A stretch of 64,000 nucleotides of DNA from Spirochaetota bacterium (GCA_025457915.1 JALOTL010000002.1:13692-77691); one strand, 5' to 3'; numbered from the stretch's first letter, positions 1-64,000 are shown. Made by a program: numbers and translations. The notes: generated by a model not told the origin, from the sequence alone.

Positions 1-444
1 ATACTGCATTTCGGTTGAATAATTGCTGTCAACCTCATATATAATCAGGCTGTCGAGCCCTTTCTTATCGATTATTTCCTTAAACTCCTTTTCGTTTTCC
101 ACGAGGAATTGTTTTACGACCCCGAGGGCTTTATTTTTGTAGAAGTCACTTGTCTCCATCATCTGGTTGAAGCTGTCGAATGATGACGTAAAAAGGGTTA
201 TCTTGTCGCTTGCCTCTGTGATTATTTCAATGGCATTGTTCTTTCTGTAGCCGTCGAGCCAGTAGCTGAGGGTCGTATGATACTTCTTTTTATCAATAGG
301 GGTTGAATCCGTGAAACGTATGAAAATGCCGCTTTTTTTGAATTTTTTTACATCAGAGTTTGTTATTTCCTTTCTGATGTTAAAGTCAGACAGGCAGGAA
401 ATCATAAACAGGGCCAGGGCCGGGAGTATAAGTATTTTTTTCAT
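1..444 (-). CDS. Putative lipoprotein, 3' end runs off the window
   Basis: Not in the ORF track. Manual translation from ATG at 444 gives MKKILILPALALFMISC (lipobox), open for 148 codons to base 1; GAGAGG SD upstream. Confidence 0.75.
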   Translation of the reverse strand, partial: MKKILILPALALFMISCLSDFNIRKEITNSDVKKFKKSGIFIRFTDSTPIDKKKYHTTLSYWLDGYRKNNAIEIITEASDKITLFTSSFDSFNQMMETSDFYKNKALGVVKQFLVENEKEFKEIIDKKGLDSLIIYEVDSNYSTEMQY

Positions 445-468
445 CTCATTACCTCTCGGGATTGAAAA

Positions 469-1275
469 TCAGCGGGAACGGCATGAAAGCATTTTCCTTC
501 CGCATGCGGTGAGCTGGATGCTTACGGGCGATTTCGGGGTCGCGCTTGAGTATTTCAATAAACCGAAATGCTTCAGCCAGGTGAAAAAATAAAAATCCAG
601 AAAAGAAATCATGAAGAGATTGTTCCTGCTGCTGAAACCGGTGAGTTCGAAAAATTCGTTCGCTATTTCATTTATGCTGGAAGGGCCGGTCCTGTGTAGA
701 ATTATATCGGCAAGTATATTTCTGCTCTCCTTGAGATCATTTGCCGCGTCAGGATCTGAAGGAAAAATCACCGCCCAGTTTGAATCGTTCCAGAAAGACC
801 TGAAGAGAACCGGATACAGTGTTGATTCCGGCATCATCTGATCTATGAACGCATATCTGCCGGACCCGTTAACCAGGCCGCAGGCCATCAGCATGCAGAG
901 GCATTGTTTTATGTATATCATCATGATTTCTTCATCATCTGAATCCGACAAATCCTCGGATTTAACCAGAGACAGGCATTTTTCGAAAAAGCTTTTTTGG
1001 AAAAGGCCGTTTTTGCTCAATTTAACCTTTTTACCGCTTATTTGCGATATTATGAGCCGAGCAAGCTTAACCGCGTAACATCTTTCGAGAGTCCGTGTGT
1101 AATCTTCCTGGATTTCAGAAATCATTGCCTTCATGCCGAACAGGTTTTTTATCGCCCTCGTGCTTTCAGCAATTGCTGATTCTCTGTCGATGTTGTTTGC
1201 CCTGATATTATATGAAGGAATGGGAGTTCCCTTGTTACCGGCCGTCGTCTTTTTTTTAAAGCTTCCTTTATTCAT
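469..1275 (-). CDS. Hypothetical protein (268 aa)
   Basis: Long ORF co-oriented with and 24 nt from the lipoprotein gene; no recognisable motif. Confidence 0.6.
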   Translation of the reverse strand: MNKGSFKKKTTAGNKGTPIPSYNIRANNIDRESAIAESTRAIKNLFGMKAMISEIQEDYTRTLERCYAVKLARLIISQISGKKVKLSKNGLFQKSFFEKCLSLVKSEDLSDSDDEEIMMIYIKQCLCMLMACGLVNGSGRYAFIDQMMPESTLYPVLFRSFWNDSNWAVIFPSDPDAANDLKESRNILADIILHRTGPSSINEIANEFFELTGFSSRNNLFMISFLDFYFFTWLKHFGLLKYSSATPKSPVSIQLTACGRKMLSCRSR

Positions 1276-1674
1276 TTATGCGGTTCGTTTTATTTTGTTT
1301 ATCGTTTTCTATTAATTATAAAAATGGCGATGTATTGTACATCGCGTTTTTTATAAAGCTTGTTGAATATCATATAATCCGGTAAGCAGGTGTATGAAAC
1401 CCTGTTAATGATTGGATGATCATTTATATCAAAATTAATATAAAGTCAAGATAAATCTATTTTTTTTAAAAAAAAATAAATGGAGCTGAACAATTATTAA
1501 ATTAAAATTAATAACACGATCCGTGTTGATTGTCCACAATCATTCGGTTTGCCTGTTCGATTCATGTCCGGTGTAAAAAAAAATAATTCGATTTACCTTG
1601 TGAACAATAATAAACGGCATTAAGAGTCCGTAATTGCCGGAAGGTTTTAAAAATGGAAACGAATCTGTATCAAT

Positions 1675-1703
1675 TTGACATTATCCGGCTTTTTTTGTAG
1701 AAT
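1675..1703 (+). promoter_or_regulatory. sigma70-like promoter with no obvious downstream CDS
   Basis: TTGACA-N17-TAGAAT. Confidence 0.5.
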
Positions 1704-1941
1704 ATTGACCCTGGTAGATGTTTTTATAATTTGAAATTAATTATTATAACAGGCATCGGCCGATGAAATTGCTTCAATAAAGCCTCATAACGGTTTTTTC
1801 AATTGAGGAAAGAATTTATCAGGACCGTTTTAACCTGGAAGTTTTGAATAAATTAATTAAAAGCACGGGTTATTTTTATTTGCGTTGCAGCTGCAGACTG
1901 TTTTTAAGGCAATTAATCAACCGCGGATTATCATAAGAGTC

Positions 1942-2616
1942 TCATATTGATGCAATCCTTGACGCGTTTTCCCTGTTTATGTTGCCCTGGGCCGCAAGAG
2001 CTCCCGACGGGTTATCAGTAATGCGCGATTTTAAATCCTCAATCGCAGTCCCCGCGTCATTTATTTTCGCCGGAGCAAAATCAACGGAACCGATGATGGA
2101 ATGGTTCAGGCTTTTTTCGGATTTTATCAGGGATTCAAATTTGCTTTTCAGGCCGTTTGATACCTTAGTGATTTCTTCAGCCGACGGCATATCGCCGGAT
2201 CCGATTTTTGAGGAAATTCCCTTCAGTCCGTCCATTGAGTCTTTCAGGTCCGTGATGCCGTAAGGATTCCCGCTCTGAACCGGAATTGTAACCGCATGTC
2301 CGAAATCACGTATTGATGAATTTATTTCGGATTGCATCCGGCTTACTTCGTTTTGATTGATTTTTCCCGTGTTAAGGGCCTGGGAGGCCATATTTTTAAG
2401 CTGTGAAGTGATGACAAGGGCCTTTTGTATTATGGATTGCGAAACCAGCACAAGGCTCAATGCGTCGCCAAGTCCCTTTTCAGCGCCCAGTCTTTCCCTG
2501 ATGGAATTATTCGCGGATTCAGCGTTTTTTTCATGATATGCCTGTATTTTCTGCGGATTGCTTTTTAACTGTGAAGGCCTGCTTGCAATATCGTTGACTT
2601 CCGTTCTGATTTTCAT
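1942..2616 (-). CDS. Short flagellin-like protein
   Basis: GLGDALSLVLVSQSIIQKALVITSQLKNMASQALN...MQSEIN resembles the flagellin N-terminal helix; ALAAQGN resembles the C-terminal AMLAQAN. Start moved to ATG 2616 (AGGGAGGG SD). Confidence 0.6.
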   Translation of the reverse strand: MKIRTEVNDIASRPSQLKSNPQKIQAYHEKNAESANNSIRERLGAEKGLGDALSLVLVSQSIIQKALVITSQLKNMASQALNTGKINQNEVSRMQSEINSSIRDFGHAVTIPVQSGNPYGITDLKDSMDGLKGISSKIGSGDMPSAEEITKVSNGLKSKFESLIKSEKSLNHSIIGSVDFAPAKINDAGTAIEDLKSRITDNPSGALAAQGNINRENASRIASI

Positions 2617-2688
2617 AATTCCCTCCCTGGCTGCAGATAATAAGTTATTCCTGTTTTGGAAAGATGTCAAACTTTTTTAGCGGGCGGT

Positions 2689-3261
2689 TCATAGTTTCGA
2701 CTTGAGCTCGCCTATGAACTCGGCGGCCTCTTTTTCGGTGAGATCAAGGGTGGCCCTTCCGCCGCCCTGGTGGGCAAACGTCACGGCAATGCCGCCCGGC
2801 TTTTTTTCCACGGAGAATTTTTTTCCGCCGGGCATGTTTACCGACGGATCCAGCCAGTCGGGGGGATTGAATTCAGCGATCTGGATCAGGACGCCGAAGG
2901 CGTCCCCGGGGTGGATGAACAGCTCTTTCCAGACGTTTCCGTACTCACGGAGGCCGAAAAACGGTATGCCGTTTTTTTCAAGAATCATGGCGGCTTTACT
3001 TATGTCGGCCGTCTGCATGGTTATATGATGCACCCCGCCGTCTTTTTTTTTCAGGAAATTGTCGAGAAAGCTGCCACTGCCGGTAGGGGTTAGGATTTCA
3101 AGCCTGCTGAGATCGCCGACTGACATGAGCTGCCATATGTATTTCATCCCCGGATCTTCATTTGAAGCGCCCAGTACGGCGCCGAACAGGTCCCTGAAAA
3201 AAACCAGGGCCTTTTCATAATCCCTGACGGCTATGGCAACATGGTCTATCCTCTTTATCAT
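2689..3261 (-). CDS. VOC-family protein (methylmalonyl-CoA epimerase-like)
   Basis: IDHVAIAV, LEILTP, GGVHHI, FIHP..AFGVLIQIAE motifs. Confidence 0.85.
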   Translation of the reverse strand: MIKRIDHVAIAVRDYEKALVFFRDLFGAVLGASNEDPGMKYIWQLMSVGDLSRLEILTPTGSGSFLDNFLKKKDGGVHHITMQTADISKAAMILEKNGIPFFGLREYGNVWKELFIHPGDAFGVLIQIAEFNPPDWLDPSVNMPGGKKFSVEKKPGGIAVTFAHQGGGRATLDLTEKEAAEFIGELKSKL

Positions 3262-4175
3262 TTTGCCCCCGCGTTTTTTAAAAGCATCACGATGAACCTG
3301 TATCCCCTTGACTCCGCCTCCTGAAGTGCGCTCCTGCCAACCATGTCCCTGAAATTGAGTTCCGCTCCCCTGTTGATGAGAATCCTGATTATGTCGAAAT
3401 ACCCCCTGGCGGAAGCATACATTATCGCGGAGCGTCCGTACCTGTCCCTTGTGTTGATCAGGGCCCCTTTGTTGATCAGATAATTGACGATTTCCGCGTG
3501 TCCGGAATAGGATGCCCCGATAAGCGGCGTTGAATCAAAGATGTTCCTGTCGTTTATATTGGCCCCGGAAGACAGCAGCATTTTTACAATTTCCAGATGG
3601 CCCTTGCCTGATGCCAGTATGATTGCTGAATTTCCGTAATTGTCCTTGGTGTTCGGATCCGCCTTTGCCCTTAAAAGCATCATGACGCCGGCCGTATTTC
3701 CTTTGTATGAGGATAATATGAGGGCGGTGAATCCGTTTTTTTCCCTGATGTTGGGATTTGCCCCGGATTCCACGAGGATCTGAATGCCCTGCAGATTGCT
3801 GTCGTTGGAGTTCTGTATCAGGGGGGTGAATCCCCTTGAATCAGCGTCATTTATCCTTGCGCCCGAGCTTGCCAGGAGCCTCATGACCGGTCCCCTCGAG
3901 AAAAAAAGCGCGTTTTTACCCTGCTTGTCCCTGGCGTTTACATCCGAACCCCTTTCTATGAGGAATTTGCACATGTTCAGGTCGTTTTTCATCGATGAAA
4001 GGATGAGGGGCGTGCGTCCGTTCTCATCACGCATGTTAATGCCGGAACCCGCCTGTATCGCATTCAAAGCGTCCTGGATGCTGCCTGCCTCCACTGCGTT
4101 GAAAATCTGCCTGTCTAGCGAATAAGCCGGAACGACGAGTAAAAGCATTATTATTAAATGAATCCGGAATTTCAT
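3258..4175 (-). CDS. Exported ankyrin-repeat protein
   Basis: Signal peptide plus about 8 ankyrin repeats (G.TPLI.AS..G...IV..L...GA..N). Confidence 0.9.
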   Translation of the reverse strand: MKFRIHLIIMLLLVVPAYSLDRQIFNAVEAGSIQDALNAIQAGSGINMRDENGRTPLILSSMKNDLNMCKFLIERGSDVNARDKQGKNALFFSRGPVMRLLASSGARINDADSRGFTPLIQNSNDSNLQGIQILVESGANPNIREKNGFTALILSSYKGNTAGVMMLLRAKADPNTKDNYGNSAIILASGKGHLEIVKMLLSSGANINDRNIFDSTPLIGASYSGHAEIVNYLINKGALINTRDRYGRSAIMYASARGYFDIIRILINRGAELNFRDMVGRSALQEAESRGYRFIVMLLKNAGAK

Positions 4176-4381
4176 TTGCTGCCGGCTGTCCTTTGTCTAA
4201 AAATTAATTAATTTTAAAAGAGCCGGCCCGACGGTAAAAAATCAAGTTATTTTCTTGTAAAAAAACATTTCATATTAAGAGGGGGGCTTTTTTTCAAAAT
4301 GACATGAATAAATAATTGATTATTTTCCGATGTGATGACATTTGATATAATAATCATAAAAAATGGGGGTGGAGCCTGCTG

Positions 4382-4591
4382 ATGAAAGCTGCTTTAAGAC
4401 TGGGTCTGGTTTTTATGTCACTGCTTCTTGTCTTCGGGTGCAAGAAGAAAAATGAGCCGAACAGGGTGGACATGGACCAGATTGACATTGATCGGTCCAC
4501 CAACTACAGGCATGTCTTCAAGGACATGATAGAAGATGATGAAAGAAATCAGAAAAAATACAAAAGGGACACATTCAAAAGGACGGAGTGA
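4382..4591 (+). CDS. Small lipoprotein
   Basis: LLLVFGC lipobox, GGAG SD, 5 nt upstream of the protease gene. Confidence 0.7.
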   Translation: MKAALRLGLVFMSLLLVFGCKKKNEPNRVDMDQIDIDRSTNYRHVFKDMIEDDERNQKKYKRDTFKRTE

Positions 4592-4596
4592 AGTAA

Positions 4597-5739
4597 ATGC
4601 TCGCAAAAAACAGGAAAAAAATCATTCTCGCCGCGCCTGTAATCATGGCGGCCGCCCTGCTGGTCTTGAATTATTTTTCATGCTCCAGGGATGACAGTTC
4701 TTCACTGTTCGGCAACATGCAGCAGTCCCCGCTAAAATCATCATCGGATTCGTCGAAGGCGCTCGAGATACAGGACGCCTTCAGGAAAATATACGACATG
4801 TACAAGGACACGGTCGTTTTCATAACAACAGAGCAGACCGTCAGGGTCCAGCCGCATCCGTTTTTCGACGACCCATTCCTCAGGGAATTTTTCGGAAGCG
4901 AAGCAAGGCCAATGGTGGAAAAAAGGGTGGGGCTGGGTTCCGGGTTCATTATTTCCGAGGACGGATACATCTGCACCAATTATCACCTGATAGGCGGAGT
5001 TTCGAAGGTGACCGTCAAGGTAAACGAAAAGGAATACAAGGCCTCGGTTGTCGGTTATGACAAGAAAACAGACGTGGCACTGCTTAAGATTAATCCCTTC
5101 GGCAAGCTCAAGCCTGCATATTTCGGCGACTCCGACAAGGTAAGGGTCGGCGACTGGGCGATCGCGATAGGAAACCCCTTCGGCCTGGACAAGACCTTCA
5201 CGGTCGGCGTGATCAGCGCGATCGGCAGAAGGGACACGGAAGGGGGCTCTCACATCCAGACAGACGCGTCGATCAACCCCGGCAATTCCGGCGGACCGCT
5301 GATAAACATCTACGGCGAGGTAATCGGAATCAACCGGATGATCTATTCCCAGAGCGGGGGATATATGGGGATAGGCTTCGCCATCCCGTTCAATACCGCC
5401 AGGGCCATACTGGACCAGTTGAAAAAACACAAGAAGATCACCAGGGGGTATATCGGCGTATCTATCGTGCCGATCCCGGAGGATTATGCCAGGGAACTGG
5501 GGCTTAAAGCCGCCAATGGCGCCTTTATCGGAGAGGTTTTTCCGGGAAGCCCCGCCCTCAATTCCGGGATCAGGGTCGGCGATGTCATTTTAAAGGTTAA
5601 CGACAGGGAGGTAAAGGATCATAACGACCTGATTTCCCTTGTGGGACAGGCGCAGGTCGGAAACACGCTGAAGCTGTCCGTCTGGAGAAACAGGAAGGTT
5701 ATAAATATTTTTGTAAAGGTCGATGAGAGGCCTGAGTAA
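4597..5739 (+). CDS. htrA: HtrA/DegP-family serine protease with one PDZ domain
   Basis: GSGFII, TNYH, TDVALLKI, IQTDASINPGNSGGPL; C-terminal PDZ (GSPA..SGIRVGDVI). Confidence 0.92.
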   Translation: MLAKNRKKIILAAPVIMAAALLVLNYFSCSRDDSSSLFGNMQQSPLKSSSDSSKALEIQDAFRKIYDMYKDTVVFITTEQTVRVQPHPFFDDPFLREFFGSEARPMVEKRVGLGSGFIISEDGYICTNYHLIGGVSKVTVKVNEKEYKASVVGYDKKTDVALLKINPFGKLKPAYFGDSDKVRVGDWAIAIGNPFGLDKTFTVGVISAIGRRDTEGGSHIQTDASINPGNSGGPLINIYGEVIGINRMIYSQSGGYMGIGFAIPFNTARAILDQLKKHKKITRGYIGVSIVPIPEDYARELGLKAANGAFIGEVFPGSPALNSGIRVGDVILKVNDREVKDHNDLISLVGQAQVGNTLKLSVWRNRKVINIFVKVDERPE

Positions 5740-5745
5740 TTCCGT

Positions 5746-7413
5746 TCATTTCCCCTCCCGGGTGAAATGTCTTTTTTTCGAAATTTTAAATACCGTTTCA
5801 GCGCGGACTGATTTTAATGCCGGCGCCTCGTCCGGCGGGACCATGTTCCACGAATAAAGCTCCTGACCGGTAATTTCGAGGAATCTATCCATGCCGAGCC
5901 ATCTTTGATAACTCAGGTCAATTGCGTCATCGGAAATTTTTATATCCAGAAAACCCCAGGAAAGCTCACCATAGAGATGGTATTTAAATGCATATTCATC
6001 ATTGAAAAAAAGTCCATTAGGCGAATTCCTGTCGTGCCGCCAGTCCAGCCATCTGTTTTTTTTCCTTTTCATGATATAATCGTCCAGGGATGATCCTCCT
6101 GTACCGGCCACGAGATAGAAGGTCCCTCCCCAGGGCGTTTCCCCGTCTACCTGGAACGCGTCGAAGTTGTGGTCGTGTCCGGAAAGGACCAGGTCGACCC
6201 TGTGCTTCCTGAAAAGCTCCAGGTACTGGGCGGTCAGGATTTCGTTCGTTCCGTAATCTCCCGTGCTCAGCACGGGCGTGTGCATGCATACAATGATCCA
6301 TTTTTTTCCTGATTTTTTTTCCAGCTCGCGCTTTATGAAATCGTACTGCCTCCTCCCGGTCGAAAGTACCGGTCCGTCCGGGCTGGTCCCGGGCCCGTCA
6401 TAAGCGTTCGCGATTATGAAATGCGCGCACCCGTAGTCGAAGGAGTAAAACATGGGGATGGAGAAGAAGTACCTGAAATTTCCGGCATAATCCTCAAGGA
6501 ATTCATGATTTCCCGGGACAGGGACAAGCGGAAGGCCGGGATGGCGTTCCAGCACGGAAAAAAATTCCATCCATGAACGGAGATCGGATCCGGTTTTCAC
6601 CATATCGCCGAGGTGCAGCAGGAAATCCGGTTCGGCTCCGGCGGCGCGGTACCAGTCCCGGGCGGCGGACATCACCTCTCCGAAATATGAATAATACCCT
6701 TCGTTTCGTTTCGTGTTTCCCGTGTCTCCCATGCACAAAACCCTGAACGGTCCCTTCTCCGGCGGGGGGGTCCGGAATGCAAAGGTATCCTTTTTTAATC
6801 CCGGGATCTGATAAACGTATCCTGTCCATTGAGAGATACCGCCGGGAATGAATTCGTGCCTTGCGCCGCCCCGGGATTCTTCCGCGGTACTTATCATCCC
6901 GGACGGGTCCGGGCCCCTTCCGTAAAGGATCCGGTACTTTTTGCTTTCGCTTCCCGGTTCGTAAAACCAGATTTTGATCCGCCCGCCGTCGCCGATGACA
7001 GTGAATGGACCGATACCGGACTGGAACGAAAGCTCAGCTGAAGGATTTCTTCCGGTTTCGGCCAGGGATGACCCGGCTGTAATGAAGCACGCGAAGGCCG
7101 CGGAGACCGCGATCACGAGGACCGATGAAGCAGCATAAAATGTCCGATACGGGGTCAGAGCCCCGTTTTTTACCGCTGCAAGTTGCCTGATTGAAATCAA
7201 GGCAAGAACCGCAGATACTATCAGAATGATTGAAGTTACCGACACAATCCGGACCAGCAGGGAGGTTTTTAAAAAAATTATTACAATTTCCCAGCCGTAA
7301 ACCAGCAAAAAATAAACCACGGTTGAAATAACGGCAGCCGATGCGGCAAATTCCAGTACGGGCGGCATTAGAGGATTAATTTTTTTATCATGCATTTTTT
7401 TATTCCGCACCAA
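5746..7413 (-). CDS. Membrane-anchored metallophosphoesterase (purple acid phosphatase-like)
   Basis: N-terminal TM helices; MGD, HLGDMV, GNHE, MH.P, SGHDH motifs. Start uncertain. Confidence 0.85.
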   Translation of the reverse strand: MVRNKKMHDKKINPLMPPVLEFAASAAVISTVVYFLLVYGWEIVIIFLKTSLLVRIVSVTSIILIVSAVLALISIRQLAAVKNGALTPYRTFYAASSVLVIAVSAAFACFITAGSSLAETGRNPSAELSFQSGIGPFTVIGDGGRIKIWFYEPGSESKKYRILYGRGPDPSGMISTAEESRGGARHEFIPGGISQWTGYVYQIPGLKKDTFAFRTPPPEKGPFRVLCMGDTGNTKRNEGYYSYFGEVMSAARDWYRAAGAEPDFLLHLGDMVKTGSDLRSWMEFFSVLERHPGLPLVPVPGNHEFLEDYAGNFRYFFSIPMFYSFDYGCAHFIIANAYDGPGTSPDGPVLSTGRRQYDFIKRELEKKSGKKWIIVCMHTPVLSTGDYGTNEILTAQYLELFRKHRVDLVLSGHDHNFDAFQVDGETPWGGTFYLVAGTGGSSLDDYIMKRKKNRWLDWRHDRNSPNGLFFNDEYAFKYHLYGELSWGFLDIKISDDAIDLSYQRWLGMDRFLEITGQELYSWNMVPPDEAPALKSVRAETVFKISKKRHFTREGK

Positions 7414-7667
7414 TATGAAAATCCGATAATTCCCTTTTTACGCTGATGGTTCATTAAAGAAATACTGTGTCTGTAAGAAACATGATTTCAGACAAACCTG
7501 TTGTTTTTAAAGGAAGTTTTAAAAAATTATTGTTATTTAACGCTTTTAATTGAAATATGTCCAAATAAATCTTTTTATTTTCATTATAATGTGATTGTTT
7601 TATTTATTAGGGAGAATTCCTCTATAATTTTAGACATTATTATAATTTTGTATAAAAATAAATCAAA

Positions 7668-7874
7668 ATGGACTATTACGCTAGGAAATTTTTTTTCTAT
7701 CTCGGAATTATTGCGGCAATCTATATAACGATTGCCCATATCCTTCCGTTTATATTTGAACTCATCGGCGGGTTGTTGAAGATTTTATTGATCGGCGTTT
7801 TCTGGATAGTAATTATTGCAGTCGTAATATTCGTGATCGCCCATATCATCCAGAGGTCGAAAAATTATTATTGA
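7668..7874 (+). CDS. Small membrane protein
   Basis: 68 aa with two hydrophobic helices. Confidence 0.6.
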   Translation: MDYYARKFFFYLGIIAAIYITIAHILPFIFELIGGLLKILLIGVFWIVIIAVVIFVIAHIIQRSKNYY

Positions 7875-8053
7875 TTTTCGTTTTAGAATTTTGTAAAATA
7901 TTTATTAATTTATGCCGTGTATTTTTTCCCGTAAATTATACAAAATTCACTTGGTATATGAAAAGTGCGCAAAGGGCTGAATGAGCAAAGATAGTTCATC
8001 CTGATACCGCAAAGCTTTATAATCGTTCAAACAAGTACAGGCGGTTTTTTTTA

Positions 8054-10408
8054 ATGAAAGGCATGGAAAACCACGAGGGAAAGATCAGGAAAATTGAAGA
8101 AATCGCCCTTTCCCTTTTCGCCACCTTCACCGTTTTAGGCGGGGTAATCTTCGGTTATATCACCTCTGAAATAAAGAATTATTCCGGCATAGAGAACCTT
8201 AAAAGGTTCCAGCCAAGCATGCCGACAAGGCTGTATGATGTTAACGGCGAGCTGATCGCCGAGCTCTTCCAGGAGAAGAGGGAACTCATCACCTTCGATG
8301 AAATGCCTGTCAGCCTTATCAATTCCTTCCTCGCTGCCGAGGACAGGGCCTTTTATGACCATTTCGGCCTGAACCCCATGGCGATAGTAAGGGCCATGGG
8401 CAAAAACGTCATCGCATCGCTGATGAACTTTAAGCCTACCGTCGTACAGGGTGGATCGACCATAACCCAGCAGCTTGCAAAAAGGCTTTTCACCACCGGG
8501 GAAAGGACGGTCATGAGAAAAGCCCTTGAGGCCGTGCTAGCATTCCAGATAGAAAAAAAGTTCTCCAAGGAGGAGATCCTTGAGATGTATTTCAACCAGA
8601 TATACCTGGGACACGGATGCCACGGGATATCGACGGCGGCTAAATTTTATTTCGACAAGGACGTCAGGTTCCTGAACGTGGTGGAGAGTTCGGTGCTGGC
8701 CGCGCTTCCCTCCAAGCCGTTCGGATTTTCGCCACTCAAGTATCCCAAGAGGGCCTACTTAAAGAACAGGGACACCCTGAACAGGATGGTCGACGCCGGT
8801 TTCATGACGGAAAAAAGGTCCAATGAATTATACAGGGACTTCTGGCCCGCTTATATCGATTCCATAATAGACGAGTATCCGACCAAGACGGCCATATCCA
8901 AAAATGTGGACAATGCGCCTTATTTTACCGATTACGTGAGACAGATACTGCTTGCAAGGTTCGGAAAGGACGCGGTCTACAATGAAGGACTCAGCGTATA
9001 TACGACGCTCAATCTCAAAAGACAGAGCATAGCCCAGAAACTGGTGAAGGACGGGGTGGAGGAGCAGGACAAGGTATCGTCGAAGGCCAATGAATACTAC
9101 AACATGGCGGTTGACAGGGGCCTGATCGGCGCGTATGGGACCCTCAGGATGATATTCCCGCTGTCCGGCGTTCTTGTTAAAAATGATATAGAAACCATGT
9201 TCAAAAAAGAGATGGTGGACGAGGACCTGGATTCCCTCGATATCCTTACTCTTCTCGTGGATTCGCCGAGGTGCAACAAGTCGCTTGAGATTTTCAGGAC
9301 CCTTGTATCCGGCATATCCACATCGATGAAGGTCCAGGGGGCCATGATAGCCATAGAACCGAAAACCGGCTACATATCAACCATGATCGGCGGAGCGGAA
9401 TTCGAGGTTTCGAACCAGTACAACAGGGCGGTGCAGGCCAGGAGACAGCCCGGATCGGCCTTCAAACCTTTCGTTTACGGGGCCGCGGTTGAAAACAAGA
9501 GAATAACCACAACGACCGAGCTCCCGGACGCGCCGATAGTCGACATAGACGCCCAGGGCGACACCTGGTCGCCCGGAAACTACGAAGGCGATTACAGCGG
9601 CATGGTGCCTATTAACAGGGCCCTCGCGTCGTCAATCAACATCATTTCGGTGAGGATATACGATCTTGTCGGGGCTGACAGGATCATCGAATACGCGTCA
9701 AAGATGCTGAAGGTCCCGGAATCGAGATTCACTCCCAACCCGACCCTTGCACTGGGCACAACGGAACTCACCCCGTTTGAAATGGCCACGGCCTATGCCG
9801 TTTACGCGAACAGGGGCAGGGACGTCATACCTTTCGCCGTAAGATATGTCCTGGACAGGGACGGCAACGAAATGGCGAACATCGAGGGGGAGGTCGGCGG
9901 AATAATCGCCGCCAAGCAGCTGGACGGATCGATACAGATCATATCCGAGGATGTCGCCTGGATAATGACGAGCCTCATGCAGGGCGTTATAGACCACGGT
10001 ACGGCGTCCGAGTCGATAAGGGGCAAATGCAACTTCATGAAGCAGGCGGCCGGAAAGACCGGGACGACCACGAACTGGACTGACGCCTGGTTCTGCGGGT
10101 TCACTTCCGACCTTGCTGCCGCGGTCTGGATCGGTTATGACAGGCAGTTCATGTCGCTGGGCAAACATCAGGCCGGCGCGGGCGTTGCCGCTCCCATATG
10201 GGCCAGGTACATGAAGGAAGTCTACAACGGCATGCCTGATCCGGCGTTCCCGCCCAGGCCCGAGGGCGTGCAGCAGATCGGCGCAGGCTGGGGACTCAAG
10301 GGCGCGACGGCGCAGTATTACAATTCAATGGACCAGGACAATAAGAGGATAAAGATGGAATCAGTTCTTGAAAGATACATGGAAAAAGAGGGACTGAAGG
10401 TAGAGTGA
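8054..10408 (+). CDS. mrcA: Class A penicillin-binding protein (PBP1A)
   Basis: Transglycosylase motifs AAEDRAFYDH, QGGSTITQQLAK, RKALE; transpeptidase motifs SAFK, SIN, KTGT. Confidence 0.93.
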   Translation: MKGMENHEGKIRKIEEIALSLFATFTVLGGVIFGYITSEIKNYSGIENLKRFQPSMPTRLYDVNGELIAELFQEKRELITFDEMPVSLINSFLAAEDRAFYDHFGLNPMAIVRAMGKNVIASLMNFKPTVVQGGSTITQQLAKRLFTTGERTVMRKALEAVLAFQIEKKFSKEEILEMYFNQIYLGHGCHGISTAAKFYFDKDVRFLNVVESSVLAALPSKPFGFSPLKYPKRAYLKNRDTLNRMVDAGFMTEKRSNELYRDFWPAYIDSIIDEYPTKTAISKNVDNAPYFTDYVRQILLARFGKDAVYNEGLSVYTTLNLKRQSIAQKLVKDGVEEQDKVSSKANEYYNMAVDRGLIGAYGTLRMIFPLSGVLVKNDIETMFKKEMVDEDLDSLDILTLLVDSPRCNKSLEIFRTLVSGISTSMKVQGAMIAIEPKTGYISTMIGGAEFEVSNQYNRAVQARRQPGSAFKPFVYGAAVENKRITTTTELPDAPIVDIDAQGDTWSPGNYEGDYSGMVPINRALASSINIISVRIYDLVGADRIIEYASKMLKVPESRFTPNPTLALGTTELTPFEMATAYAVYANRGRDVIPFAVRYVLDRDGNEMANIEGEVGGIIAAKQLDGSIQIISEDVAWIMTSLMQGVIDHGTASESIRGKCNFMKQAAGKTGTTTNWTDAWFCGFTSDLAAAVWIGYDRQFMSLGKHQAGAGVAAPIWARYMKEVYNGMPDPAFPPRPEGVQQIGAGWGLKGATAQYYNSMDQDNKRIKMESVLERYMEKEGLKVE

Positions 10409-10493
10409 TATACCGTCAATAAATTTTGAGCAGGGGGTCTTTCGGCATTATAGGGTTTTTCAGGTTTTGAGAGGTTAAATTCAGGAGCATTAT

Positions 10494-10985
10494 ATGTTTA
10501 AGGTGGGTGATAATGTGGTCTATCCAATGCATGGCGTCGGCAGGATAGATGCGATTGAAAAAAAAGTCGTCCTCGGTAAAAAGGCTGAATATTATATCAT
10601 CACCATCCAGTCCAGCGGGATGAAGGTCATGATACCGGTCAAGAACGCGGAAAATATCGGATTGAGAAGCATAATCTCCAAAAAGGAGATTAAAAAGATC
10701 ATCAACGTCCTTGCACAAGAAGAGACTACCACGATGGATGATTGGAAGGAAAGGTATCAGACCAATATCGACAAAGTTAAAAGCGGATCGGTTTACGAGG
10801 TGTCTGAAGTGGCCCGCGACCTGTACAGAAGGGGCTGTGAAAAGGAATTATCAATAATGGAAAGAAAGCTTTACGAAAACGCTTACCAGCTTGTTACCCA
10901 CGAGATCGCCCTGGCAAAGGAAATCGATATTGAAGAAGCCGGACATATTGTCTCGGAAGCCCTCTCGACCCATACAAAAGGATAA
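10494..10985 (+). CDS. carD: CarD-family transcriptional regulator
   Basis: MFKVGDNVVYPMHGVG, W.ERY signature. Confidence 0.93.
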   Translation: MFKVGDNVVYPMHGVGRIDAIEKKVVLGKKAEYYIITIQSSGMKVMIPVKNAENIGLRSIISKKEIKKIINVLAQEETTTMDDWKERYQTNIDKVKSGSVYEVSEVARDLYRRGCEKELSIMERKLYENAYQLVTHEIALAKEIDIEEAGHIVSEALSTHTKG

Positions 10986-11084
10986 ACCCTTCCCCAGGAT
11001 CCAATTACGCGCATGTTTTGATCTTGCATAGATCGAGGCCGGGGTCTGACCCGGACCGTTTATATATTTTACCGGAGTTTTGAA

Positions 11085-12086
11085 ATGATTATTGTAATGA
11101 GGGTTTTATTCATAGGCACCACGATGCTTTTTTCGGTGCTTTATTTCGTCAACATCTCACTCAAGGCGGCCCTGATCTCCGCCGGTATTTCCGCCGTGCT
11201 CGGACTCGGGATGGTAATTGTAATAGAGTATGTTTCCCATACCTTTTCCGCCAGGATGTGCCTCTCGGCGATCATAGGACTGCTTATCGGCCTCACTCTT
11301 GCGCACCTGGTGAGCCTGGCCATTTCGACGCTGACCTTTGAGCTGTTCACGGAATACATCCAGATAATCAAGGCGCTGATTTATCATGTCATCGGCTTCG
11401 CGGTGATGATGTTTTTCATCATCAATTACGAGGAGATAAAGATCCTGGACAAGATAATCCCGCTGAAGATAGACGACGGGGACAAGTATGTCTACTACAA
11501 GATACTGGACACGAGCGTGATCATCGACGGCCGCATCTCCGACATCTGCGACACGGGTTTCCTCGAAGGCATCTTGGTGATACCGAATTTCGTCCTTAAC
11601 GAACTTCAAATGATCGCGGACTCGGCCGATTCGATCAAGAGGAATAGGGGCAGGAGGGGGCTGGACATCCTGAACAAGATGCAGAAGGACCAGTCCATAA
11701 TGGTGAAGATATCCGACATGGACTTCCCGGACATACACGAGGTGGACGCCAAGCTCGTGCGGCTGGCGAAGGTAATGAAGGCCAAGATCATAACGAATGA
11801 TTTCAACCTGAACAAGGTCGCGGAATTCCACGGGGTCCCGGTCCTGAATATCAATCTTCTCTCAAACGCGCTGAAGCCGGTCGTGCTCCCGGGCGAGGAG
11901 ATGAAGGTCAATCTCATCAAGGAAGGGAAGGACCAGAACCAGGCCATAGGATACCTCGATGACGGTACGATGGTCGTTGTGGAAAACGGACGCAGGAGGA
12001 TGAACGAGGAGGTCCCCGTCATAGTCACCTCGGTCCTGCAGACCACCGCCGGGAGGATGATCTTCACCAGGCTTAAAGAAGATTGA
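11085..12086 (+). CDS. PIN/TRAM-domain membrane protein (YacL family)
   Basis: 4 TM helices, [40 protein letters not shown]. Confidence 0.93.
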
Positions 12087-12087
12087 A

Positions 12088-12666
12088 GTGAAAATATTTT
12101 CCATATACGGAAGTCCCAGGGACGACGGTTTTTCATCAGCGCTTCACGATGTTTTCCTGGATTCCCTGGATCCGGGTTTTTTCATAGAAAAAACATCCGT
12201 TTACAGTCTTGCAGTTTCTCCGTGCACCGGCTGCGGTTTCTGCAGGGACAATCCTTCATGCCCCATCGATGACTTGATGAGGCCCGTTTACGGCGGTCTC
12301 AGGGACTCCGACGCGGTCGTCATATCATCGCCGGTTTATTTTTCCTCTGTCCCCGGTCAGCTTAAAAATGTTATTGACCGGTGCCAGGTTTTATGGGAGG
12401 AACATATAAGGCGCGGCGTGCCTTACAGGAAAAAAGCGGGTTTCATCATACTTGCTTCCGGGTCGGATTACGGGAGCGTTTTTAAACCGTCTGTAACCGT
12501 GCTCGGTCATTTTTTTAAAAGCATAAACTGCGTCCTCGGTCAGTATGACATGATGCTGGTCCCGGGGACGGACGGCATGACCGGCGTCGGCCCGGAATTG
12601 ATCGGGGAGGTCCGGTCCCGCGCGGCTGATTTTTCAGGAAGGCTCGCCGCATCAGATAAAAATTGA
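12088..12666 (+). CDS. Iron-sulfur flavoprotein / NADPH-dependent FMN reductase family
   Basis: GSPR, CTGCGFC....SC, SPVYF..VPGQLK..IDR. Confidence 0.85.
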   Translation: MKIFSIYGSPRDDGFSSALHDVFLDSLDPGFFIEKTSVYSLAVSPCTGCGFCRDNPSCPIDDLMRPVYGGLRDSDAVVISSPVYFSSVPGQLKNVIDRCQVLWEEHIRRGVPYRKKAGFIILASGSDYGSVFKPSVTVLGHFFKSINCVLGQYDMMLVPGTDGMTGVGPELIGEVRSRAADFSGRLAASDKN

Positions 12667-12678
12667 ACCGGTGGCGCA

Positions 12679-13950
12679 ATGAGGCTAATCTTCGAAATCA
12701 ACATATCGGTCAAAAAGGGAAGCCTCCCCGACCTCATCCATAAGCTTACCCGCGGCGGCTGCGAGATCCAGAGGCTCGGCCTTACGGAGATGGCCGGCGG
12801 TGAAGAAGCCTATACCATCGAGGCCGTATACCATAAAAGCGAAGGCTTCAACGAATTCATATCCGAAATATCCGCTTCCGACGAAAGGTTCAGGACCATA
12901 TCCGTAAGGAACTCCCTGCAGGACAAGATATCCGGCGGCCTGCTGTCTTTTTCATCAAGGCTTCCCCTGGAGAACATGAGCGACTACCTTACCGGATTGA
13001 TAGGCGGGCACGACCTCATCCAGGAAAAGATCAGTGAGGGAAAGGGATCGGAATTCGCCGGGGTCGCGAGAAGCGTGGGGCTCGTGTCCGGGGTAAGGTC
13101 CGGCGATGAATCGAAGATCAAGGAGATCCTCAGCAGGTATTCCTCGGCCGAAAAGGACTCCGTCCTCATCAACCGCTTCACCGGGCTGAACGCCTTCCCT
13201 GTCGTCATCAGGTGCGACCAGCCGGAGGATTTTCTCAAGCACCTGAAGTCCATTGAAAGCAATTTTTCCGCCGTAAGAATTTTCGACGTCGACGGCGCCG
13301 ACATGATGATGTACGGCCAGATAATGTCCGGGATCAATATCCCGGTGCTCTCGAGGATGCTCGACGACATACCGGTATATCTTCTGGCGCTTGCCGGCAG
13401 GGTCGTTTCAAAGAACAGGCTGATATGGAAGGAACTCACGGCCGGTGTTGTGGGGATCGACGTATCCACGATAAGGACCTCGGTGCTGCTCGCCAAGATG
13501 GGGTGCAGGAGGGTGCTGGGATACGAAAACAACGAAAAATACATGCTCTCCTTCGAAAATTTCGGGGGCCTCGCCACAACGGCTGTGAACATCTTCGAGA
13601 ACGCCGACATAATTTTCCTTTTAAAAAGGAACTTCGACAGGAGCGAGCTTGCGAACCTCAGGCCGGGTCAGTACCTGATAAGCATGTTCGAGCTTGACGA
13701 CTCCGAATTGAAGATCATCAAGGACAGGGGAATAAGGGAGGTCATAAGGGGCGACATCGAATCGCTTTCAATGATTTTTCCGGGCGTGCTCATGGGGCTC
13801 GTTAAATCCGGGAAGAGCTCCTTCAATGATTCCATGGTGCTGGGTCTTTCGAAAAAAATAGAGGGGATGCTGGGCGGCCAGTACAGGCTTCCGGACGTTT
13901 TCAGCGGCATCCATGACGAGATAGCGGAGGCCGTTTCATCTGAAATCTGA
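12679..13950 (+). CDS. ACT-domain + malic-enzyme-like protein, degenerate active site
   Basis: Alignable by eye to MaeA/MaeB (GG.L....R.PL, F.GLNAFP......P..F....K.I...F, IPV, IFPGV..G), but the catalytic motifs are replaced. Confidence 0.65.
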   Translation: MRLIFEINISVKKGSLPDLIHKLTRGGCEIQRLGLTEMAGGEEAYTIEAVYHKSEGFNEFISEISASDERFRTISVRNSLQDKISGGLLSFSSRLPLENMSDYLTGLIGGHDLIQEKISEGKGSEFAGVARSVGLVSGVRSGDESKIKEILSRYSSAEKDSVLINRFTGLNAFPVVIRCDQPEDFLKHLKSIESNFSAVRIFDVDGADMMMYGQIMSGINIPVLSRMLDDIPVYLLALAGRVVSKNRLIWKELTAGVVGIDVSTIRTSVLLAKMGCRRVLGYENNEKYMLSFENFGGLATTAVNIFENADIIFLLKRNFDRSELANLRPGQYLISMFELDDSELKIIKDRGIREVIRGDIESLSMIFPGVLMGLVKSGKSSFNDSMVLGLSKKIEGMLGGQYRLPDVFSGIHDEIAEAVSSEI

Positions 13951-14733
13951 CGGGCCGAATTTTTCCGTGACTATTATCCACTCCAGGTTCCTGTGCCTGA
14001 ACAGGCTGTAGGCCGTTTCGGCCCCGGCATTGTCAAGAAAATACATCACGCCGCTCTCGCCGAGGCCCTTGATGTTCATGCGGCCGAACTGCCCGTATTC
14101 CGACTGTATCGAGGCGCTGTCCGCCGTGATTTTATACTTTTTATCGAGGCCGATGGCCTCTGATTTTTCCCCCACCGTTTCCCTGAGCCTGGCCATTCCG
14201 ATCTGGAGCACGAAGATCCCGGACGATGCCCCGTTTTCCAGCCGCGAAGAAATAAAGAGGGAATACCCGTCCTCCCTGTCGACCTTCAGAACGTCGCTGT
14301 AATAGGCGTCCCTTCCTGATTCGGTATAGCATTTATAAAGGCCGGAATTCTTGAGCTGCGTCGCCGCGTTTTTTCCGAAGACCCTGTCGTTTTTCATGGT
14401 ATAGATCACCGTGCCGGAGGAGTTCATCAGGATGTAGTCGCAGTACAATCCCCTCGTAACCGAATTTATAAGCCGGGTTATGGCCTCCCTTTCAAGAAGG
14501 TAGTATTTTCTTCCGCCTGAATCCATGCGGTGCAGGTGGGAAAGGTTCTTCACGAGGCCGTGCGAAATTATCACTTTCCCGGCCCTGGCCATGTCGGCCT
14601 CGCAGACGGAGAAAAGCCTTTTAAGCGAGATGGATGCCGGGTCTGCCGATCCGGGCGCCTGTCCGGTCGACATGATATCCGGTCCGGAAGTGCAGGAAAT
14701 GATCAGTATGGATAATAATATGGCTTTCTTCAT
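13936..14733 (-). CDS. Lipoprotein with a Cache-like sensory domain
   Basis: LIISC lipobox; YCDYILMNSSGTVIYTMKNDRVFGKN resembles the chemoreceptor dCache segment YYDIFLID..G.IVYTV.KE.DFG.N. Confidence 0.65.
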   Translation of the reverse strand: MKKAILLSILIISCTSGPDIMSTGQAPGSADPASISLKRLFSVCEADMARAGKVIISHGLVKNLSHLHRMDSGGRKYYLLEREAITRLINSVTRGLYCDYILMNSSGTVIYTMKNDRVFGKNAATQLKNSGLYKCYTESGRDAYYSDVLKVDREDGYSLFISSRLENGASSGIFVLQIGMARLRETVGEKSEAIGLDKKYKITADSASIQSEYGQFGRMNIKGLGESGVMYFLDNAGAETAYSLFRHRNLEWIIVTEKFGPSDFR

Positions 14734-14957
14734 GTTAATCTCCGGGTTTTCTCTGGTTATATGATCGATAAATTAATAGCGGCGCATTAGAAAATTAGCC
14801 GGGGGACGGCTCCAGATAAAGAGAACCGTAATTATGCTTCAGGATTTTTATGAAAATTATTTCCGGTTTCATTGAAAATATTTGCATTGATTGATTCAGC
14901 CGGGGTATATATGATATCGATCGATAATAAATTAGAACTAATCAAAGGTTATGTGAA

Positions 14958-15707
14958 ATGAAAAAAGTTATTTTTATAATGTTGTTTTTCGTTTTGACGG
15001 TTTTTGAATTATCATCATTCGCTATAGGTTTCGGGGGATACGTAAACGGCGGACTGGGCCAGACCATGTGGGGAACAAGCAGGACTTCATCTGAAAAACA
15101 TATCGGTTTCGGAGGCATCTTCGACACCAACGTCGGCAGTGATTCATTGTTCAATTACAGATTTTCTTTTTCCGCTGACAAATATGTATCGAAGATCAAC
15201 CGTAGTGGTAAAAGAGTGAATTTTCCATTTGAACCGCCGGTTATAATCGTAGAAAATACTTTGAATTCAGGCAGGCTTAAGTTTTACAGGTACGGCATTG
15301 AGAATATTTTTGGGTTTGGTCTGATAAGGACCGATAAAATTCGTTTCTGGGTGGGCCCGGGCCTCGGAATAAATTATTCAGAGATAGAAAGGACGAGAAT
15401 ATTTTCATATCAGACCATGCCGAGCGCTTTATATACCTATACCTGGCAGGCTATCCCGGTGCATAAAAGATTTAAAAGTATTACCGTAAATTTTGAATTG
15501 GCAATCGGATTAAACGTGAATCTGACTGAAATGCTTTCCATATTCTTGCAGACAGGTGCAAGGTACTGTATGATGAATGGAGAAAAGGCTACAAAAATAC
15601 ATCAGCCCTATTCCGGCTTCGGCCATGGATACGACTGTTACGCCAGGGCGGGTGTGATTTTCAGGTTCCTTGAGAACAAGAGCGGAAATGAACCTGTCAG
15701 TGAATAA
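14958..15707 (+). CDS. Outer-membrane beta-barrel protein (OMP-1)
   Basis: Signal peptide, alternating aromatic/Gly strands (GFGGYVNGG, FDTNV, FNYR, FGFG, RFWVGP, IGLN); paralog of 18272..18985. Confidence 0.75.
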   Translation: MKKVIFIMLFFVLTVFELSSFAIGFGGYVNGGLGQTMWGTSRTSSEKHIGFGGIFDTNVGSDSLFNYRFSFSADKYVSKINRSGKRVNFPFEPPVIIVENTLNSGRLKFYRYGIENIFGFGLIRTDKIRFWVGPGLGINYSEIERTRIFSYQTMPSALYTYTWQAIPVHKRFKSITVNFELAIGLNVNLTEMLSIFLQTGARYCMMNGEKATKIHQPYSGFGHGYDCYARAGVIFRFLENKSGNEPVSE

Positions 15708-15765
15708 AAGAAAGTGGAAACTGAAGATTAAAAAAATTTTTATGATCGACGGAAACGTCCCGATG

Positions 15766-15796
15766 AAAAAACCCCGGCGCAGACCGGGGTTTTTTT
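15766..15796. terminator. Bidirectional intrinsic terminator
   Basis: AAAAAACCCCGG-cgcaga-CCGGGGTTTTTT; lies between OMP-1 and the duplicated pcrA stop codon. Confidence 0.85.
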
Positions 15797-16018
15797 ACGG
15801 CATTTTTTCAAGGGGCGTGTATTTTTCGAGGAATGTCTTTTTCCCGCTCGTAAAAGCGATAGTCAGCTTGATGTTGTCGCCCTCGCCCTCTATCCTTTCG
15901 ATCCTTCCCGGCCCGTATTTCGGGTGCATCACCCTTTCCTTTACGCTGAACATCGACCCGGTGTCCCTGGGCGCGTCGCCGGACCGGAATTCCAGGTCCT
16001 CCTGTTCCCGTCCTGCCC
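15785..16018 (-). repeat. Direct-repeat copy of the pcrA 3' end (orphan C-terminal fragment)
   Basis: 15795-15985 matches 19262-19452 at 187/191 nt; 16001-16018 matches 19451-19468 at 17/18 after a 17-nt insertion. Confidence 0.97.
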
Positions 16019-16019
16019 G

Positions 16020-16243
16020 TCGGATTGAATTATCACATCTCCGAAACCATGACGCTTCTGTTCCAGTCTGGAGGAATGGTTTTTCTCTCTAAGGGCCCTG
16101 CGCACAACAGCTCGTGCTACGAGGGCGTAAGCGTGGGATATGAATACTACGGCAGGATGGGGATCATGTTCAGGTTCAATGAGACCTGGAGCGATGCGGC
16201 GCCTGTAAAGGACGTGAAAAAAGCCGAAGATGAAGGTGTCTGA
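16020..16243 (+). pseudogene. Orphan C-terminal fragment of a third beta-barrel OMP paralog
   Basis: GLNYHISETMTLLFQSGG...GYEYYGRMGIMFRFNE aligns with OMP-1 GLNVNLTEMLSIFLQTGA...GYDCYARAGVIFRFLE and OMP-2 GLNYHLTES; no signal peptide or N-terminal two-thirds. Confidence 0.8.
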
Positions 16244-16291
16244 TGATTGGCCGGCGCATACAGATGATAAAGCCCTGCGTTTGGATTTTCA

Positions 16292-16915
16292 TCATTTTCT
16301 CTTGGTCAGCTCGTCTATTATCGATCTTCTGACCTGTATCATTGTTTTCAGTTCGGCTTCAGTGAATTTAACGAACTGAGGATCAAGTCCCTTCCTGTCT
16401 TCTGTAGCAATAGTGTTGACCCTTTCGATATTGGCGGCCAGGCCGAGCCGCATGAATTCAAGAAGATCTGTCGGATATTCTTTGAGTTTTTCCTTTTTTT
16501 CCGCAAGGCCCTGCGTTAAATATTTTTCGGCGGGAATGCCCACGGTCTGATACGCGTTGAAATATGAATCGCTGAGTTTCTTCAAGTAATCCTTATATTC
16601 CGGACCGGAAGAGGATTTGACCTCTCTCAATCTCGTCTTAACATCGCTCATCGCCCCGCTTTCTTTCAAGGATGGTTTGTATTCTGGCTTCGTTTCGTTT
16701 TGAGGCAAAAGGCACGGACACCCCCTGTCTATATTATTATAAAAATCCTCCATTTCCATGGCCACGGCCTGTTTTTGTGCCGGCGTGAGCCCCTGTGAGA
16801 CTGCAAGCCCGGACAATATATTTTTTGTCCGGCCCGTTGAAGATGCTTCTTCAGAACAACCGGCCGTCAGCAGGAAGGCAACGCCAATAACAACATATAA
16901 AACTTTAAAACACAT
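16292..16915 (-). CDS. Lipoprotein of unknown function
   Basis: LLTAGC lipobox, AGGAGG SD, 15 nt downstream of the SGNH gene. Confidence 0.8.
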   Translation of the reverse strand: MCFKVLYVVIGVAFLLTAGCSEEASSTGRTKNILSGLAVSQGLTPAQKQAVAMEMEDFYNNIDRGCPCLLPQNETKPEYKPSLKESGAMSDVKTRLREVKSSSGPEYKDYLKKLSDSYFNAYQTVGIPAEKYLTQGLAEKKEKLKEYPTDLLEFMRLGLAANIERVNTIATEDRKGLDPQFVKFTEAELKTMIQVRRSIIDELTKRK

Positions 16916-16930
16916 ATAATACCTCCTGTT

Positions 16931-18253
16931 TCAAATCGGAGTGAATGTATAATAGGTGGTATTGATCACGAAAACCCAGTGAAACGGTTCCGCATAGAAA
17001 AACGCGTCAAGGACCGTATTGTATTTTAAAAGATAGCTTCTTTCATTCTCGCAGGTATCAACTGCCGTGACCTTGACTTCGCATGAAGGGACCATGGGGT
17101 CCATATTGATTTTATAAAGGCCTTCGGTCATCTTTTCCGCGTTCGTCACGTCGAGGATATTGTTCTGGTCAGACACGCTGAAGATGTACGGTATAGGCGG
17201 AAGATAGAAACCGCATAGCCCCACCCTGGTGATGCTGCCCGATGCCGGTCCTGAAACAGCCGGGGGATTCAATTCCGGCGTTCTGCAAAGGGCCGGGTTT
17301 TTCGGAAGCCATTTCAATGCCCCCAGCTTTTTCGCGATCATCTCCCCCCAGAGGGCGTTGCCGATCGGGGAGAAATGAACTCCATCGCCCGGTATGTAAT
17401 CAATAGGCTGACAATTTATATTAAAAATCAACCTGCTAAAATACGTATCATGAGTATGTAAAAGTTCGACTCTGTTTTCAAAAGATGGATTCTTCTTCAA
17501 TGAAGGAATTAGAACGGAACTATATTTTGCATTATAGATAAGGACCATCATTTCAGCGATAAAATTCATCTGTACGTCCCAGTTCCAGTCTTTTTTATCT
17601 TTATCTTTATATGATAATGCAACAGGTGCAATATCACTTAAAAGAACCTTATTTTGATTGTGACTGTTCAGAATTTTTGGTATGATGAAACTGAGGTTGC
17701 CGACCGCCCAGTCGGACGTGACATGCCCCCAGCAGGAAACGAAACAGAGGGAAACGAGAATGTCGCTCGCGCTTCCGAAAAGCTTGTCCCGCAGTGAGCT
17801 GTTCAAAAATTTTTTCAAAGCATCAAGTATTCCTGGCATTTTATGTTTACCATTACTATTATCATCTTTATTCATCATGATAGGTAAATATAGATCATTC
17901 CCCCCGAGTGATATAAATGCCACATATGGCTCAACAGGTTCATTTAAAGGAGGATTTATTCTCATATTGTGATAAGTATTAACGAAAGTATCAATGCCTG
18001 TAAATGGTGGCAGAAACATAGGATCCATTCTCCACATGATAGTCGACCAGAACGGCCTGCCTTCATTGAATATTGCTTTCGGAGGGTTGGAAGTGTCTAA
18101 AACCGGTACTGAAGTAGAAGAATATAAAGCATTTGTTATATATGGACTCTTTAGAAAAAAAGCTCGGCTGTCGCCCATGATAATCAGCGGATCACTTGCA
18201 TTGGCAATATTGTTCGAAATGAATATTATAAACATGAGTAATAATTTTTTCAT
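16931..18253 (-). CDS. Secreted SGNH/GDSL hydrolase with a C-terminal beta-rich extension
   Basis: Signal peptide; block I IIMGDS, block III SLGGND, block V DGVH. Confidence 0.85.
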   Translation of the reverse strand: MKKLLLMFIIFISNNIANASDPLIIMGDSRAFFLKSPYITNALYSSTSVPVLDTSNPPKAIFNEGRPFWSTIMWRMDPMFLPPFTGIDTFVNTYHNMRINPPLNEPVEPYVAFISLGGNDLYLPIMMNKDDNSNGKHKMPGILDALKKFLNSSLRDKLFGSASDILVSLCFVSCWGHVTSDWAVGNLSFIIPKILNSHNQNKVLLSDIAPVALSYKDKDKKDWNWDVQMNFIAEMMVLIYNAKYSSVLIPSLKKNPSFENRVELLHTHDTYFSRLIFNINCQPIDYIPGDGVHFSPIGNALWGEMIAKKLGALKWLPKNPALCRTPELNPPAVSGPASGSITRVGLCGFYLPPIPYIFSVSDQNNILDVTNAEKMTEGLYKINMDPMVPSCEVKVTAVDTCENERSYLLKYNTVLDAFFYAEPFHWVFVINTTYYTFTPI

Positions 18254-18271
18254 AACTATCCTCTACAAATA

Positions 18272-18985
18272 TTACGATCCGAGTTTATATATGAAGGAGA
18301 AACTTATTTGACCCGTGTACCCGGCATTATGGATCATTTGTTTTCCTGATAATGGCGCAATATTGAAATAGTAAAAGAAAAAAGGAACTGGATATCCATC
18401 CAATATAGCAAGTCCACCCATCTGACTGAAACCCGTTAAATCGAATTCATAATGCATTATTTTTCTCATAAGATATGATACATCGAAAGCCGCTTCAAAA
18501 GACAAACTTACCGACTCCGTCAAGTGATAGTTCAATCCGATAACCGGACCAGCCGAGATTGAAAAATAATTGAAGCCCTCTCTGAAACCGGCGGCTATCG
18601 CCAACTGGGGCCCAAACCAAAGCCTGACCGTGTCTGATGAATAAAGTCCGAACCCGAAATTATTATTGGCCTTAATATTATAAGTCGTTAAAAAGTGTTT
18701 TTTATTGATTACAGATACTCCGCTTGAATAACTAGTATTATCAAACAACCTCTCCCAATATCTATCAACCCCAAGATTCAGCCTGTAATTGAATCCTTCC
18801 TTATCGACATTGGTATCGTAAAGAAAACCCCCTCCCATCATAGATATGGATGGAAAACCGCCGTAATACTTGTTTGATATGCCGCCTCCTCCAGTGACAT
18901 ACCCGCCTAAACCGGAAGCGGCCATGCAGTTTATTGCCGTGAAAAACACGAAACCAGCAATCAGAATGACTGTTTCCTTTCTCAT
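18272..18985 (-). CDS. Outer-membrane beta-barrel protein (OMP-2)
   Basis: Signal peptide; GLGGYVTGG, YDTNV, FNYR, FGFG, RLWFGP, IGLNYH, the same motifs as OMP-1; TAAGGAG SD. Confidence 0.75.
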   Translation of the reverse strand: MRKETVILIAGFVFFTAINCMAASGLGGYVTGGGGISNKYYGGFPSISMMGGGFLYDTNVDKEGFNYRLNLGVDRYWERLFDNTSYSSGVSVINKKHFLTTYNIKANNNFGFGLYSSDTVRLWFGPQLAIAAGFREGFNYFSISAGPVIGLNYHLTESVSLSFEAAFDVSYLMRKIMHYEFDLTGFSQMGGLAILDGYPVPFFFYYFNIAPLSGKQMIHNAGYTGQISFSFIYKLGS

Positions 18986-19044
18986 TTGATCTCCTTATTA
19001 CTTAAGCGTTGATTTTATTCAAAAAATGACAAAAAATTTATGAC

Positions 19045-19073
19045 ATTATAACAGAGTCATCAATATTTGTCAA
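19045..19073 (-). promoter_or_regulatory. Consensus sigma70 promoter for the OMP-2/SGNH/lipoprotein operon
   Basis: Minus strand reads TTGACA-N17-TATAAT; overlapped by an ATGAC...GTCAT inverted repeat (19040-19060). Confidence 0.8.
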
Positions 19074-19261
19074 TCGGGCGAATTGACTATGAAAAACCTA
19101 ATCCTTTTAGGAAGCGAAACATCAGGGTTTTTGCTGATATCTATAATTGGGGAATTTGTATACATTAGATTATTGATAACCTTTTGTCTGTTGAATATCA
19201 GATAAATCAGGAGCTATGAATTAAATAGCAATGAAAGTATTCGTCGTTGACGCGGGGTTTT

Positions 19262-21436
19262 TTACGGCATTTTTTCGAGCGGCGTGTATTTTTCGAGGAA
19301 GGTCTTTTTCCCGCTCGTAAAAGCGATAGTCAGCTTGATGTTGTCGCCCTCTCCCTCTATCCTTTCGATCCTTCCCGGCCCGTATTTCGGGTGCATCACC
19401 CTTTCCTTTACGCTGAACATCGACCCGGTGTCCCTGGGCGCGTCGCCGGACCTGCTCCCGTCCTGCCCTGAAAAACCGTTTCCGCTGAAGTCGTTCGATG
19501 CGTGGAACACGGACTCCATGATATTTTCCGGTATCTCCGATATGAACCTCGAAGGCTGCTTGTAGAAAACCCCGGCGTATGACCTCCTGATATCGGCGCT
19601 TACCAGGTAGACCCTCTCCATCGCCCTCGTTATCCCGACGTAGCAGAGCCTCCTCTCCTCCTCGATCCCCTCCTCGGTGTCCACCGACAGCCTGTGCGGG
19701 AAGGTGTCTTCCTCCATGCCGGTCAGGAATACCACCGGGAATTCCAGTCCCTTCGCGTTGTGGACGGTCATCAGGGTCACGCAGTTGTCCCTGTTCTCCG
19801 GATCGGTCTCCGGGTTCTCTTCCGTCGTAAGGAGGGATATGTCCTGTAAAAACTGTTCGAGGGTGGCGTCCCTGTTCGAGTTCTCGTAGTCGTACGCGCC
19901 GTTCACCAGCTCCTCCAGGTTCTCCAGCCTTGATTCGCTCTCGGTCGTGTTTTCGCCCTCGAGCATGGCCCTGTACCCGCTTTCGTTTATCACGTCGTTT
20001 ACGAACGCGGAGAGCTTGATTTCCGGTATTTTCCTCGATATCTCCATCGACCTGGAGATTACCTTTACGAACTCATCGATCCCCTTGGGCGGTTTGTCCA
20101 GGCTGCCTTCTGAAATCAGCAGCCATTCCGGCATGTTTTTTTCAGCGGCCGCGGCCCTTATCCTGTCAAGGGTTGTCCTGCCTATCCCCCTTGCCGGAAC
20201 GTTTATGATCCTGAGGAAAGAAACGATGTCCAGCGGGTTCGCTATGAATCGGAGATAGGCTATGATGTCCTTTATTTCCTTCCTGTCGTAGAACTTGAGC
20301 CCTCCGACGACCCTGTACGGTAAGTTTTCCTTCCGCAAATGGTCCTCGAAGACCCTCGACTGGGCGTTTGTCCTGTAGAACACGGAGAAGTCCCTGTTTT
20401 TGAAGCCGTCGCTCCGCTTCAGTCCGGTTATCGTGTTCACGACATATTCCGCCTCGCCGTATTCATTGTTGGCCCTGCACCATACCACGGGTTCGCCGTC
20501 GCCCTTTACCGACCTTAGCTCTTTCGGCTTCCTCTTCCCGTTGTTTTTTATCACCGAGGATGCGGCCGTCAGTATTGGTTCTGTGGACCTGTAATTTTCC
20601 TCGAGGGTTATCACACCGGCATCGGGATAATCGCGCTCGAAATCGAGTATGTTCTTTATATCGGCGCCGCGCCAGGAATATATGGACTGGTCGTCGTCGC
20701 CCACCACGCATATGTTCCTGCTTCTTTCCGCGAGGAGCTTTGCAATGAGGTACTGCGCGTGGTTCGTGTCCTGGTACTCGTCAATCATGAAATGCGACCA
20801 CATCCTCTGCATGGTCTCCCTGGCCCTGGAGTCCGTTTTCAGGAGCTGTACCGCCTTGATCAGAAGGTCGTTGAAGTCCAGCGCGTTGAGCGATGCCATC
20901 CTTGAATGGTATTCCCTGTATACCTCCGGGAAATTGAAGGAGAAATAATCAGGGAGGAGCCTGGCCGGGTCCCCGCCGTCTATGAGCTCCGCCCTGTCCT
21001 TGATTTCTGAAATTTTGGATGCGATCATCGACAGACTTATCTTTTTCGGGTCGAGCCTCATGGAGAGCAGCACCTCCTTGATGACGGTCTGCTGGTCGGT
21101 GTCGTCATAAATGGAAAAATACCTCGGTATGCCTATGCCCTGGCCGAAATTCCTCAACATGTAAACTGAAGCGGCGTGGAACGTCTTGATGAAAACGCTG
21201 TTCCCCTCCGGCCCTACAAGGTCGATCACCCGTTTTTTCATTTCTCCCGCGGCCTTGTTCGTAAAGGTCACCGCGAAGATGCTGAAGGGCGGCACTTTTT
21301 TTTCCCCGATAAGATAGGCCGTCCTGTACGTGATGACCCTCGTCTTTCCCGAGCCCGCGCCGGCGAAAACGAGGAGCGGCCCGTCCGTGGCGAGCACCGC
21401 TTTTTTCTGGTTTTCGTTTAATTTATTGAAATCCAT
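19262..21436 (-). CDS. pcrA: ATP-dependent DNA helicase PcrA/UvrD
   Basis: AGAGSGKT, DEYQD, VGDDDQSIYSWRGA, NYRS, TVHNAKGLEF, EERRLCYVGITRA; C-terminal Tudor (HPKYGPG). Start moved to MDFNKLN (21436). Confidence 0.95.
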   Translation of the reverse strand: MDFNKLNENQKKAVLATDGPLLVFAGAGSGKTRVITYRTAYLIGEKKVPPFSIFAVTFTNKAAGEMKKRVIDLVGPEGNSVFIKTFHAASVYMLRNFGQGIGIPRYFSIYDDTDQQTVIKEVLLSMRLDPKKISLSMIASKISEIKDRAELIDGGDPARLLPDYFSFNFPEVYREYHSRMASLNALDFNDLLIKAVQLLKTDSRARETMQRMWSHFMIDEYQDTNHAQYLIAKLLAERSRNICVVGDDDQSIYSWRGADIKNILDFERDYPDAGVITLEENYRSTEPILTAASSVIKNNGKRKPKELRSVKGDGEPVVWCRANNEYGEAEYVVNTITGLKRSDGFKNRDFSVFYRTNAQSRVFEDHLRKENLPYRVVGGLKFYDRKEIKDIIAYLRFIANPLDIVSFLRIINVPARGIGRTTLDRIRAAAAEKNMPEWLLISEGSLDKPPKGIDEFVKVISRSMEISRKIPEIKLSAFVNDVINESGYRAMLEGENTTESESRLENLEELVNGAYDYENSNRDATLEQFLQDISLLTTEENPETDPENRDNCVTLMTVHNAKGLEFPVVFLTGMEEDTFPHRLSVDTEEGIEEERRLCYVGITRAMERVYLVSADIRRSYAGVFYKQPSRFISEIPENIMESVFHASNDFSGNGFSGQDGSRSGDAPRDTGSMFSVKERVMHPKYGPGRIERIEGEGDNIKLTIAFTSGKKTFLEKYTPLEKMP

Positions 21437-21652
21437 TTTTAGTTCTCGATGAAAAAGTGTAGCTGAAAAGATCCATTTGGGCAAGATTCATTCATAGCGT
21501 CCCATATGGCAAACAAAAAAGTGCCGGGTAGACCAGAGCCTGCCATTAAAAACCCGACTCTACAGTTTTACCGGATTTTTTTTGGAAGTTCAAAACAGAT
21601 CGAAAAAAGGTTAAAACCGGGTGACAACAGATCAGGAATGATGCATTGACTC

Positions 21653-22222
21653 TCAGGGGCTGATCGTATGGATATTTTTCTCGCCCCTGTTCCTGAAATA
21701 AAGGAGCAGAAAAATTTGGAGCTTTCTGAATCCGTAAAGGATATAGCCGAGAACGATGTATTCACCTAGCCGCAGGAGGGCGATTTTGTAATTTTCCACG
21801 CGGTAAACAGGCTTCTGATTTCCATCGTAGCAGGTGAAATCCTGGATAAAATCCGTCCTTCCGGGGAGCGGATGGAGGGTCTGTACATTCCTCTCGAGGG
21901 AGGTGCTTTCGGGGCACATCAGGTTAACTGGCATGTTGTATACAAAGTTTCCGGTCTGGTCGATCGCTGCGCCCATCAGCGAATAAAAAATGATCGCACC
22001 GGCCAGGATGATGTTTTTTCTTTTGCCGACCGAGCGGGCGGCCGCGCCGAAAGCGAAGTAACCGATTACAAGAAAAATAATGCTGGCGAAGCCCTCTATG
22101 TGCGAGAAGGCCCAGATAAGTCCGATGAACCCCCCGATGACAAGCGCTATCCCCCCGAAACCGACCAGTACCCAGGACCAGGACGGCAGCTTTTCGGTAA
22201 TTTTAAAAAAAGTCTCCAGCAT
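21653..22222 (-). CDS. Hypothetical membrane protein
   Basis: About 4 TM helices with a Cys-pair loop; start moved to ATG 22222 because the longer ORF overlaps rimP. Confidence 0.6.
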   Translation of the reverse strand: MLETFFKITEKLPSWSWVLVGFGGIALVIGGFIGLIWAFSHIEGFASIIFLVIGYFAFGAAARSVGKRKNIILAGAIIFYSLMGAAIDQTGNFVYNMPVNLMCPESTSLERNVQTLHPLPGRTDFIQDFTCYDGNQKPVYRVENYKIALLRLGEYIVLGYILYGFRKLQIFLLLYFRNRGEKNIHTISP

Positions 22223-22397
22223 AATAGAGTATTTTTTTTTAATATCCCGCCTGTCAATGATAATTACCGGGTATACTGAATCCCTGAAAAAGTCGACGGG
22301 GATGCACTTGCCGGCCAATAAAAAAAGCTTGAAAAAAATACGCGTCTGTAACATATTGCCACTTGGTTCAAGGTTTGCAATTTTTATGTTTCTGCAT

Positions 22398-22428
22398 AAA
22401 AAGAGAGTGGTCACCCCACTCTCTTTTT
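22398..22428 (+). promoter_or_regulatory. rimP leader hairpin
   Basis: AAAAAGAGAGTGG-tcacc-CCACTCTCTTTTT just before rimP; resembles the GAGTGG/CCACTC rimP-leader stem. Confidence 0.7.
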
Positions 22429-22446
22429 GCCATATGGAGCGGCTAA

Positions 22447-22887
22447 TTGGTCTTGAAGGACAGGATAATGGGGGTGATTGAGGAGACCTCCAGGGATCTG
22501 GGCTACTGGATTTACGAGGCATCGGTCCTCGTCAGGGGTGAGGATTCGAGGATCGCGGTCAAGCTCGACAGCCTGGCCGGAATATCCCACAATGACTGCG
22601 AAAGGTTTAGCAGGGAACTGTCCGGGCGGCTTGACGATAAGGAACTGCTTCCGAATTACTCAGTAGAGGTTTCCTCGCCCGGATTTAACAGAAAATTGAA
22701 GGGTCTAGATGATTTCGTCAGGTTCAAGGGGGCCCCGGTCAAGGTGGTTTACAGCGAAGGTGACGTGAACAGGGTGTTCAAGGGGACGATCGAGGACGTC
22801 AGGGACGGCATCATTGACCTTCGGTCAGGTGAAGAGAGTCTGAGCCTGTCCATTGATATAATACAGAATTCAAATTTAGATTACTGA
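22447..22887 (+). CDS. rimP: Ribosome maturation factor RimP
   Basis: DCERFS, YSVEVSSPG..R.L; upstream of nusA. Confidence 0.92.
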   Translation: MVLKDRIMGVIEETSRDLGYWIYEASVLVRGEDSRIAVKLDSLAGISHNDCERFSRELSGRLDDKELLPNYSVEVSSPGFNRKLKGLDDFVRFKGAPVKVVYSEGDVNRVFKGTIEDVRDGIIDLRSGEESLSLSIDIIQNSNLDY

Positions 22888-22899
22888 AAGGTTGAGAAC

Positions 22900-24228
22900 A
22901 TGAGCAGCAATTTCTTTGAAGCTTTGCACCAGATCGCCACGGACAAGGGCATACCCAGGGAAGAAATCGAACAGATAGTCGAATCGGCCATGCTTTCCGC
23001 GTTCAAGAAGCAGTACGGGTCGATCGAAAACGTGAGGGTGAGCTTCGACAGGGACAACAACAATGTCAAGGTGATCTCAAAGAAAATGGTGGTGAAGACC
23101 GTCAGGAACAGGTCCGAGGAAATATCCCTGGGAGAGGCCCAGCAGATAAAGAAGGACGTAAGCCTGGGGGACGACATCACGGTCGAGGAAAACCCGCTTG
23201 AGTCCTTCGGAAGGATCGCGGCACAGACGGCCAAGCAGGTAATCATACAGAAAATAAAAGAGGCCGAGAAGAATATAATCTTCAACGAGTTCACCGGCAA
23301 GGAGGGGGAGCTCATAAACGGGTTCTGCCAGAGAAAGACAAGGGACGCAATATACGTCGACCTCGGAAGGACCGAGGGAATTCTCCCGGCCAGGGAGCAG
23401 TCGCCGCTCGAACACTACAAGACCGGCGACAGGATAAAGGCCCTGATACTGGCGGTTCAGAAAAATTCCAAGGGCCCGAGCGTCATCCTTTCCAGGACGC
23501 ACCCGAAGTTCATCGAGAAGCTTTTCGAGATGGAGATACCGGAGATCTACGACGGCGTCGTGATTATAGAGAACGTGGTCCGCGAACCGGGGATGAGGAC
23601 AAAGGTCGCGGTCACCAGCGAGAGGGACGACGTGGATTCCGTCGGCGCCTGCGTGGGCATGAAAGGGGTGAGGATACAGTCCATCGTCCGGGAGCTCGAG
23701 GGCGAGAAGATCGACGTTGTGGAATACGTGGACGAAATGAAGATCATGGCGGCGAACGCGCTCACGCCCGCCAAGGTCATCGAGATCGTCCTTAAGTCCG
23801 ACGGCGGCGTGATCGCGGTTGTGGACAACGACCAGAAGCACCTTGCCCTGGGCAAGGGCGGGCACAACGTGAGGCTGGCATCCAGGATATGCGGCTTCGA
23901 CATCGACATCAAGACCGAAGACCAGTACAGGGAATTCCTGAGCTCGAGCGATTCAAGGGCCATCGTGGAAAAGCTTTTCCGAAAGGACGACGACGAAACC
24001 CCGCTCGGCGAGCTGCCCGGCCTCGACCCGAGGACGATAAAGCTTCTCGAGACAGGCGGCATATTCTCGGTTGAAGACCTGGTCGAAAAGACCCATGAAG
24101 ACCTGATGAAGATAGAGGGTATAGGGGAAAAGACCGCGAGAAAAATAATGGATATCATAGCGGAAAGCGTGGACTTTGAGGAAGACGATTACGAGGAAGG
24201 ATCAGAGGAAGAGGGAGATGGGGAGTGA
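22900..24228 (+). CDS. nusA: Transcription factor NusA
   Basis: FGRIAAQTAKQ, S1 and KH domains (VGACVG..G.R), C-terminal HhH. Confidence 0.96.
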   Translation: MSSNFFEALHQIATDKGIPREEIEQIVESAMLSAFKKQYGSIENVRVSFDRDNNNVKVISKKMVVKTVRNRSEEISLGEAQQIKKDVSLGDDITVEENPLESFGRIAAQTAKQVIIQKIKEAEKNIIFNEFTGKEGELINGFCQRKTRDAIYVDLGRTEGILPAREQSPLEHYKTGDRIKALILAVQKNSKGPSVILSRTHPKFIEKLFEMEIPEIYDGVVIIENVVREPGMRTKVAVTSERDDVDSVGACVGMKGVRIQSIVRELEGEKIDVVEYVDEMKIMAANALTPAKVIEIVLKSDGGVIAVVDNDQKHLALGKGGHNVRLASRICGFDIDIKTEDQYREFLSSSDSRAIVEKLFRKDDDETPLGELPGLDPRTIKLLETGGIFSVEDLVEKTHEDLMKIEGIGEKTARKIMDIIAESVDFEEDDYEEGSEEEGDGE

Positions 24229-24272
24229 TCCGGCGTAAATGGGAAACACATTCTTTAATCAATAGGTGTTAA

Positions 24273-26624
24273 ATGAAGGCTATCGACATCGCAACCAGGA
24301 ATCATATCACTATCGAGGATATGATGGAAATATGCAAAAACCTCGAGATAAAATGCGAGAGCGGGGAAGCGGAGCTTGCGGAAAAGGACATCTTTCTTAT
24401 CGAAAAAAAGATAGAGGTGATAAAAATCAAACTCGCCCAGAAGGCGGAGGCTGATAAAAAAGGAAAAAAAATAAAGCTGAAGCGGAAGGTTCATCTATCC
24501 AAAGAGATCAAGGACATGCATACGGACTCAGATGCGGCCAAGCCAGTAAATCAGGAGTCCGCGGAGGCAAAGAAGGGGGTCCATGATAAGAAGGAGAGGC
24601 CGCTTAGGGATGCCCAGAAGGCCAGGACCGACCAGAGGCCCAGGCCGGCGCTTGCCGGCAGACCGGGCGACAGGCCGAAAAAACCCGAAACCCCGGTTTC
24701 CGGCGCCAAGCCCGATAAACCGGTAATTGAATCGGTGGACGCTTCAAAAAAGAAAAAGAAGGAAAAAGACAAGGAAAAGGACAAGAAAAAATATAAAAAG
24801 GAGATCGAGGAAAAGGAGATCCTTTTAAAGAAAAAACGCGCCGAGGACGAGAGGAAGAAAGAAACTTCCATCCCCAACGAGATAAACATCACCGAAAACA
24901 TATCCGTCGGCGATCTCTCGAGAAAATTGAACATAAAGGCTAACGAGGTCATAGCGAAGCTTATGAAGCTGGGGGTCATGGCGACCATAAACCAGGTTAT
25001 AGACGCTGAAACCGCCGAGATACTGTCTTCCGAATACGGGACGAAGGTGAAGGTCGTTTCCCTTTTCGACGAGACGGTCATCAAGCAGAAGGAGGAGGAC
25101 AGGGAGGAGGACTACATCTTCAGGCCGCCGGTCGTTACGATAATGGGACATGTCGACCACGGTAAAACCCGTCTCCTTGATACCATCAGAAAGACGAACG
25201 TCATAGACCAGGAATTCGGCGGAATCACGCAGCATATAGGCGCCTACCAGGTAAACGTAAGGGGGAAGACCATAACTTTCCTCGATACGCCGGGCCACGC
25301 GGCATTTACAACCATGAGGGCCAGGGGTGCGAAGATCACAGACATAGTCGTCCTCGTGGTGGCGGCGAATGACGGCGTGATGCCGCAGACCATAGAGGCA
25401 ATGAACCACGCGAAGGCCGCAGGCGTGCCCATTATTGTCGCGATCAACAAGATTGACCTGCCCGAGGCCAACGTCGCCAAGGTGAAGCAGGAGCTTGCAA
25501 ACTACGAGCTCATTCCGGAGGAATGGGGCGGCACCACCCTTTATGCCGAGATCAGCGCGAAGATGGGGACGAACATAGACGAGCTGCTGGAGCTGATAGT
25601 GATCCAGGCGGAGGTACTGGAGCTCAAGTCGAACCCGAAGATAATGGCGAAGGGTACGGTAATCGAGGCCAAGCTGGATCCGGGAAGGGGTTCGGTTTCC
25701 ACGATCCTCATACAGAACGGCACGCTTTCGGTCGGCGACCCGTTCGTCGTGGGCATTTATTCCGGGAAGGTAAGGGCCCTTTTCGACTATCAGAGCAAAT
25801 CGCTCCAGCAGGCGCCGCCGTCCACGCCGGTAGAGGTGATAGGAATATCAGGCGTCCCGGGGGCCGGCGATCCGTTCGAGGTCGTCGAATCGGAGAGGTT
25901 TGCAAAGCAGATATCCCAGAAGAGGCTCGAGTACAGGCGCGTTGAATTCGCCAAGAAGATAAAGAAGGTTACCCTGGAGTCCCTCAACGACATGATCAAG
26001 GAGGGAGCGATAAAAGAGCTCAGGATAATAGTCAAGGCGGACGTGGACGGTTCCGCCCAGGCCCTGCACGAGTCGCTTGAAAATCTGTCGACCGGCGAGG
26101 TCAGGGTCAAGGTAATCCATGTCGGAACGGGAGGAATAAACGAGTCGGACGTCATGCTTGCCTCGGCGTCGAACGCCATAATCATCGGTTATCACGTTAG
26201 GCCCACGGGCAGGGTGGCGGAGATAGCGGAAAAGGAATTCGTATCCATCAAGTTCTACAACATCATTTTCGAGGCCACGGACGATATCAAGGCGGCGATG
26301 CAGGGAATGCTTTCGCCTGAAATAAAAGAGGAGATCTCCGGTTCAGGGGAGATACGGCAGGTATTCAAAATTTCCAAGGTCGGGACAATTGCGGGGGCCG
26401 TGCTCCTGAGCGGAAAAGTGGACAGGCAGTGCAGGATGAGGCTCATAAGGGACGGGGTCGTGGTCTACGACGGAAAGCTGAAGTCCCTGAAGAGATTCAA
26501 GGACGACGTGTCGGAGGTCCAGGCCGGGCAGGAATTCGGTTTCAGTTTCGAGGATTACAACGACCTCAAGGAAACCGATATATTTGAATCATACAAACTG
26601 ATCGAAATCGCGAAGACCCTGTAA
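24273..26624 (+). CDS. infB: Translation initiation factor IF-2
   Basis: [28 protein letters not shown]. Confidence 0.97.
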
Positions 26625-26644
26625 GGCAGGTACGCTGGGAGAAA

Positions 26645-27034
26645 ATGGCCTACAGGAAGGAGAAAATTGAAGAGCTCATAAAGAGGATAGTCGCCGAGCT
26701 TCTGATAAAGGATATCAAGGACCCCAGGATCGGTTTCGCTTCCATTACCGGGGTCAAGCTGTCCGGCGATAAGACACTGGCCAGGATCGGCATTTCGGTT
26801 ATGGGCGACCCCAGGGACCTGCGGAAGACCATGGAGGGAATCAAATCGGCGCAGGGATATATCCAGCACAGGGTGGGGAAGGAATTGAGAATGAGGATCA
26901 TGCCGAGGATTGAATTTTTCATGGATTCATCCGTGGCCGACGCGGTCGAGATGGTTGATCTTCTAAACAGGCTGGAAAAGAGCGAGTGCCAGACCGAAGG
27001 AAATACGGACGACAAGAATGGCGGCGGGGATTAA
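26645..27034 (+). CDS. rbfA: Ribosome-binding factor A
   Basis: IKDPRIG..SITGV.LS.D, LR.R..P.I.F. Confidence 0.93.
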   Translation: MAYRKEKIEELIKRIVAELLIKDIKDPRIGFASITGVKLSGDKTLARIGISVMGDPRDLRKTMEGIKSAQGYIQHRVGKELRMRIMPRIEFFMDSSVADAVEMVDLLNRLEKSECQTEGNTDDKNGGGD

Positions 27035-27959
27035 AACGACCGCCTGCCTTGATAACGCCGTCATCCTGTTTGATAAACCGACGGGCATCACCTCAAACGA
27101 CGCCCTGAACAGCATCAAAAGGCTGACAGGGGTGAAGAAGATGGGTCATTCCGGGACCCTCGACAGGTTCGCATCAGGCCTGCTGGTCATATGTACCGGA
27201 TGTTATACCAGGCTCGCGAGATATTTCCTGGACGGCGACAAGAGTTATGAGGGCGTGATCAGGCTTGGAATATCGACCGATACGGACGATATCGATGGCA
27301 GGGTAATAGAGGAGAAAAGAGACGCGTTTGCGGATGAAGAAGACATCCTGAAGACGGCCGGCAGTTTCAGGGGCAATATCTTCCAGGTGCCGCCGGTTTA
27401 TTCGGCCCTGAAATTCAACGGGGTACGGGCATCCGACCTGGCCAGAAAAGGAAGGGAGGTAATCCCTGAAGGCAGGATGGTGAACATCTCCCTGTTCGAG
27501 GTTGCGGGAATCGACCGTAACGCAGGAACGGTTTCAATCAGGGTGACCTGTTCAAAGGGCACCTATATCAGGTCCATCGCAAGGGACATGGGCAGGATGC
27601 TGGGAACCGGGGGCTGCCTGGCGGGCCTCAGGAGAACCGGATCCGGATGCTTCAGTGTGGAGGATGCGGCTACCATGAGGGATTTGACCGGTTTACAGGA
27701 GGGGAATTCCCCGAAGAAAAAATTCATAATCGGTCCCGGCGAAGCGATGTCGCAGTACGGTTCAATTATCGTGAAACACTCCGCCAGGGAAAAGGTCCTG
27801 AACGGCGCGCGTTTCGAAAGGGAGGATGTAGCGGAAATAACAGGGGGCGGTGAAAAAATCCATGCCGTCCTGGACCAGGAAAAAAATCTAATTGCAATAG
27901 CGGAAGCGGATATTGAAAAATGGGAAATCAGCTATCAGTGCGTTTTCAACCAGCGCTGA
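27018..27959 (+). CDS. truB: tRNA pseudouridine(55) synthase
   Basis: DKP.G.TS, GHSGTLD, PPVYSA, CSKGTYIRS. Confidence 0.95.
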   Translation: MAAGIKTTACLDNAVILFDKPTGITSNDALNSIKRLTGVKKMGHSGTLDRFASGLLVICTGCYTRLARYFLDGDKSYEGVIRLGISTDTDDIDGRVIEEKRDAFADEEDILKTAGSFRGNIFQVPPVYSALKFNGVRASDLARKGREVIPEGRMVNISLFEVAGIDRNAGTVSIRVTCSKGTYIRSIARDMGRMLGTGGCLAGLRRTGSGCFSVEDAATMRDLTGLQEGNSPKKKFIIGPGEAMSQYGSIIVKHSAREKVLNGARFEREDVAEITGGGEKIHAVLDQEKNLIAIAEADIEKWEISYQCVFNQR

Positions 27960-28088
27960 TATACGGGAGTCGCATAATACAGCTGATTTTCAGAGGTGCC
28001 CATAAATAATTTGCGATGAATTGGACGGCCCCCGGGTTTCGGTGACGTCCATAAATTATAGAAAAACAAATTCAGGAGATTTTAAAAT

Positions 28089-28346
28089 ATGAACGAGAAG
28101 AAAGAGGTAATCGAAAAGTTCAAACTTCATTCCAGCGACACCGGATCTCCGGAGGTTCAGGTCGCAATTCTGACCGAGAGAATAAACCATCTTACCGAGC
28201 ATTTCAAAGTCCACAAGAAGGACTTCCATTCACGAAGGGGACTTTTAAAGATGGTCGGACAGAGAAGGAGGCTTCTTGATTATCTTAAGAAAAAAGATCT
28301 GGAGAGATACAGGGGCCTTATAACTTCCCTCGGATTGAGAAGGTAG
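28089..28346 (+). CDS. rpsO: 30S ribosomal protein S15
   Basis: [21 protein letters not shown]. Confidence 0.97.
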
Positions 28347-28519
28347 TTGATAATAAAAACAGATCCGGAACGCCTGTCGCAGGCAGGATCATTGCCGCAC
28401 GGCGTTTTTTGAATTCTGTTTTTATGCCGGTCAGGACAGGTTTGCCCCCGTTGGCGGTTTTTGCTTGAGTGCATTCGATGTAACGACCGGGGTCATTTAT
28501 TAAAAAAAGGAGTTAAGTC

Positions 28520-30592
28520 ATGAGTGTGGATTACAGCGTGGAAGTAGGTCGTGAAAAGATGATTTTCAATACAGGGTACCTTGCCAGGCAGGCGGATGGA
28601 GCCATTGCGTTATCCTACGGCGAGGTAATTGTTTTCACTTCCGCCGTGGCATCCAAGGAAAAGGTCGAGGGACAGGATTTTTTTCCGCTTACAGTGGATT
28701 ACAGGGAAAAATCATACGCCGCCGGGAAGATACCCGGGGGCTTTATCAAAAGGGAATCAAGGCCCAGCGACAAGGAGGTCCTGGTCAGCAGGCTTACCGA
28801 CAGGCCACTGAGGCCGCTTTTTCCGGATGATTTTGTGAACGAGGTGCAGATAATTCTGTACGTCCTTTCGGCGGACCAGACAAACCCGCAGGACGTGATA
28901 GCGATAAACGCGGCATCGGCCGCACTCGTAATATCCGGCATGCCGTTCAGGGGGCCGGTAGGAGCGGTCAGGATGGGCAGGGTCGGCGGTAACTGGATCG
29001 TCAATCCGACCTTCGCCGAAATGGCGAAGAGCGATATAGACCTGGTGGTGGCCGGAACCAAGAACGGCGTTACAATGATAGAGGGTTCCGCTAAAAACAT
29101 CGGCGAGAGCGACATCATATCCGCCGTGGAGATCGCGCACCAGAACATTAAAAGGATCTGCGAGGCCCAGGAGGAACTTGCAAAAAAAGCGGGCAAGCCC
29201 ACGATGCAGTACTATCCGTTTAAAGCGGACGAGAACCTTAAAAACGAGGCCAGGAAAAGGTATTATTCAGAGCTGGAACAGCTCAAGGACCACAAGATTA
29301 AAAAGGCAAGAGAGGCCGTGCTGGGTTCCATCATTGAAAAAGCCGAGAAGGAGCTTTCAGAACAGTTCCCGGACACGGTTTCACAGGTAAGGGGAATCAT
29401 TGACGCCCTTGACGGCGAGGTTATAAGAAAGAGGATCCTGGAAGAGGGACTCAGGGCCGACGGCAGGGGACTGAGGGACATAAGGCCCATCGACATAATG
29501 GTGGGGATCCTTCCCAGGACCCACGGGTCGGCCGTGTTCACCAGGGGCGAGACCCAGAGCCTCGGTGTCACCACACTCGGCACGGTTTCGGACGTGCAGA
29601 GGATGGACAACATAGACGGCCAGGGGGACAAGAGGTTCATGCTCCATTATCATTTTCCGCCGTTCTCCGTCGGCGAGGTCGGCAGACACGGCGGAGTGGG
29701 CAGGAGGGAGATCGGCCATGGAATGCTTGCGGAGAGGGCAATGGAATACGTTCTTCCCGCGGAAAACGATTTCCCTTACACCATACGACAGGTATCGGAA
29801 ATTTTCGAATCGAACGGTTCGTCGTCGATGGCAACCGTGTGCTCGGCTTCGCTTTCCATGTTTAATGCAGGCGTGCCGCTCAAGGCCGCGGTGGCCGGAA
29901 TTGCAATGGGCCTCGTGAAGGAAGGCGACAGGTTCGCCATCCTAAGCGACATCATAGGGCTCGAAGACCACCTCGGAGACATGGACTTCAAGGTCGCGGG
30001 GACAACGGAGGGTATAACCGCCTTCCAGATGGACATAAAAATCGAAGGCATTACCCCGGAGATAATGAGGGCCGCTCTTGAGCAGGCAAAGGAAGGGAGG
30101 CTGCACATACTCGATAAGATGAATAAAATCATCTCGCTGCCCGAAAAGAGCCTTTCGCCTTATGCGCCGAAGATCAAGGTGATAATGATTGATCCCTCCA
30201 GGATAGGAGAGGTTATAGGACCGGGAGGAAAAATCATCAGGAAGATTATCGAGGAGTCCGGCGCGGACGTCAATATAGAGGACGACGGCTCGGTCACCAT
30301 ATCGGCGGTCTCACAGGAGTCCATAAATCTCGCGGAGGAGTTCGTCCGCGGGATCGTGGATGACGCGGAGATCGACAAGATATACAACGGCACGGTGAAG
30401 AGGATAATGGACTTCGGGGCATTCGTAGAGATCATGCCCGGGAAGGAAGGTCTTGTCCATATATCCAAGCTTGACATTAAAAGGGTGCAGAACGTTACCG
30501 ACATAGTCAAGGTCGGCGACAAGGTAAAGGTGAAGGTCATCAAGATCGATGAAAAGGGCAGAATAGACCTCAGCAGAAAAGACGCCCTCTGA
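28520..30592 (+). CDS. pnp: Polyribonucleotide nucleotidyltransferase
   Basis: DFFPLTVDY, FTRGETQ, RREIGHG, ESNGSSSMA, GDMDFKVAG; KH and S1 domains. Confidence 0.97.
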   Translation: MSVDYSVEVGREKMIFNTGYLARQADGAIALSYGEVIVFTSAVASKEKVEGQDFFPLTVDYREKSYAAGKIPGGFIKRESRPSDKEVLVSRLTDRPLRPLFPDDFVNEVQIILYVLSADQTNPQDVIAINAASAALVISGMPFRGPVGAVRMGRVGGNWIVNPTFAEMAKSDIDLVVAGTKNGVTMIEGSAKNIGESDIISAVEIAHQNIKRICEAQEELAKKAGKPTMQYYPFKADENLKNEARKRYYSELEQLKDHKIKKAREAVLGSIIEKAEKELSEQFPDTVSQVRGIIDALDGEVIRKRILEEGLRADGRGLRDIRPIDIMVGILPRTHGSAVFTRGETQSLGVTTLGTVSDVQRMDNIDGQGDKRFMLHYHFPPFSVGEVGRHGGVGRREIGHGMLAERAMEYVLPAENDFPYTIRQVSEIFESNGSSSMATVCSASLSMFNAGVPLKAAVAGIAMGLVKEGDRFAILSDIIGLEDHLGDMDFKVAGTTEGITAFQMDIKIEGITPEIMRAALEQAKEGRLHILDKMNKIISLPEKSLSPYAPKIKVIMIDPSRIGEVIGPGGKIIRKIIEESGADVNIEDDGSVTISAVSQESINLAEEFVRGIVDDAEIDKIYNGTVKRIMDFGAFVEIMPGKEGLVHISKLDIKRVQNVTDIVKVGDKVKVKVIKIDEKGRIDLSRKDAL

Positions 30593-30599
30593 TCCCGAA

Positions 30600-31856
30600 A
30601 TGGTCATTAAATACAGACAGGATAACGGTCTGCTTGTTCTTCTTGAGCCCATAGCCGGCGTGGTTTCGCTTTCCGCCGGTCTATGGCTGAAGACCGGTTC
30701 AAGAGACGAAAGGGAAAACGAGCACGGTTTCGCCCATTTCGTGGAACACATGCTTTTCAAAGGCACGGCCGCGAGATCAGCAAGGGAGCTGGCCAGGATG
30801 GTCGACAGGGTAGGCGGCCAGCACAACGCGGCGACGAACAGGGAATACACCTGTTATTACATCGACGTGGTTTCCGAGCACGCAGAGCTGGCGGTCGATG
30901 TCCTTTCGGACATGTACTACAATTCACTCTTCGATCAGTCGGATTTTGAAAAAGAAAAAAACGTAATCTCCGAGGAGATCAGGATGTACGAGGACACGCC
31001 GGATGAATACATCCATGATCTGTTCATGGAATGCATGCTAAGCGGCCATTCTCTCGGGCATACCATACTCGGCTCGGAAAACGGGATCAAGGCCGCTTCG
31101 AGGAGCGACCTGCTTTCATTTTTCAACGAAAATTACCGCAACGATAACGCCATCTTCGTGGTGACGGGAAGGTTTGAAGAGAAGGATATCCGTATCCTCA
31201 TAGACAGGTATTTTTCCACGTCAAGGGGAGGCGGCCCGGCCGTACGCATCGAACCCGGAACTCCCGGGAGAATTTTCAGGAAACACGTGGAGAGGGACCT
31301 CGAGCAGGTTCACTTCTGCATAGGCGCCGACGGGATAAAAAGAAACGATGACGATAGATGGGCCCTTTACACGATGAGCACAATTCTTGGCGGGAACATG
31401 TCCTCCAGGCTCTTCCAGAATATACGTGAAAAGGAGGGGATAAGCTATTCCATATATTCCTTCCATTCCTCGTTCAGCGACCTTGGAATTTTCGGAATAT
31501 ACTGCGCCACATCGCCGGACACATACCTGAAGGCTTTCGAATTGATCATGAAGGAATGCAGGGATATTTTTCGCGACGGCATAACCGGCGAGGAACTGGA
31601 CGACGCAAAGACCTACATGAAAGGCAATCTCGCCCTGAGCATGGAAAGCGTCGAGGTGCGGATGGGGCAGCTTGCCAAGAACGAAATTTCCTACGGGAGA
31701 CATTTTGAGTTTTCGGAAATGGTATCGCAGATAGATGCCCTCGGGAGAGACGATCTGATGAGGATATGCGACAGAATCTTCGGGGGAAGCAGGCTTTCTC
31801 TGATATCCGTGGGCGGGGTAAAGGAACCCATAAAAGACAGCGATCTCAAACTATAA
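30600..31856 (+). CDS. M16-family zinc peptidase
   Basis: HFVEHMLFKGT (HxxEH), SSRLFQ.IREK.G..YS. Confidence 0.93.
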   Translation: MVIKYRQDNGLLVLLEPIAGVVSLSAGLWLKTGSRDERENEHGFAHFVEHMLFKGTAARSARELARMVDRVGGQHNAATNREYTCYYIDVVSEHAELAVDVLSDMYYNSLFDQSDFEKEKNVISEEIRMYEDTPDEYIHDLFMECMLSGHSLGHTILGSENGIKAASRSDLLSFFNENYRNDNAIFVVTGRFEEKDIRILIDRYFSTSRGGGPAVRIEPGTPGRIFRKHVERDLEQVHFCIGADGIKRNDDDRWALYTMSTILGGNMSSRLFQNIREKEGISYSIYSFHSSFSDLGIFGIYCATSPDTYLKAFELIMKECRDIFRDGITGEELDDAKTYMKGNLALSMESVEVRMGQLAKNEISYGRHFEFSEMVSQIDALGRDDLMRICDRIFGGSRLSLISVGGVKEPIKDSDLKL

Positions 31857-31992
31857 ACGGCATTTGAATTCAGAAAAATAAAGGTTATATCAAATTTATC
31901 GATCCGGTTTAATTTTTGCTTTACTTTGTTAAAGCCCGGGGATTAATTTGAACCTTTGAAAGGTTCATCCATAAATATCACGGAGTGGGAAT

Positions 31993-32406
31993 ATGGCCAG
32001 CAAAAGCGATCTCATAAACAGCACCATAGGCGAAGGTTCAGTATTTGAAGGCAAATTCTATATAAGCGGTTCCCTCAGGATCGACGGAAAATTCGAAGGG
32101 GAAATCAAGACAGATGAAGAGCTTGTGGTGGGAGAGACGGGCAAGGTTAAAACCGACATCGTCGCTAAATCCGTGGTAGTGGCAGGGACGGTAATCGGGA
32201 ACATAACCGCCTTCGGCGAGATCAGGCTTCTTGAGACCGGCAAGGTGCTGGGCGACATGACCGCTCCTTCAATAGCTATCCAGAGGGGCGTGGTGGCCCT
32301 CGGCACGATAAATGTGACCGGCGGGCAGAAAAAAGACATCAAGAAGCTGATAGAAGATTCCTACAACATAGGCCCTTCCTCCGCGCAGGGAGAGGGGCAG
32401 AGATAA
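31993..32406 (+). CDS. Bactofilin (polymer-forming cytoskeletal protein)
   Basis: TIGEGSVFEG, LRIDGKFEGEI, V.G.V.GNI beta-helix repeats. Confidence 0.92.
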   Translation: MASKSDLINSTIGEGSVFEGKFYISGSLRIDGKFEGEIKTDEELVVGETGKVKTDIVAKSVVVAGTVIGNITAFGEIRLLETGKVLGDMTAPSIAIQRGVVALGTINVTGGQKKDIKKLIEDSYNIGPSSAQGEGQR

Positions 32407-32410
32407 TTTT

Positions 32411-32439
32411 TAAAGTGATATAACATCGATTGCCGATAA
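32411..32439 (+). promoter_or_regulatory. sigma28-like promoter
   Basis: TAAAG-N16-GCCGATAA upstream of the M23 gene; spacer longer than canonical. Confidence 0.45.
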
Positions 32440-32484
32440 TTTATAAAAGAATCCGTCAATTTTACATTAAACCGAAAAATAAGA

Positions 32485-33501
32485 ATGCGGGACTCATTTT
32501 CAAGTACATATAAGATAGGAAGGCTTACCCTGTCCTTTTTTCACAACGAGATAGTTGTAATCTATCTCGGGAAAAAGGGCGTCTATATCAAGAACATAAA
32601 GAGGCTTGAACATGACATGCGTAAAAGGATGATCATAAGCCTCTCTTCAATAGCCGTCGTTGCGGCAGTCTCTTTTTTCATTCCATCGGGCGAAAGCTTC
32701 GACCAGAGCGAGGACGACGTCAGGAAGAACCAGATCCTGGAATCATCAAAGACCGATTATAAGACCCCAGTTACGCACCAGAACCTGGTCATAAAAAAAC
32801 ACGTAGTAAAAAAAGGGGAAAGCCTCAACAGGATAGCCAAGGACTACGGCGTTTCGCTCGATACCATTTGCGGCAGCAATAACCTCAAATCATACGAATT
32901 CATTTCCGAGGGAACCGAACTGAAGATACCCAACAAGGACGGTATAATTTACAAGATGCCGTCCGGAAGCAGGATAGTAGCCGTTGCCAGGACCTATAAC
33001 GTTTCCCTTGAAAAAATAATCGCGGAAAACAACATCAAGAACGCGGATTTCATAGCAAAGGACACCGTCCTTTTCATTCCTGACGCAAAACCACGGAACA
33101 TTTTTCAGGGCTTTCTCTGGCCCACGGCAAGCAGGTTTATAACCTGCGGGTACGGATGGAGAAGGGATCCCTTCAACATGGGGTCAAGGGAGTTCCACCA
33201 GGGACTTGACATCAGGTGCGATTATGATTGGGTCAAGGCCTCCAAGTACGGCCAGGTAACCTATATCGGCTGGCTCGGGGGCTACGGCAACACGGTGGTA
33301 ATAGCCCATCCCGGCGGCTGGAAGACGCTTTACGCGCACCTGTCGAGAATAATCGTCAATGTTGGTCAGTACGTAAAACAGGGACAGTTTATAGCCAAGA
33401 GCGGCAACACCGGCCGATCAACAGGGGCGCATCTTCATTTTGAGGTTCTCAGAGAGGGCGCTCATAAAAACCCGTACAGCTACCTCGCAAAAAAAAGATA
33501 A
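32485..33501 (+). CDS. LysM + M23 peptidoglycan endopeptidase
   Basis: Two LysM domains; HQGLD, YAHL, STGAHLHFE. Confidence 0.92.
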   Translation: MRDSFSSTYKIGRLTLSFFHNEIVVIYLGKKGVYIKNIKRLEHDMRKRMIISLSSIAVVAAVSFFIPSGESFDQSEDDVRKNQILESSKTDYKTPVTHQNLVIKKHVVKKGESLNRIAKDYGVSLDTICGSNNLKSYEFISEGTELKIPNKDGIIYKMPSGSRIVAVARTYNVSLEKIIAENNIKNADFIAKDTVLFIPDAKPRNIFQGFLWPTASRFITCGYGWRRDPFNMGSREFHQGLDIRCDYDWVKASKYGQVTYIGWLGGYGNTVVIAHPGGWKTLYAHLSRIIVNVGQYVKQGQFIAKSGNTGRSTGAHLHFEVLREGAHKNPYSYLAKKR

Positions 33502-33605
33502 AAGCTTTCCTTCGTCTTTAATTATCGTTTTTATTCCGGTCCCTGACAAGTTTCAGCATGCCTGCCCCGGACCTGCCTGAAAGAAAATCCCTTAAAGCCG
33601 GAAAT

Positions 33606-34226
33606 TTACTTGAGGTCTTTTTTCAGTTCAAACAGGTTGAAAGACTGGTTTTCAAGAAACGTATATCTTTTAATCCTCGTGTAGCCTGAATCGGCCATTA
33701 CCTTCAATATCTTTTCTTCCGGCACGTTGTGAAATGCCGTTGCGATGAACCCGGGTTTATAGTCTATTATGGCCAGCCTTCCGCCTTTCCTCAGCCTGCC
33801 CGCCAGCTTCCTGAAGTATTCAGGATTCCCGATATCATGGAAGACGTTTCTGATAAAAATGAGGTCCACGCCGCGGTCAGGCAGGCCGGAATCGCCTGGC
33901 GTTGCTGCAACGGCAATAACATTGTGCAGGTTTTTTTTCTTCGAGTCCCTTGTTACGATTTCAAGAAGATCCCTGTCGATATCCACCGCGTAGATCCTTC
34001 CGGCAGGCCCGGTTTCCTCGGCCAGCCTTATCGTAAAATATCCTCCGCCCGAGCCAAGGTCGGCGATCGCTGAACCTTTTTTTATTTCAAGGCTTTGTAT
34101 TATCTGTTCGGCCTTTGAACCTGGATCTGATGCGATGCTGTTGAAGTGTTCAGCCGTCCTTTCCGCCGAACAGCATGATGCGGCAAGAATCGGAATCAAC
34201 AGGATTTTTTTCGCCCATTTTTTCAT
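33606..34226 (-). CDS. Class I SAM-dependent methyltransferase with a lipoprotein-like signal
   Basis: IADLGSGGG, YAVDI, L..GG.LAIID; start at ATG 34226 (AGGGAG SD) gives MKKWAKKILLIPILAASC. Confidence 0.85.
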   Translation of the reverse strand: MKKWAKKILLIPILAASCCSAERTAEHFNSIASDPGSKAEQIIQSLEIKKGSAIADLGSGGGYFTIRLAEETGPAGRIYAVDIDRDLLEIVTRDSKKKNLHNVIAVAATPGDSGLPDRGVDLIFIRNVFHDIGNPEYFRKLAGRLRKGGRLAIIDYKPGFIATAFHNVPEEKILKVMADSGYTRIKRYTFLENQSFNLFELKKDLK

Positions 34227-34333
34227 GAAGGGACTCCCTGCCGGGTAAGGCAATTGACAGATTTTCATTAACTTTTCTATCATATCAGCGGATTTGAAAA
34301 AAACCAGTCATTTTTATTCATTGAATGCAATAA

Positions 34334-34555
34334 GCGAACCTCTAATGATCAAATCAGGATGTTCCCTTGCGGGCACTTTCAATGTTTAAATTACGGCGGT
34401 CACAAAAACCAGTTTTTCATTTTTAAAACAAATAAATAAACTGGTTTTTTCAATACAAGCGCCCTATGGCAGGCACAAAAACGATAGTTTTTGTGATCAG
34501 CCATTAGATTTTTTCAGCGGTTTGATAATGAAAAATCTAATTTATAGAGGTGCCC
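34334..34555. mobile_element. Degenerate MITE/REP-like non-coding element
   Basis: Imperfect terminal IRs (GCGAACCTCTA or GGGCACTTTC ... TAGAGGTGCCC) around three internal hairpins; right end repeated at 27992-28006. Confidence 0.45.
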
Positions 34556-34770
34556 ATAAACGACCGGTTAAAAGACTGGAGGAATGTGTCGTTTGAAATA
34601 TCATCCGGCTTCAGTGCGATTTAATATCCGGGCTTTCCGGATGATGAGCCGGTTCCCGCATGCGGTGCGAAAAAATTTAATTGACTCTCCAAACTCCATG
34701 ATTGTTATTAAACCAGAGCCGGGCGGCGAGAATGCCGTCCCTGCAACATCAATCCGTAATGGAGCCTTAT

Positions 34771-36849
34771 ATGAAAGAAGCGAACTTCCTCTGTGAAATC
34801 GGCACGGAAGAGATACCGGCGGGATATGTTCCGGTCGCAATAGACGCCATAGGCCGGATATTCAACGACAGGCTGAACGGCAGCAGGATAGGCTTCGGGA
34901 AGATCGAGGTCTGCGCCACGCCCAGACGGTTCGCTGTCATGGTCTCCGGACTTGAAGAGCGCCAGAAGGAGGAGGAGGTCGAGGTCAAGGGACCTTCTGT
35001 CGCGTCCGCTTACGGAAGCGACGGGAAACCTTCCAGGGCCCTGCAGGGATTCCTTGCTGGTAACAATATCAGGCAGGACGATGTCTTCAGAAAGAAGACC
35101 GATAAGGGGGAATACATATACGCCAGGAAGAGGCTCGAAGCCAGAAATACCGCTGAAATCATACCGGAAATCATCAGGGACGTCGTAAACGGCATCCCGT
35201 TTCCCAAGCGCATGAGATGGTCCGCAAAAAACGAGATCACCTTCGCCAGGCCGATACCTTATTTCCTGATCCTGTTCAACGGATCAGTCATACCCTTTGA
35301 AATGGACGGCGTAAAATCCTCAGATAAAACCAGGGGGCATTTCATCCAGCACGACAGGATGATCGGGATTAAGAACGTTTCGGAATACCGGTCGGTGCTG
35401 GCGAAAAACGGGGTGATGGTCGACCAGAACGAAAGGAAGTCATTGATCATGAAAGGACTGGAAGAGGCCGCGGCGAAGGCCGGCGGCCGGCTCAACGATG
35501 ACGAGGAACTCCTGGACCTGGTGACCTACCTCGTGGAAGACCCCCACATAGTCACCTGCGAGTTCGACAGGGGATACCTCAGAATTCCGGAAATCGTTCT
35601 CATCGCCGAGATGAGGGAGCACCAGAAATATTTTTCAGTCACGGGCGGCGACGGCAGGCTTACGAATAAATTCCTGGTCGTGTCGAACAATCCGGAGACC
35701 CCCTTCGTGAAGGCGGGAAACGTCCGGGTGATTTCCGCCAGGTTCAATGACGCCGGGTTTTTTTACGACGAGGACAGGAAGAAAAAGCTGGCCGACCGCG
35801 TTGACCAGCTTAAAAGCGTCCTTTTTCACAAGGAGCTCGGTTCCATATACGACAAGGTTATAAGGATGACGAAGGTCTCCGAGGAATTCGCGTCATTGAC
35901 CGGGCTGGATGAGGCCGTTAGGGAAAAGATAAAAAGGGCGATACTCCTTTGCAAGGCCGACCTCAATACGGCCATCGTTTTCGAGTTCCCTTCGCTCCAG
36001 GGGAAGATAGGAAAGATCTACGCCGTTTCAGACGGCGAGGACAGCGAGGTCGCGGACGCGATTGACGAGCACTACAGGCCGAGGTCCCAGAACGACACCC
36101 CGCCCTCGGGCTTGGTGAGCGTAGCTGTATCCGTCTCTGAGAAGATCGACAACCTTTTCGGGTCCTTTTCCGTGGGCAACATACCAAAGGGATCTGCGGA
36201 CCCTTACGCCCTCAGAAGGCAGGCAAACGCGCTGGTCGACATGCTGATCAGGAACGGCATAAACATGGACCTGAGGGCGCTCCTGGACCGTGTTTCCGGA
36301 AACTACAGGGGCGGCGCAGGGCTTGTTGAAAAGATACACGAATTCATATCCGCCAGGGCCAGGACGATTTTCGCTGACAGCGGCTTCAGCCACGACGAGA
36401 TCGACGCCTGCCTGTCGACTGAAAGGAGCGATTTCCTCGAGCTTTGGAGGCTGGCAAAGAGCGTCAACGAGTTCAGGAAAAACGAGAAATTCACCGAGCT
36501 GCTCCTGGGATTCAAGAGGATGAAGAACATAGTGGCCTCCTTCAGGAAGGATAACCCGGATTACGCTCTCAGGTTCGATCCGGCGAGAATGGAGGACGAT
36601 GCGGAGAGGGAGCTTTACGATTTCTTCAATTCGAAATCCGGACTCATCGGGAGCCTGATCTCGGAAAGCAAATACATCGAGCTCTTCGAGCTCATTATAC
36701 AGGGAAAAGCCGCGATCGACAGGTTTTTCGACAAGGTTCTGGTCATGGACAAGCGGACCGAGGTCCGGGACAACAGGCTTTTCATCCTCGAGTACATTTT
36801 GAAGAATTTCTCCGGTCTGCTTGATTTTTCAAAAATCGCGGACCGGTAG
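34771..36849 (+). CDS. glyS: Glycine--tRNA ligase beta subunit
   Basis: EIGTEEIP, TPRR, KRMRW, HQKYF, EFPSLQG, GSADPYALRR; start at ATG 34771. Confidence 0.96.
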   Translation: MKEANFLCEIGTEEIPAGYVPVAIDAIGRIFNDRLNGSRIGFGKIEVCATPRRFAVMVSGLEERQKEEEVEVKGPSVASAYGSDGKPSRALQGFLAGNNIRQDDVFRKKTDKGEYIYARKRLEARNTAEIIPEIIRDVVNGIPFPKRMRWSAKNEITFARPIPYFLILFNGSVIPFEMDGVKSSDKTRGHFIQHDRMIGIKNVSEYRSVLAKNGVMVDQNERKSLIMKGLEEAAAKAGGRLNDDEELLDLVTYLVEDPHIVTCEFDRGYLRIPEIVLIAEMREHQKYFSVTGGDGRLTNKFLVVSNNPETPFVKAGNVRVISARFNDAGFFYDEDRKKKLADRVDQLKSVLFHKELGSIYDKVIRMTKVSEEFASLTGLDEAVREKIKRAILLCKADLNTAIVFEFPSLQGKIGKIYAVSDGEDSEVADAIDEHYRPRSQNDTPPSGLVSVAVSVSEKIDNLFGSFSVGNIPKGSADPYALRRQANALVDMLIRNGINMDLRALLDRVSGNYRGGAGLVEKIHEFISARARTIFADSGFSHDEIDACLSTERSDFLELWRLAKSVNEFRKNEKFTELLLGFKRMKNIVASFRKDNPDYALRFDPARMEDDAERELYDFFNSKSGLIGSLISESKYIELFELIIQGKAAIDRFFDKVLVMDKRTEVRDNRLFILEYILKNFSGLLDFSKIADR

Positions 36850-36860
36850 GGCTTCGTGAA

Positions 36861-37511
36861 ATGTTCGACCCGGATGCAAAATCATCTGTTTTTAAAAGGC
36901 TTTTTTTCCTGGTAAGGACAGGGCTACATTACCATCTTTCATTTAAAGGGAAATTCGAAAGAATAGACGGGATGCCCTCCGTCTGGGGAATCTGGAACGT
37001 CGTGGTTTACGGGAAGAACATCACCCTGGGGAAAAATGTCGTGATAGTCGCGGCCGACGGATACAGGACGAACCTGTCGACCATCAGGCATTCCGCTGGT
37101 GAGGGCAGGATAACGATAGGGGACAACGTGCTGGTGATGAACGGGGTCAGGCTGAGCAGCGCGTCAGGCATCACAGTGGGAAACGACTGCATGCTGGCGA
37201 ATTTTTGCTACCTTACGGATTCCGACTGGCACGACATATACGACCGCACAAGCACCCCTGGAGGAACTGCGCCGATCGTGCTGGAGGACGGGTCCTGGAT
37301 AGGGGATTCCGCGATTGTATGCAAGGGGGTCCGCGTCGGAAGGAACTCGATCATCGGCGCCGGATCGGTCGTAACCAGGGACATCCCGCCGAACGTAATA
37401 GCGGCGGGAAACCCGGCGCGGATAGTGAAGAAGCTTGATCCGGAAAAAATAAAAACCATGAAGGATTTGTACGAAAGGGCCGGGTCCGGGGGGCGGAGGA
37501 AAAAGGGGTGA
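36861..37511 (+). CDS. Hexapeptide-repeat (LbH) acyltransferase
   Basis: WIG..A.V.KGV.VG.NSIIGAGSVVT.DIP.N.IAAGNPA. Confidence 0.9.
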   Translation: MFDPDAKSSVFKRLFFLVRTGLHYHLSFKGKFERIDGMPSVWGIWNVVVYGKNITLGKNVVIVAADGYRTNLSTIRHSAGEGRITIGDNVLVMNGVRLSSASGITVGNDCMLANFCYLTDSDWHDIYDRTSTPGGTAPIVLEDGSWIGDSAIVCKGVRVGRNSIIGAGSVVTRDIPPNVIAAGNPARIVKKLDPEKIKTMKDLYERAGSGGRRKKG

Positions 37512-38728
37512 AGATATGCCTTCTCTGCTACAGGGGAAACCCCTATTCCGGCGGCCAGGGAATCTATCTTAAATACATAGCCGAGGAGATGGTGAGACAG
37601 GGCCACGAGGTGCACGCGATCGTAGGTCCGCCCTATCCCCTTCCGATGAAGGGCGTCGTCCTTCACAAAATCCCAAACAACCAGTACTACGTGAAAAAGG
37701 GCGCTGAGGTGATCAACCCCTCGTCCCCGTTCGATGTTTTTACCCCGATAAATTTTTACGAATACCTGCACTCCAGGCTCGGCGCCTTTCCGGAGATAAG
37801 TTCTTTCGGGTACAGGGCGTACCTCATGCTGCGGAAACTCGCGCCCAGGCACGGCTTCGATATAATACACGACAACCAGTCCCTCGGGTACGGCCTGCTC
37901 ATGATGAAATCGCTCGGGATACCGGTCGTTGCGACCATCCATCATCCCCTGACGATCGACCTTGAGAACGTGCTGGAAAGGACGGCCGCATTCAAAAAGA
38001 AGTTCAAGTCGGTCATGTTTTATCCGACCCTCATGCAGAAAATCGTGTCCCGGAGACTGGACCGCATAATAGCCGTTTCGCACGATTCGAAATCAAGGAT
38101 CGGCACGGACTTCGGCGTCCCGCCGGATAAAATTTCAGTTGTGCACAACGGCCTGGACACCGGCATATTCAGGCCGCTTCCCGGGGTGAAGAAGAAAAGG
38201 GGCAAGATACTGTTCGTGGGAAACGTGGAGGACGGGAAGAAGGGGTTCGTCTACCTTCTCAAGGCGCTGTCGCTCGTGAAAGCCGGGGTCGTCCTGACCG
38301 CCGTGGACGGCGGCTCCCCGCACAGGAACATAACCGGGCCGCTGATAGAGAAGCTCGGTCTGGCGGGCAGGGTCGAATTCACCGGGAAGATAGGAAACGA
38401 GGAGCTGGTCAGGCATTACGGCGAGTCCGAAATTGCCGTCGTGCCGTCGGTCTATGAGGGTTTCGGGTTCCCGGCTGCCGAGGCCATGGCCTGCGGCGTT
38501 CCCGTCATATCCAGCGACGGTGGCGCGCTGCCGGAGGTGGTGGGGGATTCAGGGCTTGTCGTTCCGGCAAGGGACGAAAGGGCTCTCGCGAACGCGATAG
38601 ACGACCTGGCTTCCGACAGGGCGAGGATGAGGGCCATGTCCGGCGCTGGAATTGAAAGGGTCAGGACACACTTCAACTGGGAAAGGGCGGTGGAGCGGAT
38701 GCTGGAGATCTACAGGATGTTCAAATGA
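37508..38728 (+). CDS. GT4-family glycosyltransferase
   Basis: GGQG.Y, PSVYEGFGFPAAEAMACG.P. Confidence 0.92.
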   Translation: MKICLLCYRGNPYSGGQGIYLKYIAEEMVRQGHEVHAIVGPPYPLPMKGVVLHKIPNNQYYVKKGAEVINPSSPFDVFTPINFYEYLHSRLGAFPEISSFGYRAYLMLRKLAPRHGFDIIHDNQSLGYGLLMMKSLGIPVVATIHHPLTIDLENVLERTAAFKKKFKSVMFYPTLMQKIVSRRLDRIIAVSHDSKSRIGTDFGVPPDKISVVHNGLDTGIFRPLPGVKKKRGKILFVGNVEDGKKGFVYLLKALSLVKAGVVLTAVDGGSPHRNITGPLIEKLGLAGRVEFTGKIGNEELVRHYGESEIAVVPSVYEGFGFPAAEAMACGVPVISSDGGALPEVVGDSGLVVPARDERALANAIDDLASDRARMRAMSGAGIERVRTHFNWERAVERMLEIYRMFK

Positions 38729-39756
38729 TCCGCCGGGACGGCCGGTTTTTTTCTTTTGATCCTCCCGTTTTCAAGCAGCCAGCGATACGATTTTCTGAAT
38801 GACGCCTCCGCGTCTGTCTTTTTATATCCCAGCTCAGTTTCCGCTTTTTTCGACGAATAGAATTCCTGCCTGCAGACGAGAAGCACCCTGTGCGAACTGA
38901 CCGTAAATGTTGCATTGAATTTTTTCTCGAAAAATCCCATCACCGCCGCCGTAATCCTCATAAGAGTTTCGGGGATGGGGATGATAGGCCTCGGGCAGCC
39001 CGTGATGCCGTGCAGGATCATGTATATTTCCCTGTATGACATGTTTACGCCGCCGAGCAGGTACCTCTCGCCGCTTTTTCCGGAAACGGCCGCGTCAGCG
39101 ACGCAGTCAGCCACGTTTTCAACGTCGGATATCGTTATGCCGCCCCTCGGATAAAACAGGCTCGCGCCGTTTCCGGTGACCCTGAACAGGTTGGTTATGG
39201 CCGATGCCCTGATGTCGTACGGGCCGGTGAGAAGGCCCGGGGAAAGAACAATCACATCCAGTCCCCTGCCGGTATAGGAGAGGGCCAGCCGGTCGGATGC
39301 TATCTTGCTTTTTGTGTACGGGTCACGGACCTCTTCCTGGTCGGCCGGGCCGGTTTCGGAGCCGGGTTTTTCGCGGGTCCCGGATTTTACGGTCTGTATG
39401 GTCGATATCTGGATGAATCTCCTGACGCCGTTTTCAATGCATGCATCGAGCAGGTTGCCGACGCCCCTGATGTTGGTATCCATTTGCTCCTTCTCGCCCT
39501 CCCTGCGGAGGCCGACTACTGCCGCGGCGTTTATTACGCAATCAGCCCCCCCGGTTCCGTTCACGAGGGACGGGAGGTCCGACAGATCTGTTTTGACGAT
39601 TGTGATGCCTGACGGATCGGAAATATATTTTTCGATGAGAGACGCGGCGAATTCCGAATCCCTGACGCCGGCGGTCACTTCATGTCCCCGTTCAATGAGT
39701 TTGATGAGAATATTGAACCCGAGGTGGCCGGTCATGCCTGTCAGGAAAATTTTCAC
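38710..39756 (-). CDS. NAD-dependent epimerase/dehydratase (dihydroflavonol reductase-like SDR)
   Basis: TGMTGHLG, YTKSK. Confidence 0.88.
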   Translation of the reverse strand: MKIFLTGMTGHLGFNILIKLIERGHEVTAGVRDSEFAASLIEKYISDPSGITIVKTDLSDLPSLVNGTGGADCVINAAAVVGLRREGEKEQMDTNIRGVGNLLDACIENGVRRFIQISTIQTVKSGTREKPGSETGPADQEEVRDPYTKSKIASDRLALSYTGRGLDVIVLSPGLLTGPYDIRASAITNLFRVTGNGASLFYPRGGITISDVENVADCVADAAVSGKSGERYLLGGVNMSYREIYMILHGITGCPRPIIPIPETLMRITAAVMGFFEKKFNATFTVSSHRVLLVCRQEFYSSKKAETELGYKKTDAEASFRKSYRWLLENGRIKRKKPAVPADHLNIL

Positions 39757-39810
39757 GGATCGCTCCTTGCCGGATGGATTGTTTCAATGATCAATCTGCA
39801 GTCCTTTTTT

Positions 39811-40581
39811 TCAATCCGGAATTTTAACCCGGGTATTTTTTTTTATTCCGGTGCAGCTTTTTATGAAGCCGAAATTAAGGTTTCTTCCCTCATCGCCGGC
39901 CCTGTATGAATGGAATTCACCGTTATTTTTAAGGGTGCAGATGCCGGAGCAGTAGATATTATCCGGATCAAGTCCTTCATCGACCAGCGAACGATTGATA
40001 TTTTTCCACAGGTCTAGGTATATCCGCCCTTCATGGATCAGGGTGTCCTGTTTGAACTGGACCGCGACGTCTTCATTTACGCTGTATGATTCACCGCTTA
40101 TCGAAGGCAGCAGGAAGGCGCGGATGCCGGAGGGGTCAGAGCCCATTGAAATCAGCATCGAAGCCGCCTTGCCGGTTATGTTCAGCCTGGTGCTCCTCCA
40201 TCCGGAATGGACCGCGGCGAGGATTTTTTTCACCGGGTCGTACAGGAATACCGGCACGCAATCGGCTGTCCTGATTACCAGGCAGAGATCCGGCAGGGCG
40301 GTTATCAGGCCGTCAGCCTCACCGGCCGTCATCGAATCGATTTCCGGATAGGATCCGAGAGTGATTATTCCGTCGCCGTGCATCTGGCTGAGAAACACGA
40401 TGTTCCTGCGTTCTATTCCTGTGGTCCTGTTTATCAACGACTTCTCGTCATCCCTGACCTGCTCACGCGGGGCCGAGTAATCGATGCTGACGGTTTTTTT
40501 CCCCGCGGTCTGTATCACGAGTTCTTTAAACGGGGAATCCAGCACAAAAAAACCGTTACTGTCTTTCATGAACCGGGTCAT
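39811..40581 (-). CDS. pgeF: YfiH/PgeF-family protein
   Basis: QMHG, ADG, TADCVP, HSGWR, CT....F.SYR. Confidence 0.9.
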   Translation of the reverse strand: MTRFMKDSNGFFVLDSPFKELVIQTAGKKTVSIDYSAPREQVRDDEKSLINRTTGIERRNIVFLSQMHGDGIITLGSYPEIDSMTAGEADGLITALPDLCLVIRTADCVPVFLYDPVKKILAAVHSGWRSTRLNITGKAASMLISMGSDPSGIRAFLLPSISGESYSVNEDVAVQFKQDTLIHEGRIYLDLWKNINRSLVDEGLDPDNIYCSGICTLKNNGEFHSYRAGDEGRNLNFGFIKSCTGIKKNTRVKIPD

Positions 40582-41375
40582 AGGGCTATGTCGTATCTCT
40601 TGCGCGACGAGTAGCCGGAGACCTTGACGTATCCGGCTTTCTTTATCATCCTTACCGCGTCCTGGAGGCCGTAATCGACCAGCTCCGGGGAATGGCAGTC
40701 GGTACCGAGGGTGATCGGAACGTTGTTTTCAAAAAAAATTTTAAATATATCATGCGAAGGGTACATCTCGCCGACCGGCTTAAGCAGGCCGGAGGTGTTG
40801 ATTTCGACGGACATGTTTTTCCTGGAGATTTTTTTTACGATTCTTTCGACCGCGGCCCCGTGGTCTTTCTTCGGGCGGTGTCCGAATTTTTTCACCAGGT
40901 CGAAGTGCCCGACGATATCGAAGAGACCGGAATCGACGAGAGTCTCCAGTATCGAATAATAATCACTGTAAACCTCGTCGATGTCCCTTTTGTCGAATTC
41001 ATTGACGAATGCGGGATGGTCGAAAGGCCACTCGTCGATGAAATGGCAGGATCCGATGAGGTAATCTATCCTCCGGTCCTCGAAGTAGCCTTCATCGAAT
41101 TCGCCCCACAGCGGATAATCGACCTCGAAGCCCAGCCTGATCTGCAGCCTGCCTGAATACTCGCCCTTTTTTTCCGTAATCAGCCCGATGTAATGCTCGA
41201 CAGTTCCCGGGTCCATCGTTATCCCCTCCCTGAATGGAAGGGGTATGGGCGCATGGTCGGAAAAGCCGAGCTCAGATATCCCTGATTTTATCGCGGTAAG
41301 AATATAATCGTCCACGGTCCCGGTGGCGTGGCCGCACAGGTGTGTATGGCAGTGATAGTTTTCGGGAAGCATCAA
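40578..41375 (-). CDS. hisJ: Histidinol-phosphatase (PHP/HisJ family)
   Basis: NYHCHT, GFSDH, GFEVD, GSCH, GHFD, EINTSG, GTDCH. Confidence 0.88.
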   Translation of the reverse strand: MMLPENYHCHTHLCGHATGTVDDYILTAIKSGISELGFSDHAPIPLPFREGITMDPGTVEHYIGLITEKKGEYSGRLQIRLGFEVDYPLWGEFDEGYFEDRRIDYLIGSCHFIDEWPFDHPAFVNEFDKRDIDEVYSDYYSILETLVDSGLFDIVGHFDLVKKFGHRPKKDHGAAVERIVKKISRKNMSVEINTSGLLKPVGEMYPSHDIFKIFFENNVPITLGTDCHSPELVDYGLQDAVRMIKKAGYVKVSGYSSRKRYDIAL

Positions 41376-42040
41376 TACCCGTGCCGGGCATAGTAGAATG
41401 ATATATCGGAAAGAATCTCGTAGATTTTGTCCCTCGGGCTGTTCTTTTTTATGAAGAATTTTTCAATTCTTTCGTCATTGCCCGCGGAAACCATGGATAT
41501 CATGTACCACAGCGGATGAATGAAAATTTCATTGCTTTCGCCGGGTTTCTTGATGGTGTCATCGAGCAGGTGTCCCCCCGATATCCTGTCGAGTTCCATC
41601 GATTTGAAGCCGTAAAATCCGTCAATCCGGGACGCGTCGATCATATAGAAATGGGGGCTGAAAAGATACATGACGAGTATCTTTTTTTTCCTGAGGTAGA
41701 GCCCGACCATTTCCACTTCTCCGACCTCTATCAGCTTCGGCCTTATGACGATTTTATCTATTTTGGCGAAGTCGCCGGTCCTCGGGTAGAACGACAGAAG
41801 GTTCCTTACCTTGTCCGGGCCGTATAGTATCGGGGGACTGCCGGGATAACCGAGGTGGGGGTGTATTATTTCTATGGAACCGGATTCATGCTTAAACATG
41901 TCCTTGAGATAAAGACGGTCGAATCTTGAATTGAGAATGGAATCTATGTCCCTGCTAATGTCTTCATCGATATTTTCTATCCTGTGGTTCAACTCGGATT
42001 CATAATAATAGTTGTTGCAGTATTCTTTGATATCGAACAT
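41372..42040 (-). CDS. Hypothetical protein
   Basis: 222-aa ORF overlapping the hisJ start, so probably in the same operon. Confidence 0.65.
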   Translation of the reverse strand: MFDIKEYCNNYYYESELNHRIENIDEDISRDIDSILNSRFDRLYLKDMFKHESGSIEIIHPHLGYPGSPPILYGPDKVRNLLSFYPRTGDFAKIDKIVIRPKLIEVGEVEMVGLYLRKKKILVMYLFSPHFYMIDASRIDGFYGFKSMELDRISGGHLLDDTIKKPGESNEIFIHPLWYMISMVSAGNDERIEKFFIKKNSPRDKIYEILSDISFYYARHGY

Positions 42041-42247
42041 AAAAATGACCCTTCTTGATAGTTTTAATAATATAACAAGCCGGCGGGTGTTTTGTCAAAT
42101 ATTAATGGCCCCGCGGTTAATGCGCTTTTATAACGGCTCCGGTACGATTATTAATTGCTCGGTTTGCAGACCTGTGTCCGATAAATGTAACAGTACTGTA
42201 AACGGCACCCTTTGCAATGCGGCCCCTGAGCGTTGAATTTAAAGGAA

Positions 42248-42525
42248 ATGAAGAAAAATGACTCGTTGAAGGAGCTGATGGGCGTCTCTGTTGTCGGCAG
42301 GTCGATTTCGAAGGATCTTTTTGAAATCGGCATTTAAACCGTTTCCGGTCTGAAGGGAAAGGACCCGGAAAGGCTTTATGAAATGATTAACGAATCGAAG
42401 GGCGGCCGGCAGGACAGGTGCCTTCTGTATGTGATCAGGTGCGCGGTATATTTCGTTTCAGAAGGGAGCTTCTCAAATGGTGGAACTGGAAAGATAAAAA
42501 TCCGCATACGGGGAAAAAATGCTAA
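42248..42525 (+). pseudogene. Cdd1 / pathogenicity-locus HhH-family pseudogene
   Basis: VGRSISKDL.EIGI*TVSGLKGKDPERLY...DRCLLYVIRCAVYF, then a frameshift to ELLKWWNWKD; TAA at 42335-42337. Confidence 0.8.
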
Positions 42526-42550
42526 AGAAAATCCCGCGGATTGCCGATAT
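42523..42550 (+). promoter_or_regulatory. sigma28-like promoter
   Basis: TAAAG-N15-GCCGATAT upstream of the FlgM-like small ORF. Confidence 0.55.
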
Positions 42551-42604
42551 TTAGACTGGCCATAGTGTCCTCTCAAGGAGGAGGGGACGTATCGGGAGGT
42601 TGTT

Positions 42605-42769
42605 ATGAAGGATCTCATGAAAAAGGAGGATCGTGAGATAAAGGACGAGGGCGCGTCTGTAGACCCGGACAAGATAAGGGAATTCAAGGAAAAGATCAAG
42701 GACAAGAATTACCTTGATCACGCCATAAACAGAATAGCCACGGATTTATCTCATTATCTGACCAGATGA
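42605..42769 (+). CDS. 54-aa FlgM-like small protein
   Basis: Below the ORF-track cutoff. MKDLMKKEDREIKDEGASVDPDKIREFKEKIKDKNYLDHAINRIATDLSHYLTR; GGAGG SD. Confidence 0.65.
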   Translation: MKDLMKKEDREIKDEGASVDPDKIREFKEKIKDKNYLDHAINRIATDLSHYLTR

Positions 42770-42785
42770 AGAACACTCGAGTTTA

Positions 42786-43871
42786 TTGATGATTGAAAAA
42801 GATTCATATCAGATTTTGATTGAAAAGAAGGGACTCAGGTACCTTTTCTTTTTCATATTCGGCGCGGTAATTCTGGGTCTCGCTTACATATTCCAGATTT
42901 ATTTCTGGCCGTTTCTCGTTGCAGTCATACTGTACCTTGCGATCAAACCCTTCTACGACAGGATCGCGATGCATGTAAAGAGCAAGTCCCTGAGCTCCGC
43001 GATTATTATTCTGCTCCTCTTCGTGCTGTTTTTTGTCCCGTTATTTTTTCTTCTTTTATCCATAGCCGACCAGGCATACCAGCTTTATGTTTATATCGAG
43101 CACAAGTTTGCGGCAGGGCTTTACATGGATTTCATAACCAGTCCTAACGTTGAACACCTGCTCAATGTTCTGAATCTCAATGAAAAGGAAATTGCTTCAA
43201 AGATAACCGAATTTCTCCAGAAGATGTCGGGTTTCATATTTTCCAGTCTGACTGCCGTTGTGTCCTTTCCGTTGAATTTTATAATGAACTTCATTTTCAT
43301 GCTGATGATGCTCTTTGTGCTTCTCAAGGAGGGCCACAGATTTGCCGATGCCTTTTATAAAATTTCACCATTTCCCGACGACATGGAAAAGACCATTGTC
43401 GACAGGCTCAAGCATGTAATAAGGGTCCTTCTTGCCGGTAACATTTTTATAATGATGTCGCAGGGTTTTCTACTGGGACTGGGGCTGTTCATAGCCGGCA
43501 GCAAGGTCTCTGTTTTACTCGGCAGTCTTGGGGCGATCTGTTCGCTGATTCCCGTGGTCGGAACCGCCCTGATATGGGTTCCGTTCGCTGTTTACCTTGC
43601 CGCAACTGGCATGTATATCTGGGCCATTTTCATTTCCATATGGTCACTGGTGTGCTATCTACTCCTTGAAAACTTTCTCAAGCCTAAAATTTTCGGTAGC
43701 AAGCTCAACTTCCACCCCATGGTTTTTTTCTTTCTTCTGCTGGGCAGCATCCAGTCCTTCGGAATGCCTGGCATCATACTGGGTCCGATTCTTCTGACTA
43801 TATTCCATTCATTTTGGGAGATATATAAACTCCTGAAGGGCCTCGATTTTTCCGCGGGCGGCGGGGAATAA
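42786..43871 (+). CDS. AI-2E-family transporter
   Basis: Many TM helices; IPVVGTALIWVP, ENFLKP, FGMPGIILGP. Confidence 0.9.
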   Translation: MMIEKDSYQILIEKKGLRYLFFFIFGAVILGLAYIFQIYFWPFLVAVILYLAIKPFYDRIAMHVKSKSLSSAIIILLLFVLFFVPLFFLLLSIADQAYQLYVYIEHKFAAGLYMDFITSPNVEHLLNVLNLNEKEIASKITEFLQKMSGFIFSSLTAVVSFPLNFIMNFIFMLMMLFVLLKEGHRFADAFYKISPFPDDMEKTIVDRLKHVIRVLLAGNIFIMMSQGFLLGLGLFIAGSKVSVLLGSLGAICSLIPVVGTALIWVPFAVYLAATGMYIWAIFISIWSLVCYLLLENFLKPKIFGSKLNFHPMVFFFLLLGSIQSFGMPGIILGPILLTIFHSFWEIYKLLKGLDFSAGGGE

Positions 43872-44047
43872 TCCGTAAATCCCTGCCGGTCATGATCAAT
43901 GCGGCTTTTTTGATAATTCAGCCTTTCCCTTGTTCCGATAATGAGATTGGACTGTGTCGGATTTTTTCTTGACGCTGTCCCGATGAGTTAATAAATTAAT
44001 TTAACTATGCTGCGGACCGGCTTTCCGGGCATGGTAAAGGCGGAATA

Positions 44048-45277
44048 ATGAAGAAGTGGTCAATAACAGGAGTCAGCGTACTCACGCCGGAAAAATCTAT
44101 AGGCAGGGCCAGCGTCGTGATAAACGGCGAAAGGATAGAAGGCGTAGTAAAGGGTAAATCAAGCCAGCCGGTTTCGGTAAGCCTGGAAAATACCGTGCTT
44201 CTACCGGGATTGATCAATGGACACGACCACCTTCTTGGGACCTATTATCCTAAAATCGGGAACGGCCCTTACGAGAACTGGCTCCCCTGGGACAATGATC
44301 TTAAAAGCGCCCCCCTCTACCAGGAAAGGCAGCAGATAGAGAACAGGGACCTCTATATACTCGGAGCTTACAGAAACCTCGTATCAGGAGTCGCTACCGT
44401 ATCGGACCACATTCCGCATTTCGTGGCCGAGCCGTACTACGACCTCCTTCCAATGAAGGCTATCAGGAACTATTCGCTGGCCCATTCCATAACTTCATTC
44501 GCCCTCAAGTGGGGAGAGGAAATTGACAAGGAATACAAAAAGGCGCTCGACGGGGACATGCCGTTCGTGACGCATTGCTCCGAGGGATTCGACGAGGAGA
44601 CAGCCAGGGACGTTATCACGCTTGATAGAAAGGGCGGGTTGGGCGATCATTCCGTCCTGGTTCACGGCCTGGCCTTTTCCGAGTCCGACATGAAGCTGAT
44701 AAAGCAGAGGGGCGCCTCCGTCGTCTGGTGCGCCGACTCGAACATGTACATGTACAATGAGACGGCCGACGTAAAAATGCTGCTCGACATGGGAATCAAC
44801 GTCTGCATAGGGACCGATTCCCCTGCTTCCGGGGGCCTGAACCTTCTTTATGAATTGAAATACGACAAGGCCCTGTACGAGGAGATTTACGGCGAAGAAC
44901 TGCCGGACAGTACAATTGTAAAAATGGTGACCGTGAATCCGGCGAAGGCCTTCAGGCTGAAGAAGGCCGGCCAGATTGCCGAGGGTTACAGGGCTGATTT
45001 AATAGCCGTAACCGACAGGGGCGGGAGTCCCTATTCATCGGTTGTAAATGCCGAAATGAAGGACATTAGGCTGGTGGTTATAGACGGAAGGCCGGTATAC
45101 GCCGACGCGGAGTATTCATTTGTTTTCGATTCGTTAAAAGTGGATTACCAGAGGATCAGGCTGGGCGGGACCGACAAGGTCATCATTGGCGATCCGGTAG
45201 GGCTGCTCAGAAGGATAAGCAGAGCGGTAGGATTTAAAAAGGAATTCCCTTTTTTACCGGTCTCGTTCGATGTTTGA
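44048..45277 (+). CDS. Metal-dependent amidohydrolase (deaminase-like)
   Basis: PGLINGHDH, THCSEG, LVHG, GTD, MVT.NPA, G..AD. Confidence 0.88.
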   Translation: MKKWSITGVSVLTPEKSIGRASVVINGERIEGVVKGKSSQPVSVSLENTVLLPGLINGHDHLLGTYYPKIGNGPYENWLPWDNDLKSAPLYQERQQIENRDLYILGAYRNLVSGVATVSDHIPHFVAEPYYDLLPMKAIRNYSLAHSITSFALKWGEEIDKEYKKALDGDMPFVTHCSEGFDEETARDVITLDRKGGLGDHSVLVHGLAFSESDMKLIKQRGASVVWCADSNMYMYNETADVKMLLDMGINVCIGTDSPASGGLNLLYELKYDKALYEEIYGEELPDSTIVKMVTVNPAKAFRLKKAGQIAEGYRADLIAVTDRGGSPYSSVVNAEMKDIRLVVIDGRPVYADAEYSFVFDSLKVDYQRIRLGGTDKVIIGDPVGLLRRISRAVGFKKEFPFLPVSFDV

Positions 45278-45621
45278 GTACTGACGGGATGCGGATGTAA
45301 TAATGGCGTTTTTGGCGGATTATATCGCGGATTGCCTTGATTACATCTGCAATTATAAAGATTATTGTCGTTTTAATAAAATTTTACACTTGCCTTTTTA
45401 GGGATTATCATTATCATAAGCAGGGTGAAGTCCCGGCTGTTTCAATTTATCCGGGATAGCGGTTCTGTGTATAATACAGGGATGCTTTCAAGTTTTTTAT
45501 TTTAAAGTATCCTTGCGGGCTCGTCTGATGAAAGGGTCGGTAAGAGGTTTATTATCTGGTCCCCGATTATTCGGGCGGGCTGTTATAAATTTTAAAATGT
45601 ATAAAAGCTGGGGGATATGAA

Positions 45622-46839
45622 ATGGCCAGCGGAACCTCCGCAGATACGGGCATCATATCAAGAAATTACAAATCCGGATCTATCATCTATTTCGAGGGAG
45701 ACAAGAGCGAGTATATTTATATACTCAAGGGCGGAAGGGTGATTCTTACCTCCGTGAAGCTGGATACCGGCGAGGAGATCAAGGAGGAGGTCCGGCAGGG
45801 TGAATTCTTCGGCGTCAAGTCCGCTCTGGGCAAATATCCCAGGGAGGAAACGGCACAGACGATAGGGGATACCATCGTACTGGTGCTCAACCTGGCTGAT
45901 TTCGAGAAGCTGGTCCTTCGAAACGTCAACGTCGTCAGGAAGATGCTCCGTGTTTTCAGCAACCAGTTGAGACGCATCGGGAAAATGCAGAGATCCATCC
46001 TCGGAGGCACCGAGGAAATAAATCCGGACGTCGAGCTTTTCAAGGTCGGCGAATATTATTATAAAAACGGTTCCGTCCAGCACGCGCAGTACGCCTATAA
46101 AAAATACATGGAGTACTATCCGGACGCGCAGTACGCAAAGCTCGCAATGGAAAGGATAAAGGCCATAGCCGCCGGGCAGCCCTATCCTGATGCAAGCCCC
46201 GGACCAAGCGCGCCGCCTCCCAGACGGCCAGTCGAGGATGAGGATGATGATTCGGGTTTCGACGACGATTCAGGCTCCAGGCGCGGCGATGATGATTTTG
46301 ATTCTTTCGACGACGAGAAAGGGGGTTCGTCATCGGCACTTGTCGACGAGATGGACGACTTTGTTTCAGGAGATAAAAAATCCGACCTACAGGATTTCAC
46401 GTTTGACGACTCCGACCTCGTAGAGAGCCTGGACGAATCGGAAGGCGGCTTATCAGTAAAATTCAGCAAGGCCGCCGCCCTTGCCGCCACTTCAAAATTC
46501 GGTGATGCCCTGAAGCTTTACCAGGATATTATGGCGGCCGGAAACGTCAAGGCCCCCCAGGAAAAAAAGCTCCAGGAGGAGGCGCAAATTGAGGCCGGGA
46601 TATGCCAGTCGAAGATGGGGAAAATGAGGGAGGCGCTTGAAACCCTTTCGGGATTTATCAAAAAATTTCCGCAATCTGAAAACGTCAAGAAGGCCATATA
46701 CTACATCGCTGAAATATTCGATAACGCCAAGCAGAGCGACAAGGCGATATCTTATTACAACAGGGTCCTGAACATGACGCCCAAGGATGATTTCAGCAAG
46801 AAGGCCATGAACAGAATCAAACAGCTTCAAAACGGGTGA
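45622..46839 (+). CDS. Cyclic-nucleotide-binding protein with TPRs and an acidic linker
   Basis: cNMP domain (GEFFG...PREETA), TPR, D/E-rich linker, C-terminal TPRs. Confidence 0.85.
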   Translation: MASGTSADTGIISRNYKSGSIIYFEGDKSEYIYILKGGRVILTSVKLDTGEEIKEEVRQGEFFGVKSALGKYPREETAQTIGDTIVLVLNLADFEKLVLRNVNVVRKMLRVFSNQLRRIGKMQRSILGGTEEINPDVELFKVGEYYYKNGSVQHAQYAYKKYMEYYPDAQYAKLAMERIKAIAAGQPYPDASPGPSAPPPRRPVEDEDDDSGFDDDSGSRRGDDDFDSFDDEKGGSSSALVDEMDDFVSGDKKSDLQDFTFDDSDLVESLDESEGGLSVKFSKAAALAATSKFGDALKLYQDIMAAGNVKAPQEKKLQEEAQIEAGICQSKMGKMREALETLSGFIKKFPQSENVKKAIYYIAEIFDNAKQSDKAISYYNRVLNMTPKDDFSKKAMNRIKQLQNG

Positions 46840-47495
46840 TTCAAATGGCTATGATTTTAGACGACAGGTTTTTCGACAAGTTCGGAGTTGAATATTCCCC
46901 GAACGAGATTATTTTCTGCGAGTTCGAACCGGGCAACGAATTTTATTTCGTGCAGTCGGGCAAGATACAGCTCGTCAAACTGATCAACAACAGGGAAAAG
47001 ACGATAGACGTGCTCGGCGACGGTGACGTTCTCGGAGAAATGTCCATTCTTGAAGAGCAGCCCCGGTCGGCCACGGCGATAGCCGTGGATCACGTCAAAT
47101 TGCTGAAGTTCCACAGGGACAATTTTGATGCCCTGATGCAGGGGAACCCGCAGATGGCCTATAAGCTCCTGATCATTTTTTCCAAGAGGATTTATGACGC
47201 TAAAAGAAGGCTCATGATACTGCTCCTGGAGGAGCCGCAGCTGAAGGTCATGGATGTTCTGTGCATGCTGGCGGAAGAGGACCCGCACCTTGACCTGCAG
47301 AACGAGTTAAGCCTCCAGGTAACCCCGCAGCAGGTCGCCAGCTGGGCCGGCATGGCGGAGGTTGACGCTCAAAAAGAATTGACACATTTAAGCCGCCTTG
47401 ACAAAATTGAACTCTACTCCGACAAGATAGTCGTGAGGAAAATCAGGGAGTTTCAGAGGCTGGTCTCATCCAGGCGAAAAAAGATGTTTTCCTGA
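46836..47495 (+). CDS. Crp/Fnr-family regulator
   Basis: GDVLGEMSILEEQPRSATA plus C-terminal winged HTH. Confidence 0.88.
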   Translation: MIQMAMILDDRFFDKFGVEYSPNEIIFCEFEPGNEFYFVQSGKIQLVKLINNREKTIDVLGDGDVLGEMSILEEQPRSATAIAVDHVKLLKFHRDNFDALMQGNPQMAYKLLIIFSKRIYDAKRRLMILLLEEPQLKVMDVLCMLAEEDPHLDLQNELSLQVTPQQVASWAGMAEVDAQKELTHLSRLDKIELYSDKIVVRKIREFQRLVSSRRKKMFS

Positions 47496-47509
47496 TTAAA
47501 TAATGGAAT

Positions 47510-47583
47510 GCTCCCGTAGCTCAGGCGGATAGAGCAGTAGTTTCCTAAACTATTGGCCAGAGGTTCGAGTCCTCTCGGGAGCG
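47510..47583 (+). tRNA. tRNA-Arg(CCT)
   Basis: GCTCCCG/CGGGAGC acceptor stem, anticodon arm GTAGT-ttCCTaa-ACTAT, T-loop GGTTCGAGT; CCA not encoded. Confidence 0.93.
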
Positions 47584-47633
47584 AATGAGAAAGAGCGGTA
47601 TTACAGCCGCTATTTTTTTTTGGGGATGATCCA

Positions 47634-48704
47634 ATGCTGGAAAAGTTGAATGAAATAAAGGAAAAGTACGGCGATATAGAAAGGGAGATGGCCCGGCCGG
47701 ACGTCGTGTCCGACCAGAACCGCTTCAAGAATCTGAACAAGGAATATTCCAGGCTTCAACCCGTTGTTTACAAGTACGATGATTACCTGAAGATGAAGAA
47801 GGAGCTTGACGAAGCGGGTATTCTCATCAAGGAGGAAAAGGACCCGGAGATGAGAGCCATGCTCCAGGCGGAGATCGAAAAGCTGGAAACGTCCATAAAA
47901 AAAAGCGAAGAGGAGCTTCTCGTGCTCCTTCTCCCGAAAGATCCCAATTCTGGCAAGGACATTATCATGGAAATAAGGGCAGGCACCGGGGGGGATGAGG
48001 CAGCGCTGTTCGCCGCGGACCTGTTCAGAATGTATTCAAGGTACATCGATTCCATGGGCTGGGTTATGGAACCCCTGGAGATCGCGAGCACCGGCATCGG
48101 CGGCTACAAGGAGATCATATTCTCGGTCAAGAGCGGGGACGCATACGACTATTTGAAGTATGAGTCCGGGGTCCACAGGGTGCAAAGGATTCCCGTGACC
48201 GAGGCGGGAGGAAGGATCCACACTTCCGCGGTCACGGTTGCCGTTATGGTCGAGGCCGAGGAAAGCGACGTCAAGATAAGCCCGGAGGACGTCAGGATAG
48301 ACGTATACAGGTCATCCGGACACGGGGGCCAGTCCGTAAACACCACGGACTCCGCGGTCCGCATCACCCACATACCGACCGGAATAGTGGTTACCTGCCA
48401 GGATGAGAAATCCCAGCACAAGAACAAGGCGAAGGCTCTGCGCGTTCTGAGGTCAAGGCTCCTTGAAAAAATGAACAGGGAAAGACAGGACAAGGAGGCC
48501 GAGCTGAGAAAATCCCAGGTCGGTTCAGGCGACCGCAGCGAAAGAATAAGGACTTATAATTTTCCCCAATCGAGGGTCACCGACCACAGGATTGGCATGA
48601 CGATGTATTCGCTCGAGAGCTTCATCTCGGGTGAAATTAAAGACATGATCGAGGCCCTCAAGAAAAACGAAATCAGCCAGATACTGGCCGTCATTAATAA
48701 GTGA
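47634..48704 (+). CDS. prfA: Peptide chain release factor 1
   Basis: PVT motif, GGQ, GDRSERIRTYNFPQ. Confidence 0.97.
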   Translation: MLEKLNEIKEKYGDIEREMARPDVVSDQNRFKNLNKEYSRLQPVVYKYDDYLKMKKELDEAGILIKEEKDPEMRAMLQAEIEKLETSIKKSEEELLVLLLPKDPNSGKDIIMEIRAGTGGDEAALFAADLFRMYSRYIDSMGWVMEPLEIASTGIGGYKEIIFSVKSGDAYDYLKYESGVHRVQRIPVTEAGGRIHTSAVTVAVMVEAEESDVKISPEDVRIDVYRSSGHGGQSVNTTDSAVRITHIPTGIVVTCQDEKSQHKNKAKALRVLRSRLLEKMNRERQDKEAELRKSQVGSGDRSERIRTYNFPQSRVTDHRIGMTMYSLESFISGEIKDMIEALKKNEISQILAVINK

Positions 48705-48710
48705 GGCAGG

Positions 48711-49550
48711 ATGATGCGGCTTTCTGAAATCCTGGCGGCCGGGGCGGACCGCCTCAGGAACTCCGGAATACCGAGCCCGGTCCTTGATGCCGAACTGCTC
48801 GCCGCACACGCCATGGGAAAAGACAGATTTCAACTCGTAATGGACGGGGACATTGAACTGCCGCCCGGTGACGTGTCCAGGATAAACGGTTTGCTGAAAA
48901 GAAGGGAATCCTTCGAGCCGGTGGCCTATATCACCGGAAGAAAGGAATTTTATTCCATTGATTTCATGGTGGACAGCAGGGTCCTCATCCCGCGGCCCGA
49001 AACGGAACTCCTGGTCGACATGGCGGTTTATTATGCGGGGCTTAAGCGCAGCGTTCTGGATCTCGGGACCGGTTCCGGCGCGATAGCGGTGTCCGTTAAA
49101 AAACAAAGGCCGGACCTTCACGTGACCGCCTCGGATATTTCTCCAGAAGCGATTGAAGTTGCGAGAAAAAATTCGGAAGAGATACTGGGGGAAGGAGAAA
49201 TTGATTTTTACTGCGGCGATCTGTTCGCTCCGCTCGAAGGCAGGGTGTTCGACGTCATGGCTTCGAATCCGCCGTACATCGGGCTGGATAAAAAGGAAGG
49301 GCTTCAGAAAGACCTGGAATACGAACCCGGGATCGCGCTTTTTTGCGGCGACGGCGGAAGGGAAGCCGTGCGCAGGATTATCAATGAAGCCGGAGATCAC
49401 ATCACCGCTGACGGAATACTTCTCATGGAAATTTCTTTCGACATGGAAGATTTCATCGTTCAGTCCGCTTCAGGATCGGGATTCGGGGTTTCTATTCTCA
49501 AGGATTATTCCGGACTGCCGCGCGTGGCAGTGATGAAAAGAAAAAATTAA
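48711..49550 (+). CDS. prmC: Release factor glutamine methyltransferase
   Basis: LIPRPETE, DLGTGSG, SNPPY. Confidence 0.95.
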   Translation: MMRLSEILAAGADRLRNSGIPSPVLDAELLAAHAMGKDRFQLVMDGDIELPPGDVSRINGLLKRRESFEPVAYITGRKEFYSIDFMVDSRVLIPRPETELLVDMAVYYAGLKRSVLDLGTGSGAIAVSVKKQRPDLHVTASDISPEAIEVARKNSEEILGEGEIDFYCGDLFAPLEGRVFDVMASNPPYIGLDKKEGLQKDLEYEPGIALFCGDGGREAVRRIINEAGDHITADGILLMEISFDMEDFIVQSASGSGFGVSILKDYSGLPRVAVMKRKN

Positions 49551-49566
49551 TACAGGCCTTAAGAAA

Positions 49567-50910
49567 ATGACTGCAGTAAACGAAGTGCTTGACGTTTTTA
49601 AAAAGCTCAAAACCTTTTTCGCGATACTGTTTTTTCTTTTAATCGTTTACATCGTTTTCAATCTGAAATTTCAATGGGAAGGCGTATATATAATAGTCAA
49701 TGTATATCTTTATGTCTTTTCATTTTACATGATCTTTAATTTTTCTTCGATCGAGCTTTCCCATTTCAAGGAAGAGTATCAAAGAAAGTACGGGAAAAAG
49801 GGGGTTTATTACCTTTTCCTGCTGTTCAGGGTCGTCCCGTTTTCAATAATATATATAATAACCGTGATTTTCACCCTGATAAGCTACCTTGACAAGTCTG
49901 ATTGGCCGTCGATGCCGATAATGGACCTCCTCGACGGTAAATATTCAAACATACTTTTTTACTCTTTGATACTTCTTGTGATACTCAAGCTTAAAAAAAA
50001 GCCGCAGATAACAATCCCGTTTTTTTTCGGACTTTCGGTCATATATTTCACGATTTACAGGATAGTAATCACCTTCTCTGATTCTACAACCGGTCCCTCG
50101 ATATCTTTTTTAAAGCTGTTCCAGGTCGTTATCGCCCTTTTTTTCCTTATAAATGAGTTTTTCTTCGACAAGAAGAACATTGTTAAATCAATAATCGCTT
50201 CGCTGCTGGCCAGCCTGATAATGTACTCGTCCCTTGTTCTGCTCCTTCACGGCATTTTCAGGCTGTCGGGATTTACTTCTTACAGCCAGACCAAGTCCGC
50301 GGTAATTTTAATGAAAATGGGATATTCATATCCTCTCCCGGAATTAAAAAAAATCGTGATTGAGACGTCCCGAAATGACCTTCTTTTTTATCTCATATAT
50401 TTTTCAAGAAGGTACGACTACAGGTTGAACCTGACCCCGGAACAATGGGGCAATCTCCTGCTTGCGGGCACCATGGAAACCGCGGACGTCATCTCGTATT
50501 ATATAATGTACAAGAACATAAGCCTGCCTTTCGGCAACGTTATATCGTTCGCTGAAAGAAGATCCATTGATTCCGGCAGCAAGCTTGTAGAGGCGCTGGC
50601 TTTCATTAAATACGCTTCAAGATATTATGAAGGCAACGCCGGGGATTTTTTTGAAAGATACGAGAGGGGAAACAGGGAATATAAAATCTGGACCATCAGG
50701 GTGATGGCTGACGCGGGCAGCGTTAATACCGCGCCTTTTCTCTTGAACCTTCTTACCGGCACGGACGAGGTTCTTTCGAAGGAAGCCTACAGGGCCCTGA
50801 GCAGATCCCTTGACGCGGACCCGGTGAAGGACCTCGGGTTAAAGCGGAACAGTCCGGAGGTAATTCTTAGATTTAAAGAAATCTACCTGCGTTCACGCAA
50901 AGGGCTATGA
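49567..50910 (+). CDS. Hypothetical polytopic membrane protein with a helical (HEAT-like) C-terminus
   Basis: About 7 TM helices followed by a helical domain; overlaps the 3' end of nth. Confidence 0.65.
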   Translation: MTAVNEVLDVFKKLKTFFAILFFLLIVYIVFNLKFQWEGVYIIVNVYLYVFSFYMIFNFSSIELSHFKEEYQRKYGKKGVYYLFLLFRVVPFSIIYIITVIFTLISYLDKSDWPSMPIMDLLDGKYSNILFYSLILLVILKLKKKPQITIPFFFGLSVIYFTIYRIVITFSDSTTGPSISFLKLFQVVIALFFLINEFFFDKKNIVKSIIASLLASLIMYSSLVLLLHGIFRLSGFTSYSQTKSAVILMKMGYSYPLPELKKIVIETSRNDLLFYLIYFSRRYDYRLNLTPEQWGNLLLAGTMETADVISYYIMYKNISLPFGNVISFAERRSIDSGSKLVEALAFIKYASRYYEGNAGDFFERYERGNREYKIWTIRVMADAGSVNTAPFLLNLLTGTDEVLSKEAYRALSRSLDADPVKDLGLKRNSPEVILRFKEIYLRSRKGL

Positions 50911-51505
50911 CGGGACAATCCGGGCACCCGGGTTTTCTTGCGGTGCAGATTTTTCTTCCGTGATTGATAAGCGCGAGATGTATACTGATCCACCTGTCTT
51001 CAGGGATCATCGATGTAAGGGATTTTTCGACCTCAAGCGGATTTTCCGAATCAACATAACCGAGCCTGTTCGCGACCCTGATCACATGGGTATCGACGGC
51101 CAGTGCCGGTATTCCGTATCCCATTGCCAGTATTACATTGGCTGACTTTCTGCCCACCCCGGGAAGGCCGGTGAGCTCCTCGAGACTTTTCGGAAGAATC
51201 CCCCCGTGATCGCTGAGGACCTTTTTAGACATCGATATTATATTTTTTGACTTGTTTCTATAGAAACCGGTGCTCCTGATGATGGACTGCACCGTTGACA
51301 GCTTCGCCATGGAAAGGCTTTTGAAATCAGGAAACGTCCGGAAGAGGCGGGGCGTGACCCTGTTTACCTGGACGTCGGTAGTCTGCGCGGAGAGAACGAC
51401 TGAAACCGCGAGCTGGTATAAATTGCTGTAACGCAATGCGGGTTTTGCATCATGATGGTATTCCAGGATCCTGTTGATGATCTTATCGGATAGGGCCTTC
51501 CGCAT
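50873..51505 (-). CDS. nth: Endonuclease III
   Basis: LSAQTTD, LPGVGRKSA, VDTH, C......C..C.....C. Confidence 0.95.
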   Translation of the reverse strand: MRKALSDKIINRILEYHHDAKPALRYSNLYQLAVSVVLSAQTTDVQVNRVTPRLFRTFPDFKSLSMAKLSTVQSIIRSTGFYRNKSKNIISMSKKVLSDHGGILPKSLEELTGLPGVGRKSANVILAMGYGIPALAVDTHVIRVANRLGYVDSENPLEVEKSLTSMIPEDRWISIHLALINHGRKICTARKPGCPDCPVIALCVNAGRFL

Positions 51506-52106
51506 CCTGGCGCTCCATGATTGATTTTAATATTTCCCTCGCACCGTCCAGGGCCCTGGCCCTGTGGCTGATTTTATTTTTTTCGCCCATCGGTATTTCC
51601 GCCATGGTTTTATGCATGCCCGGCAGGTAAAAAACCGGGTCGTATCCGAAACCCATTTCACCTTTCGGTTCATGCGCAATGATTCCCTCGCACTCGCCCC
51701 TTGCCATGTGTATTTCGCCGTCAGGGAACGCGATTGCGATGACGCATACAAACCTGGCGGATCTTTTTGCGTCTTCGATGCCGTTAAGCTCATCCAGAAG
51801 GAGCAGGCATCTTTCCCTGTCGGTTTTCCCGGGCCCTCCGTATCTTGCAGAAAATACCCCGGGCCTTCCTCCCAGTGCGTCAACTGCAAGGCCGGAATCG
51901 TCGGCCAGCGCAGGGAGCCCGGTATGGGCTGATATCTCAAGCGCTTTTTTCCCAGCGTTGCCCTCGAACGTATCCCTGTCCTCCCTCACCTCGGGGGCCG
52001 TCGCGAAAGCCGACAGCGGTATCAGCTCCAGGCCCCCGATCCCTGCCATTTTTTCATTTATCTCGAAGAATTTATTCCTGTTGTTTGTTGCCACGACAAG
52101 CTTCAA
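51483..52106 (-). CDS. rdgB: Non-canonical purine NTP pyrophosphatase
   Basis: ATNN..K, ADDSGL, GFGYDP, KN.ISHR. Confidence 0.95.
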   Translation of the reverse strand: MKLVVATNNRNKFFEINEKMAGIGGLELIPLSAFATAPEVREDRDTFEGNAGKKALEISAHTGLPALADDSGLAVDALGGRPGVFSARYGGPGKTDRERCLLLLDELNGIEDAKRSARFVCVIAIAFPDGEIHMARGECEGIIAHEPKGEMGFGYDPVFYLPGMHKTMAEIPMGEKNKISHRARALDGAREILKSIMERQDAEGPIR

Positions 52107-52284
52107 TGAATTGCCCCGTTATATTTTTTTATTAATAAAAAAAAACATATTGATAAAATAGATAATCAGAAGATAGAATAAATTTGCAATAGATTTTCTT
52201 GCAGGCGGGATAATATTAAAGCCCGTTCCGTCTGAACCGGTATATCCGGTGCGGATTAAACACAGGATAAAAGCTTAATTCGGC

Positions 52285-54333
52285 ATGATATTTAAAAGAT
52301 ACCCGTCATTAAAAAACGCTTATATCTTCATTCCAGAGGTCATACTTTTATTTTATCTCGTCTATGATTTTTTTTATCTCAATTACCTCAACGGCTATTA
52401 TGAGATTTTAATGCTCGCAGTGGTCCTGCTGATTCTCTCGTCAAGGGCGGTAATGTTTTTTTTGGGATACAGCAGGTACAAGACAATGCTGTCGTCAGTC
52501 AGGGACGTCATTAACGATTATAAAAAAGGCAGGTTCATCCTGCAGAAAAAAAAGGTGGCCGGCGATGACCCTCTTTCGATCATCTTCAATGAGCTTCTTG
52601 TCGTCGGCAGGCACCTGGACAGCCTCGTATCGTCGCAGAGGACGGAAATTGAAAAATTCAACGACCTTTACAACAGCGTAATTTTTTCACTAAGCTCATA
52701 TTTCCTGGTGCTTGACGAGGAAGAAAAGGTCGTATCCGCGAATGACGGTTTTTTTAAAAGGTTCCAGTTCGAGCAAAACAAGATAATCGGCAAAAAGATC
52801 GATGAGATTTTTTATTTCGTCAATGCAAGACTCAAGGGGGGGCTCTCGCAGGCAAGGAAGCTCGGGAAGTCCGTGGTGCTTGAAAAGACCCATCTCCTGA
52901 CTCTGAACAAAATTTCCATAATAGCCGACATCAAGATATCAAATATCAGCATCCAGGGCAAAAACCAGATAATAATTATAATAGACGATATAACGAACAA
53001 GCTCAGAAAAGACTATCAGATAACTCTGATGAGCCAGATATCCGAATCCATCCAGAGGGATGCGGAGATAGACAGGATCCTCTATACGATCCTTACCGGC
53101 GTTACTTCCGGAACGGGTCTCGGGTTCAACCGGGCGATGCTTTTCCTGCTCGATCCCGACGGGTTTCTCGGTGGAAAAATGGCGGTGGGTCCGGATTCAT
53201 TCGAAGAGGCAATTGAGATATGGAGCAACATATCAACCAGCACCGGAATTTCCGAGAGTTATGATTTCAAGGATCAGAAAAGCGGCAAGGAGCTGCTTAA
53301 AAAGGTTCTCATGGTAAAATTTCCAATTAACGATGTGAATATTTTCACAAGGTCGATAAAGAACAGGGAGAACATTCACATCGTAGATTCGTGGAACAAT
53401 CCGGATCTTGATGAAGAGATAAAGAAGCTTATGGATGTTAAGGAATTCGTCCTGGTTCCGCTTATAGTGGGCAACAAGGCCATAGGCGCGATAGCCGCCG
53501 ATAATAAATTCAACCAGGCCCCCATAGGCAACGACAGCATTGAACTGCTGTCTATATTCGCTTCCCAGGCGGCGCTTTCCATTGAGAGCTACAACAGCCT
53601 GGACATGGTAAAGAGCGAGATGCAGAAAATCAGCGAAAGGCAGGAGGCCATTGTAGAATCCGAAAAACTGGCGGCCGTGGGAAGGATCGCCTCCCAGATC
53701 GCTCACGAGATCAGGAATCCCCTGGTGACCATGGGCGGCTATGCGAGGAGGATAATGCAGCTGACCAAGGACACCCCGAAAAACAGCGACAAGATAACCA
53801 ATGCCGCATCGATAATTCTCAAGGAGTCCGAAAGGCTGGAAAAGACGCTGTCAAACGTGATGGATTTTTCTAGGCCGTCAAAATTCATAAGGGAATTCAA
53901 CAATATAAACGACATCGTGAGGGATACGGTCGACCTTTTAAAGAACCTGTTCCAGGAAAAAAATATAAATTGCGAACTGGAACTTCAGCCGGACATTCCC
54001 CTGGTCAAGTCAGATTTCAATCAAATGAAGCAGGTGATGCTCAATCTCCTTCAGAACGCCATTGATGCGACCGGAAACGGCGGCACGGTCGTTATCCGCA
54101 CGGTCAGCGACTCCAGGAGCCTTTTTATATATATATCTGATACCGGTACGGGTATAAAGGAAAAGAATCCCGATGCGATTTTCGAACCGTTTTTCACAAC
54201 AAAGGTGACGGGCGTTGGTCTCGGGCTTGCGATAGTAAAAAAGATCATAAAGGATCACGATGGAGAAATTAAGGCGCGCAACAGGGACGAGAGGGGAGCG
54301 GAATTTGAAATCCAGTTGAATGTTCCTGGTTGA
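52285..54333 (+). CDS. Membrane sensor histidine kinase (PAS-GAF-HisKA-HATPase)
   Basis: AHEIRNPL, NLLQNA, DTGTG, FEPFFTTK, GLGL. Confidence 0.92.
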   Translation: MIFKRYPSLKNAYIFIPEVILLFYLVYDFFYLNYLNGYYEILMLAVVLLILSSRAVMFFLGYSRYKTMLSSVRDVINDYKKGRFILQKKKVAGDDPLSIIFNELLVVGRHLDSLVSSQRTEIEKFNDLYNSVIFSLSSYFLVLDEEEKVVSANDGFFKRFQFEQNKIIGKKIDEIFYFVNARLKGGLSQARKLGKSVVLEKTHLLTLNKISIIADIKISNISIQGKNQIIIIIDDITNKLRKDYQITLMSQISESIQRDAEIDRILYTILTGVTSGTGLGFNRAMLFLLDPDGFLGGKMAVGPDSFEEAIEIWSNISTSTGISESYDFKDQKSGKELLKKVLMVKFPINDVNIFTRSIKNRENIHIVDSWNNPDLDEEIKKLMDVKEFVLVPLIVGNKAIGAIAADNKFNQAPIGNDSIELLSIFASQAALSIESYNSLDMVKSEMQKISERQEAIVESEKLAAVGRIASQIAHEIRNPLVTMGGYARRIMQLTKDTPKNSDKITNAASIILKESERLEKTLSNVMDFSRPSKFIREFNNINDIVRDTVDLLKNLFQEKNINCELELQPDIPLVKSDFNQMKQVMLNLLQNAIDATGNGGTVVIRTVSDSRSLFIYISDTGTGIKEKNPDAIFEPFFTTKVTGVGLGLAIVKKIIKDHDGEIKARNRDERGAEFEIQLNVPG

Positions 54334-54462
54334 CGATTATGCGATAAAAAGTTCTTGAAAAACAAAAATTCAGTTATTATCTTTATTGTGTAGACATTGA
54401 AATATGATACATGCCGGGAATGTGGATAGAATTTAAAATATATATCACACGGAGGTAATTTG

Positions 54463-54825
54463 ATGGCGAAATTGCTTATTGTGGAAGATGAACAGCACCA
54501 GAGAGAGCTTTATGCCGTGGAGCTTCAGGATGACGGCTACGAAGTTGACCAGGCCGGGAACGGGAAAGAAGCCGTGGAGATGGTGAAATCAAATAAGTAC
54601 GATTTAGTGATAATGGACATCAGGATGCCGGAAATGGACGGAATAGAGGCTCTCGGTAAGATATTATCGAGGGACAAAAAAATTCCTATCATAATATATA
54701 CCGCATACTCAAATTATAAAAGCAACTTCATGACATGGACCGCGGATGCATATGTCACAAAAACATCCAACCTCAATGAACTCAAGGAAAAGGTCAGGGA
54801 AATTCTTGCCTCAAGAGGCGTTTGA
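54463..54825 (+). CDS. Single-domain response regulator
   Basis: VED, DIRMPEMDG, YT, K; no output domain. Confidence 0.92.
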   Translation: MAKLLIVEDEQHQRELYAVELQDDGYEVDQAGNGKEAVEMVKSNKYDLVIMDIRMPEMDGIEALGKILSRDKKIPIIIYTAYSNYKSNFMTWTADAYVTKTSNLNELKEKVREILASRGV

Positions 54826-54838
54826 ATTAAAATAATAA

Positions 54839-54869
54839 AAAAAGGGGTGTTCAACGAACACCCCTTTTT
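54839..54869. terminator. Bidirectional intrinsic terminator
   Basis: AAAAAGGGGTGTTC-aac-GAACACCCCTTTTT between convergent genes. Confidence 0.88.
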
Positions 54870-54901
54870 AGTAACGTTTTTTAACGTAAGATTAGAGCTG
54901 A

Positions 54902-55150
54902 TTACATACCAAGCTTCTTAACGCCTTTGTCAACGCCTTTGTCGACTGCTTTTTTGATTGCATCTTTTGCAGCACCTTTAGCTGCATCTTTAGCTGCATC
55001 AGCAACTGCTGCTTCGTCTTTCTTTTCGGCAGCTTCTTCAACTTTCTCTTCTGGTTTGGCTTCTTCAGCTTTTTTGCAGCCTACGAATCCGAAGCTGAAA
55101 GCGAAAGCAAAGATGGAGATGATCGCTAAAGTAAAAATACTTTTTTTCAT
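54902..55150 (-). CDS. Small Ala/Lys/Glu-rich lipoprotein
   Basis: FVGC lipobox, TAAGGAG SD, DAAK and VDKG repeats. Confidence 0.82.
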   Translation of the reverse strand: MKKSIFTLAIISIFAFAFSFGFVGCKKAEEAKPEEKVEEAAEKKDEAAVADAAKDAAKGAAKDAIKKAVDKGVDKGVKKLGM

Positions 55151-55284
55151 AAAAAAAGCTCCTTAGATTTAAAATTTTTCGCAAAACTATGATATGGTGG
55201 TAAAAAGTCAATAAAAAATCAACGATAAAATTAAAAAAATTTAAAAAGGTGATTTTTCTTATTAAATCATCATTATTAATGAAT

Positions 55285-55659
55285 TTATTTGAAATATGTA
55301 CATTTTGATGTTTCTGATTCCCATACTGTTATTGATTCCAACTTTACAGCTTCGTTGTTTTCACCAAGGGCATCAGTAAATTTTTCATAAATATATTTCG
55401 CAATATTTTCCGAGGTGGGATTTATTTCGTTAAACGGGGGTATGTCATTGAGGTTTTTATGATCAAGTTCCCCGATTATGCCTTTCAGAATTCTTTTAAT
55501 TTCGTGAAAGTCAACGAGGATGCCTATCCGGTCAAGCCTTTCCCCTTTTACGCTTGCTGCGATCTTCCAGTTATGGCCGTGAAGATTCTCGCATTTTCCC
55601 TTGTAGCCCATCAGCTGGTGCGCCGACGAGAAGTTGTCTTCCACTGTTAATATGAACAT
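55285..55659 (-). CDS. queD: 6-carboxytetrahydropterin synthase
   Basis: FSSAH, CENLHGHNW, DF, LDH, PTSEN, WE. Confidence 0.93.
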   Translation of the reverse strand: MFILTVEDNFSSAHQLMGYKGKCENLHGHNWKIAASVKGERLDRIGILVDFHEIKRILKGIIGELDHKNLNDIPPFNEINPTSENIAKYIYEKFTDALGENNEAVKLESITVWESETSKCTYFK

Positions 55660-55663
55660 TTTT

Positions 55664-56695
55664 TTACACAAATTTTGACAGATTTTTTGCTATGCCTTCA
55701 ATGTCCTTTTTCGTCAGGGTCGGATAAATAGGGAGAGAATAAAGCTTTTTTGAAAGCCTGCCGCTTATCGGAAAATCCTCCCTTTTCAGCCCCAGAAAAT
55801 TATGGAGCCCCCTGACCGGTTGATAAATCTCTATCCCGCATTTCCTCCAGTATTTTTCCACTTTTTCATTCGACGCATCGAACAGAATTGGAAACGACTG
55901 GTACGCGAACCTGTCGCTGAAAGGGACGATTGATTTGTGGGGCGTTATCCTTAGGGCTTCATGGTATATTTTGGCTATTTCCCTTCTTCTGGCAAGGAAG
56001 TTCTGCAGCTTTGAAATCTGGGATATTCCCATTGCAGCCTGGAAATCCGTCATCCCGCAATCGAGACCCGGATGTCCATCATCACCGCCCCTGTTTTCTT
56101 TCATTGATGAATAATTTCTGGAGTTGTTGGTCAGTACCATGCCGCCGTTGCCGGTGGTTATTATCATTGAGGATGAAAATGATGCAACGGTAAAAGCGGC
56201 CTCCCCGCCTGCCGGGACATCGTTGATTTCCGTGCCTATGGCATGGGATATATCTTCAATAACCGGGATCCCGGCTTCGGCGAGGGCTTCCCTGGGGAAA
56301 TGATAGCCGAAGATATGGAAGATTACGACCGCCCTTGTTTTTTCGCCGATGAGCTTTTTTATTGATTCCGCGGACGGGAATAACGAGTTTTCTTCGCAAT
56401 CAACTAATACGGGTTTGGCCCCGGCGGAATCAAGGGCCGCAAGAGGGGCCGGGTGCGTATAATCAGGCAAAATGACCTCGTCCCCGTTTCCGATGCCCAG
56501 GGACTTGAAAACAAGCTGATATGCCGAGGTAAGGGAGCTGGTCACAAGGGAGTATTGCAAGCCAACAAGCCTGGCAAGGGCCGATTCGAATTCCTTTACG
56601 CAGGTCCCGGTCTGCAATTCATCGTTGATAAGGCAATCCAGGACGCCTTCCAGCTCTTTCCTCGTTATGGTCGGTCTTGAAGAAACTATCTTCAT
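55664..56695 (-). CDS. DegT/DnrJ/EryC1-family protein lacking the PLP lysine
   Basis: GDEVI, EDISHA.G, SF...MIITTGNGG, SLPIYP. Confidence 0.8.
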   Translation of the reverse strand: MKIVSSRPTITRKELEGVLDCLINDELQTGTCVKEFESALARLVGLQYSLVTSSLTSAYQLVFKSLGIGNGDEVILPDYTHPAPLAALDSAGAKPVLVDCEENSLFPSAESIKKLIGEKTRAVVIFHIFGYHFPREALAEAGIPVIEDISHAIGTEINDVPAGGEAAFTVASFSSSMIITTGNGGMVLTNNSRNYSSMKENRGGDDGHPGLDCGMTDFQAAMGISQISKLQNFLARRREIAKIYHEALRITPHKSIVPFSDRFAYQSFPILFDASNEKVEKYWRKCGIEIYQPVRGLHNFLGLKREDFPISGRLSKKLYSLPIYPTLTKKDIEGIAKNLSKFV

Positions 56696-56979
56696 AATAT
56701 ATTATTGCGGTCCTTTTTTATTGCAGATATGACCGGCTGGAGAATTTTGGTCGGTTTCATCCTGCATACGGGAATATAAATTGCTTTGAACAAGGCAATA
56801 GTATTCTGCGGGAAAAGGTCAAGAATGTTTTCATGGCGCGGAATAAAAAACCCGTCCGGAATCAAAAATAATTGCAGATGGCCTGGAATGAATCCGATGC
56901 ATAATTCAGAATTTTAAACTTCAGCATTGATTAAGGATTTCCGATAAATTAAGCAGTGAACGTGGTGGAGGTATGTCTG

Positions 56980-57864
56980 ATGTACGCTAAAAGATTGCCT
57001 GTTATTTTTCTTTCTTTTGCGGTGATAAGCCTGCTGGTGACGGGTTGTACCCCGGGCAGGGCCCAGACCAAGAAGAATGCAAAAAACAAAACGGAAATCG
57101 CCCTGGATGAAAATAACGAAGATGATTCCGATACTGTCAATTCCAGGAAAAAAGGAGTCAGGGAGTCTACCCGCAGCAGCGAGGAGTTTGATTTCAATGA
57201 TAACGATTCCGATGGCGAGGAAAGCCCATATAAAAAGGAAAAATTTTACCAGACCGGCAATGCATCCTGGTACGGAAGGGAGTTTCAGGGTAAGCGCACT
57301 GCGTCCGGTGAAAAATTCAACATGAATACAATGAGCGCCGCGCATAAAAAACTGCCTATGGGTTCGGTGGTTGAGGTCAAAAACCTTGATAACGGTAAAA
57401 TCGTAAAGGTCAGGATAAATGACAGGGGCCCATATAAGGACGGCAGGATCATAGACCTTTCGTATGCTGCCGCTAAGAAACTCGGGATGCTTTCAACGGG
57501 AACGGCGTATGTGGGCATAAAGGTAGTCAACAGGGACGATAAATATGCCGGTGAAGGTAAAAAATCCTCAAGGAAAAGGGATATAGAACCTGTCGTGGAC
57601 GATGATTCCGAAGCCGATGTCAAGAATGACAGGAAAGGTGGGGATTACAGGATTCAGGCCGGCGCCTTTTATTCAAAAAGAAATGCTGAAAAACTTAAAG
57701 AAAAAATAGAAGGCCTTACTGATAATGAGGTCGTGGTAGTCCATGACGGCGACCTTTACAAGGTGCGGGTCGAAGGGATGGCCTCCAAAAGGGCCGCGGA
57801 GAAAAGTAAAAAGATACTGACAGAAAAAAACATACCTGCCTATCTGATAGAACAGGGAGAATAG
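56980..57864 (+). CDS. rlpA: Septal ring lytic transglycosylase RlpA lipoprotein with SPOR domain
   Basis: LVTGC lipobox; G.ASWYG, TASGE, AAHK.LP, RINDRGP, RIIDLS; C-terminal IQAGAF. Confidence 0.93.
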   Translation: MYAKRLPVIFLSFAVISLLVTGCTPGRAQTKKNAKNKTEIALDENNEDDSDTVNSRKKGVRESTRSSEEFDFNDNDSDGEESPYKKEKFYQTGNASWYGREFQGKRTASGEKFNMNTMSAAHKKLPMGSVVEVKNLDNGKIVKVRINDRGPYKDGRIIDLSYAAAKKLGMLSTGTAYVGIKVVNRDDKYAGEGKKSSRKRDIEPVVDDDSEADVKNDRKGGDYRIQAGAFYSKRNAEKLKEKIEGLTDNEVVVVHDGDLYKVRVEGMASKRAAEKSKKILTEKNIPAYLIEQGE

Positions 57865-57868
57865 ATCA

Positions 57869-57900
57869 AAAAAGGGCCCTCCATAAGGAAGGCCCTTTTT
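57869..57900. terminator. Intrinsic terminator
   Basis: AAAAAGGGCCCTCC-ataa-GGAAGGCCCTTTTT after rlpA. Confidence 0.8.
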
Positions 57901-58036
57901 GTATATTGATTTGAATTTTAACAGGGAGATCCCGGAAATTTTCATTTCTCATGTTTTTTTATAACCTTCATATATCAAAAAAAAATATTTTTAATTGACA
58001 AAAAAGGGGCGGTTTTTAATATTACACCCTGCCTCT

Positions 58037-58109
58037 GCCCACGTAGCTCAGTCGGTAGAGCATTTGCATGGTAAGCAAAAGGTCACCAGTTCGATTCTGG
58101 TCGTGGGCT
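58037..58109 (+). tRNA. tRNA-Thr(GGT)
   Basis: GCCCACG/CGTGGGC acceptor stem, anticodon arm TTTGC-atGGTaa-GCAAA, T-loop GTTCGATT; TTGACA at 57995 upstream. Confidence 0.93.
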
Positions 58110-58267
58110 CATTATATTTAATGAGCTCACTGCTTTGATCCCATGGGGTGAGATCAAATAGAGGCAAGCGGTTTTTTTCATTAGCGGCCGTCCAGGGGAT
58201 TCCGTGTAAATAGATTCAGCTTCAAATTAAATTTCCATGCAGTCTCATCATAAAAAGGGTTTGTCTT

Positions 58268-58420
58268 ATGCGAGATATAATACTGATGGCGTGCCAGGAA
58301 TGCAAACGAAGGAATTATTCCGTCACGAAGAATAAAAAAAACCAGAGCGGCAAGCTCGAGGTGAAAAAGTTCTGCAAGTTTTGCAACAAGCATACTATGC
58401 ACAAGGAAACAAAGGCTTAG
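58268..58420 (+). CDS. rpmG: 50S ribosomal protein L33 (zinc-ribbon form)
   Basis: Not in the ORF track. [50 protein letters not shown]. Confidence 0.95.
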
Positions 58421-58434
58421 TACCGGGTGACATT

Positions 58435-58617
58435 GTGAACAAGATCCTGCAATTCTTGCGCGAGTCGAAAGAGGAACTGCTGAAGGTTACCTGGCCCGAC
58501 AGGGACGAGGTAACCAGTTTCACCATGGTCGTCCTGATAACCGTAGTTGTAATTTCGGTTTTTTTATGGATGGTCGATACCGGATTGCTTGCTCTTATTA
58601 ATCAGCTGATGAAATGA
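58435..58617 (+). CDS. secE: Preprotein translocase SecE
   Basis: EL.KVTWP plus one TM helix; GTG start at 58435. Confidence 0.92.
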   Translation: MNKILQFLRESKEELLKVTWPDRDEVTSFTMVVLITVVVISVFLWMVDTGLLALINQLMK

Positions 58618-58618
58618 T

Positions 58619-59161
58619 ATGGCGAAGGAATGGTACGTAGTACATACGTTTTCCGGGCATGAGAACAAGGTAAAGCTGGCCCTGGAGAAGAAGGTCGAAA
58701 ACTTCGAGCTTCAAGGCAAGATATTCCAGGTGAAGATCCCGATGGTCGACGTTGCGGAGGTAAAGGACGGTAAAAAGAAGATCAAGTCCAAGAAATACTT
58801 CCCGGGATACATCCTGGTCGAAATGGAACTCGACGATGAATCATGGGGCATAGTCAAAAGCGTTCCCGGTGTCACGAATTTCGTCGGCGCGTACGGAACA
58901 AACAAGCCCAAGCCTTTATCCAGGAACGAGGTGGATGCTCTGTTCAACCAGATGGGGGAACAGAAGGCGAAGGAGAAGATATCCGCTGTTCTCGATTTCT
59001 CGGTGGGCGAACATATAAAAGTCGTGGACGGGCCCTTCAATAATTTTACCGGTATAGTAGAAGAGGTGTATCCGGAAAAAGGCAGGCTCAGGGTAAAGGT
59101 GGAAATTTTCGGCCGCGGCACTCCGGTCGAGCTGGACTTTCTGCAGGTCGGGAAAATATAA
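58619..59161 (+). CDS. nusG: Transcription factor NusG
   Basis: WYVVHTFSGHE, FPGY, DGPF..F.G, IFGRGTPVEL. Confidence 0.97.
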   Translation: MAKEWYVVHTFSGHENKVKLALEKKVENFELQGKIFQVKIPMVDVAEVKDGKKKIKSKKYFPGYILVEMELDDESWGIVKSVPGVTNFVGAYGTNKPKPLSRNEVDALFNQMGEQKAKEKISAVLDFSVGEHIKVVDGPFNNFTGIVEEVYPEKGRLRVKVEIFGRGTPVELDFLQVGKI

Positions 59162-59196
59162 TTTTGCAAATCAATATGTTTTATTGAGGAAATAAA

Positions 59197-59640
59197 ATGG
59201 CGGCACCATCGAAAAAGAAAAAGAAAATTGTAGTTGAAATCAAACTGCAGATACCTGGCGGGCAGGCCAATCCCGCTCCTCCCGTAGGACCGGCCCTTGG
59301 TCAGCACGGCCTCAACATCATGGAATTCTGCAAATCCTTCAACGAAAGAAGCAAAGAGCAGCAGGGGACCATTCTCCCGGTGGTCATCACCGTTTATGAA
59401 GACAGGAGCTATACGTTTATAATAAAGACTCCGCCGGCATCCGTTCTCATTAAAAAGGCCCTCGGTCTTGAAAAGGGATCAAGCGAACCCAACAAGACCA
59501 AGGCAGGTAAAATTACGAGACAGCAGCTGATCGAGATAGCCAAGATAAAGATGCCGGATCTAAACGCCAATACGGTTGACGCGGCGGCAAACATTATTGC
59601 GGGAACCGCCAGGTCAATGGGCATTGATGTAATTGATTAA
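59197..59640 (+). CDS. rplK: 50S ribosomal protein L11
   Basis: [22 protein letters not shown]. Confidence 0.97.
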
Positions 59641-59662
59641 TACAGCCGGATGGGTATAAGAG

Positions 59663-60346
59663 ATGAATAGAGGAAAGCAAATAAAAGAAGCAAGATCGCA
59701 GGTTGACAAGACCAGGCTCTACAACGCCGATGAGGCCGTAGCCCTCATGAAGAAAGTCAAATTCGTTAAATTCGATGAGACGGTCGATTTGAAGATCAAG
59801 ATAGCTTACAAGAGTTATCAGAACATCAGGGGATCCGTAACACTTCCTGCCGGCACCGGAAAGGATAAGAAGGTGCTCGTGATATGCAAAGGCGACAAGC
59901 AGAAGGAAGCGAGGGATGCAGGTGCCGACCATGTCGGCGCAGAGGACATGATTGAAAAAATCAAAGGCGGCTGGATTGATTTCGAAGCGGTCGTAGCCAC
60001 GCCTGAAATGATGAAGGAAGTCGGTAAGCTTGGACAGATTCTCGGCAAAAAAGGTCTTATGCCCAAACCTAAATCGGGAACCGTCACCGATGATGTCAAG
60101 GGAATCGTTAAGGAGCTGAAGGGCGGAAGGGTTGAATACAAGGCCGACAAGACCGGTGTAATCCATATGGGAATCGGAAAAGTTTCGTTTGAGGACGGGG
60201 CCATAATGGACAATTTAAAAACATTCTTTAATCAGATTATTAAAGACAAGCCGTCTGATGCCAAGGGCAATTATATAAAATCCGTTCACATATGCTCCAC
60301 CATGGGCCCTGGAATAAAAATAAACCACAAGGGGATTGAGCGATGA
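59663..60346 (+). CDS. rplA: 50S ribosomal protein L1
   Basis: KFDETV, LP.GTGK, GLMP.PK.GTVT, STMGPG. Confidence 0.97.
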   Translation: MNRGKQIKEARSQVDKTRLYNADEAVALMKKVKFVKFDETVDLKIKIAYKSYQNIRGSVTLPAGTGKDKKVLVICKGDKQKEARDAGADHVGAEDMIEKIKGGWIDFEAVVATPEMMKEVGKLGQILGKKGLMPKPKSGTVTDDVKGIVKELKGGRVEYKADKTGVIHMGIGKVSFEDGAIMDNLKTFFNQIIKDKPSDAKGNYIKSVHICSTMGPGIKINHKGIER

Positions 60347-60861
60347 CCGTAAAGCAATATAAAGTAGACGAGGTCGACAGGCTGGTTGCCAAGCTGAAGG
60401 AGCGTGGAAATATAATACTTACAAACTATTCCGGCATAAAGGTTAAAGACCTGAGCCTGCTGAGAAGAACCCTCAGGGAGAAAAATGCGGAATATAAAGT
60501 AGTCAAGAACACCCTTTTTAAAAGGGCGCTAAAACAGCTGGGCTATGCGGACATGGACGAACATTTGAAGGGACCGGTTGCCGTAGCTTTTGTGGGAGAT
60601 GAAATAGCAGATGTTGCGAAAGCGCTCAAGGAATTCGGAAAAGAAAGACAGAGCTTCAGCTTTACTGCCGGAGTGCTGGATTCGGTTCTGTATGGAGAGG
60701 ACCAGATCAAAAGACTTGCAGATCTTCCCTCTAAAGAGGTTCTACTTTCGCAGATCATGTCGCTGATAAACGGTCCTGCGAGCGGAATTGCAATAGGAAT
60801 GAATCAGATTATGGCTTCAGTTGCGAGGGGCATCAAGGCCGTCGCCGAAGCAAAGAATTAG
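60343..60861 (+). CDS. rplJ: 50S ribosomal protein L10
   Basis: VVKNTL, LA.LPS.E; position in the operon. Confidence 0.95.
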   Translation: MTVKQYKVDEVDRLVAKLKERGNIILTNYSGIKVKDLSLLRRTLREKNAEYKVVKNTLFKRALKQLGYADMDEHLKGPVAVAFVGDEIADVAKALKEFGKERQSFSFTAGVLDSVLYGEDQIKRLADLPSKEVLLSQIMSLINGPASGIAIGMNQIMASVARGIKAVAEAKN

Positions 60862-61092
60862 CGTTTAAAGCCCGCACCTCTTGATGCTTTAAGCCGGGGT
60901 GTAGGGATTAAATAGATAAGGGTAAAAAAAGGTATCTGTTTCCATAAGGATAAATTTAAGCGATCGTGCGATATCTCCGCTGGAGATTAAAATTTATTGA
61001 TGTGGATCACATGACTTAATGCCCTTTATAAGTTTTTACGCCAGTGAGCGTGTTAACTTGAAGAAATTCACTAAGTATAAAGGAGTTTAAAA

Positions 61093-61473
61093 ATGGGTAA
61101 AATTTCAGTTGCAGAATTACTGGATGCTATCGGGAGCCTTACTCTCGTTGAAGCCGGCGAGCTTGTCAAGGCCATGGAAGAAAAATTCGGAATATCAGCG
61201 GCTGCGCCTATCGCTGTAGCAGCAGTCGGCGGCGCCGGAGCGGCGGCCGAGGTTGAGGAGCAAACCGAATTCGACGTCATATTGACCGGTTTCGGCGATA
61301 GCAAGGTTAACGTTATCAAAGAAGTCAGGGCAATCACTGGTCTGGGACTCAAAGAGGCCAAGGAGCTTGTCGAGGCCGGCGGAAAGGCGGTAAAAGAAAA
61401 AATCGCCAAGGAAGAGGCTGAAAAGATTAAAAAACAGCTACAGGACGCTGGTGCAACAGTCGAGATTAAATAA
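61093..61473 (+). CDS. rplL: 50S ribosomal protein L7/L12
   Basis: [27 protein letters not shown]. Confidence 0.97.
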
Positions 61474-61504
61474 AATTTTTTTATTTTTTTTCAACTTTTT
61501 GTTT

Positions 61505-61566
61505 GTCAGAAAATAGGTTTGATTGTTTATCGGTCAAACCTATTGGCGTTTATTAATATCTCTGAC
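61505..61566 (+). promoter_or_regulatory. Long hairpin between rplL and rpoB (attenuator/processing site-like)
   Basis: AATAGGTTTGA/TCAAACCTATT inner stem, GTCAGA/TCTGAC outer stem. Confidence 0.5.
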
Positions 61567-61713
61567 GTTTTTTAAAAAACTCGATGATGATCATTTTATC
61601 AAATATCTCCGAAGCGGAAGAATTGTCGGTGAATTTTTTTTTAAATTCCGCCCGTGCCGCTCAATTTTTAAGCTTATGCTTTCAACAAAATAAAATAAAA
61701 GGTATAAGGCTCC

Positions 61714-64000
61714 ATGCAAACAGGTAAAAAGATAATCAATTTCGGAAAGATAAAGGCAAGCCTGGAACTTCCAAATCTTATTGAGATACAGCTCAAATCG
61801 TATGAGTGGTTCCTGCAGCCGGATACTGCCAGAAAAAAATCACAGGGCCTGCAGGCCGTGTTTGAAGAAATATTTCCGATTGAGAGCCCGCACGAGGATG
61901 TTGTCCTTGAATATATCGATTATGAGGTGGGTGAGCCTAAGTATTCCGAAAATGAGGCGAAGGAAAGGGACGTAACCTATGCCGCGCCTCTGAAAGCGAC
62001 CATAAGGCTGATCAGGAAGGACAGCATGGAGGTCAGGGAGCAGACCGTTTACATGGGTGATATACCTTTGATGACCCAAAGGGGAACATTCATCATTAAC
62101 GGCGCCGAGAGGGTCGTCGTAAACCAGCTGCACAGATCCCCGGGGATATTCTTTTTCTTCGAAGAGGCCGAGAGGATATACAATGCCAGAGTCATACCCG
62201 ACAAAGGATCATGGCTTGAATTCGAGATGGATACCAAGGGCTATTTAATAGCCAGAATCGACAGGAAGAAAAAATTTCCAGTCACCCTTCTTATAAAAGC
62301 GATGGGCTATGAAAACAACGAGGAAATAGTAAAGCTCTTCTATGAAACAAATACAATCAAGCTTAAGAGCGAGGATGATTACAGGCTTCTCAACGGCAGA
62401 AGGGTTGCCAGGGACGTCGCCAGCACCGAGACCGGTGAGGTCCTCATCGAGGTGGGGGAAAGAATCAACATCGACCTGATAGACAGGATCAGGGAGGAGA
62501 AGATCAAGGAGATTGAGGCCATCGAGTTCCCGAACAACAAGGAAGACGCGTATTTCGCAACCACCCTCGAGGTCGAAAAGGAATTCATCAAGAAGACGCT
62601 GAAGCTTGACCCCGAGCATCAGCATAAAGAATCCGAGGTCGCACTGCTGACCATACATGCCATAATGAGGCCGGGCGAGCCCACCAACCTGGAGAACGCG
62701 GCTACCGAGCTTGACAGGTTGTTCTTCAATCCAAAGACCTACAGCCTGGGCCTGGTGGGCAGGTACAAGATCAGTTCCAAGTTCGGCTTCAACGATTTCA
62801 AAAGCGAGACCCTCAAAAACGAAGATATAATAGCCACGATAAAATATCTTCTTTTCCTTATCGCCGAAGCGGACGGATACGAAATAGAACAGACTGATGG
62901 AAACGGCAAAACCAAAAAGAGGTTCGTGCCTACCATAGTGGACGATATAGACCACCTCGGCAACAGGAGGATAAGGTCCGTCGGCGAACTCATAATGAAC
63001 CAGATAAAGGTCGGTTTCCAGAGAATGGAGCGCGTTATCAAGGAAAGGATGACCATCCAGGACCTTGACATAATAACACCGCAGGCGCTTATCAGCATCA
63101 AGCCTATCGCCGCGGTCATAAACGAATTTTTCGGGTCAAGCCAGTTGTCGCAGTTCATGGACCAGACGAATCCCCTCGCGGAGCTGACCCACAAGAGAAG
63201 GCTGAACGCGCTCGGACCTGGCGGACTTTCCAGGGAAAGGGCCGGTTTCGAAGTCAGGGACGTACACCCTTCGCATTACGGAAGGATGTGTCCTATCGAG
63301 ACGCCTGAGGGACCGAACATAGGTCTGATCGTTTCTCTCAGTACCTTTGCGAGAATAAATGAATACGGATTTCTCGAAACTCCATACAGGGTCGTTGAAG
63401 ACGGCAAGGTAACGGACGAGATTGAATACCTCACCGCCGACAAGGAAGACAGTTATTTTATCGCCCAGGCGAACGCGGTGATAGACGTAAAGGGCAATTT
63501 TCAGAGCAACATGGTCCCCACGAGAAACAGGGGCAACTTTCCATACAAGAGGCCGAAGGAGATCCAGTATATGGACGTATCCCCGAGCCAGATATTTTCA
63601 GTCTCGACGTGCCTGATCCCGTTCCTTGAGCACGACGACGCCAACAGGGCCCTCATGGGGTCCAACATGCAGCGTCAGGCGGTACCCCTTCTTGTTGAGG
63701 AGGCCCCGTTTATCGGTACTGGAATGGAACCCTTTGCGGCCTATGATTCAGGGGTCCTTTTAATATCAAGAAAATCCGGCGAGGTTGTATTCGCCGATGC
63801 GAAGACCATAAAGATCAAGACCTCTTCGGGCGAGGTTGAAGAAAATGAGCTGATGAAATTCAAGAGGACCAACCAGGGGACCTGCTTCAATCAGAAACCC
63901 GTTGTGAAGGCCGGGCAGAAGATCAAATCCGGAGATGTTCTCGCGGACGGTCCGGCAACGGACAGCGGCAGGCTCGCGCTGGGCAAGAACATTCTGGTGG
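61714..64000 (+). CDS. rpoB: RNA polymerase beta subunit (partial)
   Basis: MQTGKKIINFGKI..LPNLIEIQ, GTFIINGAERVVV, DDIDHLGNRR, SQFMDQTNPL, ALMGSNMQRQ; runs off the window. Confidence 0.97.
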   Translation, partial: MQTGKKIINFGKIKASLELPNLIEIQLKSYEWFLQPDTARKKSQGLQAVFEEIFPIESPHEDVVLEYIDYEVGEPKYSENEAKERDVTYAAPLKATIRLIRKDSMEVREQTVYMGDIPLMTQRGTFIINGAERVVVNQLHRSPGIFFFFEEAERIYNARVIPDKGSWLEFEMDTKGYLIARIDRKKKFPVTLLIKAMGYENNEEIVKLFYETNTIKLKSEDDYRLLNGRRVARDVASTETGEVLIEVGERINIDLIDRIREEKIKEIEAIEFPNNKEDAYFATTLEVEKEFIKKTLKLDPEHQHKESEVALLTIHAIMRPGEPTNLENAATELDRLFFNPKTYSLGLVGRYKISSKFGFNDFKSETLKNEDIIATIKYLLFLIAEADGYEIEQTDGNGKTKKRFVPTIVDDIDHLGNRRIRSVGELIMNQIKVGFQRMERVIKERMTIQDLDIITPQALISIKPIAAVINEFFGSSQLSQFMDQTNPLAELTHKRRLNALGPGGLSRERAGFEVRDVHPSHYGRMCPIETPEGPNIGLIVSLSTFARINEYGFLETPYRVVEDGKVTDEIEYLTADKEDSYFIAQANAVIDVKGNFQSNMVPTRNRGNFPYKRPKEIQYMDVSPSQIFSVSTCLIPFLEHDDANRALMGSNMQRQAVPLLVEEAPFIGTGMEPFAAYDSGVLLISRKSGEVVFADAKTIKIKTSSGEVEENELMKFKRTNQGTCFNQKPVVKAGQKIKSGDVLADGPATDSGRLALGKNILV

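Follow-up and report, generated by a model that had tools for sequence, protein, structure and literature searches.

How did a 3.2-kb block of outer-surface protein genes come to lie behind pcrA, bracketed by two copies of the tail of that same gene? The block is found in an uncultured Spirochaetota/Leptospirales-like genome with a hypervariable surface-protein locus directly behind pcrA. The window (the whole stretch of DNA analysed, 64,000 nucleotides) belongs to contig C44 of this 50-contig MAG-type assembly. Rather than being the work of a novel mobile element, the arrangement seems to come from ordinary recombination between variants of a rapidly changing locus in different strains. The features discussed below are, in window coordinates:

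13936..14733, minus strand: g265, lipoprotein-like gene, with an orthologue directly after pcrA in distant relatives
14958..15707, plus strand: geneA, predicted outer-membrane beta-barrel of 249 aa, hypervariable, same family as g237
15764..15797, no strand: bidirectional intrinsic terminator common to geneA and the orphan pcrA tail, from fold energy
15785..16018, minus strand: left repeat, orphan pcrA 3' end that spans part of the linker, the complete Tudor domain and the stop codon
16019..16243, plus strand: A2 stub, last 74 codons of a putative geneA paralogue, without start codon, head-on to the pcrA linker
16292..16915, minus strand: g207, predicted lipoprotein, third cassette gene; signal peptide with cysteine, by eye
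16931..18253, minus strand: g440, predicted secreted SGNH/GDSL-like protein, second cassette gene; from Atlas neighbours, motifs by eye
18272..18985, minus strand: g237, predicted outer-membrane beta-barrel, first cassette gene; from an AlphaFold model and Foldseek
18747..19097, minus strand: conserved 5' module of the cassette family, 90% DNA identity to C19:6671-7021, including the promoter at 19073-19045
19253..19468, minus strand: right repeat, live pcrA 3' end, without terminator
19262..21484, minus strand: intact pcrA/uvrD-type helicase gene, longest ORF of 740 aa, probable ATG start at 21436

The duplicated pcrA tail and its junctions

The live gene encodes a PcrA/UvrD superfamily-1 helicase with the N-terminal (PF00580 UvrD-helicase, E 5.6e-82), C-terminal (PF13361 UvrD_C, 2.4e-75) and Tudor (PF21196 PcrA_UvrD_tudor, residues 693-738 of the 740-aa ORF, E 3.3e-07) domains, all above the Pfam cut-offs. 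Relatives align from residue 19-22 of the longest ORF onwards. The 3' end of this gene is directly duplicated around the insert, and it is the copy on the insert side that completes the live gene. The ungapped repeat pair (15775-15985 and 19242-19452) is 95% identical, and gapped alignment extends the homology to 16018 and 19468. The duplication is 216-234 nt long in the window; in the contigs of an independent assembly, X1, its length is about 270 nt. The two pcrA tails are about 98% identical; past the stop codon, only 12 nt of the right repeat match the left copy.

As the earlier note had pointed out, the 191-nt coding repeats (15795-15985 and 19262-19452) encode the same 62 residues and differ at four synonymous third positions (15810, 15813, 15834 and 15885 in the left copy), the codon pairs being Gly GGC/GGA, Thr ACA/ACC, Pro CCC/CCG and Leu CTT/CTC. 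Given these codons, 4/4 synonymous differences have P = 0.002-0.005 under unconstrained change, and because all four are synonymous, the argument of that note is supported, namely that each tail belonged to a functional gene while the two were diverging. The left repeat also holds a 52-aa ATG-started ORF (15795-15953) with the whole Tudor domain, which might conceivably, though improbably, be made as a free RNA-polymerase-binding mini-protein; if made, such a protein would also account for the synonymous-only differences.

The bidirectional terminator is retained in the left copy only, in agreement with the original observation: the left-copy hairpin folds at -25.1 and -23.5 kcal/mol on the two strands (z -4.7 and -3.7), against -2.1 kcal/mol for the stretch after the live pcrA stop, which folds no better than shuffles. 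A contig of a close relative, L034, about 94% identical, carries the same type of hairpin at the same place. With its terminator lost, the otherwise whole pcrA probably reads into the cassette, which would also have its own strong promoter (19073-19045; TTGACA-17-TATAAT with an upstream TG, 12/12 consensus positions). The old terminator, behind the orphan tail, would now end that transcription unit.

The X1 contigs bridge all three unique junctions with 0 differences: record 1 runs from geneA and the terminator into the left copy, up to 15864; record 2 from the left copy into the stub and island (15984-18887); and record 4 from the island into the right copy (18878-19331). The joint at 16018/16019 connects unrelated sequences, the pcrA linker and the middle of A2, and had been feared to be chimeric, but record 2 bridges it with 35 aligned letters on the left and 2.9 kb on the right. 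Contig depth is 27.6 in the shared core, about double the 14.4-17 of its neighbours; over the arms and island as a whole it is 14.4-21.5, or about 1x, so that the core stands at about 2x. The X1 contigs are built from 31-letter words, with no phasing of the two copies across the roughly 150-nt identical core. Compared to the window, the X1 left copy is 37 nt longer, just after 15984, and the X1 right copy is 54 nt (18 codons) longer, at 19451, the right stretch of L034 being likewise longer. The inner repeat ends of the window are probably misassembled, and in view of these longer X1 copies the 17-nt difference that breaks the frame between the two copies in the window is probably not real.

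The genes of the island and their paralogues

The stub and three genes occupy 16019-18985. The stub aligns with the C-terminus of geneA through to the stop codon (BLASTP, 31% identity, E 3e-10), begins at the conserved G-L-N motif of the family and has the same orientation relative to pcrA as geneA; a tblastn search of its own genome matched only the stub itself and geneA. The A2 stub is a truncated gene of the geneA family, and the insert therefore appears to be a cut-out of a homologous locus, with a broken gene at its edge. The stub had been overlooked in the earlier note; with it in place, the insert becomes a piece of an alternative allele of the locus and not a discrete element.

The AlphaFold model of g237, of moderate quality (pLDDT 65), consists of a signal helix (2-21) followed by 8 long strands in an all-beta fold. 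Its best fold matches are OmpW (TM by target 0.64), OmpT/Pla, OpcA and NspA, and each of the 8 structures matched by Foldseek at E <= 0.001 is an outer-membrane barrel. geneA is related to g237 (BLASTP, 28% identity, E 7e-10), with the alignment agreeing on the family, and shows a weak NCBIfam match, far below the cut-off, to a Treponema TDE1717-type barrel. Thus g237, geneA and A2 are predicted to belong to one family of outer-membrane beta-barrels, with the signal peptide and the all-beta fold both present in the g237 model. For g440, the Atlas feature and structure neighbours are all of GDSL/SGNH families (scores up to 0.86; structure neighbours at TM 0.45 by query and 0.64 by target), and G-D-S and D-x-x-H motifs can be spotted by eye in the translation; there was no Pfam match, and the NCBIfam profile for a Leptospira LIC10707-type hydrolase scored 18.5 bits against a cut-off of 380. 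The gene has five copies in its own genome and is present in 3 of 41 genomes. Paralogues of g207 with 33-43% identity occupy the same operon position at two sites on contig C19 and on C35, and a further one lies in a partial copy near C19:193588.

These three genes, in the order outer-membrane barrel, SGNH-like protein, lipoprotein, form an operon with four full copies in the genome, the other three, also of low GC, being located on C19 (two) and C35. The copies share a 5' module, which comprises about 115 nt upstream and the first 107-240 nt of the barrel gene, so that promoter and signal peptide are at 82-90% DNA identity and the bodies have diverged; g237 and its C19 paralogue are 54% identical. 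In contigs of run X2, the cassette genes are roughly 90-95% identical, similar to the X2 pcrA pieces. The cassette belongs to a resident paralogous family and is not foreign DNA. The AT-richness of the island was correctly noted (its GC is 41.6% and that of the genome 49.0%, which ranks the island at the 9th percentile among stretches of 3.2 kb), but it does not mark foreign DNA: the cassette paralogues are at 35.5-41.8% and geneA is at 41.1%, so low GC is a trait of the gene family and therefore no sign of foreign origin.

Spirochaetes have variable surface-protein gene families with conserved 5' ends. The cassette family appears to resemble these in being multi-copy, with a conserved promoter and signal-peptide module and diverged bodies, and differs in that its copies are full operons with their own promoters, with no sign of programmed switching or silent cassettes.

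The pcrA neighbourhood and the search for recombinases

The earlier suggestion of a variable neighbourhood behind pcrA is supported by comparison with relatives. In 10 of 29 loci of distant relatives, pcrA is directly followed by the orthologue of g265 (29-249 nt between the tblastn matches), a gene with no match in Pfam or NCBIfam, and geneA was found in 0 of the 29. From this conservation, g265 appears to be the ancestral downstream neighbour of pcrA and geneA itself an older insertion between the two. In L034, geneA, the terminator and pcrA follow one another without a gap (its positions 1-2029 correspond to 21227-19253 of the window, and 1833-6209 to 15982-11584), and in the window both geneA and the island intervene. 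The empty site in L034 agrees with the claim that the island is extra relative to a close relative; a deletion between the repeats could have created this site secondarily, and L034 therefore does not fix the direction of the event. The L034 orthologue of geneA shows 62% protein and 59-68% DNA identity, whereas the flanks are about 94% identical at the DNA level; a divergence so much greater than that of the flanks makes it plausible that strongly differing alleles occur at this locus. The repeats themselves form a mosaic with respect to L034: the left copy agrees with it at 15810 and 15813, the right copy at 15885, and at 15834 neither copy agrees with it. Such a mosaic would result from a crossover inside the repeat, which, with 3 informative sites, is a weak pointer.

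An integrase or transposase had been reported to be lacking from the island, and indeed, among the 10 ORFs scanned around it, Pfam matches were obtained for 2 (PcrA and NusA). The genome-wide search for tyrosine and serine recombinases that had been called for yielded 3 matches to PF00589, on C18, C3 and C28, and 0 to PF00239; PF01609 also had 0 matches, and rve (PF00665) had 3, on C19 and C45. Contig C44 has no match to PF00589, PF00239, PF00665 or PF01609. None of the 6 pairs of inverted repeats found in 13000-22000 lies at the island ends, and the island had no match in plasmid and phage collections. Target-site duplications made by transposases are far shorter than 216-270 nt. Insertion of a transposon, IS or MITE was accordingly rejected, there being no terminal inverted repeats and the duplication of 216-234 nt (about 270 in X1) being too long, as was a site-specific recombinase encoded by the element itself, of the e14/icd type, no Pfam family being matched by any island ORF. 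As regards competence, there are one ComEC-like match and two DprA matches above the cut-offs, a weak pointer given that these families also match in 10 of 14 and 11 of 14 control genomes, respectively.

Searching the genome for other duplications of gene 3' ends, another of the proposed checks, revealed one more, on C8, where a 111-nt tail repeat of a GNAT-like gene surrounds a 3.0-kb insert, a 2-oxoacid:ferredoxin oxidoreductase pair behind the GNAT-like gene. This duplication hints at the recurrence of such events.

Origin of the island

We consider it probable that the island arose by recombination between two haplotypes of a hypervariable locus, with a homologous exchange at one end, in the pcrA tail, and an illegitimate joint at the other. 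Two haplotypes would have existed in the species, the first with g265, geneA, the terminator and pcrA, as in L034, and the second with a diverged geneA allele, A2, followed by the cassette g207-g440-g237 and pcrA. The window chromosome would then combine all of haplotype 1 with the part of haplotype 2 from the middle of A2 to pcrA. RecA-type homologous exchange within the final 230-270 nt of pcrA would account for the first joint, and the second would be the illegitimate connection of the pcrA linker to mid-A2 at 16018/16019. Single-crossover (Campbell-type) integration of a circularised fragment, homology-facilitated illegitimate recombination (HFIR) of linear DNA, or unequal exchange between the two haplotypes could each serve as the route, and by any of these a dedicated recombinase would be unnecessary. 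The data show the structure with its junctions, the empty site, the paralogy and the lack of a recombinase; that haplotype 2 existed, in which order the events took place and by which route are what we infer. Insertion-duplication by such recombination is an already known kind of event. The earlier interpretation is thus supported in part: the functional divergence, the extra block, the lack of a recombinase, the real junction and the variable neighbourhood are retained. A search for full-length A2 gave 0 matches among longer proteins, and no contig carried A2, the cassette and pcrA together. geneA and A2 may be paralogous genes and not alleles, because the two share 31-34% protein identity, compared with a difference of about 2% between the pcrA tails, and the C8 duplication could count against the haplotype reading as a pointer to a dedicated mechanism.

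Both HFIR and Campbell-type integration have precedents. HFIR occurs in natural transformation of Acinetobacter, Streptococcus pneumoniae and Pseudomonas stutzeri, and was reportedly treated by Meier and Wackernagel 2003. Like the event proposed here, it combines one homologous anchor with one illegitimate joint, is RecA-dependent, takes up DNA whose far end lacks homology and involves no element-encoded enzyme; the anchor is apparent in the right repeat, which continues into the pcrA body. HFIR joints show 3-10 nt of microhomology, which at the joint of unrelated sequences at 16018/16019 would show only against the donor sequence upstream of the stub. In most described cases of HFIR, recipient DNA next to the anchor is lost or exchanged; in the pcrA island the anchor is duplicated. 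HFIR also needs a competent recipient, for which the ComEC-like and DprA genes are a weak pointer. Campbell-type insertion-duplication results from a single crossover of a circular molecule with an internal or terminal gene fragment. It likewise leaves two direct homologous copies around the insert, one with the gene body and one orphan, with differences swapped across the crossover, which the 3 informative sites would fit if L034 is taken to stand for the resident allele. Most known cases come from laboratory use or from plasmids, and a natural circular intermediate of chromosomal DNA would have to be assumed here.

Other histories were weighed against recombination between haplotypes. In a two-step local origin, which we regard as unlikely, the island is the resident and geneA with its terminator, not the cassette, are the newcomers: a tandem duplication from mid-A2 to the pcrA linker in a haplotype-2 ancestor would have created the 16018/16019 joint, and the left unit (full A2 and cassette) would later have been swapped for geneA and the terminator by double-crossover allelic exchange anchored in g265 and the pcrA tail. 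Tandem duplications classically produce a novel joint of this form, between the 3' fragments of two genes, the X2 cassette genes are diverged about as much as the pcrA pieces, so the cassette may be old in the species complex, and the highly diverged geneA alleles are as expected under allele swapping. This scheme, however, requires two events where one suffices, the haplotype-2 genome was not found in the relatives searched, and the adjacency of geneA, terminator and pcrA tail, with its hairpin, is common to L034 and looks ancestral rather than imported. An error in the contig path, such that the junctions are real and the island is an excised circle beside an empty site, a tandem array or a strain mix, is improbable. 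The shortfall of the window at the inner repeat ends against X1 and L034 shows that the repeat was mishandled, and the 31-letter contigs and the MAG-type assembly add to the concern, but the linker-stub joint recurs in X1 record 2 at island depth. Because a molecule bearing that joint must have a pcrA tail at its left, the illegitimate joint is real under every version. The depths of arms, island and core fit the structure as drawn, and would fit a circle plus empty site equally well.

The prophage e14 integrates into the 3' end of icd in Escherichia coli, as does phage 21, and the e14/icd arrangement was reportedly described by Hill et al. 1989. The e14 element is 15 kb long, encodes a site-specific recombination system and is excised upon SOS induction. 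According to PMC13626634, icd runs into e14, and the C-terminal pseudogene icdC lies at the other e14 end. The case described there resembles the pcrA island: the C-terminal end of a housekeeping gene is duplicated on both sides of the insert, the live gene continues into the copy next to the insert and the displaced tail survives as an orphan. Most of the differences between the copies are synonymous or conservative, and the insert is lost when the copies recombine (PMC13626634), a step that for the pcrA island the repeats would likewise allow. The island might be a remnant or passenger of an integrative element with the pcrA tail as its target and a substitute tail as part of its cargo; either a recombinase from another locus mobilised it in trans, or it lost an integrase of its own. 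The geometry fits, with the displaced tail and native terminator at the far end, as do the synonymous repeat differences, the three tyrosine recombinases in the genome and the C8 tail duplication around its insert. We nevertheless judge this origin quite unlikely. At 3.2 kb, the island is filled by the stub and three family genes, with no recombinase, phage or plasmid gene and no match in the plasmid and phage collections; at its far edge stands a truncated gene of the chromosome in place of an att-like end; the closest relatives of its cargo are chromosomal paralogues in the same genome; and, a weak argument, the differences form a mosaic across the repeat instead of delimiting one crossover core at its inner end.

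Under the preferred recombination between haplotypes, the roughly 98% identical repeats would permit RecA-dependent loss of the island and restoration of an L034-like state. It is doubtful that the locus reflects a broader habit of this spirochaete lineage, a recurrent, homology-anchored and recombinase-free capture of DNA at gene tails that leaves conserved genes unbroken, yet three traces point that way, namely the geneA insertion, the cassette with its repeat of about 230-270 nt and the C8 block. If such capture does take place, the repeats would make each block reversibly removable, and the surface cassette could be turned on or off at the population level.

Structure of the repeat pair and its independent assembly

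The tail of pcrA is present twice in the window, on the two sides of a 3.2-kb island. The key features are the following.

14958-15707, plus strand: geneA, a barrel gene
15785-16018: left repeat copy, an orphan pcrA tail
16019-16243, plus strand: A2 stub, the end of a geneA paralogue
After the stub, minus strand: g207, g440 and g237, the three genes of the island cassette
19253-19468: right repeat copy, the tail of the live pcrA
19262-21484, minus strand: live pcrA

Self-comparison of the window yields an ungapped direct pair, 15775-15985 and 19242-19452, with 95% identity, and gapped local alignment of 15785-16018 with 19253-19468 introduces one 1-nt gap within a T-run and one 17-nt gap. Within this pair, 15795-15985 and 19262-19452 encode 62 identical residues, including the PcrA/UvrD Tudor domain detected with Pfam, and differ at four nucleotides, all in third codon positions; on translation, we recover the same codon pairs that the earlier note had listed. 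Because a random single change in these codons is synonymous in 21-27% of cases, the probability that four of four are synonymous is 0.002-0.005. The left copy retains a strong two-way hairpin terminator, and folding of the stretch 3' of the live pcrA stop codon yields no hairpin. Besides the two window copies, the only match to the tail in the same genome is 27 nt long, on contig C23. The orphan tail also contains a putative ATG-started ORF of 52 aa (15795-15953, minus strand) that would span the entire Tudor domain, with the native terminator next to it; no obvious ribosome-binding site is seen by eye before this ORF.

The architecture can be compared with contigs from X1, a public wetland metagenome run that is possibly the source sample and in which 97% of the words sampled from 14500-20500 occur. 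These contigs come from an assembly separate from that of the window, built from 31-letter words, and match three junctions with 0 differences.

Junctions of the repeat pair matched by X1 contigs
14500-15864: geneA plus terminator into the left copy, with the three private differences of that copy
15984-18887: left copy into the stub and island, through 16018/16019
18878-19331: island into the right copy, with the private differences of that copy

The joint at 16018/16019, suspected in the earlier note to be a possible strain chimera, is thus present as real DNA in X1, in the contig matching 15984-18887. The piece common to both copies in X1 (record 7) measures 207 nt and was assembled at a depth of 27.6, with neighbours at about half that value (14.4-17). 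It spans from just past the difference at 15834/19301 to just short of a further difference at 16005/19455, a stretch that measures 170 nt in the left copy of the window and 153 nt in the right copy, so that the X1 form is longer by 37 nt in the left copy (at 15984/15985) and by 54 nt in the right copy (at 19451/19452). The 54 nt correspond to 18 linker codons of PcrA, and L034, a metagenome contig with a single tail copy, has these 54 nt in its pcrA linker too. The X1 island contig opens with 9 letters unlike the window followed by 22 matching ones, and the contig of the pcrA body with 26 unlike and 5 matching, in both cases 31, which is what 31-letter words give when two branches leave one longer shared piece. 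Given the longer X1 contigs and the 54 nt shared with L034, the inner repeat ends of the window most likely reflect local misassembly; alternatively, they could belong to a strain variant missing from X1. In the X1 form, the copies are collinear across ~270 nt, that is, 86 codons and the stop, the frame-breaking 17-nt gap vanishes, and there are 5 substitutions, of which 4 are synonymous and one, in the variable linker, is read by eye as Ser/Asn.

A single assembler word size was considered as the cause of both missing stretches and rejected: k = 99 fits the starts (15885 + 98 = 15983), but the resumption points fit no single k. An estimate of an island-free sub-population from the X1 depths (17, 14.4, 15.4, 21.5 and 27.6) was dropped, each contig having one depth figure. 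A second public run, X2, from wastewater, covers the stretch in part, with geneA and both repeats among the uncovered portions, which speaks neither for nor against the structure. For metagenome-assembled genomes in general, the case carries a caution: the independent assembly backs the large-scale structure but not the exact repeat ends of the deposited contig.

The island genes and their operon family

The initial 225 nt of the island had been overlooked in the earlier note. This segment (16019-16243) represents the last 74 codons of a geneA paralogue, with an alignment that reaches the stop codon (31% identity, E 3e-10); the stub lacks a start codon and directly adjoins the pcrA linker. A search of longer proteins for a full-length relative of A2 gave 0 matches, which is weak evidence.

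Among the cassette genes, g237 groups with geneA in one family by protein comparison (alignment A1), and its structural model consists of a signal helix followed by an all-beta barrel (pLDDT 65); fold comparison at E <= 0.001 retrieves 8 structures, every one an outer-membrane barrel, with OmpW the best (TM 0.64 by target). The neighbours of g440 by language model and by structure are all SGNH/GDSL hydrolases, at scores that qualify as leads, and its translation, read by eye, shows G-D-S and D-x-x-H motifs; there is no Pfam match, and besides itself only one protein in the searched collection is similar to it, at 25% identity. A lipoprotein-type signal is read by eye in g207. No NCBIfam or Pfam family scores above cut-off for the island ORFs, and alignment A1 produced 54 pattern matches in genome contigs, with 0 confirmed.

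The cassette operon has three further full copies in the same genome, two of them on contig C19 and the third on C35, with protein identities of 30-54%, as well as a partial copy; given these full copies, the trio is native and not foreign DNA. The GC content is 41.6% in the island, 35.5-41.8% in the paralogous cassettes and 41.1% in geneA, compared with 49.0% for the genome, so that low GC is common to all three. All four full copies have in common a module that comprises ~115 nt of upstream sequence and the first 107-240 nt of the barrel gene.

Copies of the shared promoter-plus-5' module (G000, the genome containing the window)
18747-19097 of the window
G000:C19:6671-7021
G000:C19:36819-37331
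G000:C35:3215-3727

This module, which includes a perfect sigma-70-type promoter sequence (19073-19045), is 81-91% identical in DNA between the operons, and the remainder of the genes 30-54% in protein, suggesting that conversion, or strong constraint, acts on the shared 5' part. The g440 family is rare, being represented in 3 of the 41 genomes searched, its own included. These comparisons define a lineage-restricted surface operon of three genes, encoding a barrel, an SGNH-like protein and a lipoprotein, with a promoter module shared among its copies.

History of the locus behind pcrA

The nearest relatives by PcrA are Spirochaetota/Leptospirales metagenome-assembled genomes, with a best PcrA identity of 66% among the genomes searched, L034 aside. 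Comparison of the gene content behind pcrA, as advocated in the earlier note, reveals three states: g265 directly behind pcrA, geneA between the two, and geneA together with the island. In 10 of 29 distant loci, a g265 orthologue directly follows pcrA (gap of 29-249 nt), with g423 next in 9 of those 10; a geneA-family or cassette gene in this position occurs in 0 of the 29 loci on genome contigs. Among 50 relatives' loci, 29 of them with just 1.5-kb flanks, proteins of the island or geneA matched L034 alone. This contig is 94% identical to the window in PcrA protein and ~94% in the DNA of pcrA and of g265/g423; it has pcrA, a hairpin and a geneA orthologue adjacent to each other, with one tail copy. 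geneA (14958-15707) is hypervariable: it shares with L034:2084-2860 62% protein and 59-68% DNA identity, compared with ~94% DNA identity in the flanking genes.

From g265-only distant loci, geneA in L034 and geneA plus the island in the window, it follows that geneA was acquired first, before the lines of L034 and the window separated; in the latter line, the stub and cassette are present behind pcrA in addition to geneA. X2 contigs with parts of the three cassette genes (g207, g440 and g237) show roughly 90-95% identity there, about the same as the X2 pieces of pcrA, and because of this similar divergence, the cassette would be about as old as housekeeping genes in the species complex. In this group of uncultured spirochaetes, the region that follows pcrA is a surface-protein locus that has been remodelled repeatedly.

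Possible routes of insertion and related rearrangements

Formation of the island requires one exchange within the pcrA tail and one joint of unrelated sequences, the pcrA linker and the middle of A2. The simplest donor would be another haplotype of this locus, with the order A2, cassette, pcrA, as opposed to g265, geneA, terminator, pcrA, and either of the two could have been the resident one; the A2-bearing haplotype was not found among the relatives' loci, longer proteins or genome contigs searched. A circularized fragment could integrate by a single crossover, linear DNA could enter through homology-facilitated illegitimate recombination, or unequal exchange, or tandem duplication followed by allelic replacement, could be involved; all three routes yield an identical product. 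If L034 is taken to represent the resident allele, its bases at 15810 and 15813 are found in the left copy and its base at 15885 in the right copy, a reciprocal mosaic, of 3 sites in all, as would be expected from a crossover inside the repeat. The empty site of L034 could itself result from a secondary deletion between repeats, and repeats of 216-270 nt at ~98% identity would be amply long for RecA-dependent deletion. With repeats this long and similar, the cassette may be lost and regained within populations. The live pcrA keeps its Tudor domain intact but would have lost its terminator; because of this loss, its transcription probably continues into the cassette, and the old terminator behind the orphan tail would now close a pcrA-cassette unit.

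The earlier note had called for a genome-wide recombinase search, which returns 3 tyrosine recombinases (C18, C3 and C28) and 0 of the resolvase type; among transposase families, there are 0 matches to DDE_Tnp_1 and 3 to rve (on C19 and C45), and none of these recombinase or transposase matches sits on the window's contig. The repeat search detects no inverted repeats at the island ends, g440 has no match in plasmids nor the whole island in phages, and Rfam identifies 2 tRNAs in the whole window, with no match within the island or close to it. Two IS elements near the closest paralogous cassette, on C19, are left as a lead: an IS3-like one is ~1.3 kb away, and one with 25-nt terminal inverted repeats ~3 kb.

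IS elements near the C19 cassette (L075, the start of G000:C19)
L075:92-1294: rve transposase with 25-nt inverted repeats
L075:1875-2959: IS3-like orfA/orfB pair

A truncated N6/N4 DNA methylase is also found within ~3 kb of this cassette.

Self-comparison of the genome (repeats of at least 80 nt, at least 85% identical, 0.3-30 kb apart) yields 22 nearby direct-repeat pairs, with that of pcrA, at 97.5%, ranking first in identity. The proposed search for other duplicated gene 3' ends is productive: among 10 of the 22 pairs inspected, one besides pcrA, on C8, has the gene-tail geometry.

The C8 tail pair (L058, a piece of C8; 111 nt, 92.8% identical)
L058:2962-3072 (G000:C8:131461-131571)
L058:6066-6176 (G000:C8:134565-134675)

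The C8 orphan, whose distance to the live tail is 3.0 kb, repeats the last ~35 codons of a GNAT-like gene (375 aa) with the stop codon in the same position, and the repeats enclose a 2-oxoacid:ferredoxin oxidoreductase gene pair (570 and 289 aa). Derivation from a paralogue of the GNAT-like gene is ruled out by its identity of only 73%; the source is the adjacent gene. The differences from the live tail include amino-acid changes, so the C8 orphan is older or unconstrained. The oxidoreductase genes or the outer neighbours (537-aa and 534-aa ORFs) occur beside the GNAT-like gene in 0 of 11 relatives' loci, an uninformative count, synteny being lost at that distance.

Repeats of other kinds are present as well. 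A MITE-like dispersed repeat of ~230 nt (window 34326-34559; G000:C44:48017-48250), with no Rfam match, has more than 25 long copies across many contigs at 79-92% identity and a ~115-nt short form consisting of its two ends. A 362-nt direct repeat with 95.9% identity (G000:C36:1081-1441 and 17181-17542; spacing 15.7 kb), whose second copy ends the contig, could point to a circular or repeated element. G000:C19:103154-103907 is a tandem array with a 96-nt period, its shifted copies being 85-88% identical.

The pcrA island is a new example of a rearrangement type that is already known. According to PMC13626634, icd continues into prophage e14 and an icdC pseudogene resides at the opposite end; the geometry of the pcrA island is alike, but the defining recombinase of e14 is absent from the island. 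The process at pcrA resembles Campbell-type insertion-duplication or homology-facilitated illegitimate recombination (HFIR), as the latter is outlined in PMC6382021. The interest of the case lies in how the locus has changed, in the gene-tail pattern that recurs and in the family of surface operons. In this clean natural instance, a housekeeping-gene tail serves as the homology anchor for the addition of surface-protein genes without a mobile-element enzyme, and the flanking repeats so produced could take the surface-gene block out again.
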